Part shown: piece by piece, positions 1 through 64,000 of the stretch
Layout: the number at the start of each line of letters is the position of its first letter
Position numbering within the stretch: the stretch's first letter is position 1
Origin: Acanthopagrus schlegelii
Lineage: Eukaryota
DNA: 64,000 nucleotides
Direction: 5' to 3'
NCBI GenBank assembly: GCA_041753875.1
Contig: CM085480.1
Coordinates: forward strand, 5,735,958-5,799,957
Program-made: the position numbers and the translations under genes
The notes under the pieces: model-generated
The model's database searches: none
Told to the model about the DNA's origin: nothing
Seen by the model: only the letters and a program-made list of their open reading frames with translations

Positions 1-550
1 AAGGGAAATGAAAACAAATGTACTAATATGAAGCAGCTGATACAAAGTCCAGCCAGTTTCAGATTAATTTGTCATTTTAAGAACATCTTTTGAGTGTGTT
101 GGCAGGTGGTCAAGTCTGAGGCAAACTGTTCTACAACATGGATATAAAGCATGCAAGTTCACTTATTACATTAAAAGACTGCCATATTAACAAAGAAGCA
201 TTCCAAATAGAAGCTGTGGCAATGTAAATCAATCTAACGGCTGAGAAATTACATCAGTGGCGTGACCAGAGGATGGTGCATGGTGAGAGCAGCATGAAAT
301 TAGATTTCATGGAGGCAGCGCCAGTGAAAGTGACCGACTTCAGTCAGAATATCTGGCAGAAAAATACGAGAAACATTCACCTTACAGGACATTTTTGGAG
401 GCTTCTGCGTCACGGGCTGTTAGTCATGAAAGGAAACAGGAATGTACAAAAGTGCTCATGTATTAAAGTTCAGTACTCAAAACTGACCTTAAGTACTGTG
501 GAAGAAAAGAAAGTATCCCCAGTATATTGTACTGTTAAAGCTTGTCACTG

Positions 551-575
551 GAAAGAAAGAAAGAAAGAAAGAAAA

Positions 576-627
<52 letters not shown>

Positions 628-628
628 A

Positions 629-701
<73 letters not shown>
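551..701. repeat. Compound microsatellite, (GAAA)n of about 20 units immediately followed by (GT)n of about 36 units
   Basis: Directly visible in the sequence. Confidence 0.95.
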
Positions 702-702
<1 letters not shown>

Positions 703-2619
703 ATACGAGTGTGTGTGCATGCATGCATGTGTGATCAGATTCTGCGCTGATCTGGCAGGCGGAGAGCTCAGGTTTCAGGTATTCATGTTCTGTCATGCTG
801 ACTGAAACTGGAAGGGAAATTTACTTTATTAATATAGCATGTCAGAGAGGCAGGGTTTCCATGGAGTCATAAAAAGGCTCAATTTTGAAAATCTCAATTT
901 TAAGCCTTGGGGGTTAAACATGCCAATATTTTGCATATAGGTCTTAAATTACATTTAGTTAGGTCTTAAATATGTACGTTCATTTACCACTTCCTTCATC
1001 ACCGTTTTTTGAAATGTGTTTGTGAGATTCACAGTTAGCTCCGTGTGTTATACTTCTTTCTGAAATATCCAGGAACCCAAGTGGCATTTTGCCAATTCAG
1101 GAAAATCTTCAACAGCGGAATCTGTTACAACTATGGGAAAGTGGGCATTTAACAAGTGTTGGCTTGAACAACCAGAATTCAGCTGGTTAAAAGCCGTACT
1201 TAATTATGAATTTGAAGCCCGGTTAATTTAGTAACAGAGAGTAACGACAGTTAGATGGTGGTTAGAGGTTGTTAACTAGCTTCGCTTGATAACTTGGCTA
1301 AAACGGACGTGATAAAGTTGTTGTTTATTGTCTTGCTGTCAGCTGTGTTCTGTTGTCATGTCCAGTTGCTCAACCATGTGGCACCTTGATAAGCAACAAA
1401 GGAGACTGCTCCTCTTGCTAGCAAACAAACGATGCACCCTTTCAAGTCGCCATTGTTGTTTTGGTATTTGCAAAGCTTCCCCTTTCCGGTTTTAAACTAT
1501 TTTGAGTGGTTGAAACAGCCTTCCCGTTTACCTTACATCCCCACCTATTGCTGTGGCATATGTATTGCACATATATTGCATCACTTGGTGGCGGATTTTA
1601 CGGTTGAGTGTGCGGATTTATTCTCGGTTATTTTTATTACACCACTCATGTGGACGCAGAATTTTATTGAACAAAACCTTGGTTGCAAAATAACCTGGTC
1701 TCGTGTGGACAGGGCCTAAATTAAATTAAATTCCCAGATAAAAATGTAAGTAAAACTACTTAATCACTTGTTAAACTAATTAAAAATAAACTGAAAAACT
1801 AAATTAGAATAAAAATTGATGAAATTTAAAAACTATAATAACCCGGACACACTCACTCACTCACTCCATTCTTCATTGCTTGAGCTGCCCTGTGAATGGC
1901 GATGAATTTGATTATTTTTAAAAGTAGATCTGGGACTGCATTTTTCCTTAATATTTCATACTTTGTGTAGATCTTGAATTTAGTTAAAAATGGTCTTAAA
2001 AAGGTCTTAGAATTTCTTAAATTTGACTCGTTCAACCCCTGGAGAGGAGAGGGGAAAGGAAGAGAGAGAACCAGAGTGAACTGGTGAGTGCTGAGTGTAG
2101 TGAGAGGCTCAACTGAAATCAACCCTCTCAGAGCTAAGGGCTAATGTGCAGTAAAACAACCGGCTCTTTGGGGCGAGTAAACACTCGTAACATGAGCGAG
2201 ATGAAAAGAAGACAAATGTTGCCATGGTCGAACTCGTGCTAGTAACAGGGAGCAAAAATGAGCTTCCTGGGTGGTAAATACACAACTTAACAGCCACCAT
2301 CGCTGATGAAAATCTGTCTGATGGAACTCAGGCACACTTTTATACAGACATGGTAACGTACTCAAGTACAAAGTGTTCAAGTCCCATTGAGTCTCATCCG
2401 CAGACTTCCTTCCTCACTCTCTGACTCCAAGTTATAACGACCTAATGAAACACACTGTTGCCATGAGTCAGCTTACGTATTTCACTGGTTTGAACATTAT
2501 TGGAAACACTTGAGTTAATGTAAGTACACAACTCATAACAAAACACATAAAACGAGTGGTTTTCAAACTAGAAATCTTCAATCTTCAAATCTTCAAATCA
2601 TACTACATTTTATATCTTC

Positions 2620-2830
2620 GGACTCTTCGTGACCTGACTCTACCCTGACGGTGCAGCTCCTCGGCAGTGCTGTTCTGTCTTCTGCAGAGTCAGACTGAAA
2701 ACTAAAGGGGACAGAGCTTTTGCTAGCAGAGGCCTGAGGCTGTGGAACGACATGCCTGAGGAAATAAGGCTGCCTGAGCCAGCGTCTTCTCTCATGTCTG
2801 TTATATAAACATACATTTACTGGAAAGCAT
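2620..2830 (+). repeat. Interspersed repeat fragment carrying the teleost-typical '...AFAVAAPRLWNDMPEEIRLP...' tail motif
   Basis: The sequence 'gagcttttgctagcagaggcctgaggctgtggaacgacatgcctgaggaaataaggctgcc' is characteristic of a high-copy fish interspersed element. I cannot assign the family. Confidence 0.4.
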
Positions 2831-5800
2831 ATGTTGATTTTATTTGAGCTCGCTTTTTATTTCATTGGTTTCTCATTTGTTATTCGAATTTTGTTATTTT
2901 TTCCTTTCATTTATCTTAACATTGATTTTATTACTTCATTTCATTATATTTTTCTCTATGTGAAGCACTTTGCCCTTTGTTTTCATAAGTGCTCAATAAA
3001 TAAATACAATGTCAATTGAAAAAAACTAATCAATTAGTTCAATAATTCCTCACTGAGGTTTCTGGGGGGGCGGCTTCCCAGCAGCCTCCATACTGTCAGC
3101 TCCACAAAATACACAGTCTGCTGTGTTTCATCCTCAACACAAGTTCTGTACCTCAAGGCAAGATTATCTGGCCATGCAGCTATTCAAGGTTCATTTAGGT
3201 TTCAACAACATGTAAGATGTAGTCGCTTCATGCTGCACACACACACAAAAAAAGGAGAGGTGTTGAGGATGAGTTCAGGAGCCCGACAGCCTGAGGAGAG
3301 ACGCTGCTCCATCGTCTGCTGGGGTAACTTCTGTATCTTTTGCTCACTTTTAATGGAGGTACATCACCACGATAACCCATTCTGCTGGGCCAACCTGCTC
3401 CAGGCCAGGTTAGCTTAACATGGTCTGAGCATAATTGCCAATAGCTCTACTACTTGCTGATCAGATCACTGGAATAACATTTGTACACGGGAGAGAAGAG
3501 TTTAAAATAAAGTGGCAAAGAATAAAGAGAAATGCATACTTTTATGTTGGTTGGATCGATTTGCTCTTTCAGACTGTTCATGTGTCACTCTGGTTTTAAA
3601 ACAGTGTCTTACAAAATGAGACGTTATCCCACTTAGTACATATTGATGATAACTGCTGCATTTTAACAGCACTAACTCGTTTTCCTTCTAGACAGGAAGT
3701 CTGACAGTGTCAGTGCTTACATAATGTTACTCCATCACTGCAGCTCTAAATAAGACATTTGGCAACTTTGTGATGATAATTGGAAATACAAAGTATGCTG
3801 TCTGTAGTCTTGTATTAGAAAAAGTAACACACACACTGTTAATGAGCTCCTGTGATTCTGAATCAAGCATTCGGATCAGATAGACCTCATCAGACATGAA
3901 CTACTTTTCTTGTCCCCTCTTCTCGTTTCTGCTTTGGCAGCAGAAATGCTCTTTTAACTTTAATGTTGGCATCACATATTCATAATTTATTCATCATCAA
4001 TCAAAAGAAAAGAACTTACCCTATATACATTTATATTAACTCCTGTACTAATTAAAACCTTAGTCTTACTATAAAGGTCCAATCTGTAGACAGTTGGTTA
4101 TTGAGTTTCACGCCCAGCTGGTCAGCTGCTGACGCTTTTGGTGGGTTGGTCAGGAGGGCCGCCAACCCAAAGCGTGACTATTTGACAAGATGGGAATGAG
4201 ACTCATTAATCAACGGTCTACAAATTGGTCCTACAGTATTTCCACAGCTTCATGCTCTATTTTAGTTAAGTTGATCTCTTGCCAACATTTCACCTTAAAT
4301 ACTTTTTACTGTCACTAGAAGAAGGAACAGTCAGAATGACACAGACACTGTCTGATTTCCTAGTGGTTCCCTGAAATGTAAATCATGTGCATGCAGGTGT
4401 TAGCAGCAGATGTTTGTGAACACAGTGTCTTCAACCAACTATTGAACAAGTAGCTTCAATATCCCCAGACTCCCTGAACAAATTGTGCTGTCTGTCAGGA
4501 GAAATGTATCAGTCTTTGCAAATGGCTACAGGAAATTTTAAATCATCCTTGCCTTCTTGTAAATTTGGAATAAATGCTACACATAAATGTTCTTTTCTTG
4601 TAAAAAGTGTCAGTTTGTTTTGGCACTGCTGTCTGTACCAGCCTGTCAGCTTACCACACTGATTCAACTTATTTCACCATTTACACTAAATCTATGGAAG
4701 AAAACGTTGTACTGCACGTGTCACATTTTACAAATGCTTTGAATAGTTGCTAATCCAGGGTATTTCTGCGTTGCATAGGGAGAATGTGTCCAGACTCCCT
4801 TTAAAAACCATTAAATTTAAGAATTGTTACAATCGGAAGAAGTTCTCTAAACTTTGTGAGATGCTGTCTACAACAAACTTTTAACTGCTTTGGCCTTGTT
4901 GTTCACTTGGAAAACATTATACATGAAGGTATTTCTCTCTTGATGTAGAATTCAATGTATCTGTTTGTTCAAGTGATGTACTCTATGTGTTTATTTAGAT
5001 ACAGAGCCACAAGATGAGCTCAGATTACAAGTGGTCACTAGAGATGCATGTTGAGATGCATGTTAATGCCAGGTGTGAACTGGAAGAATGAAGCCGTCTG
5101 CCTTCGATCAGATCTCTCAGGGCATATGTTAAACATCAGGTCGGAATTCCCTCTGTCTAATTTATGGTCGTAAGAAAAGTGTAAATACTTACTGTTGTTG
5201 ATATAATCTCCATGCTCCCTGTTAACTACAGATATCGACAGTCTGTAAATGAATTGGATGCCCATTGCCAGCATTTATGAAGTGAATTGCATTCACACCC
5301 ACAGGCTAAGCAAACGGTATCGAGTTCTGTTTATTATGTCAGGAGCCATTAATTTGCTGCCAGCTTTATATTGAATATGTTATCAGAAACCTGGCAAGCG
5401 AGTGAGAGCAAAGACAAAATGAGCCAATTTAATACTGTTTGGCAGAAGGAGCGAGATTTCACTGCCCGCTGGATTTTTGTCTGACTGGGAATCTCTCAAA
5501 TGCATTTGCTCGACCTCATTCTCCTGAGGTGTTTGCACCTGTACCTGCATTTTTATCTACATAGCCTCCATTACTGCTCCGTGATGCAGAACTGTAATTG
5601 GCGATAATTTTGTGTTTTCTGACAAGGATGCTCATTGTCTGTTAACATGCTCCGTTTCCAAGTCAAACACTTTTCATGTGTAAACAACAGCCATGATTTC
5701 AGCTTCGCAGTCACGTACGCATTCCTTCCATTTCCATCCCAGCTGAAGGTGGAGGAAGGTTAGTTAAATGCCAGCATTTCAATAAACACTTTCTTGAGTA

Positions 5801-8019
5801 ATCTGCAACATGCTGCTATTTCAGTCATTTGTGCCAAACATTTTTTTTGTGTTTCAGCGTGCTCCAAAGATTAACCGTCAGTCAAATAGCGAGGGAAGCG
5901 ACTCGAACATTTCTTTTCTCAGCTGAATGCTAACTACTCACTCCTGCTTTTTATTGCAGCTTCTTACTTATCTGAATGATTTCTTGCACGAAAGATTGCT
6001 GCCCGTCAGCCATTTGTTCTCAAAGAAATAGAGGGAGGCTGAAGACTCGTTGTGATTTTGTCTTGAATTGTTAATCACATTTTTCGAATGTGAGAACTTG
6101 AGAGTGTAAGCCACCCAGGGCTCACAGAGCAGCGAAGTTTCTAGGGGAGGTTAAAGGGTTAATGACGGACACAATAGGCAGCAAACATTTTAGGACAAAA
6201 TCAAAGATCAGTGCAAATCATTTTTTGTGTTAATTTGTAACAAGAGGTTAAGAACTCCTTTGTGTTCCTTTAAGATCAACTTTGCTCCTCGTGGTTATCA
6301 GCTCAGCCAGCTTCAGTCAGACAGATTGTGTCAAGACAGATTTCTCAGGGCAACAGGTGATCCGGGTTCAGCTCCCTGGGGTAACGAGATACCTTGCTCA
6401 CTGGGGACTTGCCATCTCCTTTGTAAAGGTGAATCCAAATTTAACGTCGAAGGATTTCCCAAAAACCTATCCTGTATGGAAACAAGGCTATTATTATATG
6501 GAGTCAAGAAATTCCAGAACCTCATGGCCATGATGAATAGCATATCAAAATCCTCAAAATACTACTGCAACAGACTGGTAATGAAATTAATGAGTGTTGT
6601 GTTTAACTGTACAACTTTTTTTATCCCCGTTTTACACCAACATTCATTAACCATGAATTATCATTGTCTTTAAATGTTTTACATATGAACTGAATAACTT
6701 TACATACAGTCCTCACAGTTTTTGTACTCAAGTCAATTATCATTACCGGTGCATAACAGCTGCAGCTTTAAACAATATGAAACTTGCAAAAGTACAACAG
6801 TGAATGGATGAACCATCAGAATTAATGGATTTAACTTCGACCCATATTTCACATTTTCTATCAGGTAATTAATGTAGAAATAAGCTGCTTAACTGGAGCT
6901 TTAATGCTGTCATACTGTTCTCAGTGGAGAAAATACCAGCTTTCTACCGCGCCCCGTGTAGGTGCAATGTATAAGAACCGGCCACCTGTTGAGTTCCTAC
7001 TCCAAACCAATTAAGTGCGGCACATCACCATCTGCCAACTGCTGCTAATTGTAGCTGTCATTAGGTAGTAAGCTCAGTTAGCCATGCAGCTAGTGGTAAA
7101 GACTGGGAGCTCAGGGGCCAGGGGGATGTTAGTTTTTACCTGGCTAGAGCTTTGGACTGTGATGGGCTATCTCTGCAACAATAGAAATCATTAAAGCATT
7201 ATTAATAGAAATAACATTAAGCCATATTCAAAGCATTATAAGCAAAAGCTGCAACACACACACACATGCAAACTCCTATATAATATATTTTAAGCATTGT
7301 CTGTAATTAATGCTTCTTCTTCCTGAAAAACACTAAACAAGTCATCTTTACAGTAGAGGCCTTAAACATGCAGCATGCATCTTCACTAAATGTTGACTGT
7401 GTAGCCTTCACAGCTTTCAAACGATTCTCTAGACAAAAATGTTTTCTAGGAACTAAACCAGAACGTTTTCCCTAAGAACTACACCTCTGCTTCCTGCATC
7501 TGTCAGCGACGGCTGTGGGCTCGCTTTGTTCCATATTTCCTCTTGATGGAGGCAACTGCAAAAAGACCTATCTCACATAGGTAGAATGTGTCAAAATACA
7601 TAGATTTTTTTAAAACGTTGCTTGTTATTGATACAGAACTGCGGCTTCAGAGTGACATCTTGCAGAGAAAACTAAGTTAGGAACACTGTGGTCTCTGCTC
7701 ATTACCCATCGCTGTACCGGTGGAGCCGAGGGCGAGACATGCCTCATCATATTTTCGTGTCCTTGTTTTGTTTTGTAGTAAATACGGTGCCTGCTTTACA
7801 TTTACCTGGGAGTGCTGTCATAAACATGTCCATGCTTTGCTTGTTGTGCAGAGCCATGTCTCATATAGCTCAAACACCAAAAATGAAGTACAAATCTCTT
7901 TTCCGAAATAGTTTCTCCCGTTCTTGTGTTAACAGAAAAAAAGAAAGAACACAGCTGGAGTAATGTTCATTCTAATAATGTTTAGAGTTGAACACAGTAT
8001 ATATTAATAATTTACAAGT

Positions 8020-8600
8020 ATTTTAAACATCAGTTGCAATTTTACAAAAAACTGTTGTTAAGGACATAACTAAAGTTTAATTAATTAAAAATCTGCTATT
8101 TATTAATCATGGTTATTTTTAAAGAGGACCTTAAGATCACAGCTGGTGCTAAAATGTTCCTCATAGTTCTTTTATTCATATGCATTTAGCTGGAAACAGG
8201 TAATATAAAAATGTCAAATACAAATGTGTGTTCCAAAATAGTATTTTTCCTCTTTGCTGTATTAAAAGAGAAATAAAAAAAAACAAATCAGTTGCAAATT
8301 TATAAACGCCAGTCCAAATTATGTTTATAGCTGAGCTACACAGAACTGTATGTATTTATTAGTATTAATAAGTATCATATACTTCAATTGTAGCTTTACA
8401 ATAAGCAGTTGCTTTATAAATGGTTTATAAAACATTTCATTGTTTGTTAACAGTCAAAAAAACCTAAACCCTAAATAACCCTAACCCCTAACTATAGTTT
8501 CAATTTACCATTTATTAATGATGGTTACATCAGGACTTTAACATCACAGTTGGTCCGCAAATGTTCCTTCATGTTTTATATTTTATTTTTATTTTTGTTA
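8020..8600. repeat. Local tandem duplication (two diverged copies of roughly 250-300 bp)
   Basis: The segment 'ttattaatcatggttatttttaaagaggaccttaagatcacagctggtgctaaaatgttcctcatagttctttt' (8100-8170) matches 'tttattaatgatggttacatcaggactttaacatcacagttggtccgcaaatgttccttcatgtttt' (8510-8578). The flanking 'agttgcaa(a)ttt(t)a(c/t)aaa' motifs are also repeated. Confidence 0.45.
8459..8489. repeat. Short interstitial telomere-like run (CCCTAA-like, degenerate, about 5 units)
   Basis: The sequence is 'aaacctaaaccctaaataaccctaacccctaac'. Confidence 0.5.
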
Positions 8601-11600
8601 GATTTTTTGTTTGAAAGAGAGGGGGGAAAAAGAACACGTACAAAACAACTGAGTGAAATAAATAACAGATAAAGGCTACACAAAAAGTCAAATGGAATGA
8701 AATAGGGAAGGGAGGTAATACAGACGTCCAAGGTGCCCACGTCAAAAGAATGGATGCACTGAGAATACGACGGGGTCCAGAGAGGTAGGTATATTTACAT
8801 ATGAGATTATAGGCTGCCATCTTTTGTAGAAGGAGGCAAATGAACCTCTTAAGAAATATTTAACCTTTCCTGACAACAGAAGATGTTAAATCGGTGTGTG
8901 GTAGGAGGCGGATTTGGGCTGCTCCACTGTAACAGAATACATCTGCAGGCTATGAGTGAGGCAAAGGCTCCCAGCTTCCCAATTACACCGCGAGAAAGGC
9001 CACACGTGAGGATGATAGAAGGTCATAGAAAATTGAGATCATACTGTGTGCCTTAGGGAGAGAAAGCCCCTTAACAAAGCCATACCTTTAATGGGAAAAG
9101 AAATCATGAATTTAGGCAAACTACCAATGGGGACATGATGTAAAAGTGTTTGACCGCAGTCAGGAGTGTCAAGCAAATTACACTGTAAGTCATTCAAACA
9201 GCTTGTGACAGCTGTGAGCTTTACTGAAAAGATCCATCTACTCTACAGATTAGGTAGAAATTGTGAAAAGAAGTCATTTTTCAAGTTATTCGGTGACTTT
9301 ATTCTTGATTCAATCCATGAATGAACCATTGACAGCGAAGCTGTTGCCATTTATAATTCCCAGTGATCTCTAAATCATGAAAATTCATTTAAAGAGGTCA
9401 AAGCTTCTGCAAAGTTTGGACTTGTGAAATATTCCGAGTTCTCCGTGGGATAGGGCTTGCTTGAAGTCGAGAACAAGGAGAAACTGACATCACAAAAAGC
9501 AGACCTCGGACTGGACTCGCACCACCGATAATATACATGTTAATCAGTGTGCAGACTCCACTGTGGCAAATGTAGATCATACTGCTCATACATAATATAT
9601 AGTCAAAATCAGACACTTACACAGACACTGTGCTCTTCTGCATGAGCCAAAGTGTGAGTATTGGAGAATCTGTAGGTATTGCTTTACGTCGCCTGCCTCG
9701 ACTGGACACTGCGTCTGTTTTCATCCGCCACTTGCGTTTGAAAATGGAAATGGCTGTCAACAGGGATTTAAAACTGAACCCGCAGCACTTGTTTCCAGCC
9801 GTCACACCGACCCCCCACTTCAAAACATAAAAGGTTTCCCTTTTAGTCCCGCCACCTCTCCTGTCTCTTTCTCTCTGAGAGCAGAGCAAGAACAAAAATA
9901 TTAATGCTGACTGTTATGATCATTGTACTGTGCAAAGCAATCTGCTGCAGGCCTAGAGAAAGCAGAAATAAACACGGAGCCTGTTTGTCTTTCTATATAC
10001 GTCTGTATGGAGTCTGGAGAAATCTGTTAGACGGGCCCTGGGGCAAACATTTGCTGCAGGAGGGAGGAGAGGGCGACATGTGGATACCCCATCTCCTCCC
10101 TAAATCGAGCCACGCTGTAGACTGCAGTCGGCAGCTCCACTACAGCCCACAGTCCCAGAGATCAAACAGTCCTCCTATGCTGGAGTAACAGTGATTAAAC
10201 ACAACTTATTGCGTTACTTCTGCATCATCTGAGCACAATATAAATGAATAAAGCTCTCGGAGCTTCTCTCTCTTCTTTCGCTGTGCCGGGCTCGGAACGT
10301 GGATAAAAGCCCTCAGCTAGCCAGCATGCTTACTCACAGTTAGTGCACACAGGTCAGCACCGTCACCAGTTGGTCAACAGTGCAGGTTCGGTGTCAGAGT
10401 TCACCAACATCGATCATAAAGAATTCACACGCAGCGACTTTGCGGTGACAACAATGGTGTAACCAGCCCTAATAATAAAAAAAAAGCTACCTCAGTGGAC
10501 ACGAGTGGTGCAAACTGCCTAAAAATTTCTCAATCAATCAGATCGCTAAAATGTGACTGCATGCAGGGACTTCTGAGATACCCATAACGCTAAAGTGCCA
10601 GGATAGTTCCCCACTTTGCACACTTAATAATCCCGCCTGTCTGTGTGGATTGGCCACGTGTAACGACTCCTGTTTCACTCACAAGCATATCTGGGCTTTT
10701 CATTACTACATTGTGCACTGGGCTTGAAGAGCTGCCGGAACACAGGTTAATGCATTCCCTTTGCAGGTGATGTACAAAGAACAACAGTGCTTGAATCCCT
10801 CCTGTTTAGACACTGACAGAGGACTGAAGCTGCTGCTGACGAGCTGCTGTCCCTACGTAGCCTGCATCACAAGGTGGCTGCACACTCATAAAATGTAACA
10901 AGAAGTACTTTGGAACAAATCAGACAGAAACTAAAAATAATATGTTCTTTATTGACGGTTAACAAACACAGATAAACCCTAATCATAAACCATCCACCTG
11001 AATCATGCTGTAATTAGAAACTGCCTTCCTCTACATAAAATACACAATACTTGGACACAATTAGACCCGATTGTACTCAAATCCTAGTATACTTTCACAC
11101 ACTATTAAACAAGACCATGCTATTAAAAATCAAGCATCAGATAAGATCCAGAATATATTAAAGCAGCACTATGTAGAAGTTGGTATTCTGTGTGATTTGC
11201 TGCCCTCCACAGTTCCTGAGTGCAACCACACTGTCGTAAATACAATTTGTCGGACGTTAAGTAAGTGCTAACTAGAAACATAACCCATTACTTCATAACA
11301 ATGTTATGCGTTGAAAACTAATTGCCGTGATCCCGCCCCTCTAACTGAAGTCACATAGTGATAGGACAAGACACCATTCACCTTGTGACAACACACTGCA
11401 CTATCAGAAGGATTTTAAGGTTTAAAAAAATGACATAATGTTGCTTTAACAAGACGCTACTTTAACCTTACTTCCAATTAATGCTGTAATGAGACACCAC
11501 ATTTTGAGGCACCAAAATGAATCTGCAATGGTTTAATTAGCCAACACAGGCTGTAATTAGACACATGTAATGCCATATTAATAATGGATAGACCAAACAC

Positions 11601-12479
11601 ACAGGGCTCAGATGAGGATGATGCATTCATCTGGGCTTTATTTAACATAGTTTCACTTTATAACAAGATAATTTATTGCTAATTACGATAAAACTGCACT
11701 GTAAAATAAAGTCAAAGAACATCAAAGTCTTTTGTATCCTGGATCCTCTCCAGTGGAGGTCGTTGGCAGCCGACTAATACTTGCTGATCTGCTCCCATGT
11801 AAGTTGCATAAGACATCAGATCAGACCATTTAATGTCACGTCAGGACAACAGAGACATTAGGGTACAGACACTACCAGGACATTGCAGTTTAGATGGTGA
11901 AATGCGGTGAATATGTAACATTACCTGCTAAACTTCAGCATGCTAGCCTTGTCACTGCAAGCACTCAGAACACTGCAGTGCCTTAGCACGTCTCACGTAT
12001 CGGCGCTACCATGGCTGCTAATGCTTTTTAGTATGCTAATATGAAACCCCATCATACCGAAACACTATTTGCAGCTAACACTTTTTTCTCTTGCTTTCAC
12101 TTAGCTAGATAAGCAATCGATGCTTTAATGCAAGCTGTGCAAATTTGATATTAAGTCAAATTATGACTTAGCTTGATGTAACTCAGTACATTTTTTGTTT
12201 ACTTTTTGTAATAGTTTTTTGTAAAAGTCCTTAAAGTGTGCTGGCGAAGATGGCGGGTATCTCGGTGCACACACACCGCATACATTGCTTCCTCATATTG
12301 CTCTCCCACTCGTATATATGTATGTGTCTTACATTGATATTTGGGCAGCCACCGTCATCAGCCACCCTGCAGGCCACCGCAGGCGTCATAGATTTTCAGT
12401 CGTGTGACATTAACCTCACACTGTTGCTAAAGGATCCCCCCACCACCACCACCACACACACACACACCCCACCTCCGCT

Positions 12480-12760
12480 CTCTCATCCAAGCTCAACTGA
12501 GCCACAAGAGGAGGAAGAGGAGATGGAGGAGGACGAATAGGAGTAAGCGAGAAAGAGAGAGAGGAGAAAGATGGAGGGAATCCATCCATCCAACCCAGCT
12601 GATGTGACACACTGTTCAATAAGAGGAATTGGAGGAGTGAATAACATCGGTGGAAGAGGGAAAGACTGCACACAGGTAGCAGTGGACACAGGATGAATAA
12701 AAGGAGGAGGCAGGGAAGAATGGAGAAGGGGGAAGAAAGGATTGATGAGGGAGGAGGAGC
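12480..12760. repeat. Purine-rich (GA/GGA-rich) low-complexity tract with embedded (GGAT)-like units
   Basis: The sequence 'gaggaagaggagatggaggaggacgaataggagtaagcgagaaagagagagaggagaaagatggagggaatccatccatcc...' is directly visible. Confidence 0.7.
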
Positions 12761-14689
12761 TTAAGATGTGTTACCTTTTCTGCATGAATGGAATCAATCA
12801 GGGGGACGACTGTGTGGTGTGTGAGGTGATGACTTCTATTCGGGGAAATTCTGACCATGTGTGGATCCCAAAAGGAGGAATGTGAGCGGGATAAAATCCT
12901 CACACTAACCGTGTCTGCTGTGTCTGTGGTCAGAGTGCCTTGCTCTCCACTGTAGGAACCAGAGCTCCTCCTCCTGGTGGTTTGGGGCACTGCAGGACAC
13001 TCTGACATGCAGGCACTATGTGAAATTCAGACCAGAGAACACCCATACGTCAATGTGGGCATGTTGCCATATATACAAGAGGAGAGTATCGAATCCATGA
13101 AGTCCAGCTGAGAGGTTTTGCAGACACAAAGACTTCTAGGATGTAGTGAACACGGCTGTGATATTCAGGTAAACAGAAGAATTAGCTCTCTTGTCAATCA
13201 ACCAAACTTTTTTTGTGTAGTATCTTTATATACACAGACACAAACACACACACATGCACAGACACACACGTATATATATAAAGTGTGCGAACTACTATTA
13301 TATACTACACATCATGTGTTCACTACATTTAAAGGTACAGTCATCCATCACATGGCCTGCCCACATCATAACACATCTGTAAGGATGTTCTGAGCGGGCA
13401 GAGCACAGGACTCCAGCAGGACACTGAGACGTGGATCATGTGTTTGTATTATTGATGCTTGGTGTTCAAGTGCAGTCAAAGTTGATGGACAGCGTTCAGC
13501 TGATGTTGAACTTTTCATTTGAAGATACCAAACAACATCATCTCCGCCCCCCCGCTGCTGCTGTTTACATTCCAGCACAAGTTCAGTAAATGCACCACAG
13601 AATTATTTCCCGAGTGCATATTTGTTTGTGCATTTATCAGGGACGATGCCCCGATGAGGTGTTGTTTATCAGTCATTTCTGTGTATGGACACCTGTAAGG
13701 GCATCATCCCACAAAATATAAAGTCTTTCGCAAGCACTAACTCTGTTTCCGTGGAAACACCTGAGAGTGTTACTAATAGCTGTAATAATCATTACAATCC
13801 CAGCAGGTTCTAAAGGAATGGAAATGATGCTTATGGTTGACAAACAGTGAATATAGTTTCAAGACAAGCTATGTAACCAGCCATGTCACTGTCCACAAAT
13901 CATTAAAAATGTTCACGAACAACCAAGCGGCCAGCTTCAGCCTGAAGTAGCGAGTCAAATAGTGAAGGAGATGTGGGAGGATCTCTTGATACAGTGTGCT
14001 CATAGGGACATGTAGCAGGCTGTTGTGGGGAGTAAACGCACACTGAGTCATCTTATCCACCTTTTTAAAATCAAACTGTGTTACAAAAGCCGTCCTGTGG
14101 TGATCAGAGGTTGATGCACAGAAGGATTGCGTTTTGCTTTGTGAATATAACATGATATTTATATTTTTTGGTTGTTTCATTTATTTCAAGTATCCAGGTG
14201 CCTGCAGTCAGCTGGCACCAGTGCCACTTATTTTAAATGCAAAGGATACAGTGCATTAATTCAGAACAGTGAACAGTTTCACAGCTTGAGGAGTTCCAGA
14301 GGTTTCCTCATATCAAAAGTAAATTGACACCCTCCAGCCAATCAGAACCGAGTATTCACCCAGACCATGGTAAAAAAAAAATTTACATATTAAAAAAAGT
14401 ACATATGTCGTTTGTGTATGTAACATAAATGAATGCAACGTTTTGTTGCATTATGACAAATAAATCACCTTGACATATTGTCTTTATGTGCTATTTTTAT
14501 CCTTTCCTAGTTTATTGTCTTGCTTGATCTTATTTGTTCTTTGTCCACCGCTCAGTTATTATTCACTTATTCAGTATCATACACACATACTTAAAATTAG
14601 CTTCCAGGGGCTTCAGAGAGTCTTGTAATGTCCATAAAATGTTCTAAAATAGAGCTAAGAGAGGAAGATTTAATGATTATCTGCTATCC

Positions 14690-14830
14690 TGCAGCACAGT
14701 TCACCCAAGTACTGTACTTAAGTACAATTTTGAGGTACTTCCATCTTCCTCTCCACTACATTTATTTGATGCCTTTAGTAAGTAGTGTCTTTGATATTCC
14801 ACTTATTCAGTGTTGATAAGTTACTCCTTG
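14690..14830. repeat. MITE-like repeat, copy 1 of 2 (tacttaagtacaattttgaggtacttcc...ccactacatttatttgat)
   Basis: A similar 'caattttgaggt.c.t...t.cctc...ccaca.atttatttcag' segment recurs at 26840-26950 in PARP4 intron 9. Confidence 0.35.
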
Positions 14831-15186
14831 TAACATGTAACCAATCAGATACTGTTGTGGGCGGGACACTGAGTGAGACCAGAGTGGTGACTACAGACCA
14901 AATCCTGCATTAATTAGATTAGTCCATTTTAGGGTATAAAGTACACGTAAAGAACTGATACCAGTTATCAATATAACGCTGAATGTCGGCCCTGATCATT
15001 TGACCAGGCCGATAGTGCAACATGTGGAAACATGCTGTGGCAAAGGAGGTAGTGCGGGTCATCAAGACACTGAGCCCCACATTCCTCCTGAGGAGCATAT
15101 CAACATCTTGCCTGGCAGATTGTGACGTCGGTGTATGAATGTGTGTTTAAATGGGTCAATGTAACGAGTGTTGTGAGACTAAGGAT

Positions 15187-15205
15187 TTATATATATATAT
15201 ATATA

Positions 15206-15270
<65 letters not shown>
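15187..15270. repeat. (TA)n microsatellite, about 40 units
   Basis: Directly visible in the sequence. Confidence 0.95.
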
Positions 15271-15275
<5 letters not shown>

Positions 15276-16369
15276 TGTATTAATACAAGTCCTTCAACAA
15301 TTTGCAACCCATGCATGTGAGACCTGGATCACTGGTACATTTTTCCACATTGGGACAGGCAGTCACTTGTGTAAAAGACTTGCAAATCACTTTCATTATA
15401 CAAGCCCCTGGTTAGTGCTTTGCAGGCATATCAGACAAATAGGCTGTTTCAAGGACAAGCAGCGCTTAATAAACTGGACAAATAATTCAAACAGCAATAT
15501 AGAAACTGGTAGGCAGCCACTGTAAATACTTTAAAATGGATGTCATGTGTGCTCTCCATCTGGTCTCCAGTCAATAAACCAGGCAGCAGACTTCTGAATC
15601 AATTGTAACAGATTTATGACTGTGGAGGCGGTGCACACTAGACAGAGAAGATATTAAATGATATATTACAACTGGACAATGAATGTTGTGACAATGTTCC
15701 TTCGGTGAATACATGCAGGTAACTGCAGCACCGACTCAAAGGGAAACACAATGAGAAAGCAGACTCATCGCTCCGTTTAGCCCTGGCTCTGAATAATGCT
15801 GACTCACTCACTGTGGCACTTCTGCAAGGCGACTGAAAGACAGTCTGGATGGTGAGTTGGGTATCAAAGCTCTGATCTACAATCAACTTTCTCTGAAGTG
15901 ATACTCCAATTAAATGCATAAACACACACTGTGACTCAGATAAGACGCTGCCTCCAACTGCTGGAGTGAGAAGAAAGTTTGCCACAAGAGGCTCAGAGAG
16001 ACATGAAAGGTTGCTGCCATTAGTGAGTGATAGGGCTTGACTGGGCGCACACAGATTTATTATTTATTATATGTAGGAAAATACCCACAGGCTGTCTAAT
16101 GAAAATATATTTTCTTTTTGATTTGGCAAGATTTGTCTAAATAATGCTGGGACTACAATAATTCTACAGCCCGTGCTCCATTGTTCCCTTTTTATCTCTG
16201 GGTTTCTGAGAGATTCAAAATATTCTCAGTTTTATCAGTGATCCACTGATCTCTCTCCAGCTTTTCAGAAGCTTTGGTGTTTCTGCTACCTGATGATGCA
16301 AGTTCTGGCAGGCAGAAAAGGCAGCTGTGAAAATCCCCACTGGGATGCTGCGTGTGTGTCTGTGAGGCT

Positions 16370-16850
16370 GCGTATAATTCGCATTGTGGGGACATGAATC
16401 TATTTACAGTCACATTGTGCAAACCCACCTTCAGTGCATGGACAAAATGCAAGTCCCTATAACGGTGATCATTAACTTTTAGGGTGAAGAATTGGTTTTG
16501 TGTGTGAGTGTGTGTGTGCGTGTGCGTATATAAGTATACTGCTGACATTGTGAGGTCATAAATCTGTTTACACCGTCACATTGTGGTGACCTGCCTTTCT
16601 TATAGGGACAAATCACAAGTCCTCACAATGTTAATCACTAGGTTTTAGGGTGAGAAGTTGGTTTATGCGAGTGCGTGTCTGTGTATATCTGGTCTTGCTT
16701 TCTATATTTGTGGACTCCCAAAACTGGGAACCTACTCATGATATGGGGTCCTACGGCTCTATGGGGACCATAATGCCTAACCTCACAATGTACCTCATTA
16801 AATTTGGGTGAAGGTAAGGGTAAGTGTCAGGGTTAGGAAAGCAATGGAAA
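16370..16850. repeat. Tandem repeat, about 2.7 diverged copies of a roughly 190-bp unit, each ending in a short (GT)n
   Basis: The units 16370-16555, 16556-16700 and 16740-16850 share 'ggggacatgaat/ggggaccataat ... cacattgtg/cacaatgt ... ttagggtgaag/ttgggtgaagg ... (gt)n'. Confidence 0.55.
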
Positions 16851-16918
16851 TGGTTAGGTCAAGGAAAAAGCTCCAGGAAATTATTGTAAATCTATGTAAT
16901 GCCCCCACAAGTGATGTA

Positions 16919-16950
16919 AACAACAATGTGCGTGTGTGTGTGTTTGTGCG

Positions 16951-16989
<39 letters not shown>

Positions 16990-16990
16990 T
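16919..16990. repeat. (TG)n microsatellite, imperfect
   Basis: Directly visible in the sequence. Confidence 0.9.
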
Positions 16991-17744
16991 TGCGATGAAC
17001 TTGCATCCTGCTGTTCTCTCCATGAGTCCATTGATGTGTTTTCTTCCCAGCATGATGCACATGGTTACCATCCAGTTTGTCATCCAGAAATGTTCTTGGA
17101 CGCAACGACTCCCAGATCTTCAGTTGCTCACACTGTCAGTACTTGCCAAGCTGGTGGTGTTAAATATCCCTGCCAAATCGTAGCCTACAGTCGTACTGTA
17201 CTAGGATGTGAAACATCAGCATATATTAACACTAGTTACAGTTTCTGTTTTCAGTGTTGCCATGTTGTACTTCGCATCTCAGCCAATGCAATTAGCTGAC
17301 TCAACCAGAAAAATTCACTTGGGATAGAACAGTAATTGTGTTAGAAGTCAGCAACTGGGCTTATTCTGGGTGTGAGTGTGACTTTCAGATCCTCTGGATA
17401 TAAGTAATCATCACACTGTCCTCTACTGAAACAGTGCAGCACTATTAAAAAAAAATCTGTTTACCACATCCTTTCTGTTGCTTGATACAACACAGGTGAC
17501 CCCCCTCAACATCTGTTAGAGTAAATATAAGCATGGAGATAAGTTGTGACCGTGTTCATAATGTCAAGATTATTATTTTTTATTTTTTTTCCATGAGCTA
17601 TCTACTACTATCTGTCGTACCTGAAGACTTCTGATACATATTAAATGCCATAGCATTGCCTGAACCCTGATGATAATGATATTTTATTCGCTGCTTATGG
17701 TCATGATTTCTATCATGGATCTGTTAGAGGCTTATCTGTTCATC

Positions 17745-17990
17745 CCAAAGACTGCCTGACTGCTTTCCAGCTCCTCCAGGGGGATCCCAAGGCGCTCCCA
17801 GGACAGATGGGATATATAGTCCCTCCAACGAGTTCTGGGTTTGCCTCAGTTGGTCATGCCTGGTACACCTCCCAGGAGGCGTCCCAACAAGATGCTGAAC
17901 CCCCTTAGCTGGCTCCTCTCGACATGAAGACGCAGTGGCTGTACTCCAAGCTCCCTACGGATGACTGAACTATACTCACCCTGTCTTTTA
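17745..17990 (-). mobile_element. Diverged 3' fragment of the same LINE family
   Basis: At nucleotide level 17745-17990 resembles 52080-52330 ('gggggatcccaaggcg.tcccagg.cag.tggg..ata.tc.ctcca.cg.gt.ctgggt'). Confidence 0.55.
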
Positions 17991-18180
17991 GGCTGAGCCC
18001 AGCCACCCCCAACTCACTTCAGGTTCTTGCTATTTTGTTCATTTTCCACAGTTCATGGCCATAGGTGAAGGTTGTATTGTAGATGGACTAGTAAATCGGT
18101 AAATCTCTTCACCATGGTGGCCACGAGCAGCACCCACAGTACTGCTTACACCACAACAAACCTGAACCGGACCCCAAGAT

Positions 18181-18182
18181 CC

Positions 18183-18225
<43 letters not shown>

Positions 18226-18240
18226 TGTTGTTGTTGTTCT
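18181..18240. repeat. (TTA)n about 18 units, followed by (GTT)4
   Basis: Directly visible in the sequence. Confidence 0.95.
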
Positions 18241-19479
18241 TATTAGATTTATAGATAGCTTTGAGAAGACCCTCTATTTGGAAGTGTCAACTGGTTGTGT
18301 GCCTCCCTCAGATCATTTTAATCATTTCCTTATTTTTAATTGTAGGACAGATCGTTGGGCTTTAGAATTAGTACGTTTTAAAGCAGTATTTACTGTTTTT
18401 CAATGTACTCATCATATGTTTAAATACTTAAAAAGGCTGTGGTGGACAAGGCTGGACTGCAAATGAAATTAATTTAACCCAAATAATTCAGGCTTTCTTA
18501 TTGTTTATGTTTGTAGTGCTACTTTTCATCCAGAGGAGGGCAGCATGGCCACATGACTGTGCTGTAAACAGACCAGCCCATGTGGATAACTGGAAATTTG
18601 CTTTGAACCAGGAAGACAACCTCAGAGTAACTCTGTCAAGCTGCAGTAGCTGACAGTGAGACCATTTCCATGGTTTAGAATATCGTTTCAGTGCAAAAGA
18701 CAGATAGGAAAAAGTCTTCGGAACAAAAGACAATCATTTTACCCAGATGAGTAGGCCTAAAGAAGCTTTGTGGATTTTGACCTAGTGTTAAGGCTGTATC
18801 AAGCAATATATCCATATAGACGTTTATTAAAATTACTCCCAAAAACCCCAACTCTGCAATATCAAGTTTCATTAATGTTTTTTTAGATACTAAACAACTG
18901 AAATTGTCACAACAAACAGATATACAGCCACCATAAAATCACCTGAAGCTGTCCAACATTTATGCTCCTTTATGCACAACATGGTGCTCTCATTTGTCAT
19001 TTGGCACTGGGCAGGTAGTGTTTGGGGCTTCCTTAGAATGGCGAGACTGACCAATACAGTAAATGTGTCCGAAAACCAGTCAGTGGAGCAGGTAACTGTC
19101 CTGATTACCTATGGACGAAGCCACACTATATACCTCATATAGGTTGCTTCATATTCAGCCCACAATATAGATGAGAGCAGTAACAATCTCCCTGCATGAA
19201 AAAAAATCATGTTTATTCCCTAAAATGTCAAACTATTCTATAAGTTGCAATGAAATTGCATTTTGCAAAGCTGAAGATAGCAGAAGCCACGCCCTTTGCC
19301 AGTGCTGCAAAATGCAATTTAGTATTTTCTTGTGGACACATATGAAACACTTTTTACACACTCTTTATGATTAAATTAACGTGTAACACGACTTTAAATA
19401 GTATAACTCCATTCTTATGTACTATGGATTTTGACGTTATCGCTTCTCTTAAACGTCACAAGCTTTATTTTGGAAACGC

Positions 19480-19649
19480 GCACACCGGAAGTGAACGCTG
19501 TTCTGCTGCTAGCTTCATGCTAACCTACGGAACAGCGGTGACAACTCACATCTGTTATATTTCATATTTCACTTGGCAAGAGCTCACGTCTGCCCGGAAC
19601 TCATTTTAGACAACAGCCGCAGAAGCAGAACCTGGATGTTAACGGCAGG
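19480..19649 (+). promoter_or_regulatory. parp4: Putative PARP4 promoter and non-coding first exon; donor 'cagg|gtaacc' near 19649 would splice to the acceptor just 5' of the ATG at 20162
   Basis: There is an ETS-like 'ccggaagtg' and CRE-like 'tgacgtta'/'aacgtcac' motifs. A good donor sits about 520 bp upstream of the acceptor 'ctctccttgcag|gcATGgcg'. No TATA box seen. This is inference only. Confidence 0.3.
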
Positions 19650-20022
19650 GTAACCCCTCAGTTTATTCATTTAACCAAACGGTCTCATTTAATAATTGAC
19701 TTAATAATAACTTTTATTTGTAAAACGCTACGTTACAGAGAGCTAATCCAGAATATACAACGTCATGACGTTAAAAGTGCACCCTGAGTGGACATTGTGG
19801 GACAGTTTTACTGCGTTTATCTTTTGTTTTCTTATGTATCATAATTCGTTGTCGTTGACCTAAATGGAAAATATTACACACTTTTACTGTAAGGTAAAGT
19901 ACTCTGTAGTGTAAAGAACAGCGCAGAAGTTGAACTTCTGGCACTGTTAGTCCTGTTGTGAAGCTTTTTTCAGCCTAGGTTTGGGGATTTGCTTCCGCAT
20001 TTGCTCCCCAGCAATCCACCCT

Positions 20023-20025
<3 letters not shown>

Positions 20026-20056
<31 letters not shown>
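20026..20056. repeat. (GT)n about 15 units, roughly 110 bp upstream of the PARP4 ATG-exon acceptor
   Basis: Directly visible in the sequence. Confidence 0.9.
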
Positions 20057-20057
<1 letters not shown>

Positions 20058-20164
20058 TAGGGGGGGCGTGTCATCGTGCAAACTGCAGCAGTGTGCTCAA
20101 GAGAAATAGATATGGTGACAGTAAAACTGCATGAAGGTCCTTCCTGTCTCCTCTCCTTGCAGGC

Positions 20165-20290
20165 ATGGCGGTGTTTGAGAACTGCTCCATCCTTCTGGAG
20201 CTGAAGAATGTGCCTTTCAAGCAGAAAAGGAGGTTGAAGTCGGCAATAACAGACAATGGAGGAAACATTTGCTTTGTGGTCCATCAACAG
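20165..20290 (+). CDS. parp4: PARP4 exon 1 (start codon; BRCT N-terminus)
   Basis: ATG at 20165 lies directly after the acceptor cag. Translation MAVFENCSILLELKNVPFKQKRRLKSAITDNGGNICFVVHQQ, donor caacag|gtcaga, phase 0. Confidence 0.8.
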
Positions 20291-23200
20291 GTCAGATGAT
20301 TCTCCATTATATGTTGGTGTTGTCTCAGAAACAGACTGGACTGGTGTCCCCTTTTTTTAATTTTTTTTTATTAAAAATGTATTATCGTCATGCAAATATG
20401 AATAATGCAGGTGCAGCTTGGGTGAGCATGCTGTATATCTTGGTGGTACAACATCATTCTAGCGTTGATCCCAACTTGCTGTCTGATTTCTGCCTATTTC
20501 CCACAGTGCTCTCTGATAGTGACCAATGATGTCTCCAACCTGAGCACCAACAGGCTGCGTAGCATCCAAAAATACCAAACGCCTGTGGTCGGTGTGGATT
20601 ATGTGTACAGATGTGTGGAGAGAGGAGATCTTCTGCCTGTGGATGGATACAGGCTGGATGTGCCCTCTCCCTCCGCTTCTTCAAACCCTCCTCCTGTCTT
20701 CTCATGGATGCAACAGAGTGGAAATCCACCAAATAAATACCAAGGTATTACCCTTTAATTAGACAAAAATATGCTGTTCTCATTTATGTGGATATGACTC
20801 ATGACGGTTTAACTTCATGATTACCTCCATCAAATCGCCTTCATCAGGTCCACATAAAGTACAAACAAGACATGTATGTGCAGTCTGCTGCATGTAGTTG
20901 AATGGTGCAGAATGGGGAAACGATCAGCTGAAAATTACAGTTTCTAGTGAAAAAATGTCTTCTTAACTTACAAGTCATATTGGTAAAAAACAATAATAAT
21001 ATCTGATCGTGGCAGAATGAGTTTGAAATTGAATTTGATGTGTCCCACTTTTAATTAAAGGTGCAATATGTAAAACATTGTGTTGAAAGAAAGACTACAA
21101 TCATTAAAAGAATGTGGAGAAATATCAGGTTTGACATTATGACGTGTATGTATTGTGTTGCAGAGATATCCGCTGAAGTTATAATGCTAACCAGTTAGCC
21201 CTACCATGTCCCAGTCAAGCCACTAGGAAGAGCACCAGGTTTTGAAGCCAATTTGACATAAGCAAAAGTGTAAATACAATGTGATGTGATGCACTGGAGC
21301 ATTGGAATACTTTTTCCCCAGAAGCATACATTTTGAAAGAAGTGGCTGTTAAATTGTGGATATTTTTTGAGAGTGCCACAACCTCTTTTCACTGTCATAA
21401 TTGAATCCATTCAGTCAGATACCATTTGGAATGTCTAGAAGAGCTGTACGATTAAATCATTGTATCGTTTCTCCTAAACCTAAAGTTAGCAGGGGGAAGC
21501 CTCTAGTGCTCATGCTAAATGGGCCCCACAAAATGGAAGACTCTCAAAGAAATAAATGGGGCTCCACCCCAATGTCAGTTGATCAGCAGGAAAGTTGAAG
21601 ATTTTTTCTTTAAAGTAAGTTAAAGCTTTAGTGAGCCCTGTTTGACAATTCTGAATTGTAAGTGCAGCACTAAACTGAAGGATCATGATGGTGAAGGCCC
21701 CTATATGCCTGACCCTGATAATTGTACAGGCGCTTTGTGTTTATGTATCAAACTATGACATTATATCATGGATTGTAGGTTTGTACGTTGTTAGGGAAAT
21801 ATTCACTTTGGACTCCTCCCAGTTCCAGCACAGTGACTCATGGTTCCTCGCAATCATTGCCTTTATTTGCACAGACACAGGTCATGTGTTGTTGTCTGGT
21901 AATCACTCAGTCAGTTCAACAGTTCTTTCCTCCCGTTTCTGTTTCTGCACTGATAAATGGACACTATGGTTAAATCACAGTTTAGACTCACTCAGCTGGT
22001 TTAACTATGTAGTCTTAAGGTCTGATAAAGGCTGTGTTTGCTCATCAGGTGTGTGGACTTTGTTGTACATTCTCATGTGTATATTTTGGATTCCATCTGT
22101 CACCTTGCCTATGTTTACCCAGGTTTAAATGCATACCAGTTCTAATGTATGTATTGCAGGTGTGACGTGAAGGTGTGTCATTCATGTGTATGTATTGTGT
22201 CTTGTGCACTGTAGGGTCGGAAGTACCAACAAGCAAAGCAGCTGCTGAACCGTCCAAAATCCCCATCAATCCTGCGACTCAGGGGGCAGGGACTCCACAC
22301 AGCAGCAAAAATGTCCTGGGGAAGTTCAGGTGTGAACGTTGACCGTCCTCATGTTAGCCTGGGCACTCAGTAGAGTTACATTAACACTGAGGGGTTCATA
22401 AGGAGAGATAATGATCTTGGTCTGCAGATTTTTGAAAACACTTATATGGCATCGTAAACAGGGTATTAGTGTTTTCCTAGTCACAATAAACAGGTGAGGC
22501 CTTCATCAAACAGATTTGCAGCCTTTCCTGTATGTCACACTAATAGAAATGTAGGTGATAGTGAGTATTTTATCATTTTCTTTTTCAGTTATGCCAGCTG
22601 AATGCTAAGCACCAGTATATCATGCATAATGAATTACCGCTACCAAGATCTAAATTAAACACATAACATTAGCCTACCTTTGTGTCTGACTGTATGTCAG
22701 ACTCTGACATTTTTTGTTTTGAATTATACTAAATGTGTAGTGTTTTGTGTTAGTTCAGCTTTCTTTCCTGACACCTGCCAGCAGATGGCACTCTTAGCTA
22801 TATAGATAGACTCATTCCAATGTCCTAAGCAATATGATTTGATGAAACCTTTCACTGCGTAACAGATATCATTATAGCCTACATAACTATTTAAATGTCT
22901 CATTTAAACTACCTGCCTAAAATGTCTCCCCATCCATCTATCAAAAAGTGACAAAGCTGTAGTCACACATTTACTGTGTGTGTCCTGCACTCACAGTGCC
23001 TCAGTAATACAAAACCAACTTGTTTAGTGCTTCAGTCCTTCAGGTAAAGATTTGCTGCTCTCACACACTAATAGGAAGTGCATGCACTGCATCCATAGTG
23101 TCCAACCCTCCATCTCAAAAATGTTATTACAAAATGTCCAAATTTTCTCTCTCCCCCCCACACATCATTCAAAGATGCTCTCACCACACACCTCAGTAGA

Positions 23201-26200
23201 ATAACCTCTTCTCACACACCTCTGTCACAAGGTGGAATCAATTAGAAACTAAGGCAGCATTGATCTTATTAATGTTTCTGCAGAAAAATAATTCCAAAAT
23301 AGATTCTATAAAATCTCTCTGATATGTGTATTTTGTTGTAATTGTTACATTTCGCAGGATTTATACTGAAACGGATTCTGACCTTCCACCGTATCCGGAT
23401 AATTTTCAAGTGGCCAAGTTTTCAATCTTCGAAAAGGTAAAGCTGCAGTTTATTCTAAGCCTGCTACGACTGCTATCACAGTAGTACAGAAGTTACTATT
23501 ACCACTAATAATACAAATGTCTCCCAAGATAAAGAGCAACACTTGGTGTGTGCTGGAGCTGCAGAGTCTCAGAAGGGAGAATGGATCTCAGTACCGTGTG
23601 GTCCGGTACTGGAAGGAAGATATATTATCCAAGGTATGAAGTTTCTTGTCAATTACTACTTGTACTGCACGTCAGCTCACAGTTGACTTTATCTGTTTCT
23701 TTGCAATTTGGCAATCTGACCATTTTTTCTGAAGTTTATATTGATAACAAACTGCTTTTAAACCGCTGTTAATAATGCTAGACACTGTATACGTATATCA
23801 GTCATATGACTCGTCTGTGTTTGTGCTGCTTACTTGCTTTTGATGTAATAATTGACTGTTGATTGATAGACCAGTAATTTCACTGATGATTCTGCCTTTC
23901 TATTATCATTCTTATGTTGCTTTAAAATCTCACAGTTTAAAAAGCTAATTTCCTGACCTTTGATTTATCTACTCTTCTGATCAGTTTCTTATATTTATCT
24001 GCTTAGGTCTTTTAACAGGTTGTCTGTGATACTATTCTGTAGAAATCACCCTAAGTTAAAAGTGTATTTGAAGTCATATTAAACCAAAGTGTAAAAGTGT
24101 TATTTTCAATTTGTGAGTTAAAATGTCCTCCTTAACAGTTATGGAAAGCTTCTGAGACAACACTTAGACAGTAATAGGAGAGTAAACTGTTCAGTGAAAC
24201 CAGAACCCCCCACGTTGTCAACTGAGAGTCAGAATTTTGAGCTCCATCAGAGTGACAGCTAATCAAATCTGGGACTGAAGTCAGACATTGGAAGAAGAGC
24301 TGTCATAAAAAAACATATCACTGTGTTTGTGCAAGCAGAAGATGGAGGTGAGGGATATGCTGGTGTTTCTGTCCACATCAGAGGATGCTGTGGAGGTCTA
24401 CAAGGAACTCAGAGACACCCTGCAGGCTTCTGGTCTGCAGCTGAGGAGTAGCCTCCCTCCTCAGGCCAGGCACCTGGGCTCTGCCACCCTTCAGCAGGTC
24501 CGACACAGTCACTGCACCTTACACTGGGCACATTTTACCAGCAGTCTTATCTAAAGCACAGGCACCCTTCACAAAATTGCACAGGCAATTTTGTGAAGGG
24601 TGCTGTACTTTTAGAACGCAGATTCTTAATTTGTTTCAAGGCACTGTGGACTTGAAATGTTTTGTTACATCTGAACATGCAGAACCAGCATGTACTAAAC
24701 TTGATTTCGAGCAAACCTGTTGTTTTTCAAAATGATGTTTTATTTTCTTTGCTCAGTCAATTAATTAAGCAACTTTTTCCCTGAATATGACACAATAAAA
24801 GAATATATCTAAGGTTAATAATGACCTATTATACAGATCTGCTCAAAGTGAGCCACACAGGAGCTGCCATAAGATTAATTTTGGTTAGTCAGATGTTTAT
24901 TGTTAAAGAAACATGGCAGAGTGTCAGGAGTGCAGGGAGTCTGTCAGTTAAGGGACCCTCAGTATCATCTTTGTATCATAACAGTCTAATCAAATGGGTG
25001 TTTGCTTTGGCCTGTGACCCACCATGAAGTTTCAGTTTGTCCCTCCAAAGGGAAACTTGCTGCTGGATGTTTGTGTAGCTCAACCTAATGAGCTGATCAT
25101 TTTTGGTTACATGTGACTTGTTTGACTAACAGCTACTGCTGGAGAAGAAGCTGAACACAGGAAGCGTATCACAAGAAGTGGGCACATTTGTGGAGCTGCT
25201 GTGGACTGAGGCCCTTGGCTGCCTGAGCAACATCCTCAGGGTTTCAGTCGACAAGCTCAGCCTAAATGATGTAAGGATTTCTTTGTCTGTTGACAAACTT
25301 CTGAAAACATGAACTGCTCCATCGACGTGTTGTTTTGTTTGGCTATCCTGGAGAGACATTTAAACCATAAATTATGCTTTCTCTTCGTGTGTGTGTGTGT
25401 GTGTGTAGGTGAGCAGGGTGGAGGGCTTGTTGCTTCAGGCTCAGAGGAAGCTGAAGGAGGCGAATCATGCTGAGGTGGCGTGTCTCTTGGATGAGGTTCA
25501 CACCCTGCTGCCACTCAAAACACGCTCACCTCCAAGTGCCAAGCTCATTTCCCAGTTGCTGGACCTATGTCAGGTAACACTGAACATACAAACATGCACA
25601 ACCTCATGGATATAAGCACATGCTAAAAGACACACTACAGACATAAAGAACTGAACATGTGACAGGTTGTTTATGTGCTCATGAGGATGTCGAGTCTGGA
25701 AAAAATGTATGCTACTCACTAAATATATGCATATTTTGGGTAGTGTGTTGCACAATGCAATCCCCAAAGGAAATCGAGAATCATTCACAGCTTTAAAAGA
25801 TTAAAGCAAGTTGTGAATGGCAGTGAAAAATCCATGTGAACACACCAGAATAACTTATAATGAAATAACATCCTTGAACAAACATTCTGATGTCTATTTG
25901 TGACAGTTAATTAGCTGTCGCACATATGTTGAACTATTTACAATTTCCTTTTCGTATATTTGTCTGTCATCTGTCACATTTGAGCACACACTGAAGGGTG
26001 AAAGTTGGATCAGATTAAAATCTGATATTGTCACACTACAGCACTGTTAGTGTATACTGTTTTCTTTTTGGTGAAACAAGCAGTTAATTCTTCAACATTT
26101 GAAGATTTTGTAAGAGAATCTATAGATAGATGTCTTCACTGCATTTGTTATATGTTAATGCTACTGTTAAACTACTGTTATTAGAATATAATGAATCTTA

Positions 26201-29200
26201 TTGTGTTTTAAGCAATTCTAGTGTTTAACACAGTATGACGCTCTCGATCACAAAATGATACACTCTGAAATATATTTCATTAACTGACATCCATAATCTC
26301 GAGTCAGCACTGTCCCCTTTGCATATCGAGGCTAACCTGAATATGGTAATTTCTTGTTGTCAAGTTAATCAGAGATGTTCTGAACGTGAGTGAGATGACG
26401 TTGAGGAGCCCCGTGCCTTCCTGTCTGGGGAAGTACCGCGCTCTGAGGTGCAGCATTGATACTGTTCCCCGCAGCAGCTCCGAGTTTCAGGCTGTGAACG
26501 CTCTGCTGCAGGACAGGTAGAGTACATCCTCCGCAACGCTTGTGTGTCTTATGGTCTGGAGGGAAGCAGAACCTGTTAACAATGCTTCTGAACCCCAAAA
26601 GAGATAAATCTGTTCACAAAACCTGCTACAAATATAAATGTGGTTTTATTTATTTATTAATTGCTTTTCCCTGATATATCAAAACATTTTATGTACTATA
26701 TCTTCACTTCATCATTACGAGTGTAATCAAAAATGCTACAGACGACACACAGAAATGACTGCTGGTAAATGATGGGGGTGTGTTTTTACAGTGATTGTCA
26801 GTAATCAAGGAGCCCAATAACTGATATATGAAACCGATACAGGGAATGTGAAAGTACTGTACTGTATTGTACTCTATTACAATTTTGAGGTGCCTTTACT
26901 TTTCCTCATTTTACTCCACACATTTATTTCAGAATCTGAAAAAGACTTATTGCCAAAAAGGGTTTTATACCAACAAGGAATTTGTCTTGGTAAATAATAC
27001 ACTGAATAAAAATATATAATACCCACTCAACGCTAGAGAAATATATAATTAATTTTTATATATAAAAATAAATTGAGATAAAAATAAACACTGACTATTT
27101 TATATACAATATACAATATATATTGTATCGGAAGGTGTTCCTGGCATGTCCCGCCGCGAGGAGACCCCGGGGAAGACCCAGGACACGCTGGAGTGACTAT
27201 GTCACTCAGCTGGCCTGGGAACGCCTTGGGATCCTCCAAGAAGAGCTGGAGGAAGTGTCCGGGGTAAGGGAAGTCTGGGTGTCCCTGCTCAGGCAGCTGT
27301 CCCCGCGACCCGGCCCTGGATAAGCGGAAGAAGATGGATGGATGGATGGATGGATATACAATATAAACAGTATTAACAAACAGAGACATAAGTGTGGGAT
27401 GATTGATGAAAGAGCTGTACAGGAATGACAAAAAATATATCCTTTCCTTTATTTTATTTATTTTTTTATTACAGTTCTGCATTTTCTAATTTATTTAAAT
27501 AGTCAGATTGTTAATATGAAATAACATTCAACTAATACATTTTTTTAAATTATTATTAAGGAGTGGTGTCATTCCACAGACAGTGGTGCATTTTTAAATG
27601 TATTTATTTTATTGGATCAAAACAACAAAAAACAACAACTAATATTCTAATAATTCCAATAATCAGCCTGACAAAAAATCAGTAAATCCCTGAAAAGAAT
27701 GAATCAACATTGAAGTTCATTCAGCTTGAACAACTTTGACAGTGTGTTTTGTGTTTATTTTTTTTCAAACCTCATCTCTCATGTGTCCATGCTTTGCAGC
27801 AAGGTGCAGATCCAACAGGTTCTGCGCGTCAGCAGAGGCGTGGAGCTCCAGACATTTAAGAGTGATCTTGGGAACATTAAGCCCCTACTTCATTCCTCCA
27901 GCCCCAGCAACTTTGTAGGACTCCTGTCTCGGTGAGATCACATGCAAACATCAGTTTTCAGCAAGGAAATACACCACCAGAGGAACATAGTATATATTGG
28001 TTTGTAGCAGTCTTTCTGGTTAGGGCCAATTCAAATTCTCTAGTAATACATCCTCTCCTTTTCGGATCAGAGGTTATATAAATGTACTGTTTGTAGTGAC
28101 AACTGTATACAGCAGCTCACTCCCTAACATACACACATCTGCATAGTTTTAGACTTTTGTTTTGTAACTCTCTCGCTCTCTTTTCAGTGGTCTGCTGCTG
28201 CCTCGTGTTGGAGTGGAGCATCATGGGATAGACAGAACAGATGCTGGTAATCTGGGCAGTGGAATCTACTTTGGTGATGCTGTTGGGTATGTAGAAAATC
28301 TGACTGACTAACTTTATTCTATAAAAAATGTCAATTTGTCTGATGATGATGCCAAACCAGTGAGCCAGTAGACAACTCTTTCATCCAGATGTAATCTTTA
28401 GTAAGCGACTTCATGTTTTTCATCAACAGCACCAGTTTGAAATACTCAAAGGCCTGCGTGACGGACGGCTCTCGACTGCTGCTGGTGTGTGATGTGGCGT
28501 TGGGACATTGCTGGGACATCCACAAGAGAGATCCAACACTGACCCAGGCTCCTGAGGGACACCACAGTGTGCATGGGGTCCGCCGCACCCCAAACACTCA
28601 CTCTGAGTTTGAGGTGGGTGTGGTTGTGTTTGAAACACATAGACATAGTACAAATGCACATACCTCAAAATGAATTCTTTATTCTGATTTCCTTACACAG
28701 ATGAAAACCAATTTGACTGATTTACATGATCACAATAAGCATGTGGGCACAGATAGAATAAAATGTATCCTTGTTCTTAAAGAACCAAAAAAAACATATT
28801 TTACTAGCTGAATAAAATGAACACAGGTGAGTTCATGAGTTGACTTATTAGTTGCCTTATCTATATTTACAAAAGACTGTGAAAACAAAACACACATAGT
28901 CAAACTTTTAACAGGGAGGTATTCTGTCAAACATATGATTATATTTGATATAACATCACTCAGCCCTAGTATGTCTACATATCTGTATCCATGTCCACTG
29001 TTATATGTATATTGTATGCTATATGTATTTTGTGCCAGGATGATGAGTACGTGGTGTACAGTCCTGATCAAGTGAAACTCAAGTATGTGGTTCAGTTCAG
29101 CATCGAAGGAGACCAGCTGAAGGAGTTCAGTCCTGACATCGTCACCTCAGCGGAGCCATGTCTGCCCTCTTCTGACCAAGGTGAGTACCTCCAAAAATAC

Positions 29201-32200
29201 TTCAAAATAATATGGTGGGAGCTGTGGAATTAACTCTGCTCAAAAGGTAGAAAACCTACATCTACCAGAATGCACTGCAGTCTAATAAACCCTCCCGCTG
29301 ATGGATGACGTACTGCAAGTTGGGTGGTGCTTGGTTTTGGCTTGGAGTCCGTTTTGAAACAGGAAACAGTAAAGCAGTCAGCAAGTACCAAATAATATCA
29401 CATGACAACTAAACAATTATTCAAAGATGTTCCTGAAAACATTTTCATTTTTAAGTGAAAAATAGAGCAGTAACAGGATTTTGGTTTATGATGTGTCAGC
29501 ACTGCGTAGTTCAGACAGTTTGATCAGAACTTAGTGAGAGGACATGGAGAGCGTCTTAACATTTTACACATGTTGTAAATGATGTAAACCCAAGAAGCTT
29601 TATTTAGTCCACATAGAATCTACTATATATTGTATGGAGCCTAAAATATAAAGAATAATATAACTATACTGAATACACAATGCATAAATTGTAACTATGA
29701 AATGCGTAGAGACACAAATGAGCAATCTTATGAAATGTACTGTTACCTCAGTAACACACACTCTTTGGCTTTATTGTGTGTATGTGGTGTGTGTGTGTTA
29801 TGTTTGGTGTGTGTGTGTAGAGCTCAGCTCAGAGGAGAACGGGGTTGAAAGCATTAACAACCCTCTGGAGGGAGTGACGGCTGGACTGTTGGACAGCTCT
29901 GGTCAGCAGATCCCTCTGCAGGCTGTCCATGTGAAGTGCAAACTGATGGACCTGCTTTCTCAGGTGATAGAAAATAAACCAGCTCATTCAAGTCTTTATA
30001 TTTTGCTGTGATGACATCCTGGTGATCAAATGGTTGATTTAATTTGATATCAACCTCCAAAAGTTCATCAGACAACTGGATGTAAATATTTCACAGGCTG
30101 CTGAGTTTACTGGTTCATATCTCTCTGACAGTACATGTCTGTCTTCTGTCTGTAAAGTCTCTCTTCTCTGTTGTCCTCTTCCAGGTCGTCATTTTCCAAA
30201 AATACACCAACACGAGCTCTGTGCCTATTGAAGCCAAGTATGTCTTCCCGTTGGATGATTCTGCAGCAGTGTGTGGATTTGAAGCTTTCATCAATGGGAA
30301 ACATGTGGTGGGACAGGTAACCTAACCAACCTATACTCATCACAGATTTTTTTTCCTCCCGTTAACATATTTCTTTACTGTGTTATATTTTTCATGATGG
30401 CTTTTGTTTATTAGTCATCTTTATTCTCAGCAGTTTGCTGCTACACTATATAAAATGTCCTCATCTGTAAATGGAACTGAAGAAAACAGAAAGGTTAAAT
30501 TTGATATTCTCACAGAAGATTCAAACATTTTTTTAGGCAATTTTAGATAGTCATTGTGTAATGCCAGGTAGCAAACTTCACAGGATAAAACTAATATTAT
30601 GGATTATTTGCAAAACCAATCTAACCTGTTTTTTGTGTCTGTTTGGATCTCAGGTGAAGGAGAAAGAGACTGCTCGCAAAGAGTACAAGCAGGCTATTGA
30701 GAAAGGCCACGGAGCCTATCTCATGGACCAGGACGCTCCTGTACGTCCACCATCTGCACTCGACCAGACACACATCATCATACTGATTCAAATTCTTATT
30801 ATAGTCTGTATTATAGTTTATATCATAATCCATTTACACAGTGTTTCATTAATAACATAAAATCATTATAAGTATACATGTATTATAATATATATATATA
30901 TAGCACAATTAATCTACTCATTTTAATGATTCTATAGAGTGAAATCTTCACATTTTAGAAAGCAGAGACCAACAATTGTTTGACAGCTTTGTTTAAAGAA
31001 ATGACTCAAGGAATGAATCATATATCAGAATAGTTGGCAACAGTGTTCTTTCGATTGATAAATCTAGGAATCGATTTATCGTTGCAGTGCTTATTCTATA
31101 TTTTGTCTTTCGTTTTTTACTTTCAGCAAAATCCTCAATGTGGCTTAACACTGTATAATTTAACAATTGTATAGGTTTGGCTGTAGACGAGAATTTGACA
31201 AAGAACTAAAATACACTGATGCTTGCTGCGATAGTTAATTAAACGCAGCACATTACTTGCTGACCTCAACTAAAGTTGACACCACCATCAAATATGAACT
31301 GATTTAAGATGCAGATTATATAACATTAATCAGTTTTCACAATGACACAATAGCCTACCATCCAAACTGTAGAACAGCTCATACTGGGAGAAAATGACAT
31401 TGTCCGTGAGAAGGTGAATTTTACTCTGGAACCACGGGCACCAAAAATAGTCCCCCCCCACTATGCAACTCTATTTGTAGACTTGTTTTGATGTTATTTT
31501 CATGCTCACTACAGGATGTGTTCACCATCAGTGTGGGCAATCTGCCTTCCGGTGCGACTGTCCTCATTAAAGTTACCTTTGTGTCTGAGCTGATCATCAA
31601 GGACGGGAGTATTCTCTTCTCCCTGCCCGGGAGTGTGGCTCCATGGCAGGAGAGTGCAGCGCTCAACCAGACTACACAGGTAAGGAAAACCTGGACAGAA
31701 GGTGTGACAAAACCTAAAACCAATCCCACCTCAGAGAATTACTTTCTATTCTGTAGGTTGTCAATAGTGTGATAACTGGCAAAATGTCTCTTAATTAGTG
31801 AAGGGTGGGAAAAAAAACTTAAAAACCTACTTTCCTACGGTTTAGGCAATGCTTTTATTTGCATCATCGTGATTTATTTTATTTCTCCTTCTGAATTTTC
31901 TTTTGGTTGATGTTTCACATGCAATTTGGAGTTGTAAAGTGTTATGAGATAGCAACACATATGAATGGTGGGACTTCTCAGCAGTGTTTGGTCTTTAGTT
32001 AAATTTCCTGTACTTTTAATCATATTTTTTGCATGAAGGATTCATCACAGGAGAAGTGTCCCTGTTTTTCTGTTTCTATATCTGTTTATTTATTTATTTT
32101 TCTGCATCAGGCTTGTGTGGCTGGTACAGAATATTCCCTACCTGTAGAGTGTAGTGGGAATACAAGGATATTGGATCTGATAGCATGTGAGGGACTCTCC

Positions 32201-35200
32201 ATCGAGTGAACTGACGATCGAATTTTTTATTGTCTGCCTTTTGTGTTTTTCCATCACTCAACAGGTCACTGTGGAGAAGGTGTGTGTGACCGATGAGGCA
32301 GCCAGCAAGAGGTGAGCTGTAATATGTGTTCTTACTGTTTCCTTAAATTTGACTGAAGTGCTGAATGTTCAGTAGTGTACTGTGGTGAAGCACTGGATTG
32401 ATAGACTAGTTGATCCACAAAAAAAATAATCAAAATTAGTTAACCAGCTTCTTATAAAGCATAACATTTGTATAGAAAAGCATGTTGTCTCTCTAGTGTC
32501 TGCCTTATATTGCGTATTATGCACAGTTAAATACGTGCAGTTAGAGGGTGTGTTCAATGTAGTTTTTTGATTTCCTCAGAGAGTTCACTCTTGACATGTC
32601 AGTTGAGATGCCATATGAGATCACCAGCCTGGAATGCATCACTCACCAAATCAAGATTAAGGTAATTTGGGTGTTAATTGAGAAGTCCATCAGCAGAGAC
32701 TTTGTGATTAACAAAATCAGATGATTTCCCTCTGCTTCCTTTTACTGCATAATTAAATTATAAGTTTTAAGTTTTGGTTATGGCATCTGGGATTTAGATC
32801 TGTCATTAGGTTTGATGATATTTACAAAAAGCTGCATTATGGAAGCTATGTTTGTTTGTTTACTCTGTTTAAAAAGTCATAATTATGAGTGAACATTTCC
32901 TCTTTTTTACCCTTGTTCGTGTGTGATCCCACAGAGAACCGACTGCAAGGCAGTGGTGAGTGTGCTGCCAGGAGAGGTTATGGGTCCAGATGGTTTCCAG
33001 CTGTTGGTCACTCTATCTGAGGTCCACCTGCCCAGGATGTGGGTGGAGAAACACCCAAGCAACGACAGCCAGGTCTGTCTGTCACATGATTATGATTCTG
33101 GGCTGTATAAATAAAATTGATTTGATCTGAATTTGAACCATCTCTCTCTCTCTCCTTTAGGCCTGCATGTTAGTTTTCTATCCAGACTTTGATGTCAACT
33201 CCAGTTCAGCATCTGATGAAGTCGTCCTGCTGCTGGACACATCTGAGTCTATGAAGGGAGAGTCTCTCTGCACGGCGCAGAGAATCGCCCTGCAGGTCCT
33301 CAAAACCCTCGACAAGAAGCTCAGAGTCAATGTCATTTTGTTTGGCACAGGTCAGTTTCTAGAGCTTTAAAGAAGGCACAGACATAGTGAAACTGTCTCA
33401 CCAATAACGAGGAAGATACAATCAAAGATGACAGATGGTGAAAGGATTTAGTTTGACTGCATAAATAATAAAGAACTGAACTGAAAAGAGATCCTTCATG
33501 CATTATGGAGAGAGCTGCATGACACAGTCCATGAGTAAAGGAATCAAACCAGTCCTTCTTTGGTAATCTCCTATACAAGAATGTCATCCGCTTCATGTCT
33601 CTGTCTGCCGTTTATTTTCATCCCTGGATTCAATGTTCTGTTCAGAGCTGCTGTAAATCTCCTCTGCTCTGTATCCCCTCCTTCAGTTTGATATCTGTTG
33701 GTCTAAGAGGCTGAGTTTTTTTTATCCAGCTATGTTCACCAGGAGTCAGCTGAGCCTTGTTGTCCACAGAGACTCTTCCCTTGTGGTCCAAATTTCTGAT
33801 CGAGCCAGAATTCCATTAGCTAATAGGTCAACTTAGCTCCATGACAAACCAAGCCAACTTCCGGATTGCCATTATTCGTACAGCGAAAAAGAGCTACATT
33901 GAGCACCAGTTAGTGGTTATGCTGTCACCTGAAGTTTTGGAGATACATTTTAATAGGTGGCCATATTTTACAAGTTACACTTTTAAACCTGGATACAGAA
34001 GTTAGTTGTCACTAACCTGACTGTTTTTGTCTGTCAGATCACACAGACGTTTTCCTGACAGCTCAACCGCTTGTTAAAGGTCGGCAAGCAGCAGAAAGCT
34101 TCATCAGGGTGAGTTGTGATGGACACATTCTTTATATTGTGGTTTAACCTTGAAGCCGTTGTTATAAGGAATATTCTTGCTGTAGAGCTTTGTGAAGCAA
34201 GCATATATTGTGCAACTGCATAACAAGCTTTATAAAATCTTTAACTATAAAATCTACCATGTACTATATTCTGAAAAGAATCTGATCCTATGAGAAAGAG
34301 AAATATCAACCATTAGTATTTCTTCCTATATATTTATTTTGTGATTACATTTCATCACCATATAATAATATATTGAAAATAATGGCGGATTCAGATTACA
34401 ACATACAGAATTATGCTATATTATATGAAAAAATGATCTTCTATTAAAAATCATTTCATACCTGGTCTGTGTGGACAGTTCATCCTAGAGGCATAATAAA
34501 GACTTAGAGGAACAGCTGTCAGATAAACGTTTGGTCTCTAACAGTAATGTTTGGTTGATGTGTTAGCTTGTAGTCAGTCGTTCTCCAGCCTGTTTGTCTG
34601 TCTTGTTAACCTAGCTGCTTGTTAACCTAGATAGTACATAGCCTATATTTCTCTCTTTTTTAATCAACAGCCACCTCCAGCGCTGCTCTGTGACTCTGTG
34701 CCTGAAAAAACTGAGACTCCCTTTAACTCTAAAATATGCAACATTTGCTTCCAGGGGAGCAGGACCACGGACCTCACTGAGGGTCCGAGGTCCACCCCCT
34801 GTAGTCTCACGAAATGTATCATGTAATGCATTTGTAATAGTTTGTTACCAAGTTAAGCCAGTGTGGAGCTCCTATGGAATTAGCTGAAACAACTGTATCA
34901 GTGTCAGTATTGCCACAGGTGTGCAGCCTTGCAGAGGAAGATATTGTTTGTGTCAGAAATGTGTTATTTGTAACTAAGTCGGAGGCTGACATATTAGAAT
35001 GTTATAAACTATATTTATTGAATGCAGCATATGCCTGTGTGTTCTCAAAGCTCTGCTCCTCTTCCTTTTATCAGTGCCTTAACCCAGTAGGGGGCAGCAC
35101 TGAGCTGTGGAGGCCTCTGCGAGCTCTCAGCCTGCTGCCTCCATCCCAAGGTGTCAGGAACCTGCTGCTGCTGTCAGACGGCCACATCCAGAACGCAGAG

Positions 35201-36768
35201 CTCACCTTGCAGCTGCTCAGAGACAATGTTCAGCACAGCCGCCTCTTCACCTGCGGCCTCAGGTCTGAATGTGTTGAAGGCTCAGAGCTCCAAATGCCAG
35301 AAATCACAAAATGGTCATTTTAGCTTTGCTCTTTAGCTCAGCCTTAAATCAAGACAATAAAAACTACAGTTTTAGTTGCACGTTGTGGGTCAAAGGTCGT
35401 CTGAGTTTTTGCCTCAATCGTTAAACAACTACTGTACCTTTACTGATGAAAATCTATTTATAGTTAAGTTACATTTAGTCACATTTGTTCTTTACAGACT
35501 CACCTGATGTTTGCCCTAAAAACTTGTCATTTCAGCCCAACAGCCAATCGGCACATGTTGAGAGCCCTTGCCCAGTCCGGGGGCGGAGCCTTTGAATTTT
35601 TTGACACAAAAACCAAACACAACTGGGCAGAGAAGGTGAGTGCTAATTAATCACAGGTAACGTCAACAGTATACTCAGATTAAATGTTCTTTTATCAAGT
35701 GTTGTGTGAGGCAGCAGAAATGAGGCGAGGTGGGTCACTATTTTTGGTTTTTAGTTTTTTCATCATCTTTTTTCACGCACTCATTTGTCACTTACTATGC
35801 AGATAAAAAGAAAAAAAAGTCTAAATATAAGATTTAAACACTTTTCCTGCATTGTTGCAATGCCTTCACATTTAATATAGTGCCAGATCAGTGAGATCCG
35901 TATATAAAAGCCCTAATGCATGACCACGACTATGTTTCGATCTGCTCGCCTCTGTTATTCTGTCTCTAAATATACAAGGACTCATACGTTGCCACATTGC
36001 ACACATTAAAACCATTATAAAGTAGATCGGTCCAATCTTAATGCATTTCAAGTGTCATAAAATGTGACATAAATAAACTTTCACATAGAATGAAATAACC
36101 CTGATTCCTCTGTTTACCTTTTGTCTGTTTTGGCTGCAGGTAGCACGTCAGGTGAAGCGCATGGCATCTCCCGGCTGCAGCTCAGTGTCAGTAAAGTGGC
36201 AGCAGTTCAACCCGACAGCCCCTCCTCCTATACAAGCCCCCAAGCAGCTCAATGCTCTGTTCAGTGACTCTCACACACTGGTTTATGGTTTTGTGCCGCA
36301 CTGCACTCAGGTACATAGTTCACATAAACTGAATTACAGCTGTACTTGCGCTTGGAGATAGTTTAATGTTTGTGTGAGTGTGTGTATTATTCTGATTCTT
36401 AGTTAGGGCTGCAACAAGCCTTTTTTTTTTAATCGGTGATCAATTTCTCTGCCTTTTGATTCTTTGGACTGTAAAATATGAGAAACTTTTGGAAAAACTG
36501 GTATCACAGTTTCCCACAGCTCTAGCTGACATCTTCAAATTGCTTGTTTTCTTTTAACGAAAATTCAACGCATAACGATATGAGATTTAAAATGATATAA
36601 AAAAACAATAAAACATCAAATCCTGATATTTAAAAAGCTGTGAACCAGATTTGAGTGTTTAATGACTCAAATAACCCCTCAGGCCACACTGCTTGGAAAT
36701 CTGAGTGGTCAGGAGCTCAAAACCATGGTGTCGACCACTGAGCTGCAGAAGACCAGGGGCACAGTAAG

Positions 36769-36845
<77 letters not shown>

Positions 36846-39800
36846 AGTCACACAAACACACACAGTCACACGTAACAGTCTCAACAGAACTGTAATACTG
36901 ACCTACACAACACACACATCATAACTCCTTTACCCTGCACATACGGATGATTATGACGTGTTTTGATGTGTGCTCAGTTTGTCCACAAGCTCACAGCAAG
37001 GGCCCTCATAAGGGATTACGAAGACGGAAGCCTGGCCCCTGATGAAGCTGAACATGAGGTGTGTTTGTGTGTATCACTGAGTGAGGCCAGAGGAAAGCCA
37101 CCTCGATTCACACCTGTGGTCTGAGCACTACGTGTTTAACGTGGCGTTCCGCTTTTCCAGGGGAAGAAAGCAGAGCTGAAGAGCTTCATCATCAAGTTAA
37201 GCAAAGAGTTCTCCATCCTGTCACAGTTCACCAGCTTTGTGGCCATCGAGGAAAGGGTATACTGTCTGCTCAAAGTCCAACCCATACACACTCTCACTTT
37301 ACAGCCTGGTGTCATATTTTGTCTCCCAACTTTACACATCTAATTTGTTTCAGGATTCAGAGCAGGCAGAGGGCTTCACAGACATCCCCAAGTTGATCGC
37401 AGAGGAAGATGTGGACTTCCTTCCCTACATCAGCTGGATTACTCCTAAGCGTCATGGAAAATGTCTAGATTATACTGACCCTGGAGAATCTGACGATGAA
37501 GAGGAAGATGATGATATGGGTTTTGGCCTTCTGTCACCTAGTTCACAATCATATATGCCTGGAGATGGTCTAAAATCTCCAATTTGTCTTGAAAATGTGG
37601 AATGGGAAGATGAAGATGGGGAAGAGAGCTTCTGGGAGTGTTACGATGCAGTTGAAGAATGCTCGATGCAGTCTTCACCCACAGTAAGCTCCTCATGCAC
37701 AAACTGCAGCTGGACATGTTTTTGGATTGCATTTTTAGATGAAGCTACTATTTTTAATGCAAGGACAGAATAAAACTCTCAACACATCCTAAATTAACAG
37801 CACATCACTGATATCACACGATATCCATGATATTCTGTAAAGTAAAAATATGGTATCACCATCCGTCCTGAGTAATCCAGTTATAAGTGGACAGCTTTAA
37901 GCCTGTCAGCACACACCTAGCATTAGGATAAGTATCTGCATCTGCTGCCTGTGATCAGATCTCACTGTCCCACTCTCACATATTATGCAAATAACACACG
38001 TATGTCACTGGAACAGCTCTGTTTTTCACACAAAGAAGTAAATATCATTTGCCAAACTTGGAGACCGAGGAGGTCCAAATAGTTAAGATTTTGTTGAAGT
38101 CAGCTTATCACCAAAATCATGATGTTTCCCCTACCTCTACCACTCACAAAGTATATGCTTTTTGTAAGAAAAATACTTTTGAGCCTATTCCTAACTCATC
38201 CAAACTGACACTTTGGGATTGTAGGATGGGTCGGCAACCGTCAGTTTTTGACGAGTTGGGAAACCCAGAGCGTCATTATGTGACCAGTTTGGAATGACAC
38301 TCAAAAATCAACTTTATCTCAATAGCAAAAGGGAATCTGGGGACTTTCCTTAAAGTCAAATAGGTAGCCTGTATTGGTTACTGTTACACTGTTTTGAGAA
38401 TTTGATATGTTTATCTCCAACTCAATGCCTTCTGTCATAGATTTAGTGTAACTGGTGAAATCAGTTAAGATGCACTTTAGACACAGAAGCAGACAGGCTG
38501 CTACACTGATGCTGCCACAGACTGACACTTTTTGTACAAAGAAACAAACCACTTTGTGTTTTGATTTAATGCTGACTTTACAAAAAGAGATCTATGATTA
38601 AGAATTTACTGTAGCTGTTTTGCAGAGTTACGTTATAGTTAAGTTATTGTTTCTCCTCACTCAACAACTTGAAGTCTGTCCGTTTCAGCGGAGCCAACCA
38701 CTGAACCAGAGCCCACTATATTACCAGCGTGCTGACAAACATCTGCTGCTAACATTAGCAGAATAGGAGAGCCCGTAAATGTGACAGACATTGATTCAGA
38801 CTGTATGTGATCTATTCTGCGCATTGTGGCTTTCTCTTCCTCTTCATGTTTCGCAGAGGATGTCAGTTGAGTAGGCAGTCCTTCACATGTGGTCCAGGAC
38901 AGACATGTGTACACACTGCTAAAAGGTGGACCATGTCACCTCTAAATGTGGTTTGAGTGAAAAGATCTCAAAAGGCCTAAATCACACTGCCGTCTCGAAG
39001 CAGGAATCTTTTCAAACATATATCCCGCCTCCCCATCTGTAGGAAAGTTACAGAGGCAGAATCCCCCATTCACCTCTGATCTGCCAGCAGAGGTAGTAAC
39101 AAAACCACAACAGAGGCAAGATGACTTCTATGTGAAAGGGTAACAGACTGGACACACTTGATGCTTGTGTATCGCGGGATGGCTGCTTTGCTGGGCTGCT
39201 GCTCACTCACGCCTATGTATCCACACAGGCAGCATTGTCGGTATGATGTCAGATGACTGTCTACCGGTCATTTTTAGGTCTATGGATTTTTTGCCAAGAA
39301 TCACAAGTGTATGGCAGTAAAAATAACAAGATTCGGAATAATAATAAAAATATTCCGAATCTGTAGATGAAGCAATGCAGCAGCCTCTCTTGACACGCAC
39401 GTGAGAAGCGCTGCATCCAGTGTGGCTGGTCTAACCTGTTAACACGGATGCTGAAATGAAAAGCGAGAGGTAACGCAAAGCAGCAGCGCTTGCACAGCAT
39501 CCAGTGTGTCCAGCCTGTGAGCCAAGACAGGGCAGGAGTGTGACAATGTGCTGGTGTTCACAGTCTGACAAATAAACTGATCCTTCATCAACAAATGTCC
39601 CAAACTTAAACCCACAAAGTAACGTGACAAGACCAAACAACAGCTAGTAACAGCATCCCTCCTCGCAAGTGAAAGTCAGACAGGCGTGATTTAGAGCAAA
39701 AAAAGAAAGGAACTTTGTCACTTTACACGATGCATGCTGGTCAGGATCTCAATCATAACACTTTAGAGCAGCAGCCATATGATTATAAACAGTCAGCAGT

Positions 39801-40138
39801 TTACATCTAGGTAAATGATCTAGTAGATGTGTGACCACAAAAGACATTCTGACTCTTTTTTTTGTTTTGTTTTTCTCTCCTTTCTAGGGTGCCTCGCCTT
39901 TTGCAGAAATGGATTATGAATGTCCACCGAGTGAACCTTCACATGCAGAAGCCCACACCTCTCCAGTCCTTCGTCGTCCCCGTCCTATCATATGTTTGGG
40001 ACTCCCAACTCCTCCTCCTCCTCCTGACATTTATCGCTTTTCACCCTTAAGTCGTCGTCTTCCTCTTCCTCCTCGTCTTCCTGCTCCTCACACTTCTTCT
40101 TCTGCATTCTCATTCGGTTCTCCTCCTCCTCCTCCTCC

Positions 40139-40170
<32 letters not shown>

Positions 40171-40282
40171 TTCTTGGTGCTCCTCCTCCTCCTCATCCTC
40201 CCACTTCTTCCTCTGCATTCTCAATTGGTCCTCCTCCTCCTCCTCTTCCTCACACTTCTTCTGCATTCTCAATTGGTCCTCC

Positions 40283-40314
<32 letters not shown>

Positions 40315-43300
40315 TTCTTGGTGCTCCTCCTCCTCCTCCTCCCACTTCTTCCTCTGCATTCTCAATTGGTCCTCCTCCTCCTCCTCCTCTTCATCCTCCT
40401 GGTCTTCCTGCTTTCATTCTTTCTCAGAGAGTCGGATTTGGTGCTACGCCTCGTCCTGTTTGTGGATTTTCTGCACCTTCAGATGGGCTTTTATTTGGCA
40501 GCGCTCTAACTCCAGTCAGTCACTCAGTGGAGCAACAAACCCAGCAAATGTCTTGGCAGCCACAGTTAGAAGTTGATCGTCGAGTCGTTTCATCTACCCA
40601 GGAATACAGACACAAGGGAAAAAAAATGAGGCATGCAGATACTAAGGGTTATCAAAAGTACGCTGAAGAGTTACATGTCACAGAAGGAGGATCAGTACGG
40701 TCTTCCCTAGCCTCAATCTTAGGCCCAGTTGGGTCCACAGCTGTCTCCAGCTTACTCCACAGACATAAAGAGCTGAGTCGGCCACAGCGGTTTCTTCGGA
40801 TGACTAACTGTGGTGTCAGGGACTCTGACGTCATAGAGGGATCTCCTGAGAGATCAGAAGCCCCTTCCCCCAAAACACATAACATGCTGGGTGATACTGA
40901 AATTCAGAAGGATTTGATTCGATTCGATTCAATTCCAATGGGTGGAAGTGAACCTGCTGTTGATGAAGGTGAATATATGTTCATGGTGCAACGATTTAAA
41001 CAAAAAGCAAAGACCATTCCAGTGAGAAGCCGTGCTCAGACGTCCCCTTCAATGTTACAACAACCTTCTGAGTGAGTACATTTTTATATATATTCAGTTA
41101 GAAAACCCAGATTATTGCTTTTATTACTAAGTCATGTGTATGTTATTAGTTATTTGTGTATGTGCATGTTTACATGTCGAAGAAAGAGAAAGCATCAGTG
41201 TGTTTTTTGGATTAACAGCATGTGCCTGTGTTTTTTTTGTTTGTTTTTTTATGAACGGTTTTGTCAATATTCACCACATGTTTCTGCTCTGATCTCATTT
41301 CAGGTCAGCGGATCCTGAAGTACCGAAGCTCAGATGGACCAAGATCTTCCAGATGCAGCAATCAGTGAGATTTGATTTTATTGGGTCTTCATTAATGTTG
41401 CCACTGAACAGATGAAAGTAAACATAGCTGAAACTAAAAACATAAACCAGGGCTTTATCCTTTTTCCTGTTGAAACAATCCTAGTGCTCTGATATTGTGC
41501 ATGCTGGTGTGCTGGTTTGCCAAGATCAAACTTCTTCCTTCTGACAAGTTAGAATGCTTGCTATGGGGAAAGTTGAACAATTCTGATCCTTTGATTCTTT
41601 TTTTTGTAATTTGAATCATATTTTATTTTTCTCGAAGATCACTAGCTGTCAGAGAGGCTGCATCACACTTTGTTAAAACACTGATGCCATTTCTTAAAGG
41701 CAGTTTCTCTGAGCAGAGCCACTTTGGTTTGCTGGTTTCAGAGTTCATTTTTGTCTACTTTCAATTTATTTTACGGATGCTTTTATCCAAAACAACTTCC
41801 AGCACTGTTTCTTGTTTGTTGTTTTAAGGAAACTACATGCTGAGAGTTCTTGGGGAATTAGGGACAAGTTCTTACCACTTTGTATGGGAAATGATCACGT
41901 GTCTGTGATTTGCAGGAGGGCTACTGGGAGTTAACCACAGAGCTGGGAGAATGCATCAATGTCGATGTATATTGCTTTGCCAACGTGTTCCTGAAAAGCA
42001 GGGGCATCCAATCTCTAGGTGAGAACTCTCGAGACCTGTTTCAGGCCGTCACAGTGGCAATAGCTTTGTCATTACACATCATTTTGAACTATTCCTAACA
42101 TCTCACTGGTACCTTAAGATAGACAGAAACATACACATCATCCCCTCAATAAATATTTGATAAACAGTATTTGAATTGTGTGAATTAACAGAGATCAGGT
42201 TGCTCTGAAAACAGTGACTGTCTGGGAGTTTCAAGTGCATCATATTGAACCTTCAGGTGTAAATGTTTTGTCTCTATTCATGAAGAGTTTCATGTTTTAC
42301 ATCATTAAAGCAGCAACAAGGAAGTTCTTTTTTTTTATCGATTCTGGCGGCCCCTGTGGACAAAGTGAAACAAAGTTAACTAAGTCAATTGTTACCAGTT
42401 AAAAATTCTGGTTGAAACTGGTTGAAAAAATTAACAAACCTGTTTCCCTGTCGAAACTCTAAAGATATAGTCATTCAAACCACAAGGCTGTGTTTTTTTT
42501 AGTAATTAATTAAAACATGCTGGAAAGTTTCATATTGAATGTAAAATCATTATTCAAAGAAGGAAGTTGTTACAAGACAACACAGATGACTGGCGGCACT
42601 TCAAAACTGCCACACAAGCTCCCGTGCAATGGCTCTGCATTATTGTCAGCATTGTCAGCCAGAAAGGAGGTGAAGGTCATCGTCATTTTTCTCAAATCAC
42701 AAACAACATTTTCAGTTTTTATTTGATTTGTTCAAGTTTGGAGACCTCAGTGGGATGAAAAAACGACGGTCGTGTCGGCTGTCTAACACTTGGTCCAGAC
42801 TGAAATCTCCACAGCTGAAGAGCTGGATATGGATTGCCCTTACATGTTGTAAAGACACTGACGGTCCCCAGAGGTTGATTCCTACTGAATGTAGTGATTT
42901 TCCTCTATCATCACAGCATTAGTGGTTGCTGAAATATCTTTTCAAACTCTGGATGGATGGACACAAACATTCACATTGCCATCAGGATCGATGGTGCAAA
43001 CTTCAATCCGCTTCATGTTGTGCATGTGTGTGACGTAGGCGCGAAGGCCCATGCGGACATCCTGAGGCTGGTGGCTACTCTTCTGGTGCTGCAGCTGATG
43101 AGGGTGGAGAAGCTGGAGGAAGGCAAACTGCTCCGCACCCTCTTCTGCCTGGACGACTCCTCTCAGCCCAGGTCTGTCTAACACTGGGACAAAACACAGT
43201 GAACACGGTGCGCTAACTTTGGGGGGTATTATTGGAAACACGCCATTTAGTTAACATTTGAGGACAAATGCTCAGCAATACTCACATGCCGTTCAATGAG

Positions 43301-43781
43301 ATCTCACGTGTGGCGTTTAAAAAATAAAAATAAAAATGGGATGACTCAAGACAGAAACATGAAGGCCTTGTATTGTCCGAAGAGGAAATAACCAGCATTG
43401 GAAGTACTAGCACTTTATTTATCCATGTCCTTAAAATGCCTTGTGTCTTTTATAAAACTTCTTAAAATCAGAATAAAGCTTTCATTTATGTAATTCTCTC
43501 TGCTCTGGATGATTTTGTAAACCCTGCGGTCTCTCGGTGGCTACCTCTTGTAACGACTGACTCTTTGTTTCAGGCCTGAGCGGTGGGAGGAGGTGAAGAG
43601 AGCAGTGGACTGGGTCTGCTGGGCTGACCGGCAGTACCCATGTGTCTACAGCCGGCTGGAGTTCGGTCTGAGCTGGGAGTCCTCCACACGTCAGCTGCTG
43701 GGCTATGAAGGACTCCCTCCTTCCTCACCTCTGTGTGGGCTGAACCTGCGGAGAACCCCTGCCCCATTACTGGTCCACTGA
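20165..43781 (+). CDS. parp4: PARP4 / vault PARP gene, genomic span of the coding region (34 coding exons, about 1876 aa predicted)
   Basis: The spliced translation is collinear with human PARP4 along its whole length. Examples: BRCT 'MAVFENCSILLELKNVPFKQKRRL...'; catalytic 'LGKYRALRC', 'GLLLPRVG', 'GSGIYF', 'DDEYVVYSPDQVKLKYVVQFS'; VIT 'VVIFQKYTNTSSVPIEAKYVFPLDDSAAVCGFEAFINGKHVVGQ'; 'TDCKAVVSV...LPRMWVEKHP'; vWA 'VVLLLDTSESM'; 'SVSVKWQQFNP', 'TMVSTTELQKT', 'DVDFLPYISW'; C-terminus 'GYWELTTELG...SRGIQSLG'. Every junction is GT-AG with matching phase. Confidence 0.85.
20507..20744 (+). CDS. parp4: PARP4 exon 2 (BRCT)
   Basis: Acceptor cccacag|tgc. Translation CSLIVTNDVSNLSTNRLRSIQKYQTPVVGVDYVYRCVERGDLLPVDGYRLDV..., donor caag|gtatta, phase 1 out. 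Confidence 0.8.
22215..22329 (+). CDS. parp4: PARP4 exon 3 (linker)
   Basis: Acceptor ctgtag|ggtcgg, donor ttcag|gtgtga. The phase (1 in, 2 out) is the only one that links exons 2 and 4. Translation SEVPTSKAAAEPSKIPINPATQGAGTPHSSKNVLGKF. Confidence 0.6.
23358..23436 (+). CDS. parp4: PARP4 exon 4
   Basis: Translation IYTETDSDLPPYPDNFQVAKFSIFEK matches human '...DFEVAKYNTLEK'. Acceptor ttcgcag|g, donor gaaaag|gtaaag. Confidence 0.75.
23529..23633 (+). CDS. parp4: PARP4 exon 5
   Basis: Translation IKSNTWCVLELQSLRRENGSQYRVVRYWKEDILSK, donor ccaag|gtatga, phase 0/0. Confidence 0.7.
24336..24497 (+). CDS. parp4: PARP4 exon 6
   Basis: Translation QKMEVRDMLVFLSTSEDAVEVYKELRDTLQASGLQLRSS... The acceptor is at 24335 or 24338; both are in frame. 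Donor cagcag|gtccga. Confidence 0.7.
25133..25270 (+). CDS. parp4: PARP4 exon 7
   Basis: Translation LLLEKKLNTGSVSQEVGTFVELLWTEALGCLSNILRVSVDKLSLND; human has '...VEMIWAEALGHL...ISLND'. Confidence 0.8.
25409..25573 (+). CDS. parp4: PARP4 exon 8 (acceptor preceded by a (GT)n run)
   Basis: Translation VSRVEGLLLQAQRKLKEANHAEVACLLDEVHTLLPLKTRSPPSAKLISQLLDLCQ, donor gtcag|gtaaca. Confidence 0.75.
26365..26516 (+). CDS. parp4: PARP4 exon 9 (start of catalytic domain)
   Basis: Translation LIRDVLNVSEMTLRSPVPSCLGKYRALRCSIDTV...; human has 'LIRDMVNV...LAKYRALRCKIEHV'. Confidence 0.8.
26840..26950. repeat. MITE-like repeat, copy 2 of 2
   Basis: See the copy at 14690-14830. Confidence 0.35.
27123..27356 (+). 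mobile_element. 5'-truncated copy (3' end only) of the same LINE family, in sense orientation inside PARP4 intron 9, ending in (GGAT)5
   Basis: It encodes 'ACPAARRPRGRPRTRWSDYVTQLAWERLGI...VSGVREVWVSLLRQL', almost identical to the C-terminus of the 52-55 kb element, followed by ggataagcgg...gatggatggatggatgg. Confidence 0.8.
27800..27931 (+). CDS. parp4: PARP4 exon 10 (catalytic; H-S-S motif)
   Basis: Translation KVQIQQVLRVSRGVELQTFKSDLGNIKPLLHSSSPSNFVGLLSR; human has 'IFRVGRVNE...LLHGSPVQNIVGILCR'. Confidence 0.8.
28188..28286 (+). CDS. parp4: PARP4 exon 11 (catalytic; Tyr of the H-Y-E triad)
   Basis: Translation GLLLPRVGVEHHGIDRTDAGNLGSGIYFGDAVG. Confidence 0.8.
28430..28613 (+). CDS. parp4: PARP4 exon 12 (catalytic)
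   Basis: Translation TSLKYSKACVTDGSRLLLVCDVALGHCWDIHKRDPTLTQAPEGHHSVHGVRRTPNTHSEFE. Confidence 0.8.
29036..29180 (+). CDS. parp4: PARP4 exon 13 (catalytic; Glu of the H-Y-E triad)
   Basis: Translation DDEYVVYSPDQVKLKYVVQFSIEGDQLKEFSPD... Confidence 0.8.
29821..29963 (+). CDS. parp4: PARP4 exon 14
   Basis: Translation LSSEENGVESINNPLEGVTAGLLDSSGQQIPLQAVHVKCKLMDLLSQ. The acceptor follows a GT-rich tract. Confidence 0.75.
30185..30316 (+). CDS. parp4: PARP4 exon 15 (VIT)
   Basis: Translation VVIFQKYTNTSSVPIEAKYVFPLDDSAAVCGFEAFINGKHVVGQ, near-identical to the human VIT segment. Confidence 0.85.
30654..30740 (+). CDS. parp4: PARP4 exon 16 (VIT)
   Basis: Translation VKEKETARKEYKQAIEKGHGAYLMDQDAP. 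Confidence 0.85.
31515..31679 (+). CDS. parp4: PARP4 exon 17 (VIT)
   Basis: Translation DVFTISVGNLPSGATVLIKVTFVSELIIKDGSILFSLPGSVAPWQESAALNQTTQ. Confidence 0.85.
32265..32311 (+). CDS. parp4: PARP4 exon 18 (47-nt micro-exon)
   Basis: Translation VTVEKVCVTDEAASK; human has DTVEKICIKEIGTKQ. Phase 0 in, 2 out. Confidence 0.7.
32580..32661 (+). CDS. parp4: PARP4 exon 19
   Basis: Translation EFTLDMSVEMPYEITSLECITHQIKIK. Confidence 0.75.
32935..33072 (+). CDS. parp4: PARP4 exon 20
   Basis: Translation RTDCKAVVSVLPGEVMGPDGFQLLVTLSEVHLPRMWVEKHPSNDSQ; human has KRTDCKAVIST...LPRMWVEKHPEKESE. Confidence 0.85.
33161..33350 (+). CDS. parp4: PARP4 exon 21 (vWA start)
   Basis: Translation ACMLVFYPDFDVNSSSASDEVVLLLDTSESMKGESLCTAQRIALQVLKTLDKKLRVNVILFGT. 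Confidence 0.85.
34038..34108 (+). CDS. parp4: PARP4 exon 22 (vWA)
   Basis: Translation HTDVFLTAQPLVKGRQAAESFIR. Confidence 0.7.
35075..35262 (+). CDS. parp4: PARP4 exon 23 (vWA)
   Basis: Translation CLNPVGGSTELWRPLRALSLLPPSQGVRNLLLLSDGHIQNAELTLQLLRDNVQHSRLFTCGL. Confidence 0.85.
35536..35635 (+). CDS. parp4: PARP4 exon 24 (vWA)
   Basis: Translation PTANRHMLRALAQSGGGAFEFFDTKTKHNWAEK. Confidence 0.85.
36140..36310 (+). CDS. parp4: PARP4 exon 25
   Basis: Translation VARQVKRMASPGCSSVSVKWQQFNPTAPPPIQAPKQLNALFSDSHTLVYGFVPHCTQ. Confidence 0.85.
36683..36763 (+). CDS. parp4: PARP4 exon 26
   Basis: Translation ATLLGNLSGQELKTMVSTTELQKTRGT, donor aca|gtaaga. Confidence 0.8.
36772..36850. repeat. 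(CA)n about 35 units, starting about 9 nt after the PARP4 exon 26 donor
   Basis: Directly visible in the sequence. Confidence 0.95.
36978..37058 (+). CDS. parp4: PARP4 exon 27
   Basis: Translation FVHKLTARALIRDYEDGSLAPDEAEHE. Confidence 0.85.
37161..37256 (+). CDS. parp4: PARP4 exon 28
   Basis: Translation GKKAELKSFIIKLSKEFSILSQFTSFVAIEER. Confidence 0.85.
37354..37683 (+). CDS. parp4: PARP4 exon 29 (acidic, low-complexity)
   Basis: Translation DSEQAEGFTDIPKLIAEEDVDFLPYISWITPKRHGK...ESDDEEEDDDMGFGLL...EWEDEDGEESFWECYDAVEECSMQSSPT. The 3' boundary is less certain, since the ORF reads on through the donor. Confidence 0.65.
39888..41071 (+). CDS. parp4: PARP4 exon 30 (giant 1.18-kb exon; proline-rich tandem repeats)
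   Basis: Acceptor tttctag|ggtgcc, donor ga|gtgagt. The translation contains four to five copies of TSSSAFSIGPPPPPPPP...HLLLGAPPPP. Confidence 0.7.
41304..41364 (+). CDS. parp4: PARP4 exon 31
   Basis: Translation SADPEVPKLRWTKIFQMQQS. Phase 2 in, 0 out; this is the only frame that joins exons 30 and 32. Confidence 0.6.
41916..42018 (+). CDS. parp4: PARP4 exon 32 (MVP-interacting C-terminal region)
   Basis: Translation EGYWELTTELGECINVDVYCFANVFLKSRGIQSL; human has DGFWKLTPELG...KQKGIQSLG. Confidence 0.85.
43039..43171 (+). CDS. parp4: PARP4 exon 33
   Basis: Translation AKAHADILRLVATLLVLQLMRVEKLEEGKLLRTLFCLDDSSQP; human has LIATMLVLQFIRTRLEKEGIVFKSLMKMDD. Confidence 0.8.
43574..43781 (+). CDS. 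parp4: PARP4 exon 34 (terminal; stop TGA 43779-43781)
   Basis: Translation PERWEEVKRAVDWVCWADRQYPCVYSRLEFGLSWESSTRQLLGYEGLPPSSPLCGLNLRRTPAPLLVH*; human has EWVRRTEGQYPSICPRLELGNDWDSATKQLLG. Confidence 0.85.
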
Positions 43782-44466
43782 GCAGACAGACAAAATGCAT
43801 AGCTGTATGTCTTTTTAGAGGAGGGAAGGTAAAATCTTTAAACTACAAATGTTTTCAAACACATTTGCACTCCTTTCTTTGCCTTATGTAAAGCATTTTG
43901 AACTGTCAGTGTGTTTACCTGCTCTTACATACAGTTTGCTTTCTGCAGTTAGCGGATTTCTTAAAGTTCACATGAAACGTGTAGTGCACTGCTATTGTAT
44001 TGTAAAAACAGCAGCAATGGGGGATCACGCCCCGAATAATGATTGAAGTTTATGTATTAGTTGATAGTGCCTAATGTGCATCACTGACTCTGGCCAGACA
44101 AGCAGCTCCAGGTGAACGCAGCTGACCCAGGACAGAACGTGTCCACAGATATGTCATTTCCAGGGATGTGAGAAAACTACTTTGTCTTCGTGGGAACTTC
44201 GTAAATTTCAGAAACAGTTTCCTTAATCGAGTTAAGGGGGAAAAAGATTCATTGATAATCTGTTATAAATGTTAGCTCACTTTTTAATTATCTTAATTCA
44301 TCTTCAAAGTTATCTTTCATACTCTGAGTGTTTTTAATAGCTTTATTAGCTTATCAAGGCCTTTTCTTTGTAAGGGTCTCTTTGTTGTTGTGTTTCCTTG
44401 TCTTTGTTTTGATCAACTTCATGTCATTGTAAATGAACATCTTCGCACAGTAATCTCGCAAGTATA

Positions 44467-44472
44467 AATAAA
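44467..44472 (+). other. parp4: Candidate PARP4 polyadenylation signal (AATAAA), about 690 nt after the stop codon
   Basis: It is the first canonical AATAAA downstream of the stop. No EST support is available. Confidence 0.3.
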
Positions 44473-46837
44473 GTTTGAATGAATAAATTAATGAATGTAT
44501 GCATGTCTGTGACAAAGCCTTCAGGCAGGGACACTGTAACTATGATCATGATAGGTAACAGCGCATCTTCACAAATTAGACCACAACTGAAAATGATCCA
44601 TTAGCCTCCAGAAGGCTAAAGAAGTCTGTGTTGTGTGTCATTACTACTGTTCAAGACTTTCGGTAGTATTACCAAATAAGGTCAGAGTAATGGAGGAATC
44701 GGATGATTGACCTTAGGCATGTATGTGTGTCATCAGATTACTGATTAGTCATCTCAACGCCGTTTATTGAGTGCAAATAAACCAAAAACACTCCAATTAA
44801 TGGCCAACTGCTCTGTCTCCTGAGCCATAGCTGCACCAAGATATACAAGCACCTGCAATGGTCTGTTATCACCGAATTTTATGATTTCTGTTGTGCTGCC
44901 CTGGAATGGCCTGCACACACATTCCTTCAACCATTCTAGAGAAAACCAGGATGAATACCTGGAAAATGTTGTGCGAGGCAAGTGTGCTTTGACAAGATTT
45001 AGCTCAAGGAACTGAAACAAATGGCTGTTAAAATATGAGGCTGCTACACCACTTCTCTACACCACCACTTTTTTTTACAGCTGAAGAAATGTGATAATGA
45101 GCCTTATCAGAAGTATTTGGCACTTTGACTCTTCACTTAGTCAACAGCAGCAAAATGACCACATCACAAACTCATTAGAAGTCAGTGAATCTGTAAGGAA
45201 TCTCTAAACATCATGGTTCCTCATCTTGTTTGTCTGTGGAAGAAATCTTAAAGAGGTCATATTATGGACATGTTTGGGTTCATACTTTATTTAGGGGTCC
45301 TAGTAGAATAGGTTTACGTATTTAAAAAAAAGAAGAAAAAAAACATTATTGTGTGGTGAATTTCTGCAGCATCCTTTACACAGGATATAGCCAAAATAAA
45401 AGCAGAGTTGGGCGGGTTGTGCCCCACAAGGTTTGGTGATCTAAAATATCTCCACTACAGCAGTAGCAAGTGTATGTCTGCTGACTGACTGGAGTGTATA
45501 TATTTTGTGATAAATACATACAAATATATATTTATATAACACCTGTTACACAGTACAGCACGTACGTTACAGAGGTAAAGGCTCGACTCCAAACCAGGTG
45601 TTTCAGGCAGTGCAGGAGCAGTGTTTTCTGTGCTGCATAACACAATAATGGAAAGGCAAAACCCAAAAAGCGTGATATGACCTCCTTGAAAGATACAGCT
45701 TATTGAATGATGAAATAAAAATTAAAAAAAGAAAGATGTTTTTTTCCTCGCTAACAGTTTTCCTATGGAACACTGTCTGACTGAGTGACAAATGGAGTGC
45801 TGAGGCGGTTTTCCTCTGCTTCGAGTCTTTAATAGTATTTAACTCTCACTACTGTGAAGTGAAGCCAGTCAGTCAAACCATTGCGGTAACAGCCATGAAA
45901 AAAAATGTTTAAATCTTAGATGTCATAAAATAGTTCCTAAATAAATTGTTTTTAAATGCATTCGTTCCTGTAGTAGTCTATTCTTCATAGCATATACAGT
46001 CTAAATGTCTATTTTTATTCCAGTGTCATTAGGAGGATGACTTTGTAGCAGGAACATTGGTCAGTTCCAGGCATTTATGTGCTCAGCGGTATATAGTATA
46101 GTATATTGTTGTATTTGTCGTCATCGGCTTCAGCATCATTCAGCAGGCAAATTGTTCTGGAAATTAAACATGCAAATAAAAACAGAAACAGTTGACAGGA
46201 CATTACACACAAAGTTAAGAAATAATTAAAGCGAACGTCCGCTGTGACAATTTCTAGAATGTGAGCCACTAGTTTAAAGAAAACGATATAATAGAAGGTG
46301 TACCAAATTAAAATAAAAGCAGTTTATGGTTTTTGTTTTCGAACTTTAGCTGCTATATACATGGAATAAACATGCAAATGAATTTAACTCTCTTTTAAAT
46401 GAATGTGAGGCCACTACTTTGCAAGTTAAGAAATGAATAAAAAATGTAAAGCTCAAATGCGTCACATAAAAATGGGTTCTGGAGGTTCCCCACACATTCA
46501 TTCACTCCTGTGTTGAGGTAGTTTAAAGTCAGTGATCCAACATGAAATAGTCCATTAATTCCTTTTGAAATATATATGCAATGTAATGCAACCATTTCAA
46601 GGTTTTACAAAAGTGCCAATTGAAAAGGACCACAGACTTATTTGGACATGTTCATGTGCCATCACACAGATGTGGTGGTATTAAAGGTATTGAGCTGGTG
46701 GTGGATGTTTCCTGTGCAAACTATTTTCATCACCTCTAAAAACTGATGACTTCCTGAAAACCGTGAGAGACGTTGAATCCACCATCATCATATACATGCG
46801 CTGACCGTTTAGGAGAGAGCTGGTTACCTTTTGAGCG

Positions 46838-46907
46838 ATGGAGGAGATCTATGCAAATGTTGATTACAACAAGCCTGTCGACCCAACACCTTCAACAAAT
46901 CAGACAG
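46838..46907 (+). CDS. C-type lectin receptor exon 1 (cytoplasmic tail MEEIYANVDYNKPVDPTPSTNQT)
   Basis: The ATG leads to a strong donor acag|gtaaga. The acidic-YxxV motif resembles a hemITAM/ITIM. Only the frame joining to exon 2 gives a sensible type-II receptor. Confidence 0.55.
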
Positions 46908-47001
46908 GTAAGAATGCTCACTCACACACATGGGTTGTGCATATTGATGTTGTGTATTATCCTGTGTTGTGATCATGATATCATGTCCTCTCTGTGTTCA
47001 G

Positions 47002-47103
47002 GTCCCAGGAGCTCAGAGAGGAGGCTTCATGGAGCCGTGGTTCTCTGTCTGGGGCTGCTCAGTGTTGTCCTGCTGGTTGGACTCATCAGCCTCGGTGTCA
47101 CCT
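47002..47103 (+). CDS. C-type lectin receptor exon 2 (transmembrane segment)
   Basis: Translation GPRSSERRLHGAVVLCLGLLSVVLLVGLISLGVT, a basic stop-transfer followed by about 23 hydrophobic residues. Acceptor ttcag|gt, donor acct|gtgagt. Confidence 0.65.
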
Positions 47104-47512
47104 GTGAGTCTGTTTTTCATCAGTCAGTGTCGGGTGAACTTGTGAGAGATGCTCGTGTCTTTATGAATATGATTTTACAGCCATGGTAAATATATTCCAG
47201 CAGCTAACGCAGCAAAATGAAATATTTGAACATCTGTGGATGATGAAGAGCTGAACCATGTTTGAATTCAGGTGCAGGTTGCTCAGTATTTAGATATTTG
47301 CTGGGGAAACATCAGAGCATATTATTATAAAGACTGTACATCACTGTTTGGACTTCAAATTCATTTCAGCCCTCAGGTTGATATTTCATAGACTGCATGA
47401 GCAGAATGAACATCTTCCTCTGTCAGGACAAATTAGGATGATTTTGACTCAAATATAGAACCTTTAGTCAGTATTGGTATCAATGCATGAGTGAATCTTG
47501 ATTTAATTTCAG

Positions 47513-47680
47513 ACTGGGATTTAGCTGCAGAACACTCCACTGTCAAAGCCAACCTGACGGAGCGTCTCCAGGCCAGTAATGACAAGCTGTCCTCTGTGTC
47601 TGAAGAGAGAGACCTGCTGAATGCCAACCTCACTTCAGTGTCCAAAGAGCTGGACAGACTTCAGAGTTTGTCCAAACAGA
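47513..47680 (+). CDS. C-type lectin receptor exon 3 (coiled-coil neck)
   Basis: Translation WDLAAEHSTVKANLTERLQASNDKLSSVSEERDLLNANLTSVSKELDRLQSLSKQ, a heptad-like pattern typical of CLEC4/CD209 necks. Confidence 0.65.
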
Positions 47681-48319
47681 GTGAGTGCTCGCCTGCCTGT
47701 GTGTGTTCTGCACAGCTGTCTGTTAACATGAAGGACAGGAGCTGCCACGGCCTCATTTATAGAACACCTATATACAGAGACTGTGCTGATCAGACACTTG
47801 TATCCCACTCTCACTTCTGTCAGTTACATTTATGTACCCATGACTTTATTCATTCTTTCAATTCATTCAAACAGGAATATATTTAAGTTAAGAAACAACA
47901 GCGATGATTGACAGTTAGAAACACTGGCTGGAGTGGGACTTCTCCGTCCAGTCTGCACCCTGCTTAAAGTCCCCTCAAAGGTGATAGTTAATGTTTGTTT
48001 TTGAGAAAAACAGTTGCATGGGGTTCAAAGAGGTTGGATCAACTATTCAAAACATCTTAATGATTCAACAGTGTGCAAATCTTGGTATCAATATATTTTA
48101 TTCAAAACATTATTGTCATTTAAAAATATCGTTCTGTTTTTGATGATGTTATTTTGTTCCATTCTGGTTTTAATATATTGTCCATGATATAAGAAATATT
48201 AATTAGCACATCAGTTAAAAACATTTTCATCCAAAGAACATACATTCAATCCTCAACCTCCCAAACTGAACAACATGGACCTTGTCTGATCTTTAACGTC
48301 ACTTTGATGCTTTTTCCAG

Positions 48320-48462
48320 AGAGAACTTGTCCTGCAGGATGGCAGATGTTCAGTTGCACCTGCTATCTCTTCTCCACTAAGACTGATTCTTGGGAAAATG
48401 GCAGACAAGACTGCAGAGACAGAGGAGCAGAGCTGGTGACCATTGACACTGATGAAGAACAG
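48320..48462 (+). CDS. C-type lectin receptor exon 4 (CTLD part 1)
   Basis: Translation RTCPAGWQMFSCTCYLFSTKTDSWENGRQDCRDRGAELVTIDTDEEQ, the canonical CTLD opening (CPxGW...CYxFS...W..S...C...GA.LV.I.S.EEQ). Confidence 0.8.
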
Positions 48463-48559
48463 GTAGTGAGGAGTTTTTCCTTACAGAGCCTCGATAGATT
48501 GTAAAGTCCTCTGAGACAAATTTTTGACTTGTAAATAAAATAGACTTTGCATTCCTTCT

Positions 48560-49085
48560 TACCCACCTATATACTTCATGCGCACCTCAGTTTTTGCCCC
48601 CCAAAAAGTAAAGGAACAAATTACTGAGAGACAGAGAGATCAGTTGCCAGGGTCAGCAAGTAATCACTGTGACAGGACGGCTCCCACTCTGGTGTCACCG
48701 GAACAGAGGAGAAATTCTTTTTTAGATGTACAAAGGCTTCCTCAGCTTGATGGAGGTGAGCTGAGTCAGGGAGGCTCCCAACACGGCTGTAGTCAGAGAT
48801 GAAACATCGATAGAAGCTGGCAAAATTAAGGGTACAGTGAAGTTGCTTATGGTTGTCAGGAGTTGGCCAATCAGGCATTGCCTGCACTCTGCCTGCCCTC
48901 ACTCAATGACGAAACCCAGGAAACGCAGGGATGGAGAGTGAAAGAGACATTTTTCCATTTCACGTCAAATTTGTTCTCCAGGAGCCTTTGGAAAACCAAA
49001 CGGACATGCTGAATGTGCTCCCTCTTTCTCTGGGAGAAGATGAGAATATAATATAAATAAATTAACATAAACCGGTTCAGCACAT
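48560..49085 (-). mobile_element. Ty3/Gypsy LTR-retrotransposon pol fragment (RT to RNase H junction)
   Basis: Minus-strand ORFs read 'EHIQHVRLVFQRLLENKFDVKWKNVSFT' and 'WPTPDNHKQLHCTLNFASFYRCFISDYSRV...AEEAFVHLKKNFSSVPV'. These are classic Gypsy pol motifs with a frameshift between them. Confidence 0.6.
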
Positions 49086-49139
49086 TGTGGAGAACATTGT
49101 TGTTGTTTTTTTTTTGTTGTTTTTTCTTTTAATATTTAT

Positions 49140-51300
49140 GTTTACTGTTTTTCAGAATGAGACAAGAACACATGGACAAACAGATAATAGAAAAAAAGAA
49201 TAGAAAAAAGACCCTCCTCCCCCCCCACCCCAAAACTAACAAGTGAAACAAGAAACATGAAAATCAGCACAACATAATTAAGAGATAATAATGTGTCAAA
49301 CGTGTCTCTCTTGTGTTCATTATAAAGTCTCAGTCTCTCCGGGTGAAGTAAATTTAATGTGGGTGCAATGTCTGACCTCCATGCCTGGAGGATTAACTTC
49401 CTGCAATCACAGTTCCAAATAGGATAGCCCTTTCTCGTATTTATTGGCAAAAGACAAAGGGGTAGTTGCCCAAGAATGGCTACCGATGGATCAGGCTCCC
49501 AACATTTCCCATAAGCCATAGAGAAGCAATGAAAAATACTTTTCCAGTATGTAAGTATTTGTTGCAAATGGGTGAAACATCAGCAAAGAAATTGCAGTTT
49601 TTCTCTAGAATAATAGAATGTCTTGTCTTAAACTGTATAAGGCAATGCTTGACATTCACAGAGCAATCATGTATACTTTTTAAACATTCATCCCATACTT
49701 CACCTCACAGTTCTGTATTCAGTTCATCTGTCCATGCCTGTCTAAGACTCACTGTGTTCAATGGAGCATTGTTGTGTAAGATCTGGTAAAAGAATGAAGT
49801 AGCCTCTTTAGCTGCAGGGTCAAACTTGTTCATTGCCTCAAGGGTCTCATGCTCTATCACAATTTCAAAGTTGTGTAAATGCATCTTGATTCAGGAATGT
49901 CATATGAGGCAAAAATGTTGTTAATATATAAATCACCTATGTTGCAAATGCCTTTCCCCTTCCAGAGAGGGAAAACACTATCAGTCAGAACTGGTAAAAA
50001 AAAGAATGGTTTTCACATATTGGGTTGCCCAAGTAGGTTTTTGGAGACTCAATGTAATGTTTTATTTGCTTCCAGATTCTTATGGTGTTGCCAGTTACAA
50101 AACTGTTAACAAAGAATACCTTTTTAACAGCAGTGGCACTGTTAAGATGAGCAGATAATTAAGTATAAAACTATATTCATATCATAGAGCAGTTATTTTA
50201 TTAAGTACTTCTGTTTTAGGTTCAGTTTTCTTTGAATGATCATGATCATCAATTTTGGTTAGTCTTTCCTTAGATTTTTTTTTTCGCTGCTGCCTCATAC
50301 AATATTATATGGTCTCTAAGGACAGCCTTTATGGCCTCCCACAGAGTGGAATCATCCACATCGCCCATGTCATTGGTACTTAAATATAGTTCTATTTTAC
50401 CAGAAAGATAGGTACGAAATTCTTTAACTTTTAAAAATGTATTTTTCAAACACCAGTTATGTTCACCTCTCTTATGGTTCAAGTCAAGACTTAAGGAGAC
50501 AGGAGCATGATCTGATATTAGTATATTATAAGTGCAGTCAACAACTGACTGTTGCAACTTAGAATCCAACAAAAAGAAATCAATCCTAGAGTAGAATTTA
50601 TGTACTGTGGAAAAATAAGAAAAATCCTTTGTGGTAGGGTGGAGACGCCTCCAGATTTCCACCAAAAAATGAGTGTGCCAATATACATGTGTATATGTGT
50701 AAACATATATATATGTTTCTAAATATACTGGTCTGGGAGTGCTGTTGACCAAGAATAAGATCTCAAACGTAGTTAAAATTTCCACCAATGATTACATTTG
50801 AATCCGACAAATTCGGTAAAGTGTTGAAAAGGTTCTAAAAAAAAAAAGCGGGTTGCTGAAATTGGCCCCATATTAGGGGTGTAATGATTCATCTACTACA
50901 TCGAGGATTCGATTTATATTCCTACGATCCAACTACATTGATCTGTGCTCGGCAAGTTGGCCTTCCTTATTTGGGAGTGGATAAATGGTATATTTTTTCT
51001 TACAATAATTGCAAAGCCTCTTGATTTTGAACTGAAGTTCAACTGATAGACCTGTGAAGCCCATGAGGGACAAACTATTTTTGCTGCAGTTTTTTTAATG
51101 TCTATCTCCTGAAGAAAATACATGTCAAATTTAAGTGCCCGTTTTTGAAATGAATCAATTCATCTTTGGGTAATGGAAAAAGCGTTCTTGCTTTCTCAGA
51201 CTTAATCCACTCTAAAGTGACTGGTGGTATGTAGTGATGTTTAATCATAAATAAATCTAGAAATAAAACCCTAAGCCTATCAAACATCATATGTCCTTAA
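49140..51300 (-). mobile_element. L1-like LINE ORF2 remnant (endonuclease domain and start of the downstream region), degenerate
   Basis: The minus-strand ORFs read 'QKRALKFDMYFLQEIDIKK...GFAIIVRKNIPF' (endonuclease N-terminus) and 'FSTVHKFYSRIDFFLLD...ISDHAPVSLSL...NWCLKNTFLK...LWEAIKAVLRDHIILYEA' (endonuclease C-terminus). The reverse-transcriptase core is missing or unrecognisable. Confidence 0.6.
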
Positions 51301-52012
51301 AGGATTGATAACATAACTCCTTATCAACTTGACAGAACCCAAAGTTTTTCAATGAACTCTCTCCTGTTCATGCAGGGTTAGGGTGCATGCTTGGAAACCC
51401 TGTGCATTACATCAACCTTAAACTCTTAATAGGATGTACTAGGGCTTTCACTTTTTATTCTAAATTTGAATATTCGTTTCGAAAGTGGAGGGAAAAGTTT
51501 GTATTTGAATGTAAAGACCTGTCCGAAATCAAAATGTACGGTCTATTAGCGCAACTGACAGCTTGAAGTAATTCACCTTGTGATCCAGCAGAGGGCGCCA
51601 TTAATTTAGCTTGACCTCTTGCGCGCCCTGTTAACTCTAGACCTGTCAATTCAGCTAGTAGTATTATGTTATTTGCTATGAAAATGGAGGACACTAGCGA
51701 GCAAAGCCATCCTGTGCGGACAATCGCGACACCAAAGCATCTGAGATGTAATGTATGGAAGTATTTACTGTTCTACACCGTAGATGGAAAAGTAACTATC
51801 AAAGCAGCTGTCTTACTCCACAACAACAACAAATCTGCAGACTCACCTGCTAGCTTACAACCACATAAGCTAACATTAGCAGTGGAGTATACAACCTCGT
51901 CTGACAGACTACTACTCGGCACACTCGGCTTCACCGGGGGGTAATTTATTCGAATTCATTCGACTAAATTGTGTGTCATTTCAAATTCGTTCAAACTTCC
52001 ATCCATCCATCC

Positions 52013-55000
52013 ATCCATCCGCTTATCCAATACCGGGTCGCGGGGGCAGCTGTCTGAGCAGGGACACCCAGACTTCCCTCACCCCGGACACTTCTTCCAG
52101 CTCTTCTGGGGGGATCCCAAGGCGTTCCCAGGCCAGCTGGGCGACATAGTCGCTCCAGCGTGTCCTGGGTCTTCCCCGGGGTCTCCTCCCAGCGGGACAT
52201 GCCAGTAACACCTCCCGGGGGAGGCGTCCCGGGGGCATCCGAAACAGATGCCCGAGCCACCTCAACTGGCTCCTCTCGATGTGGAGGAGCAGCGGCTCTA
52301 CTCCGAGCTCCTCCCAGGTGACAGAGCTCCTCACCCTATCTCTAAGGGAGCGCCCTGCCACCCTGCGGAGGAAACTCATTTCAGCCGCTTGTATCCGGGA
52401 TCTTATTCTTTCGGTCATGACCCAAAGTTCATGACCATAGGTGAGGGTAGTAACGTAGGTTGACCGGTAAATCGAGAGCTTCGCCTTTCGACTCAGCTCT
52501 CTCTTCACCACGACAGACCGGTATAACGACCGCATTACTGCGGCCGCCGCACCAATCCGCCTGTCAATCTCACGCTCCAGCCTTCCCTCACTCGTGAGCA
52601 AGACCCCAAGATACTTAAACTCCTCCACCTGAGGCAGTAGCTCTCCCCCAACCCGGAGGGGACAAGCCACCTTTTTCCGGTCGAGAACCATGGCCTTGGA
52701 TTTGGAGGTGCTGATTGTCATCCCAGCCGCTTCACACTCGGCTGCAAACCGCCCCAGGACATGCTGGAGGTCCCAGCTCGAAGGAGCCAACAAGACCAAA
52801 TCATCCGCGAAAAGCAGAGATGAAATCCTGTGGCTCCCAAACCAGATCCCCTCCGGCCCGTGGCTGCGCCTAGAAATTCTGTCCATGAAAATAATGAACA
52901 GAACCGGTGACAAAGGGCAGCCCTGCCGGAGTCCAACATGCACCGGGAACAGGTCTGACTTACTGCCGGCAATGCGAACCAAGCTCCTGCTCCGCTCGTA
53001 CAGGGACCGTACGGCCCTTAACAGAGGGCCTCCGACCCCGTACTCCCGGACCACCTCCCACAGAATGCCACGAGGGAATGCCTTCTCCAAATCCACAAAA
53101 CACATGTGGACTGGTTGGGCAAACTCCCATGAACCCTCGAGCACCCTGCGGAGGGTATGGATGTTCCACGGCCCGGACGAAAACCGCATTGTTCCTCCTG
53201 GATCCGAGGTTCGACTATCGGCTGAATTCTCCTCTCCAGTACCCTGGAATAGACTTTCCCGGGGAGGCTGAGGAGTGTGATCCCCCGATAGTTGGAGCAC
53301 ACCCTCCGGTCCCCCTTTTTAAATAGGGGGACCACCACCCCGGTCTGCCAGTCCAGAGGCACTGTCCCCGACTGCCATGCAATGTTGCAGAGACGTGTCA
53401 ACCAAGACAGCCCTACAACATCCAGAGACTTGAGGTACTCAGGGCGGATCTCATCCACCCCCGGTGCTTTGCCACCGAGGAGCTTCCCGACTACCTCGGT
53501 GACTTTGGCTTGGGTGATGAATGAGTCAACCTCTGAGTCCCCAGCCTCTGCTTCCTCTATCGAAGACATGTCAGTGGGATTGAGGAGATCCTCGAAGTAT
53601 TCCTTCCACCACCCGACAATATCCCCAGTCGAGGTCAACAGCTCCCCACCTCCACTGTAAACAGTGTTGGTGGAGAACTGCTTCCCCCTCCTGAGGCGCC
53701 GGATGGTTTGCCAGAATTTCCTCGAGGCTGACCAATAGTCCTCCTCCATGGCCTCTCCGAACTTTTCCCAGACCCGAGTTTTTGCTTTCGCGACTGCCTG
53801 TGCTGCTGCTCGCCTGGCCTGCTGGTACCCGTCAGCTTCTTCAGGAGTCCCCCGGGTCAACCAGGCTCGGTAGGACTCCTTCTTCAGCTTGACAGCATCC
53901 CTTACTTCCGGAGTCCACCACCGGGTTCGGGGATTGCCGCCACGACAAGCACCGGAGACCCTACTGCCACAGCTCCAACAGCCGCGTCAACAATAGAGGT
54001 GGAGAACATGGTCCATTCGGACTCAATGTCCCCAGCCTCCCTTGGGATCAGGTCCAAGCTTTCCCGGAGGTGGGAGTTAAAGACCCCTTTGACAGAGGGT
54101 TCTGCCAGACGTTCCCAGCAGATCCTCACAATATGGGCCTGCCAGGTCTGTCCAGCTTCCTCCCCTGCCAACAGATCCGACTCACCACCAGGTGGTGATC
54201 AGTTGACAGCTCAGCCCCTCTCTTCACCCGAGTGTCCAAGACATACAGCCGGAGGCCAGATGACACGACCTCCGGCCTAGGGTGTCCTGGTGCCATGTGC
54301 ACACATGGACACCCTTATGCTTGAACATGGTGTTCGTTATGGACAAACTGTGACTAGCACAGAAGTCCAGTAACAAAACACCACTCTGGTTCAGATCGGG
54401 GAGGCCGTTCCTCCCAATCACACCCCTCCAGGTAACACTGTCGTTGCCCACGTGAGTGTTGAAGTCCCCCAGAAGAACGACGGAGTCCCCTGTTGGAGCA
54501 CTCTCCAGTACCCCTCCCAGGGACTCCAAGAAGGCCAGGTACTCTACACTGCTATTCGGCCCATAAGCCGAAACAACAGTGAGAGACCTATCCCCGACCC
54601 GAAGGCACAGGGAAACGACCCTCTCGTTCACTGGGGTAAACCCCAACACATGGCGGCTGAGCCGAGGAGCTATAAGCAAGCCCACACCAGCTCGCCGCCT
54701 CTCACCGCGGGCAACTCCAGAATAGAAGAGAGTCCAGCCTCTCTCAAGGAGTTCAGTTCCAGAGCCCAGACTGTGCATAGAGGAGAGCATGACTATCTCT
54801 AGTCCGTACCGCTCAACCTCGCACCAGCTCAGGCTCTTTCCCCCCCAGTGAGGTGACATTCCATGTCCCCATGGCTAGAGTCACCATCCGGGGATTGGGT
54901 CGCCGGGGCCCCCGCCCACGACCGCCACCCAAATCACACCGCACCCGCCCCTTCTGAACCCTCCTGCGAGTGGTGAGCCCACAGGAGGGTGGGCCCACGT

Positions 55001-55200
55001 CGCTCCTTCGGGCTGCGCCCGGCCGGGTCCCGTGGGCAAAGACCCGGCCACCAGGCGCTCGCCTGCGAGCCCCAACCCCAGGCCTGGCTCCAGGGTGGGG
55101 CCCCAGTAACGCCAATCCGGGCGACGTGCGCATCCTCGATCTTAGCTCTGTCATCAGGGGCTTTTGAACCGGTCTTAGTGTGACCTGTCACCTAGGACCT
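52013..55200 (-). mobile_element. Near-full-length non-LTR retrotransposon (APE endonuclease plus reverse transcriptase), disabled by at least two frameshifts; 3' end carries a (GGAT)n tail
   Basis: The minus-strand ORFs 54859-54224 (endonuclease motif '[15 protein letters not shown]...[10 protein letters not shown]'), 53860-53018 and 53300-52023 (reverse transcriptase with 'FADDLVLLA' and the C-terminal 'RPRGRPRTRWSDYV') overlap in different frames. The 3' terminus is 'ggataagcgg(atgg)n' on the element strand. The 5' end is not well defined. Confidence 0.8.
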
Positions 55201-57117
55201 GTTTGCCTTGGGTGATCCTACCAGGGGCATTAAGCCCTGGACAACATAGCTCCTAGGATCATTCGGGTGCTCAAACTCCTCCACCACGATAATCAAGACA
55301 AACTTGATTTTTTTTAAAAGTGACTCCGGTGTAATGACACACCAGTGTGTAAGCCACAAGCCAGCACCGCAGATCCAAAAGAGGCATGACTGTACATGAT
55401 AACGACGATATCTGTGTGTATTTTTCAACGTGTTTCCACTGGTGTCCTCCTGTCAATCTAAACATGTACCCACTGACTGTTTATAATCATATGGATGCTG
55501 TCATAATGTGTTGTGGTTGAGATCTTGACCCACCATGCATCCTGGAAGGTAACAAAGTTACGTTTTTCCCTCAAAATTTCATAATTACATAACTGCAACT
55601 GTAAACTGGACGTTGTCTGACTCTCACTCATGGGGAGGGAGGCTGTTTTCTGGGGGAAACTTCATTGAATTCTCAGTCAGGATTAACTACAACAACACAA
55701 TAGTGGAAGATGACAAAACACTTAGTGAGTTAAAGTTTTTTGCCAGGGACAGAGGCTGTTTTTCAGGCAAACATGTGATGAGGAGTCGGTAGGACAGACA
55801 GGGGACAGACATTTTGTCAAAGTCAATTTGAATACTGACGGCTGAAGTGATTTTGAAAAACCTGCTGAATATACAGGAAAATACTTGCCTGAAATGCATA
55901 AAACTACAACATTTTGGTACATGAAAAGTTTCTTTAGCTGAACAAAAAGCTGAATATTGGAAATAGGCCTCCAGAATTTTAGGCTCAAAAGTAACAGTGT
56001 GGTTAATGGGGGAGATGCCAGAGTGCTTGTCGCTCTGGGGCTTCATATCCAAAAGTTTAAGTCCTACATTTGAAATAACATCATCAGCTGAAAGCCGTCA
56101 AGATGTCCTGCATTTCTATGTGTATATTGTCTATGTGAAGTAAAGGATGTGGGATCTAAATCAATCCGAAGAGAATTTTATCTCCAGTTTCTGTAGCTGA
56201 TCTCCACTAGTACACACCTATTATAAAATCTGATGACTGTAGTTGCTGAAGTAGTAGCAGAATGAAATTCCCATAAGGATGAATGGGAGAAAATTTGCAG
56301 AAAAAGCTGAATATTTCATGCTTGCAGCATACACACTAATACGTGGACAGCCATGTTGTTTAGATGTCAATCACAGAATGTGATTTTGAATGTAAACATT
56401 TAGAATCAAAGGTAAAAGAAATGGAAATGTCCAAAAAGGCAATAAATCAAAGACAAATGGAACCTTCAATCATCAAAGCTGAGATTCCATGATGCATGTC
56501 AGCAAGGGTATAAAAGGGAAAGCTTCAGACTGTCCCATCATTTTCTACGTTCAATCGTCTCAACAGGTTACACTGCTGATGAAGAGGGAAAGCAAAGCGA
56601 ATAATCAACAGGCAGATCACTGACACACTGTCAGACAACAGGCTTACAATGCTCAGCTCCAAGTTGAGAAGATCAGTGTTTCACAGCATGAAATCAGCCA
56701 AAGATACCCAACTGACTTCATCACTGTCAGACAACAGGCCAACACTCTTCAACACAAGCTTGAAAAGGAAGTCAGGTCTCACGCAGACACAGTGTTGGTT
56801 GGCTCGCATGTGATCATCAACTTGAGGGTTGAGCTGGACACCCTTTGCCAGAAGATGGCAAAGAAGATCAGTGTCTGGCAGCAAGAGACCACAGGTGATG
56901 TGAGAGCTAGTCGTGAGGAGAAGTGCGAGGAAGAGCCAATGGAGTGCGAGGATGATCCAGTGGAGCTGCAGTAATCGCTCCCTGAAGTCCAACGATAACG
57001 CACTGGCTCCTGAACTCCCAGAGGAAGATCAAGTCCCTGAGGAGACTCTCCCAAAAACGTCAGAGTGACCCCTTCGATCTGGGTCGTGGGTTCTTCTGGG
57101 TCCTCCGGTTTCCACAA

Positions 57118-57305
57118 GAAAAATAATACAAATTGAAAATAAATTTGAAAATTCAATTTGAAAATAAATTTGGAAATGAATCTGGAAGTGAATTTGAACA
57201 TGAATTTGGAAATGAATCTGGCAATGAATCTGAAAATAAATCTGGAAATGAATTTGGAAATAAATCTGGAAATAAATCTGGAAATGAATTTGGAAATGAA
57301 TTAGA
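57118..57305. repeat. Minisatellite, about 16 copies of a 12-bp unit (aaatgaatttgg / aaataaatctgg)
   Basis: The run is directly visible: 'gaaaataaatttggaaatgaatctggaagtgaatttgaacatgaatttggaaatgaatctgg...'. Confidence 0.8.
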
Positions 57306-59531
57306 AAAATAACATTTTTAAATGAAATTGAAAATCAGATGTCTGCATTAATAGTTGTATTTTGCAGGATGTTGTATTTTTGTGTTTATAGAGGTGGCAG
57401 TTCATTTTATGCACATGGTCAACAGGTGTGTGGAATATCCTGATCAACAGGAACATTATTATATCACTAATGAAAACACATTGACGACATGTTAGAGCGA
57501 TGCTAGCAGCTCTCTGAAGCTGTACTTAACAGCCAACCAACACAAATAATTGAATGTGTGGCAAAAACTAGTCAGTGCAAAAACAACAACAATCTGAGAT
57601 GTTGCGTTTGTGTGTTATTGCTTGGGGTTTTAGTTAATAAGGTAATTTCAGTATTTGTGTTTACATTTTATTAAGTTATGCCACATATTTAAATACGTAG
57701 CCTGTACTAGCCTACTCAACCACAGTAGAATTGCAAAAATCAAGAAGAAATGACGAAGTATACAAGTCCAAAAACATCAGGAAGGCCTGACATTCGATTT
57801 CTGAAATGCTCTATGAAGTACGACGGTACAAAACAGTGTCACTCAGTGGAATCAAGGAGTAAGCGAGGTTGTGTGTCAGCTAGAGTTTATACATAGCAGT
57901 TGGAAAGATGAGCTATGACCATCGGAGCATCTCTCTGTGGTTGCAGAAGATGGTGGGGTGGCGTTTCGCGACTGTTGAGTATTAATTTCAGGAAACATGG
58001 TTACTGTTAATTCTGAAAGTAAATGAACAACGTCCCCATCTTTTACTCCCTGTCTCAACTAACTTATCACACTCGGTAGACAGTCAACAGTCTTCCACAT
58101 GTTACACAACAAAACACACTTTATTTATCTACTGCATCCAATAAACATTATCCAGTCAAACAATATCACAGTTTCTCGTTAATATTTTGATGCATTGTAA
58201 GAACCAAAATAACATGTTTTGGTGATAAGTGACCCAAAAAACATCATCACTTCGCGATGACTTATCACATTTCAAAATAATAATTTGGTATCTATCTTTA
58301 TACTTTATCGTAACAACGAATTATCTTCTAATAATGAGAAACTCTCAAAATGACTTAGTATTAACCAGTTCTTTATCTGAAAAAACATGATCTAATGTTA
58401 TTTAGAGACATGATGACTTACAGGATTTTTTTTCTCAAAGTTCCAGAAATGAGGTACCACCATTCATCTGTTACATGTTTTCAATGGGTGCAGTAACAGT
58501 AACCGAGCTAACACTGCCCAGTCCTTGAGCACTAGCTGCTTGGCTAACTGAGCTAATTTGTTAAGGGCAGCTACAGTTGGCAGCAGTAAGCAGGTACTCC
58601 GTTTATACGCTGCCCCCCATTTGTTTTTGAGCTTTACAGGTGGCCAATTCTTACATATTGCACCACTAAAATGTAATGAGCTTATTGCAGATATAACCTT
58701 ATATTGACTGATCTGTGTGTGTGGTAGCAGATAAGTTACAAGAAACTGCAGCATAGAAATGGAAGTTGACGGAAGTCCGCTGCATGCTTCCTTTAATAGC
58801 AGGGGTTTAACATCGGCGTTTGTTTGACTGAGGAGGTGAGAATATGGGCCACGAGTCTATAGTTAAGTAAATCTGTCAAGTGTCGCCACGTTTCTTCCGA
58901 TGCATATGTTGTACGTCACTGTTCACGCTCAACTTCATGCTTCATGTCATGTCACATGTTTATGCCTACGCCAGTGTCGACTTTTTGGGAAAGAAGGAAT
59001 ATTAAACCTCCCTTTTGGATAGACAGGGCGGCAGAGTGCAGCCTTTACCTTGCAGCAAATGTGCCATCTTTTCTATCTAAAAGAGGCTAGTAATTCCTCT
59101 CTCAACCAGTGGAAAATGCTGTGAACACCTGATTATGCACGAAAAAAAATACCTCCATATACCGTGAAACCTAACCCTATCCATTTTGAGAAATACCATG
59201 ATATACATTTCTCCAAACAGGGTAGACGAGACACCCCCTTTCACAAATAATCACTGAGAATAAAATAAAACTCATTAGTCCTCACCCAAACTAAACATGA
59301 GCATAGCTTATGAACTGGCAGTCTTTGTTAAACAATGTTCACTTACACCATCCTTTCATGTGGCAGCATTTATTACATAACGTGTCTGGAATATCAGTCC
59401 ATCCCCTGGCTTGCAGCAGCACTGACGGCTATGTCCCATCCCTCAACTTCAGAGCTCAGGAACTTCTCGGCTTCGGCCAAGTTAATGAATGTGCCGGTGT
59501 TGTTGACAATGACCACTAAGCGTATTGGGTT

Positions 59532-60230
59532 TCAGAATCCACACTGAATCGACTTGGCCCCGCACTTCTCCCTGATGGCTTGAAAAGCCTGACATTTCTT
59601 CATCATGGCCGAGGTGAAATCCAGAAAAAATGTACGCTGGGCGGCATTATATTGTAGAGGAGCTTTCTCTCTTGCAGGCTGTAGCACAAGCTCTGTCACC
59701 TGATAATAGTGTATCCTAGCGATGATGGCTCTTGCTTTGCTGTCTGTAGCCGGAGCCAGGCTCAGGTGGGCCCAGTCCATTTCTGTTGGAAAGTTGGAAT
59801 GCTCCTCTCCAAGCAGTTTAGGAAGCAGTTTAGATATAAACTCCGTTGGCCGGCCATTTTCTGTCTTCTCCTTAATCCCGACACTACGAATATTCTGCCT
59901 GTAGGAGTGGGCCTCAAGGTCATCTAGCTTATCTTGTTGCTGCTTGTATTGGGAAGCCAACGTGTCATATCGCCTCTCTAGCCCCTATAGTCACCTCTCA
60001 TGTTACTCGGTGGTGGCCTCAGTAGACGACACCTGGTCACTGAGTTTGGTTAGGGCTGCTTTAAAGTCCAAGATAACTCCATTGATGGTAGTAGGAGCCA
60101 GGGAACTAGCTACACTAGCTATAGCTTCACATACGTCTGTTAGCATGTCACAATGGTCGCCAAAGTTGTCCTGCCCAGGACATTTGTCTTGCTTCTTTCC
60201 TTTCTCTTTTTTATTCATCTCGACAAGGAT
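59532..60230 (-). mobile_element. L1-like ORF1 (Transposase_22-type) fragment
   Basis: The ORF reads 'IRSVGIKEKTENGRPTEFISKLLPKLLG...MDWAHLSLAP...ARAIIARIHYYQVTELVLQPARE...RTFFLDFTSAMMKKCQAFQAIREK', preceded by a coiled-coil ORF. This matches the L1 ORF1p RRM/CTD pattern. Confidence 0.55.
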
Positions 60231-60516
60231 GTTTTAGTTCACTTCTGGCACTTGAAATGATGATTTAATGTCTTATGCACGAGGCAACGGTGAAGTCGAG
60301 GTGGAACTCCCCTAACACACGTTACTCCATATAAAAACCAGACTGGAAGACCTGAAAGAAACAAAGTTATGTTTATTGCTCTAAATTACATAATTATACC
60401 CCACCCGCTTATCCATTCACATTTGTTCAGTTTGCCGGTGCTGTGCCACGGATACTACCTCCAGAGGCGTACACAGGAGAGTGCTGAGAATTAGAGGAGG
60501 TGGCAGTCGATCAGCT

Positions 60517-60547
<31 letters not shown>

Positions 60548-61080
60548 AGTCCGTGATGGGCCTGGTCTCTTTGCATCTGTGTGAATAGGGAGATGACATG
60601 TCCAGCTTGTCCACAGCATACGCAGTCGTCCACCGAATCTCTGCTGGTGTTCTGCTGGGGTGAGACACATCCTGCCAAGTTGCATAGACTGAGGGTGTAG
60701 ATGGAGATGGGCATGTGGTAGAGTTGGCTGGTGGCATATACAGTATTTTGGGCTTTTAGGCTGAGGGTTGGCAGGCACTAATCTAGTGTCCCTTTCCCTA
60801 CGTCTTTCTCTTAACATATTGTCTAGACGTATGGACATTGAAATGTGGACCTCCAGGGAGGTGGTCTCATTTAGACACTTGTTAGCAATCGCCTTTCTAA
60901 GACACGTAAACATTTATAATTCAAACATGGGTGATTCAATTAAACAATTATCTGTCTGACATTATCACCTTGCTTTTGTTTTTACTATGTTTTAGCTATG
61001 ATGATCAGGTTATTACAGTAATAATGTATATTATATCATAGAATGAATGGCTTTATCTTATCTACCTCTACCTTGAACAG

Positions 61081-61184
61081 AAGTTCATCTCTAAAACCAT
61101 CACGGAAGACAATTGGATTGGTTTGAATGACAGAGAAGAGGAGGGGACCTGGAAATGGACAGATGGAACTCCACTGACTGTGGG
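61081..61184 (+). CDS. C-type lectin receptor exon 5 (CTLD part 2); downstream CTLD exon(s) not found in the window
   Basis: Translation KFISKTITEDNWIGLNDREEEGTWKWTDGTPLTV with the canonical WIGL.D...EG.W.W.DG motif. Acceptor ttgaacag|aag, donor gg|gtaagg. Phase is continuous with exon 4. Confidence 0.75.
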
Positions 61185-61236
61185 GTAAGGCAAACAGTTC
61201 AACACTTGATTTGAAAATAGACACAAATACACCAAA

Positions 61237-62240
61237 CAGGCATAACATTATGACCACTGACAGGTGAAGTGAATAATACTGATTATCTCTTCAACATGGC
61301 ACCTGTTAGTCAGTGGGACACATTAGGCAGCAAGTGAACATGTTGTCTACAAAGTTGATGTGTTAGAAGCAGGAAAAATGGGCAGCATAAGGATTTGAGC
61401 GAGTTTGACAAGGGCTAAATTGTGATGGCTACACGACTGGGTCAGAGCATCTCCAAAGCTGCAGCTCTTGTGGGGTGTTCCCAGTCTGCAAAGGTTGGTA
61501 TCCATCAGTAGTGGTCCAAGGAAGGAACAGCGGTGAGCCAGCGACAGGGTCATGGGCGGCCAAGGCTCAATGAGGAAGTTAATGCTGCTTCCGATAGAAA
61601 AGTGTCAGAGTACACAGTGAAGCGCAGTTTGTTGCATATGAAGCTGCATAGCTGCAGACTGGTCAGCATGCCCATGCCGGCCCCTGTCCACCGCCAAAAG
61701 GGCCAACAATGTTACCTGTGGGACACATAGCACCAGGATGCACTATGGGAAGAAGGCAAGCAGGAGGCATTGTGATGCTTTGGGGAATGTTCTGCTGGGA
61801 AACCTTGGGTCCTGCCATTTAGTGGGTGACAAGTTCCACCTACCTAAGCATTGTTGCAGACCATGTACACCCTTTCATGGAAATGGTATTCCCTGATGGC
61901 TGTGGCAGGATAATGTGCCGTGCCACAGAGCAAAAATGGTTCAGGAATGGTTTGAGGAGCACTACAACAAGTTTGAGGTGTTGACTTGGCCTCCAAATTC
62001 AACAGATCTCAAATCTAATCAAGCATCTCTGGGAGGTGCTGGACAAACAAGTCAGATCCATGGAGGCCCTACCTCGCAACTTACAGGACTTAAAGGCTCT
62101 GCTGCTAACATCTTGGTGCTAGATATCACAGCACACCTTCAGGGGGTCTAGTGGAGTCCATGCCATGATGGGTCAGGGCTGTTTTGGCATCAAGGTGGAT
62201 CAAAACAATATTAGGCAGGTGGTCATAATGTGAAGCCTGA
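61237..62240 (+). mobile_element. Internally deleted Tc1/mariner (Tc1-like) DNA transposon with short terminal inverted repeats
   Basis: Plus-strand transposase fragments read 'GRPRLNEEVNAASDRKVSEYTVKRSLLHMKLHSCRLVSMPMPAPVHRQK' and 'QDNVPCHRAKMVQEWFEEHYNKFEVLTWPPNSTDLKSN'. The inverted termini are 'acattatgaccac' (61246) and 'gtggtcataatgt' (62233). It lies about 50 bp downstream of lectin exon 5. Confidence 0.65.
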
Positions 62241-64000
62241 TTAGTGTACAATGATTGTACATTACTAGAGTAATTTCTGTCTGATGGTTTGAATAATTGT
62301 TATCAGAATCAGACTGACTCGCTGTAAGTATGTGATTTGTCAAGTACAAGTACAAAAAGCAATTTGTATGAAAACCTGGCCTGCAGGAGCAGAAAAGGTC
62401 CAGGTCAGCTATATGCTGTAGAATGTTGAAGATGACTATCAGCAGGAACAAAATGTAAAGAGTGTCAGATTGAAAGTAGTGGGTAAGAAGTAAATAATGT
62501 TTTTAATAATGCAAGGCTGCTCCACTGATCCTTGCTCTTCCCAGTCCAACTGTCTGCAGTTAGAATCCACTGTTGCCAGCATCTCAGTAAGGAAAGTTGC
62601 TATTGGCTGGCTCGTTAAAAGTCACTAAATGACGGTGTCGCCCAATTTGCATAAATGGCCATGTGCATTTAATTGAAATGTGCTGTTGGAGAGAGGAATA
62701 ATGTCATGGGGGTGACAAAAAGTGAGTAAAAAAACACCTGTATTATGTTTAGCACTACAAACAAACTTACTAAACTTACTAGATTGACCGTATTTTAGTT
62801 GTCAGCTCAAACTCTTCAATAGGTGTGCATGGGGCACTTTTACACCAGCATCAAAACCGTTATTTTTAAAGCACTAGGAAGGCTCGACACAACATGAAAC
62901 TTTGCTCGTAGTATCACCAGGGGTGAGAACGTTGTTTGTGTACACAGAGTTTACTAAAAATTAAGTTTTTGTATAATTCACATCAGCAGTAGTGTCTTCC
63001 TCTAGTCGTCGTCATGGCAGCCCAGAAGCGTCGATCCCCGAGTGCAACCTAACAGGAAGGAGAGTAAAGTTGGACCGCTCCTAAAGCTTAGTTCCATATA
63101 AATGCCCGGATAATTTGTTGTTTTGTTGTTAGCAAAAAAACAATATTAACCTTCAAGTTGAAAAAGGAGCCTCATATAAGAAACAATACTGAAGTCAAAA
63201 GCCAGAAAAGTCACGTGACATCTTGTGTGGCTATTTTTTGCTGTGCAAATCAGTCAAATGGCCTAGGAGGAGTTGGAGAAAGTAAGTTTATCATTTTTTC
63301 ACAGAGCCTTAGTGGCTCATGGGGAAGTAGTCACATCGGGTTCATGTCATTCAGACAGACCAGTGTGGAGATATGCAACACTTTGTGTTTTGAGCAAAAT
63401 GTACAGGAAGTTGTTGTTTAATAACTTGAGTATTGTATAATAATATCAAAATTCTTTTAATAGCTTTTTGTCAGCAGCGTCAACAGATCATGTGTGCAAA
63501 GTTTGGTGCAAATCAGTGAAATCGCCTGGGAGGAGTCAAAAAATTTAGGTTTGCGAAATTTTGCGACTTTGCGGGGATAAAAAAGGTAGGCGGAAACGGG
63601 CGTGGCCTATATGACAGTTGTGACATTTATTCAAAATTTAGTAAGTTTTGAGGCATGTTCAGGCAGTGAAAAATGCGATCATTTGGGACGAAAAAGTTGT
63701 CATTTGAAAAAACTAGCAGGTCGAGTCCTGCTCGGGCCCTTAGCTTAGGTTGCATTTTGGAGAGCGTTTCACTTTAAAGTCAGGTACTCGGGCTAGTTGC
63801 GTTGCATCATGCAAATCTGCAATCAAAGTTGTTCCAAATGTGGCAGCTGGTTTTCTACTGCAGCATATCTAGACCTAACTGAGTAAAGTGAAAGAGAAAC
63901 TAATGGTAGAACAGTGCTGGCACCAGCAGAGCCAGTTGAGAAAAGAGTGAAAATATATTTTCCATTAAGAAAAGCCTTCAGTGTTCTTTCTGGCTCTTTG

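Follow-up and report, generated by a model that had tools for sequence, protein, structure and literature searches.

A hierarchical in-frame (CCT)n repeat within the largest, fast-evolving exon of a sea bream PARP4 gene

The largest coding exon of a sparid PARP4 gene encodes a predicted disordered segment that links the ITIH-like (VIT-vWA) module to the MVP-anchoring C-terminal domain, and a hierarchical, slippage-prone repeat that keeps the reading frame lies inside it; we assign this explanation, taken as a whole, a probability of about 0.8. The exon is real, and the example is tidy yet largely expected, a fast-evolving disordered linker being already known at this place in vertebrates. PARP4 is annotated in sister species, earlier publications on mammals and birds describe the hypervariability of the exon, and the discovery value is small. 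The analysis extends to teleosts the pattern in which the largest PARP4 exon evolves faster than neutral; the introns on either side of the exon serve as an internal neutral control. In percomorphs, this variability takes the shape of lineage-specific in-frame tandem arrays, which pose a practical risk to assembly, gene prediction and orthology-based alignment.

The PARP4 gene and its largest exon

The window, i.e., the whole 64,000-nt stretch of DNA that was analysed, contains on its + strand, from 20165 to 43781, the gene for PARP4, the vault poly-ADP-ribose polymerase, of a sparid very near Acanthopagrus. A tblastn search with the RefSeq A. latus PARP4 gave a colinear match of aa 1-1844 from 20165 to 43778, and the BRCT, PARP and VIT matches of a Pfam scan were ordered along the same strand. 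The PARP catalytic domain is present, with a match of 41.7 bits (cut-off 26.7) in the exon fragment 28413-28673, while BRCT_2 and a second PARP fragment scored under the cut-off because the scan used single exons. The N-terminal BRCT-then-PARP part is colinear by tblastn with RefSeq PARP4 aa 1-611. The ITIH-like (VIT + vWA) region is represented by the VIT fragment match and by A. latus PARP4 aa 612-1322, aligned in order by tblastn at 80-100% identity from 29820 to 37692. The C-terminal exons encode PARP4_MVP-ID (PF26156), a family found on the orthologue P0003, and the translation of the exons in 41304-43781 is one residue away from the A. latus MVP-ID. The Pfam order, the colinear alignment and the MVP-ID exons downstream confirm that the exon at 39888-41071 belongs to PARP4, as the earlier note had proposed. 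The features of the 3′ part of the gene are as follows:

37300-37683, + strand: preceding PARP4 exon (acidic, ending in ECSMQSSPT), with the donor GTAAGC at 37684
39855-39887, + strand: polypyrimidine tract and AG acceptor (AG at 39886-39887, read from the sequence; junction SPT/GASPF in the RefSeq A. latus model)
39888-41071, + strand: largest coding exon of PARP4; 394 codons + 2 nt (1184 nt in all), its 5′ end in phase 0
41072-41077, + strand: donor GTGAGT, read from the sequence; junction to 41304 as in the spliced contig L001 of a related sparid
41304-41364, + strand: next exon, where the MVP-interaction domain begins (from the translation and the spliced contig of the related sparid)
41916-42018, + strand: MVP-ID exon
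43039-43171, + strand: MVP-ID exon
43574-43781, + strand: last PARP4 coding exon, the stop codon ending at 43781

The boundaries 39888 and 41071, with their AG acceptor and GTGAGT donor, are exactly those previously noted. The exon, with its 1184 nt, is the largest of the gene, as no other PARP4 exon in the window exceeds ~390 nt; the adjective "giant" was nevertheless an overstatement. The exon is the fifth-from-last coding exon, and the four coding exons after it encode the MVP-interaction domain. A single frame is open throughout the 394 codons and extends into the MVP-ID exons up to the stop at 43781.

The coding status claimed for the region was upheld by sparid gene models, by splicing at the donor side and by the pattern of indels. 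The RefSeq PARP4 models of A. latus (XP_036965614.1), S. aurata (XP_030285037.1) and P. major include the exon in the same frame; the first two share its boundaries and its SSAFS[FI]G-polyPro motif, the A. latus exon reads SPT/GASPF...QQPSE/SADPEV, and the P. major exon differs in sequence from that of the window. The UniProt entry for S. aurata that matches the RefSeq model also has the exon. In the spliced Logan contig of the related sparid, which spans the last ~270 nt of the exon, with the repeat and the acceptor outside it, the 3′ end of the exon is joined to the next exon at exactly 41071/41304. All exon indels relative to relatives are multiples of 3; against the A. latus-like orthologue, this holds for 6/6 exon indels vs 2/5 intron indels.

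Based on these data, it is very improbable that the region, or its repeat part, is non-coding in vivo, either as a retained intron or as an "exitron" spliced from the mature PARP4 mRNA. The exon is missing from two short Ensembl isoforms of S. aurata. In these isoforms, however, the donor of the preceding exon is read through and most of the MVP-ID is missing; thus, they look like fragmentary models, and we rejected them as evidence of exon skipping. The full-length models of three sparids and the conserved, in-frame 394-codon ORF also argue against a non-coding region, as does the presence of the human counterpart, exon 30, in all human and rhesus ESTs (PMC4038475).

Anatomy and length variation of the repeat

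The exon carries tandem proline-rich units in its open frame, as had been noticed, and our analysis resolved them into about six 48-nt units, four of the type TSS(S)AFS[FI]G-polyP and two degenerate ones of the type HLLLGA-polyP:

40009-40412, + strand: repeat core, 86% C+T, encoding a proline-rich array (47% Pro)
40089-40163, + strand: unit 1, HTSSSAFSFGS followed by P14; holds the longest pure run, (CCT)15, at 40120-40164
40164-40202, + strand: unit 2 (degenerate), HLLLGA followed by P4 and HPP; aligns to HTLSSTFLLGPTLVPPPHP of a more distant sparid
40203-40250, + strand: unit 3, TSSSAFSIG followed by P5 and LP (the TSSSAFSIG-P5 part is 40203-40244)
40251-40307, + strand: unit 4, HTSSAFSIG followed by P10; (CCT)10 run at 40277-40308
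40308-40343, + strand: unit 5 (degenerate), HLLLGA followed by P6
40344-40388, + strand: unit 6, TSSSAFSIG followed by P6, then LHPPGLPAF
40136-40400, + strand: higher-order duplication of a three-unit block of ~144 nt, with 124-nt copies at 40136-40259 and 40277-40400
39988-40365, − strand: antisense poly-Glu ORF of 125 aa, (CCT)n read as GAG/GAA, wholly within the conserved sense exon

Proline is encoded by CCT in 59/63 of the Pro codons of the core, and all 21 occurrences of (CCT)5 in the window fall within this exon, where shuffled sequences gave an expectation of 0.01. The description of the DNA as a near-perfect (CCT)n array was too strong: seven separate pure (CCT)4-15 runs of 45, 32, 20, 19, 17, 17 and 15 nt are set apart by motif-coding spacers of 24-30 nt, and TRF, which reported a period of 48 with 5.6 copies (score 241), also reported a period of 3 with 90.7 copies but just 71% matches over the whole array. 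The antisense poly-Glu ORF is a by-product of (CCT)n composition and not a gene, as the earlier note had held; a poly-Leu ORF in the +2 frame (40174-40509) is likewise compositional.

Above the 48-nt level, the two 124-nt copies are 90% identical and include a 60/60 identical stretch at offset 144. The period of the higher-order copies is 141-144 nt, and the units stand head-to-tail, with lengths divisible by 3 (TRF periods 3 and 48). This duplication corresponds to a 48-codon block missing in the A. latus-like orthologue; the block duplication is recent, and the closest relative is without it. The (CCT)n microsatellites that encode polyproline thus lie within ~48-nt units, which in turn form the duplicated three-unit block of ~144 nt, and replication slippage and unequal exchange probably alter the copy number. 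Only in-frame changes would survive, because the downstream MVP-interaction domain must stay in frame.

Pure repeat tracts of such length are difficult for short reads. The perfect 60-nt identity at offset 144 and the pure 45-nt (CCT)15 tract could therefore point to an expansion or collapse during assembly, with the 4 + 2 units of the window not being the true allele. We consider such an artefact improbable: the 124-nt copies are 90% and not 100% identical, the frame is kept through to the PARP4 stop, the array comprises just ~400 nt in all, and independently assembled relatives carry the same unit types.

Among sea breams, the comparison with PARP4 of related species revealed the same exon, frame and motif with different unit counts. 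The A. latus exon has two full units and one degenerate unit, with a first tract of P4-P7, whereas the window has four full and two degenerate units and P14; S. aurata has four full units. Relative to the A. latus-like contigs, to which the window introns are ~98% identical (~2% diverged), the window has the additional 48-codon block, seven more Pro residues and further in-frame indels. The SSAFS[FI]G-type motif occurs in 2-4 copies in each of four sparid lineages, against an identity of only 53% in the remainder of the exon. Within the A. latus cluster, the first tract is P4 in the reference and P6 or P7 in other alleles. In two sister species, contigs of different samples with 99.3-99.7% identity differ in their orthologous tracts by ±1 CCT unit, these within-species indels coming from 6-9x short-read metagenome assemblies. 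Since such near-identical contigs differ in this way, length polymorphism of the repeat, which the earlier note had thought likely, is very plausible, and the (CCT)15 tract would offer itself as a ready polymorphic coding marker.

The array resembles the coding micro- and minisatellites (in-frame VNTRs) of disordered regions in its tandem units with a length that is a multiple of 3, in a polyamino-acid tract written with essentially one codon, and in a copy number that shifts between close relatives and, in two sister species, between individuals. It differs from them in being short (~400 nt) and hierarchical, with levels of 3, 48 and 144 nt.

Divergence of the exon and its counterpart in human PARP4

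The exon evolves faster than its flanking introns. Outside the repeat, 44/754 exon sites (5.8%) differ from the close relative, compared with 86/4367 intron sites (2.0%; Fisher p=2.6e-8), and nonsynonymous sites exceed introns with an odds ratio of 2.9 (p=1.3e-5). The substitutions are distributed across both lineages. The part of the exon after the repeat core is as follows:

40413-41071, + strand: non-repetitive remainder of the exon, fast-evolving (5.2% divergence vs 2.0% in introns) and predicted to be disordered (AF2 pLDDT ~33)

By a simple Nei-Gojobori count, the dN/dS of the exon reached 1.03 in the comparison with the close relative and 1.6 in that with a distant sparid (p=0.03), vs 0.2 for the MVP-ID exons. 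Values obtained within the repeat core have no meaning and were left out, since the core no longer has positional homology and slippage homogenises its dS.

We infer that this acceleration is adaptive rather than mutational. Nevertheless, synonymous divergence against the close relative is 0.057 in the exon vs 0.020 in the introns, a ~2.7-fold increase (p ~0.005-0.015); therefore, a local mutational hot spot together with relaxed constraint could account for a large part of the acceleration with no need for positive selection. In this neutral reading, which we regard as possible but not the likelier one, the linker need only be long, disordered and in frame, and a mutagenic (CCT)n sequence (through slippage, and possibly triplex-prone) drives drift in both point divergence and copy number, the repeats having neither an adaptive nor a binding role. 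The dN/dS of ~1.0 against the close relative is consistent with it, as are the repeat units of other fish, which are unrelated, and the lack of detectable homology of the exon outside Sparidae. Additionally, the motif copies of the window are nearly identical also at synonymous positions, which indicates recent duplication and not long-term constraint. Against it, in the comparison with the distant sparid, dS is equal in the exon (0.206) and in neighbouring exons (0.193) but the dN of the exon is higher (0.33), the SSAFS[FI]G-type motif has been retained in the four sparid lineages in spite of the divergence around it, and six vertebrate pairs gave dN/dS values of 1.07-2.31 for the exon 30 region (PMC4038475).

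In vertebrates, Daugherty et al. (2014, PLoS Genet, PMC4038475) showed that the largest PARP4 exon, human exon 30, is disordered, positively selected and variable in sequence and length, in a study that covered no fish. The disordered exon region connects the ITIH-like region with the MVP-ID (PMC10450202). By position, the window exon corresponds to human exon 30. The human exon is also the largest and the fifth-from-last coding exon, placed after the ITIH-like/vWA region and before the MVP-interaction domain; both exons have ~350-390 codons, are predicted to be disordered and show a dN/dS of at least 1, with purifying selection elsewhere in the gene. This assignment is one of position and exon rank only, because sequence homology was undetectable (BLASTP of the window exon against human exon 30, best E=0.29, not significant). 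A likeness between the fish TSSSAFSFG and the primate TSTSSLFG was also dropped, as its BLASTP support was not significant. In its fast evolution, the sparid exon resembles the mammalian and bird counterpart, for which diversifying evolution has been published.

Human exon 30 (Alignment S1 of Daugherty et al.) is S/P/A-rich and, unlike the window exon, lacks polyproline runs and (CCT)n tracts, and no tandem array is obvious in it. In other percomorphs, the same PARP4 exon holds unrelated repeat units of the type hydrophobic motif + A/S + P5-8, with ~14 copies in Scatophagus, 12 in Micropterus dolomieu and ~9 in Genypterus, compared with 2-4 in sparids. Because human exon 30 is without polyproline and the repeats of other fish are unrelated and lineage-specific, the expansions are independent, in agreement with what had been suggested from the different composition of the human region. 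When 1.84 billion representatives were searched exhaustively with an HMMER profile, the only matches were two ORFs from sparids and a bacterial repeat protein judged spurious (E=4.8e-4), and a literature search on PARP4 found no description of the fish repeat.

Predicted disorder and possible roles of the encoded segment

The product of the exon is predicted to be intrinsically disordered. Its AF2 model, built on a shallow alignment of 3 sequences, had a mean pLDDT of 42.7 and a pTM of 0.13, with a single 7-residue helix as secondary structure and the polyPro tract as the sole confident part. The exon translation matched no Pfam family, and a PDB sequence search yielded only chance polyPro matches (E>=0.5). 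Based on mammalian work, the segment may serve as a tether: flexible, made stiffer by stretches of polyproline II, and able to change freely in length and sequence. The long disordered regions of PARP4 enable its movement in the vault lumen (PMC12280208).

A docking role is a quite doubtful alternative to this tether. Polyproline and short hydrophobic motifs, as in formin FH1 or other proline-rich ligand arrays, might recruit profilin or proteins with SH3, WW or GYF domains to PARP4 and the vault. The window exon has seven polyPro runs of 4-14 residues spaced by 6-12 residues, and arrays of hydrophobic motif + A/S + P5-8 arise independently in many percomorph PARP4s, up to the 14 copies of Scatophagus. 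As in formin FH1 arrays, linkers are short, G or A often stands before the polyPro tracts and L/H-P after them. Nevertheless, PARP4 has no FH2 or other actin-related domain (Pfam lists) and is an enzyme of the vault lumen, and a direct reading of the exon translation found no canonical EVH1 (FPPPP) or WW (PPxY) motifs. The recurrence of arrays can be explained by poly-CCT slippage without function, and the lack of polyproline in human exon 30 implies that a docking role would not be ancestral to PARP4. A comparison with FG-nucleoporin repeats, which have many FxFG/GLFG motifs and hydrophilic, Pro-poor spacers, also failed: the window has one FSFG, three FSIG and polyproline spacers.

It is likewise unlikely, in our opinion, that the independently expanded motif + polyproline modules of percomorphs are a convergently maintained functional array, e.g., for FH1-like docking or length-tuning in the vault lumen or as a variable decoy surface in host-pathogen conflict, with the copy number under selection and not slippage noise. 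If the hypothesis of a host-virus interface is true for the exon region, copy number would be a natural variable to consider.

With regard to existing annotation, splicing inside the polyPro array was considered for the 35 isoforms of Micropterus salmoides and rejected; it is the acidic repeat region farther upstream (aa 1284-1482) that distinguishes these isoforms. Many fish PARP4 models are broken into parts at the exon or come with dozens of isoforms there.

Identity and boundaries of the proline-repeat exon

In the window, ORF fragments of the + strand upstream of the proline-repeat exon showed Pfam matches, in this order, to BRCT_2, PARP catalytic (41.7 bits; cut-off, 26.7) and VIT. A search with the exon translation recovered two genomic ORFs, P0001 (82% identical) and P0002 (49%). 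It also recovered P0003, a protein of transcript origin that contains PF26156 (PARP4_MVP-ID). P0001 belongs to a cluster of at least 90% identity with the RefSeq PARP4 of Acanthopagrus latus (XP_036965614.1), and P0003 clusters with that of Sparus aurata (XP_030285037.1). A. latus PARP4 and the window are colinear over the whole protein, with Met1 at 20165 and the stop codon at 43781, and the window introns are ~98% identical to A. latus-like contigs. The DNA comes from a sparid, probably a congener of A. latus; Pagrus major was rejected, since its exon has a different sequence. By these sequence comparisons, the gene is identified as PARP4; the order of the Pfam domains, the colinearity and the in-frame MVP-interaction domain (MVP-ID) downstream all uphold the assignment of the exon to this gene in the earlier note.

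The exon is preceded by a polypyrimidine tract closing with AG at 39886-39887 and followed by a GTGAGT donor from 41072, as read in the window. Since these signals bracket a 1184-nt segment in which only one frame is open, across 394 codons, the previously proposed coordinates, 39888-41071 (+), are exact. Joined to the following four exons, it yields an unbroken frame through the MVP-ID and then a stop codon:

41304-41364, + strand, downstream PARP4 exon, spliced frame
41916-42018, + strand, downstream PARP4 exon, spliced frame
43039-43171, + strand, downstream PARP4 exon, spliced frame
43574-43781, + strand, downstream PARP4 exon, spliced frame

The donor site is backed by a transcript of a relative, a 1295-nt Logan contig (L001; run SRR17287635, Illumina adapter still attached), which aligned to the window in five blocks with introns between them and joined the final bases of the exon to 41304 as predicted. 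For the acceptor, support comes from the A. latus RefSeq model, in which '...SPT' runs directly into 'GASPF...'; the window's preceding exon has '...SSPT' as its last residues, up to 37683, and GTAAGC comes next. The exon is present in this frame in the full-length RefSeq models of three sparids. Relative to the A. latus-like orthologue, all six indels in the exon have lengths divisible by 3 (3, 3, 9, 21, 27 and 75 nt), as do two of the five in introns.

Two short Ensembl isoforms of S. aurata in UniProt (A0A671Z3J8 and A0A671Z3J2; P0148 and P0175) do not include the exon. Their sequence continues past the preceding donor ('SPT' into 'VSPSRTNCSW...') and then passes straight to the last exon, so that they have the appearance of fragmentary models and not of genuine exon skipping. 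The MVP-ID is often annotated in fish as a separate short 'hypothetical protein' (P0006, P0009, P0011, P0047), and in one Trematomus bernacchii model it is fused to a C-type lectin; breaks in fish gene models may be frequent at the low-complexity exon or beyond it.

Hierarchy and length variation of the array

The repeat core (40009-40412) is 86% pyrimidine, and CCT accounts for 59 of its 63 proline codons. Among its seven pure (CCT)n runs, the two longest have 15 units (40120-40164) and 10 units (40277-40308). All 21 occurrences of (CCT)5 in the 64-kb window lie within the exon, against 0.01 expected from shuffles. TRF detected 5.6 copies of period 48 (score 241) over a period-3 signal with 71% matches. 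At the protein level, the array comprises six units, two of them degenerate:

40089-40163, + strand, unit 1, HTSSSAFSFGS-P14
40164-40202, + strand, unit 2 (degenerate), HLLLGA-P4-HPP
40203-40244, + strand, unit 3, TSSSAFSIG-P5
40251-40307, + strand, unit 4, HTSSAFSIG-P10
40308-40343, + strand, unit 5 (degenerate), HLLLGA-P6
40344-40388, + strand, unit 6, TSSSAFSIG-P6

Additionally, 40136-40259 and 40277-40400 form a higher-order copy (90% identical), in which 60 of 60 nt match along one stretch at offset 144. Given the 48-nt units and this copy, the description of the DNA as a near-perfect (CCT)n array was overstated; the array, in frame and using nearly always one Pro codon, is hierarchical at the 3-, 48- and ~144-nt levels.

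The copy number of the array differs both between and within closely related species. Over a 2.0% intron distance to the A. latus-like species, the window gained a 48-codon block (~144-nt duplication); its first proline tract has seven more prolines, and there are several smaller in-frame indels. Sparid host DNA is present in ENA metagenome assemblies of different samples (ERZ13706696-ERZ13706763; low-coverage, short-read). They contributed a set of four A. latus-like contigs (L002/L004/L005/L006), whose identity to one another is 99.3-99.7% over 2.3-4.8 kb, and a set of two contigs from another sparid (L003/L007; 99.7% identity). In both of these low-coverage short-read sets, a one-unit difference separates orthologous (CCT)n tracts, and a 9-nt in-frame deletion in the exon occurs in one contig; the intronic indels are 1-nt and found only in mononucleotide runs. 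The A. latus reference shows P4 where the A. latus-like contigs show P6 or P7. These comparisons, made on contigs of sister species, provide good indirect support for a length-polymorphic array. The variation would be generated by (CCT)n slippage and unequal exchange, and frameshifts would be eliminated, since translation has to reach the MVP-ID.

The exon in human and other teleosts

Human PARP4 exon 30 encodes a disordered region of ~360 aa, for which six pairs of mammals and birds gave dN/dS values of 1.07-2.31; vertebrates vary greatly in its sequence and length, in an analysis without fish (Daugherty et al., PMC4038475). This segment is the disordered link from the ITIH-like region to the MVP-ID (Suskiewicz et al. 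2023, PMC10450202). Its long disordered regions allow PARP4 to move within the vault lumen (PMC12280208). Like human exon 30, the window exon is the largest of its gene and the fifth from last coding exon, and it is predicted to be disordered: AF2 gave a mean pLDDT of 42.7 and a pTM of 0.13, with the polyPro tract alone confident (shallow alignment). Its translation had no Pfam or PDB match. Human exon 30 differs in being S/P/A/F-rich, with Pro runs of at most 2 and no evident tandem array (Alignment S1, PMC4038475), and BLASTP between the two exons found no significant match (E=0.29), in agreement with the different composition previously claimed for the human region.

Among 120 teleost PARP4 proteins recovered, polyproline tracts are common in this linker, and the units are lineage-specific:

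Acanthopagrus, Sparus: SSAFS[FI]G, 2-4 copies
Pagrus: SYSALSLG / SFSAISIG, variant form
Scatophagus: GSSLFGQSxGLASPAPPPPP, about 14 copies
Micropterus dolomieu: 31-aa unit, 12 copies
Genypterus: GLSSGPPPPPPP, about 9 copies
Centroberyx, Diretmus: no repeat unit, 0 copies

The large lineage-specific arrays of Scatophagus, Micropterus dolomieu and Genypterus (teleost proteins P0070, P0088 and P0185) all lie in the same exon, and percomorph PARP4 proteins are between about 1530 and 2100 aa long in total. The lineage-specific fish units and the lack of a human match support the independent repeat expansion suggested in the earlier note, whose interpretation was essentially correct; the feature is real and its location is right. 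The exon represents, in one species, the PARP4 exon already known to be hypervariable, and its repeat also sits in annotated PARP4 proteins of sister species. It is improbable that the recurrent motif-plus-polyproline arrays of percomorph PARP4 are functional and selected.

The preceding exon, 37300-37683 (+), encodes an acidic stretch (DDEEEDDDMGFG...). Pagrus major has a tandem duplication of the matching region, which is also where the differences among the 35 predicted Micropterus salmoides isoforms lie (aa 1284-1482); judged from these sequences, this zone is a second variable-repeat zone of the linker.

Rate of evolution and rest of the window

In the comparison with the A. latus-like species, divergence amounts to 44 of 754 sites in the non-repeat parts of the exon (5.8%; 5.2-9.3% part by part), 86 of 4367 in the five flanking introns (region 37684-39887, 41072-43573; 2.0%; exon versus intron, Fisher p=2.6e-8) and 0-1.6% in the other PARP4 exons; thus, the exon evolves faster than its own introns. 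Substitutions are split across both lineages (19 vs 13).

Nei-Gojobori estimates for the post-repeat part of the exon and for the MVP-ID exons
Post-repeat exon, close relative: dN 0.058, dS 0.057, dN/dS 1.03
Post-repeat exon, more distant sparid: dN 0.33, dS 0.206, dN/dS 1.6 (p=0.03)
MVP-ID exons, more distant sparid: dN 0.038, dS 0.193, dN/dS 0.2

Since the exon outpaces its introns and exceeds the MVP-ID exons in dN/dS, with changes in both lineages, the published fast-exon pattern reaches a teleost lineage. Synonymous sites are also raised, the exon dS to the close relative being ~2.7-fold over the intron rate (p about 0.005-0.015), which makes a mutational hot spot near the polypyrimidine tract, together with relaxed constraint, a serious rival to positive selection.

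The array is located in a disordered, fast-evolving linker, and the domain downstream is strongly conserved. The polyPro stretches may be stiff PPII segments of a tether on which the catalytic and ITIH-like portions would move freely within the vault. Copy number may matter, whether for spacing, for docking or for a surface exposed to pathogens. That the repeats are a purely neutral by-product is less likely than not, and that they constitute a specific docking array is unlikely.

The window is otherwise teleost-type DNA (~40% GC) with (CA)n microsatellites and short exons between introns. Downstream of PARP4, ORFs at 46773-47886 (+) encode a heptad-like, leucine-rich 'neck' sequence; the fragments tested had no Pfam match, and a C-type-lectin-like gene, the one fused in the T. 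bernacchii model, may begin with these ORFs. Two further elements were observed:

52023-54859, - strand, GC-rich (52-58%) non-LTR retrotransposon, Exo_endo_phos and RVT_1 ORFs in three frames
489-800, compound microsatellite, (GAAA/GGAA)n and then long (GT/CA)n, spurious ORFs on both strands

Follow-up and report, generated by a model that had tools for sequence, protein, structure and literature searches.

The locus raises two questions: whether a lectin receptor gene whose CTLD is split by a very large intron and cut short before its last exon is an intact gene, and what its tyrosine-bearing cytoplasmic tail would do. The window, that is, the whole 64,000-nucleotide stretch of Acanthopagrus schlegelii DNA analysed here, contains five exons at 46838-61184, with AG directly before and GT directly after the exon at every internal border and with the phase unbroken across the joins. 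Joined, exons 1-5 make 587 nt, a stop-free frame of 195 aa from the start ATG at 46838, and encode in order a tail, a signal-anchor transmembrane segment, a heptad neck and about 60% of the CTLD. The parts of the gene are listed below, with matches to the locus of the sister species A. latus (L001, LR884468.1 4.98-5.01 Mb).

46838-46907, plus strand: exon 1, start codon and cytoplasmic tail MEEIYANVDYNKPVDPTPSTNQT(G), phase 1 at its end; 97% identity to A. latus L001 10001-10070
47002-47103, plus strand: exon 2, basic juxtamembrane RSSERRLHG, then the signal-anchor transmembrane segment VVLCLGLLSVVLLVGLISL
47513-47680, plus strand: exon 3, neck unit of 56 aa with a heptad Leu/Val pattern and two NLT sequons
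48320-48462, plus strand: exon 4, first CTLD exon, KRTCPAGWQMFSCTCYLF...ELVTIDTDEEQ, phase 0 at its end
48463-61080, plus strand: intron 4, 12,618 bp, between exons 4 and 5 inside the CTLD
61081-61184, plus strand: exon 5, second CTLD exon, KFISKTITEDNWIGLNDREEEGTWKWTDGTPLTV-G, phase 2 at its end; one mismatch against L001 21229-21332
61185-64000, plus strand: intron 5, ending at the window edge, with exon 6 expected about 0.5 kb past base 64000

The original prediction of a type-II, single-CTLD C-type lectin receptor gene is borne out by the transmembrane, neck and CTLD layout, by Pfam and by homologues. The sequence marks on which it relied were all found (MEEIYANVDY at the start, CPAGW at 48328-48366, WIGLND at 61114-61131 and GTWKWTDG in exon 5), and the continuous phase claimed for exons 1-5 was confirmed by the GT-AG borders and the open joined frame. 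Pfam Lectin_C (PF00059) was hit at E=1.4e-14 (55.2 bits against a cut-off of 22.6) over profile positions 2-64 of 107, the coverage being partial because the last CTLD exon falls outside the window. The CTLD framework within the window consists of WIGL (61114-61131) with C117, C128 and C145, and the extra N-terminal Cys pair (CPAGW...C) makes it a long-form CTLD. The transmembrane segment reaches a Kyte-Doolittle maximum of 2.95 at residues 36-54 and has a basic, Arg-rich flank on its N-terminal side only. In the neck, hydrophobic residues occupy 10 of 17 a/d positions in heptad register 4, and the exon-3 unit is duplicated in paralogue isoforms (P0001 and P0002). The AF2 model of the orthologue has a disordered tail, a single helix at 31-112 that includes the transmembrane segment, and a CTLD with pLDDT of about 90; the neck is predicted to be helical and probably oligomerising. 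With a cytoplasmic tail, one signal-anchor segment, a neck and a single C-terminal long-form CTLD, the layout is that of group II, as are the best PDB neighbours, the nearest solved structures being the DC-SIGNR CRD with neck, DC-SIGN, Mincle and SRCL. A protein comparison returned 360 homologues, of which the best, matching the whole query (100%) at 97% identity, is A. latus CD209 antigen-like protein C, and no identical protein was present in a collection of 15 billion. We are therefore nearly certain that the gene has six exons, of which the region holds exons 1-5, and that it encodes a C-type lectin receptor that is type II, single-pass and group II (DC-SIGN/CLEC4/ASGR-like). Within the DC-SIGN subgroup, which is expanded in teleosts, it is an unremarkable gene, already annotated in A. 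latus.

The comparison with A. latus also explains where the gene ends. Collinearity with A. latus covers window 37058-64000 (L001 1-23499) at 92-98% nucleotide identity, and the L001 annotation runs PARP4, lectin gene, paralogue. The gene and that of A. latus (P0003) are positional orthologues: directly downstream of PARP4, it is the first of a tandem series of paralogues, and the two have the same neighbours, the same exon borders and 97% amino acid identity over exons 1-5. Window 46466-47891 also matches the next A. latus paralogue at 95%. As predicted, the final CTLD exon is outside the window: no EPN/WND exon was detected there by tblastn with four full-length relatives (E<=10) or by a six-frame motif scan. 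Of the two fates suggested for it, a position beyond 64000 is favoured over loss, since collinearity continues to the last base of the window (63424-64000 corresponds to L001 22895-23499) and places exon 6 about 0.5 kb further on. The absent exon is thus most likely a window-edge effect rather than gene loss. The third CTLD exon is visible only in the orthologous loci of A. latus (L001) and Sparus aurata (L002); in the former it lies at L001 23973-24129, with the acceptor cag followed by G TAC TGG ... GAG CCT AAT and with EPN, WND and a stop. Judging from this orthologue, exon 6 would supply EPN...E-E-D-C...WND and the last two cysteines, and the CRD is predicted to be Ca2+-dependent and of mannose/fucose/GlcNAc type. 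EPN and WND occur in both orthologues (A. latus P0003, S. aurata P0005), while the paralogues are mostly QPD (78 QPD vs 14 EPN, n=120); for this particular gene, intactness and the EPN state are inferred from its relatives.

A CTLD split by an intron of about 12.6 kb with recognisable LINE remains was confirmed, and several mobile-element remains can be read in introns 4 and 5.

50273-51159, minus strand: LINE endonuclease-domain remains, two stop-to-stop ORFs matching PF03372/PF14529 proteins at 65-78% identity; common to A. latus
51999-55298, minus strand: 3.3-kb non-LTR retrotransposon (LINE), EN and RT, frame-shifted, G+C 0.52-0.58, (CCAT)n tail at its left end
57113-57325, unstranded: 12-bp minisatellite in intron 4
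59535-59984, minus strand: L1 ORF1p-like ORF remnant in intron 4, 75% identity over 150 aa to D. labrax 'Transposase element L1Md-A101...'; common to A. latus
61228-62248, plus strand: degenerate Tc1/mariner-type element in intron 5, 30-nt terminal inverted repeats at 61228-61257 and 62219-62248

Intron 4 measures about 3 kb in S. aurata, 9.6 kb in A. latus and 12.6 kb here, and alignment with the 3.0-kb S. aurata intron is confined to the two ends of the intron here, 48463-49102 and 60587-61080. A. latus has the same L1-like remnants, and the endonuclease remains belong to a collinear block (window 49888-51998, L001 12594-14655). The 3.3-kb LINE (RVT_1 E=2e-19, Exo_endo_phos weak) is flanked by a 7-bp target-site duplication, CAAACTT, at 51992-51998 and 55299-55305; it has no L001 counterpart, and the empty site can be read directly in A. 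latus. The Tc1/mariner-type element gave weak matches, both under the Pfam cut-offs (HTH_Tnp_Tc3_2 E=0.004, DDE_3 E=1e-4). The large intron results from LINE accumulation in the Acanthopagrus lineage, the last step being the 3.3-kb LINE, and exons and splice sites were left untouched. The earlier description of the intron as filled with transposable elements is fair, if on the generous side: about 5 kb has demonstrable coding remains of such elements; the remainder is lineage-specific and of unproven origin.

Could the gene nevertheless be dead, its last CTLD exon lost or its function destroyed by the element load of introns 4 and 5? The window shows no exon 6, an identical protein is missing from the collection, the 3.3-kb LINE is lineage-specific and all five of the exon differences from A. 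latus are non-synonymous. However, the five exons are open with intact splice sites, the insertions are intronic with element ORFs antisense to the gene except at the exon-5 boundary, and collinearity leads towards an exon 6 just past the window. Exon divergence from A. latus is also low: 5/587 nt differ (0.85%), while the adjoining non-coding blocks diverge by 2-8%, mostly 3-5%. A pseudogene or truncated gene is therefore improbable. The five non-synonymous differences would fit relaxed or diversifying selection, and at three of the five differing sites (6, 8 and 57) the window retains the state of the listed sparid homologues. In the tail, the window has the family consensus YANV and A. latus YENG, so annotation as a coding gene is compatible with loss of the motif's +3. 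The other doubt is that exons 1-4 and exon 5 stem from two gene copies 12.6 kb apart. The family is tandemly duplicated and, as noted, part of the region also matches the neighbouring paralogue, but tblastn and six-frame reading found one copy only of each exon type across the whole window, the phases match, and in both annotated relatives, A. latus and S. aurata, the gene model splices these same exons together over introns of 9.6 and 3.0 kb. Such a chimera is hardly credible.

The tail itself was compared with 108 homologues, and MEEIYANV proved conserved family-wide. Relative to Y5, Ile is at -1 in 99, an acidic residue at -2 in 99 and at -3 in 106 (Glu in 87 at each), and V/I/M at +3 in 93; Asn at +2 (103/108) is the best-conserved feature after the Tyr. 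M1, E2, I4, Y5 and N7 are near-invariant in the family alignment (A1), and more distant representatives also have the motif. At the sequence level it matches both the YxxΦ sorting signal (YANV; L/I/V/M/F at +3 in 93/108) and the pYxNx consensus of the Grb2-SH2 or ITT-like type (N7). The ITAM pattern of two YxxL/I 6-12 residues apart was not found, the second Tyr lying at +5 (YNKP) with no Leu/Ile at its own +3. We infer that M-E-E-I-Y-x-N-V is a family-wide phosphotyrosine motif of YxNΦ type. Its acidic-acidic-Ile context would suit Src-family kinases; pY5 would then drive ligand-induced internalisation through YxxΦ, as reported for Y5 'YENF' of mammalian CLEC10A/MGL, and could also dock a Grb2-family SH2 adaptor through pYxNx, as in ITT-like motifs. 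In CLEC10A, with YENF at Y5, phosphorylation is required for internalisation and signalling, and ASGR1 has YQDL (PMC7404283). The pYxNx sequence is the Grb2 SH2 consensus, and the pYVNY of DNAM-1 recruits Grb2 after Src-family phosphorylation, N+2 being needed and +3 not (PMC4647266). We give this combined mechanism a chance slightly below even, and the conserved Asn could serve something other than an SH2 domain.

The original prediction had likened EEIYANV to a hemITAM or an ITIM-like motif, and neither assignment is supported in that form, as a residue that defines each class is lacking. An ITIM ([I/V/L/S]-x-Y-x-x-[I/V/L]), recruiting SHP-1, SHP-2 or SHIP to an inhibitory receptor, permits the Val at +3, but the tail has Glu at -2, and both positions agree in only 1/108 homologues, which makes this reading very improbable. 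An activating myeloid receptor with a hemITAM, in which Syk would bind to a single acidic-preceded Tyr in the YxxL manner of CLEC-2, Dectin-1 and CLEC9A, is unlikely, though it has more in its favour: acidic residues lie at -2 and -3, the Tyr is single and membrane-distal, and the positionally similar YENF of CLEC10A already carries the hemITAM label, along with a link to a Src/Syk pathway (PMC7404283). Against it, Leu at +3 occurs in 0/108 and Ile in 11/108, and the acidic cluster is E2 and E3 followed by I4 rather than a DED/EEE triad directly before Gly/Ile-Tyr (at least two acidic residues in -4..-1 in 97/108). The near-invariant Asn at +2, which ITIM and hemITAM leave unexplained, is accounted for by YxNx and by the YENF of CLEC10A. 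A purely endocytic receptor, with Y5-x-x-Φ as an AP-2 μ2 sorting signal like ASGR1 YQDL and no phosphotyrosine signalling, is a real though lesser possibility: YxxΦ is widespread among the homologues, the Tyr is at residue 5 as in ASGR1 and CLEC10A (PMC7404283), and source records name homologues 'hepatic lectin-like' or 'asialoglycoprotein receptor 2-like'. Yet AP-2 binding needs neither the Asn at +2, the Ile at -1 nor the acidic residues, positions conserved more than +3, and the phosphorylation of Y5 reported as required in CLEC10A argues against it.

Known receptors resemble this gene in part. Human CLEC10A (MGL/CD301) and ASGR1 share the type-II topology, the predicted helical neck, the single C-terminal CTLD, which here too is expected to span three exons, and the Tyr at residue 5, in CLEC10A as Y-x-N-Φ serving internalisation and signalling, in ASGR1 as YxxΦ serving internalisation. 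In contrast to the EPN of this gene's orthologue, their CRDs are of the QPD (Gal/GalNAc) type, and their CRD similarity (72-75 bits) is below that of Mincle or DC-SIGNR (90-101 bits), with no one-to-one orthology. DC-SIGN/DC-SIGNR (CD209/CLEC4M) and Mincle (CLEC4E) have the nearest solved CRDs in both sequence and fold (33-40% identity, TM about 0.8 on the target), an EPN-type site, here in the orthologue, and a modular neck. DC-SIGN tails carry di-leucine and tri-acidic motifs. FcRγ/DAP12-coupled receptors have a positively charged residue in or at the transmembrane segment for adaptor pairing; in Mincle, whose tail is short, a charged TM-proximal residue provides the coupling to FcRγ, whereas the core here, VVLCLGLLSVVLLVGLISLGV, is uncharged, without the Arg or Lys of Mincle/Dectin-2-type pairing. 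The fish genes group in an expanded clade of their own (Zelensky & Gready 2004, PMC514892). The hemITAM receptors CLEC-2, Dectin-1 and CLEC9A likewise combine a type-II CTLD with a single N-terminal Tyr after acidic residues, but they fall in group V (NK-complex) and their CTLDs are non-Ca2+; instead of their obligatory Leu at +3, the fish family conserves Asn at +2. The CLEC9A tail reads EEEIYTSL. In ITT and ITT-like motifs (DNAM-1 pYVNY; YxNM of mIgG, CD28 and NKG2D-DAP10), a Tyr with obligatory Asn at +2 is phosphorylated by Src-family kinases and docks Grb2; many fish paralogues read YVNV. Those motifs sit in C-terminal tails of type-I Ig-superfamily or adaptor proteins, so the likeness is one of sequence, and no lectin receptor is known to have been assigned to the class.

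As a whole, we consider it likely that gene, orthology, downstream exon 6, intron history and YxNΦ tail are correctly explained here. More tentatively, and with the odds rather against it, the near-invariant tail M-[ED]-[ED]-I-Y-x-N-[VI] may serve the expanded DC-SIGN-like lectin receptors throughout the teleosts as a signalling module, in which a Src-family kinase would act on Y5 and pYxN would recruit a Grb2-family adaptor. A literature search found no paper mentioning the fish MEEIYANV tail motif. If true, these receptors would use an ITT-like mode as yet undescribed among C-type lectin receptors, and the Y5 'YENF' of mammalian CLEC10A may derive from it. On this view, an annotated isoform that retains intron 1 and starts at 46851 would lack the motif and be a non-signalling form of the receptor.

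The lectin gene is read here from five exons on the forward strand, the borders of which were fixed by script.

Exons of the lectin gene in the window
46838-46907, + strand, exon 1, phase 1
47002-47103, + strand, exon 2, phase 1
47513-47680, + strand, exon 3, phase 1
48320-48462, + strand, exon 4, phase 0
61081-61184, + strand, exon 5, phase 2

Every internal border has the form AG-exon-GT, and the joined exons (587 nt) are translated into 195 amino acids without a stop: MEEIYANVDYNKPVDPTPSTNQTGPRSSERRLHGAVVLCLGLLSVVLLVGLISLGVTYWDLAAEHSTVKANLTERLQASNDKLSSVSEERDLLNANLTSVSKELDRLQSLSKQKRTCPAGWQMFSCTCYLFSTKTDSWENGRQDCRDRGAELVTIDTDEEQKFISKTITEDNWIGLNDREEEGTWKWTDGTPLTV. [quoted passage not shown] The original prediction of five exons in continuous phase, ending in a partial CTLD, was thus right. 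No further CTLD exon, and no exon with EPN or WND, was detected in the 64 kb by a six-frame motif scan and by tblastn with four full-length relatives (E<=10), and the same searches ruled out that the window has another CTLD gene or extra copies of these exons.

At the orthologous locus of Acanthopagrus latus (L001), 21332 is the last base of exon 5, and exon 6 spans 23973-24129, reading cag/G TAC TGG AGA AAA GAT GAG CCT AAT ... TGG AAT GAT ... TGA. The final collinear block pairs window 63424-64000 with L001 22895-23499, which together with the position of exon 6 in A. latus would place the exon some 0.5 kb after the window ends. Of the two fates proposed earlier for the last CTLD exon, beyond 64000 or lost, collinearity supports the former, and its absence is most likely an effect of the window edge and not of decay. 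EPN and WND are present in the A. latus and Sparus aurata orthologues, from which EPN would be expected in the window gene, while the paralogues have mostly QPD (78 QPD versus 14 EPN among 120). Open exons, intact splice sites and low exon divergence argue for an intact gene: the exons differ from A. latus by 0.85% (5/587), against mostly 3-5% in the adjoining non-coding DNA. The five differences (sites 46854, 46860, 47100, 48343 and 61081) are all non-synonymous (A6E, V8G, T57S, Q122K and K162E) with no synonymous change, a count too small for a dN/dS test. Two of them fall in the tail motif, which is YANV in the window and YENG in A. latus. Since the window has the state of the compared sparid homologues at sites 6, 8 and 57, the A. 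latus changes, YENG included, look derived.

The search with the partial protein gave 360 significant homologues, all from percomorph fishes, and their names in the source records (CD209 antigen-like, CLEC4E-like, CLEC10A-like or hepatic lectin-like) include the families with which comparison had been proposed. The best full-coverage match is the A. latus CD209 antigen-like protein C (P0003, 247 aa, 97% identity); a search with P0003 returned mostly multi-CTLD mannose-receptor-like proteins and added few N-termini. Window 37058-64000 is collinear with L001 at 92-98% nucleotide identity, and at both loci the gene has PARP4 on its upstream and a lectin paralogue on its downstream side, indicating that the window is the orthologous locus in a close relative of A. 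latus. The gene, itself unannotated here, is an ordinary orthologue of a gene that has been annotated in a known, expanded family. Mammals have no one-to-one orthologue of it; in sequence and fold the carbohydrate-recognition part of the orthologue is about equally near to Mincle, DC-SIGN/DC-SIGNR, SRCL, CLEC4F, CD23, langerin, CLEC10A and ASGR1.

Directly upstream of the lectin gene, at approximately 34870-43800 (+), lies the 3' part of a gene resembling PARP4 (vault PARP), whose exons there, a large proline-rich one at 39909-41075 among them, were recognised from the A. latus annotation of the collinear locus. We also observed that window 46466-47891 (the promoter-proximal region and exons 1-3) is 95% identical to L001 27718-29132, the 5' part of the next A. 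latus paralogue, a similarity equal to that of the true orthologue. Such similarity points to a recent tandem duplication, or to gene conversion between genes of the cluster.

In the AF2 model of the orthologue, tail residues 1-29 are disordered and residues 31-112 form one long helix of membrane segment and neck, followed by a confident CTLD. The neck exon has an a/d heptad pattern and is doubled in P0001 and P0002, annotated isoforms of a paralogue, which points to a modular neck, as in DC-SIGN. In these products (304 and 306 aa) the 56-aa neck unit is present twice, so neck length varies by exon duplication or by readthrough between tandem copies, recalling the neck-repeat variation of DC-SIGN. 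The membrane segment has no charged residue, which makes FcRγ pairing of the Mincle type unlikely.

An out-of-frame ATG at 46851 in exon 1 was also observed to open a frame (46851-47103) that continues across a retained intron 1 (94 nt) to meet the normal frame in exon 2 (MQMLITTSLSTQHLQQIRQVRMLTHTHGLCILMLCIILCCDHDIMSSLCS followed by GPRSSERR...). Annotated isoforms of A. latus (P0013) and S. aurata (P0009-P0011) have the same ORF, which may represent a genuine alternative isoform or an artefact common to these annotations; the predicted product is a receptor without the MEEIY motif.

Intron 4 measures 3.0 kb in the orthologue of S. aurata (locus L002, exon 4 at 19138-19281 and exon 5 at 22286-22396), 9.6 kb in A. 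latus and 12,618 bp in the window. A large intron at this place is conserved and annotated in the relatives, and it points neither to a misassembly nor to two separate genes. Alignment to the Sparus intron is confined to the two ends of the window intron, 48463-49102 and 60587-61080, leaving about 11.5 kb as lineage-specific.

Mobile elements and repeats in the introns
50273-51159, - strand, LINE endonuclease ORFs, common to A. latus
51999-55298, - strand, G+C-rich LINE of 3.3 kb (RVT_1 E=2e-19, weak EEP)
57113-57325, 12-bp minisatellite in intron 4
59535-59984, - strand, L1 ORF1p-like ORF, common to A. latus
Intron 5, degenerate Tc1-like element with 30-nt TIRs

The L1-like ORFs were identified by homology search with a chimeric query, the Pfam scan of stop-to-stop intron ORFs giving no match for them even at E<=5. 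For the G+C-rich block at 52-55 kb, the RVT_1 and EEP matches ruled out anything but a LINE. This element carries a (CCAT)n tail and is flanked by a 7-bp duplication of its target site, CAAACTT (filled site, window 51992-55305), and A. latus has the exact empty site at L001 ~14640-14660, so the insertion took place after the two species had split and is one that can be dated within the Acanthopagrus lineage. The LINE family is dispersed in this genome, with further 3'-end copies at 27129-27350 and 17765-18098 (91% and 67% identical to 51998-52474, respectively). The description of the intron as TE-filled thus holds in part, for about 5 kb of mobile-element coding remains. A 93-aa ORF at 48624-48902 (-), containing MPDWPTPDNHKQL and FASFYRCFI, resembles, by eye, the RT-RNase H junction of a retrovirus or gypsy element, with no Pfam or homology match; part of it aligns to Sparus and Pagrus introns, making it older than the other insertions. 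Intron 4 also has a run of ~23 C at 60527-60549, around which the collinear blocks with A. latus break (window 58461-60534 and 60561-61424).

The cytoplasmic tail was compared over the 108 homologues whose start has the tyrosine motif.

Residues at tail positions relative to the tyrosine (n=108)
-3: E 87, D 19
-2: E 87, D 12
-1: I 99
0: Y 108
+1: variable (A 55, V 29)
+2: N 103
+3: V 78, I 11, A 6, M 4, L 0
+4: acidic 94
+5: Y 61

M1, E2, I4, Y5 and N7 are nearly invariant in an alignment of 51 family sequences (A1), and the pattern is the same in more distant representatives. The tail had originally been likened to a hemITAM or an ITIM. A hemITAM is contradicted at +3, where leucine occurs in 0 of 108 homologues; an ITIM ([ILVS]xYxx[ILV]) is contradicted at -2 and fits a single homologue of the 108; and an ITAM has the wrong spacing. 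The more general proposal, that the tail serves signalling or endocytosis through a tyrosine, still holds. YxxΦ agrees with the motif, leaving N+2, I-1 and the acidic residues unexplained, and the tail sequence also fits the Grb2 SH2 consensus, pYxNx. E-E-I-Y is a favoured substrate context of Src-family kinases. The closest lectin precedent is CLEC10A/MGL, which has YENF with the tyrosine at the same position, residue 5, and is likewise Y-x-N-Φ. Phosphorylation of this Y5 has been reported to be necessary for internalisation and Src/Syk-ERK-CREB signalling, and ASGR1 has YQDL at the same place (PMC7404283, PMC4709716). The 'ITT-like' pYVNY of DNAM-1 is a substrate of Src-family kinases and a binding site for Grb2, and the Grb2 binding needs N+2 and not +3 (PMC4647266). 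From the tallies and these precedents, the best reading of the tail is a CLEC10A-like YxNΦ with a dual role, in which the motif would serve internalisation as in CLEC10A and may couple the receptor to a Grb2-type adaptor. Searches of the accessible literature, by the motif string and by CD209 tail motifs of fish, turned up no mention of the fish motif.

The gene itself adds one to the DC-SIGN-like lectins that fish have in a tandemly expanded cluster, and little is at stake in it; the family-wide YxN motif is the only mildly novel thread. To annotate these fish receptors as hemITAM or ITIM carriers is a mislabel, which the family-wide tallies correct.
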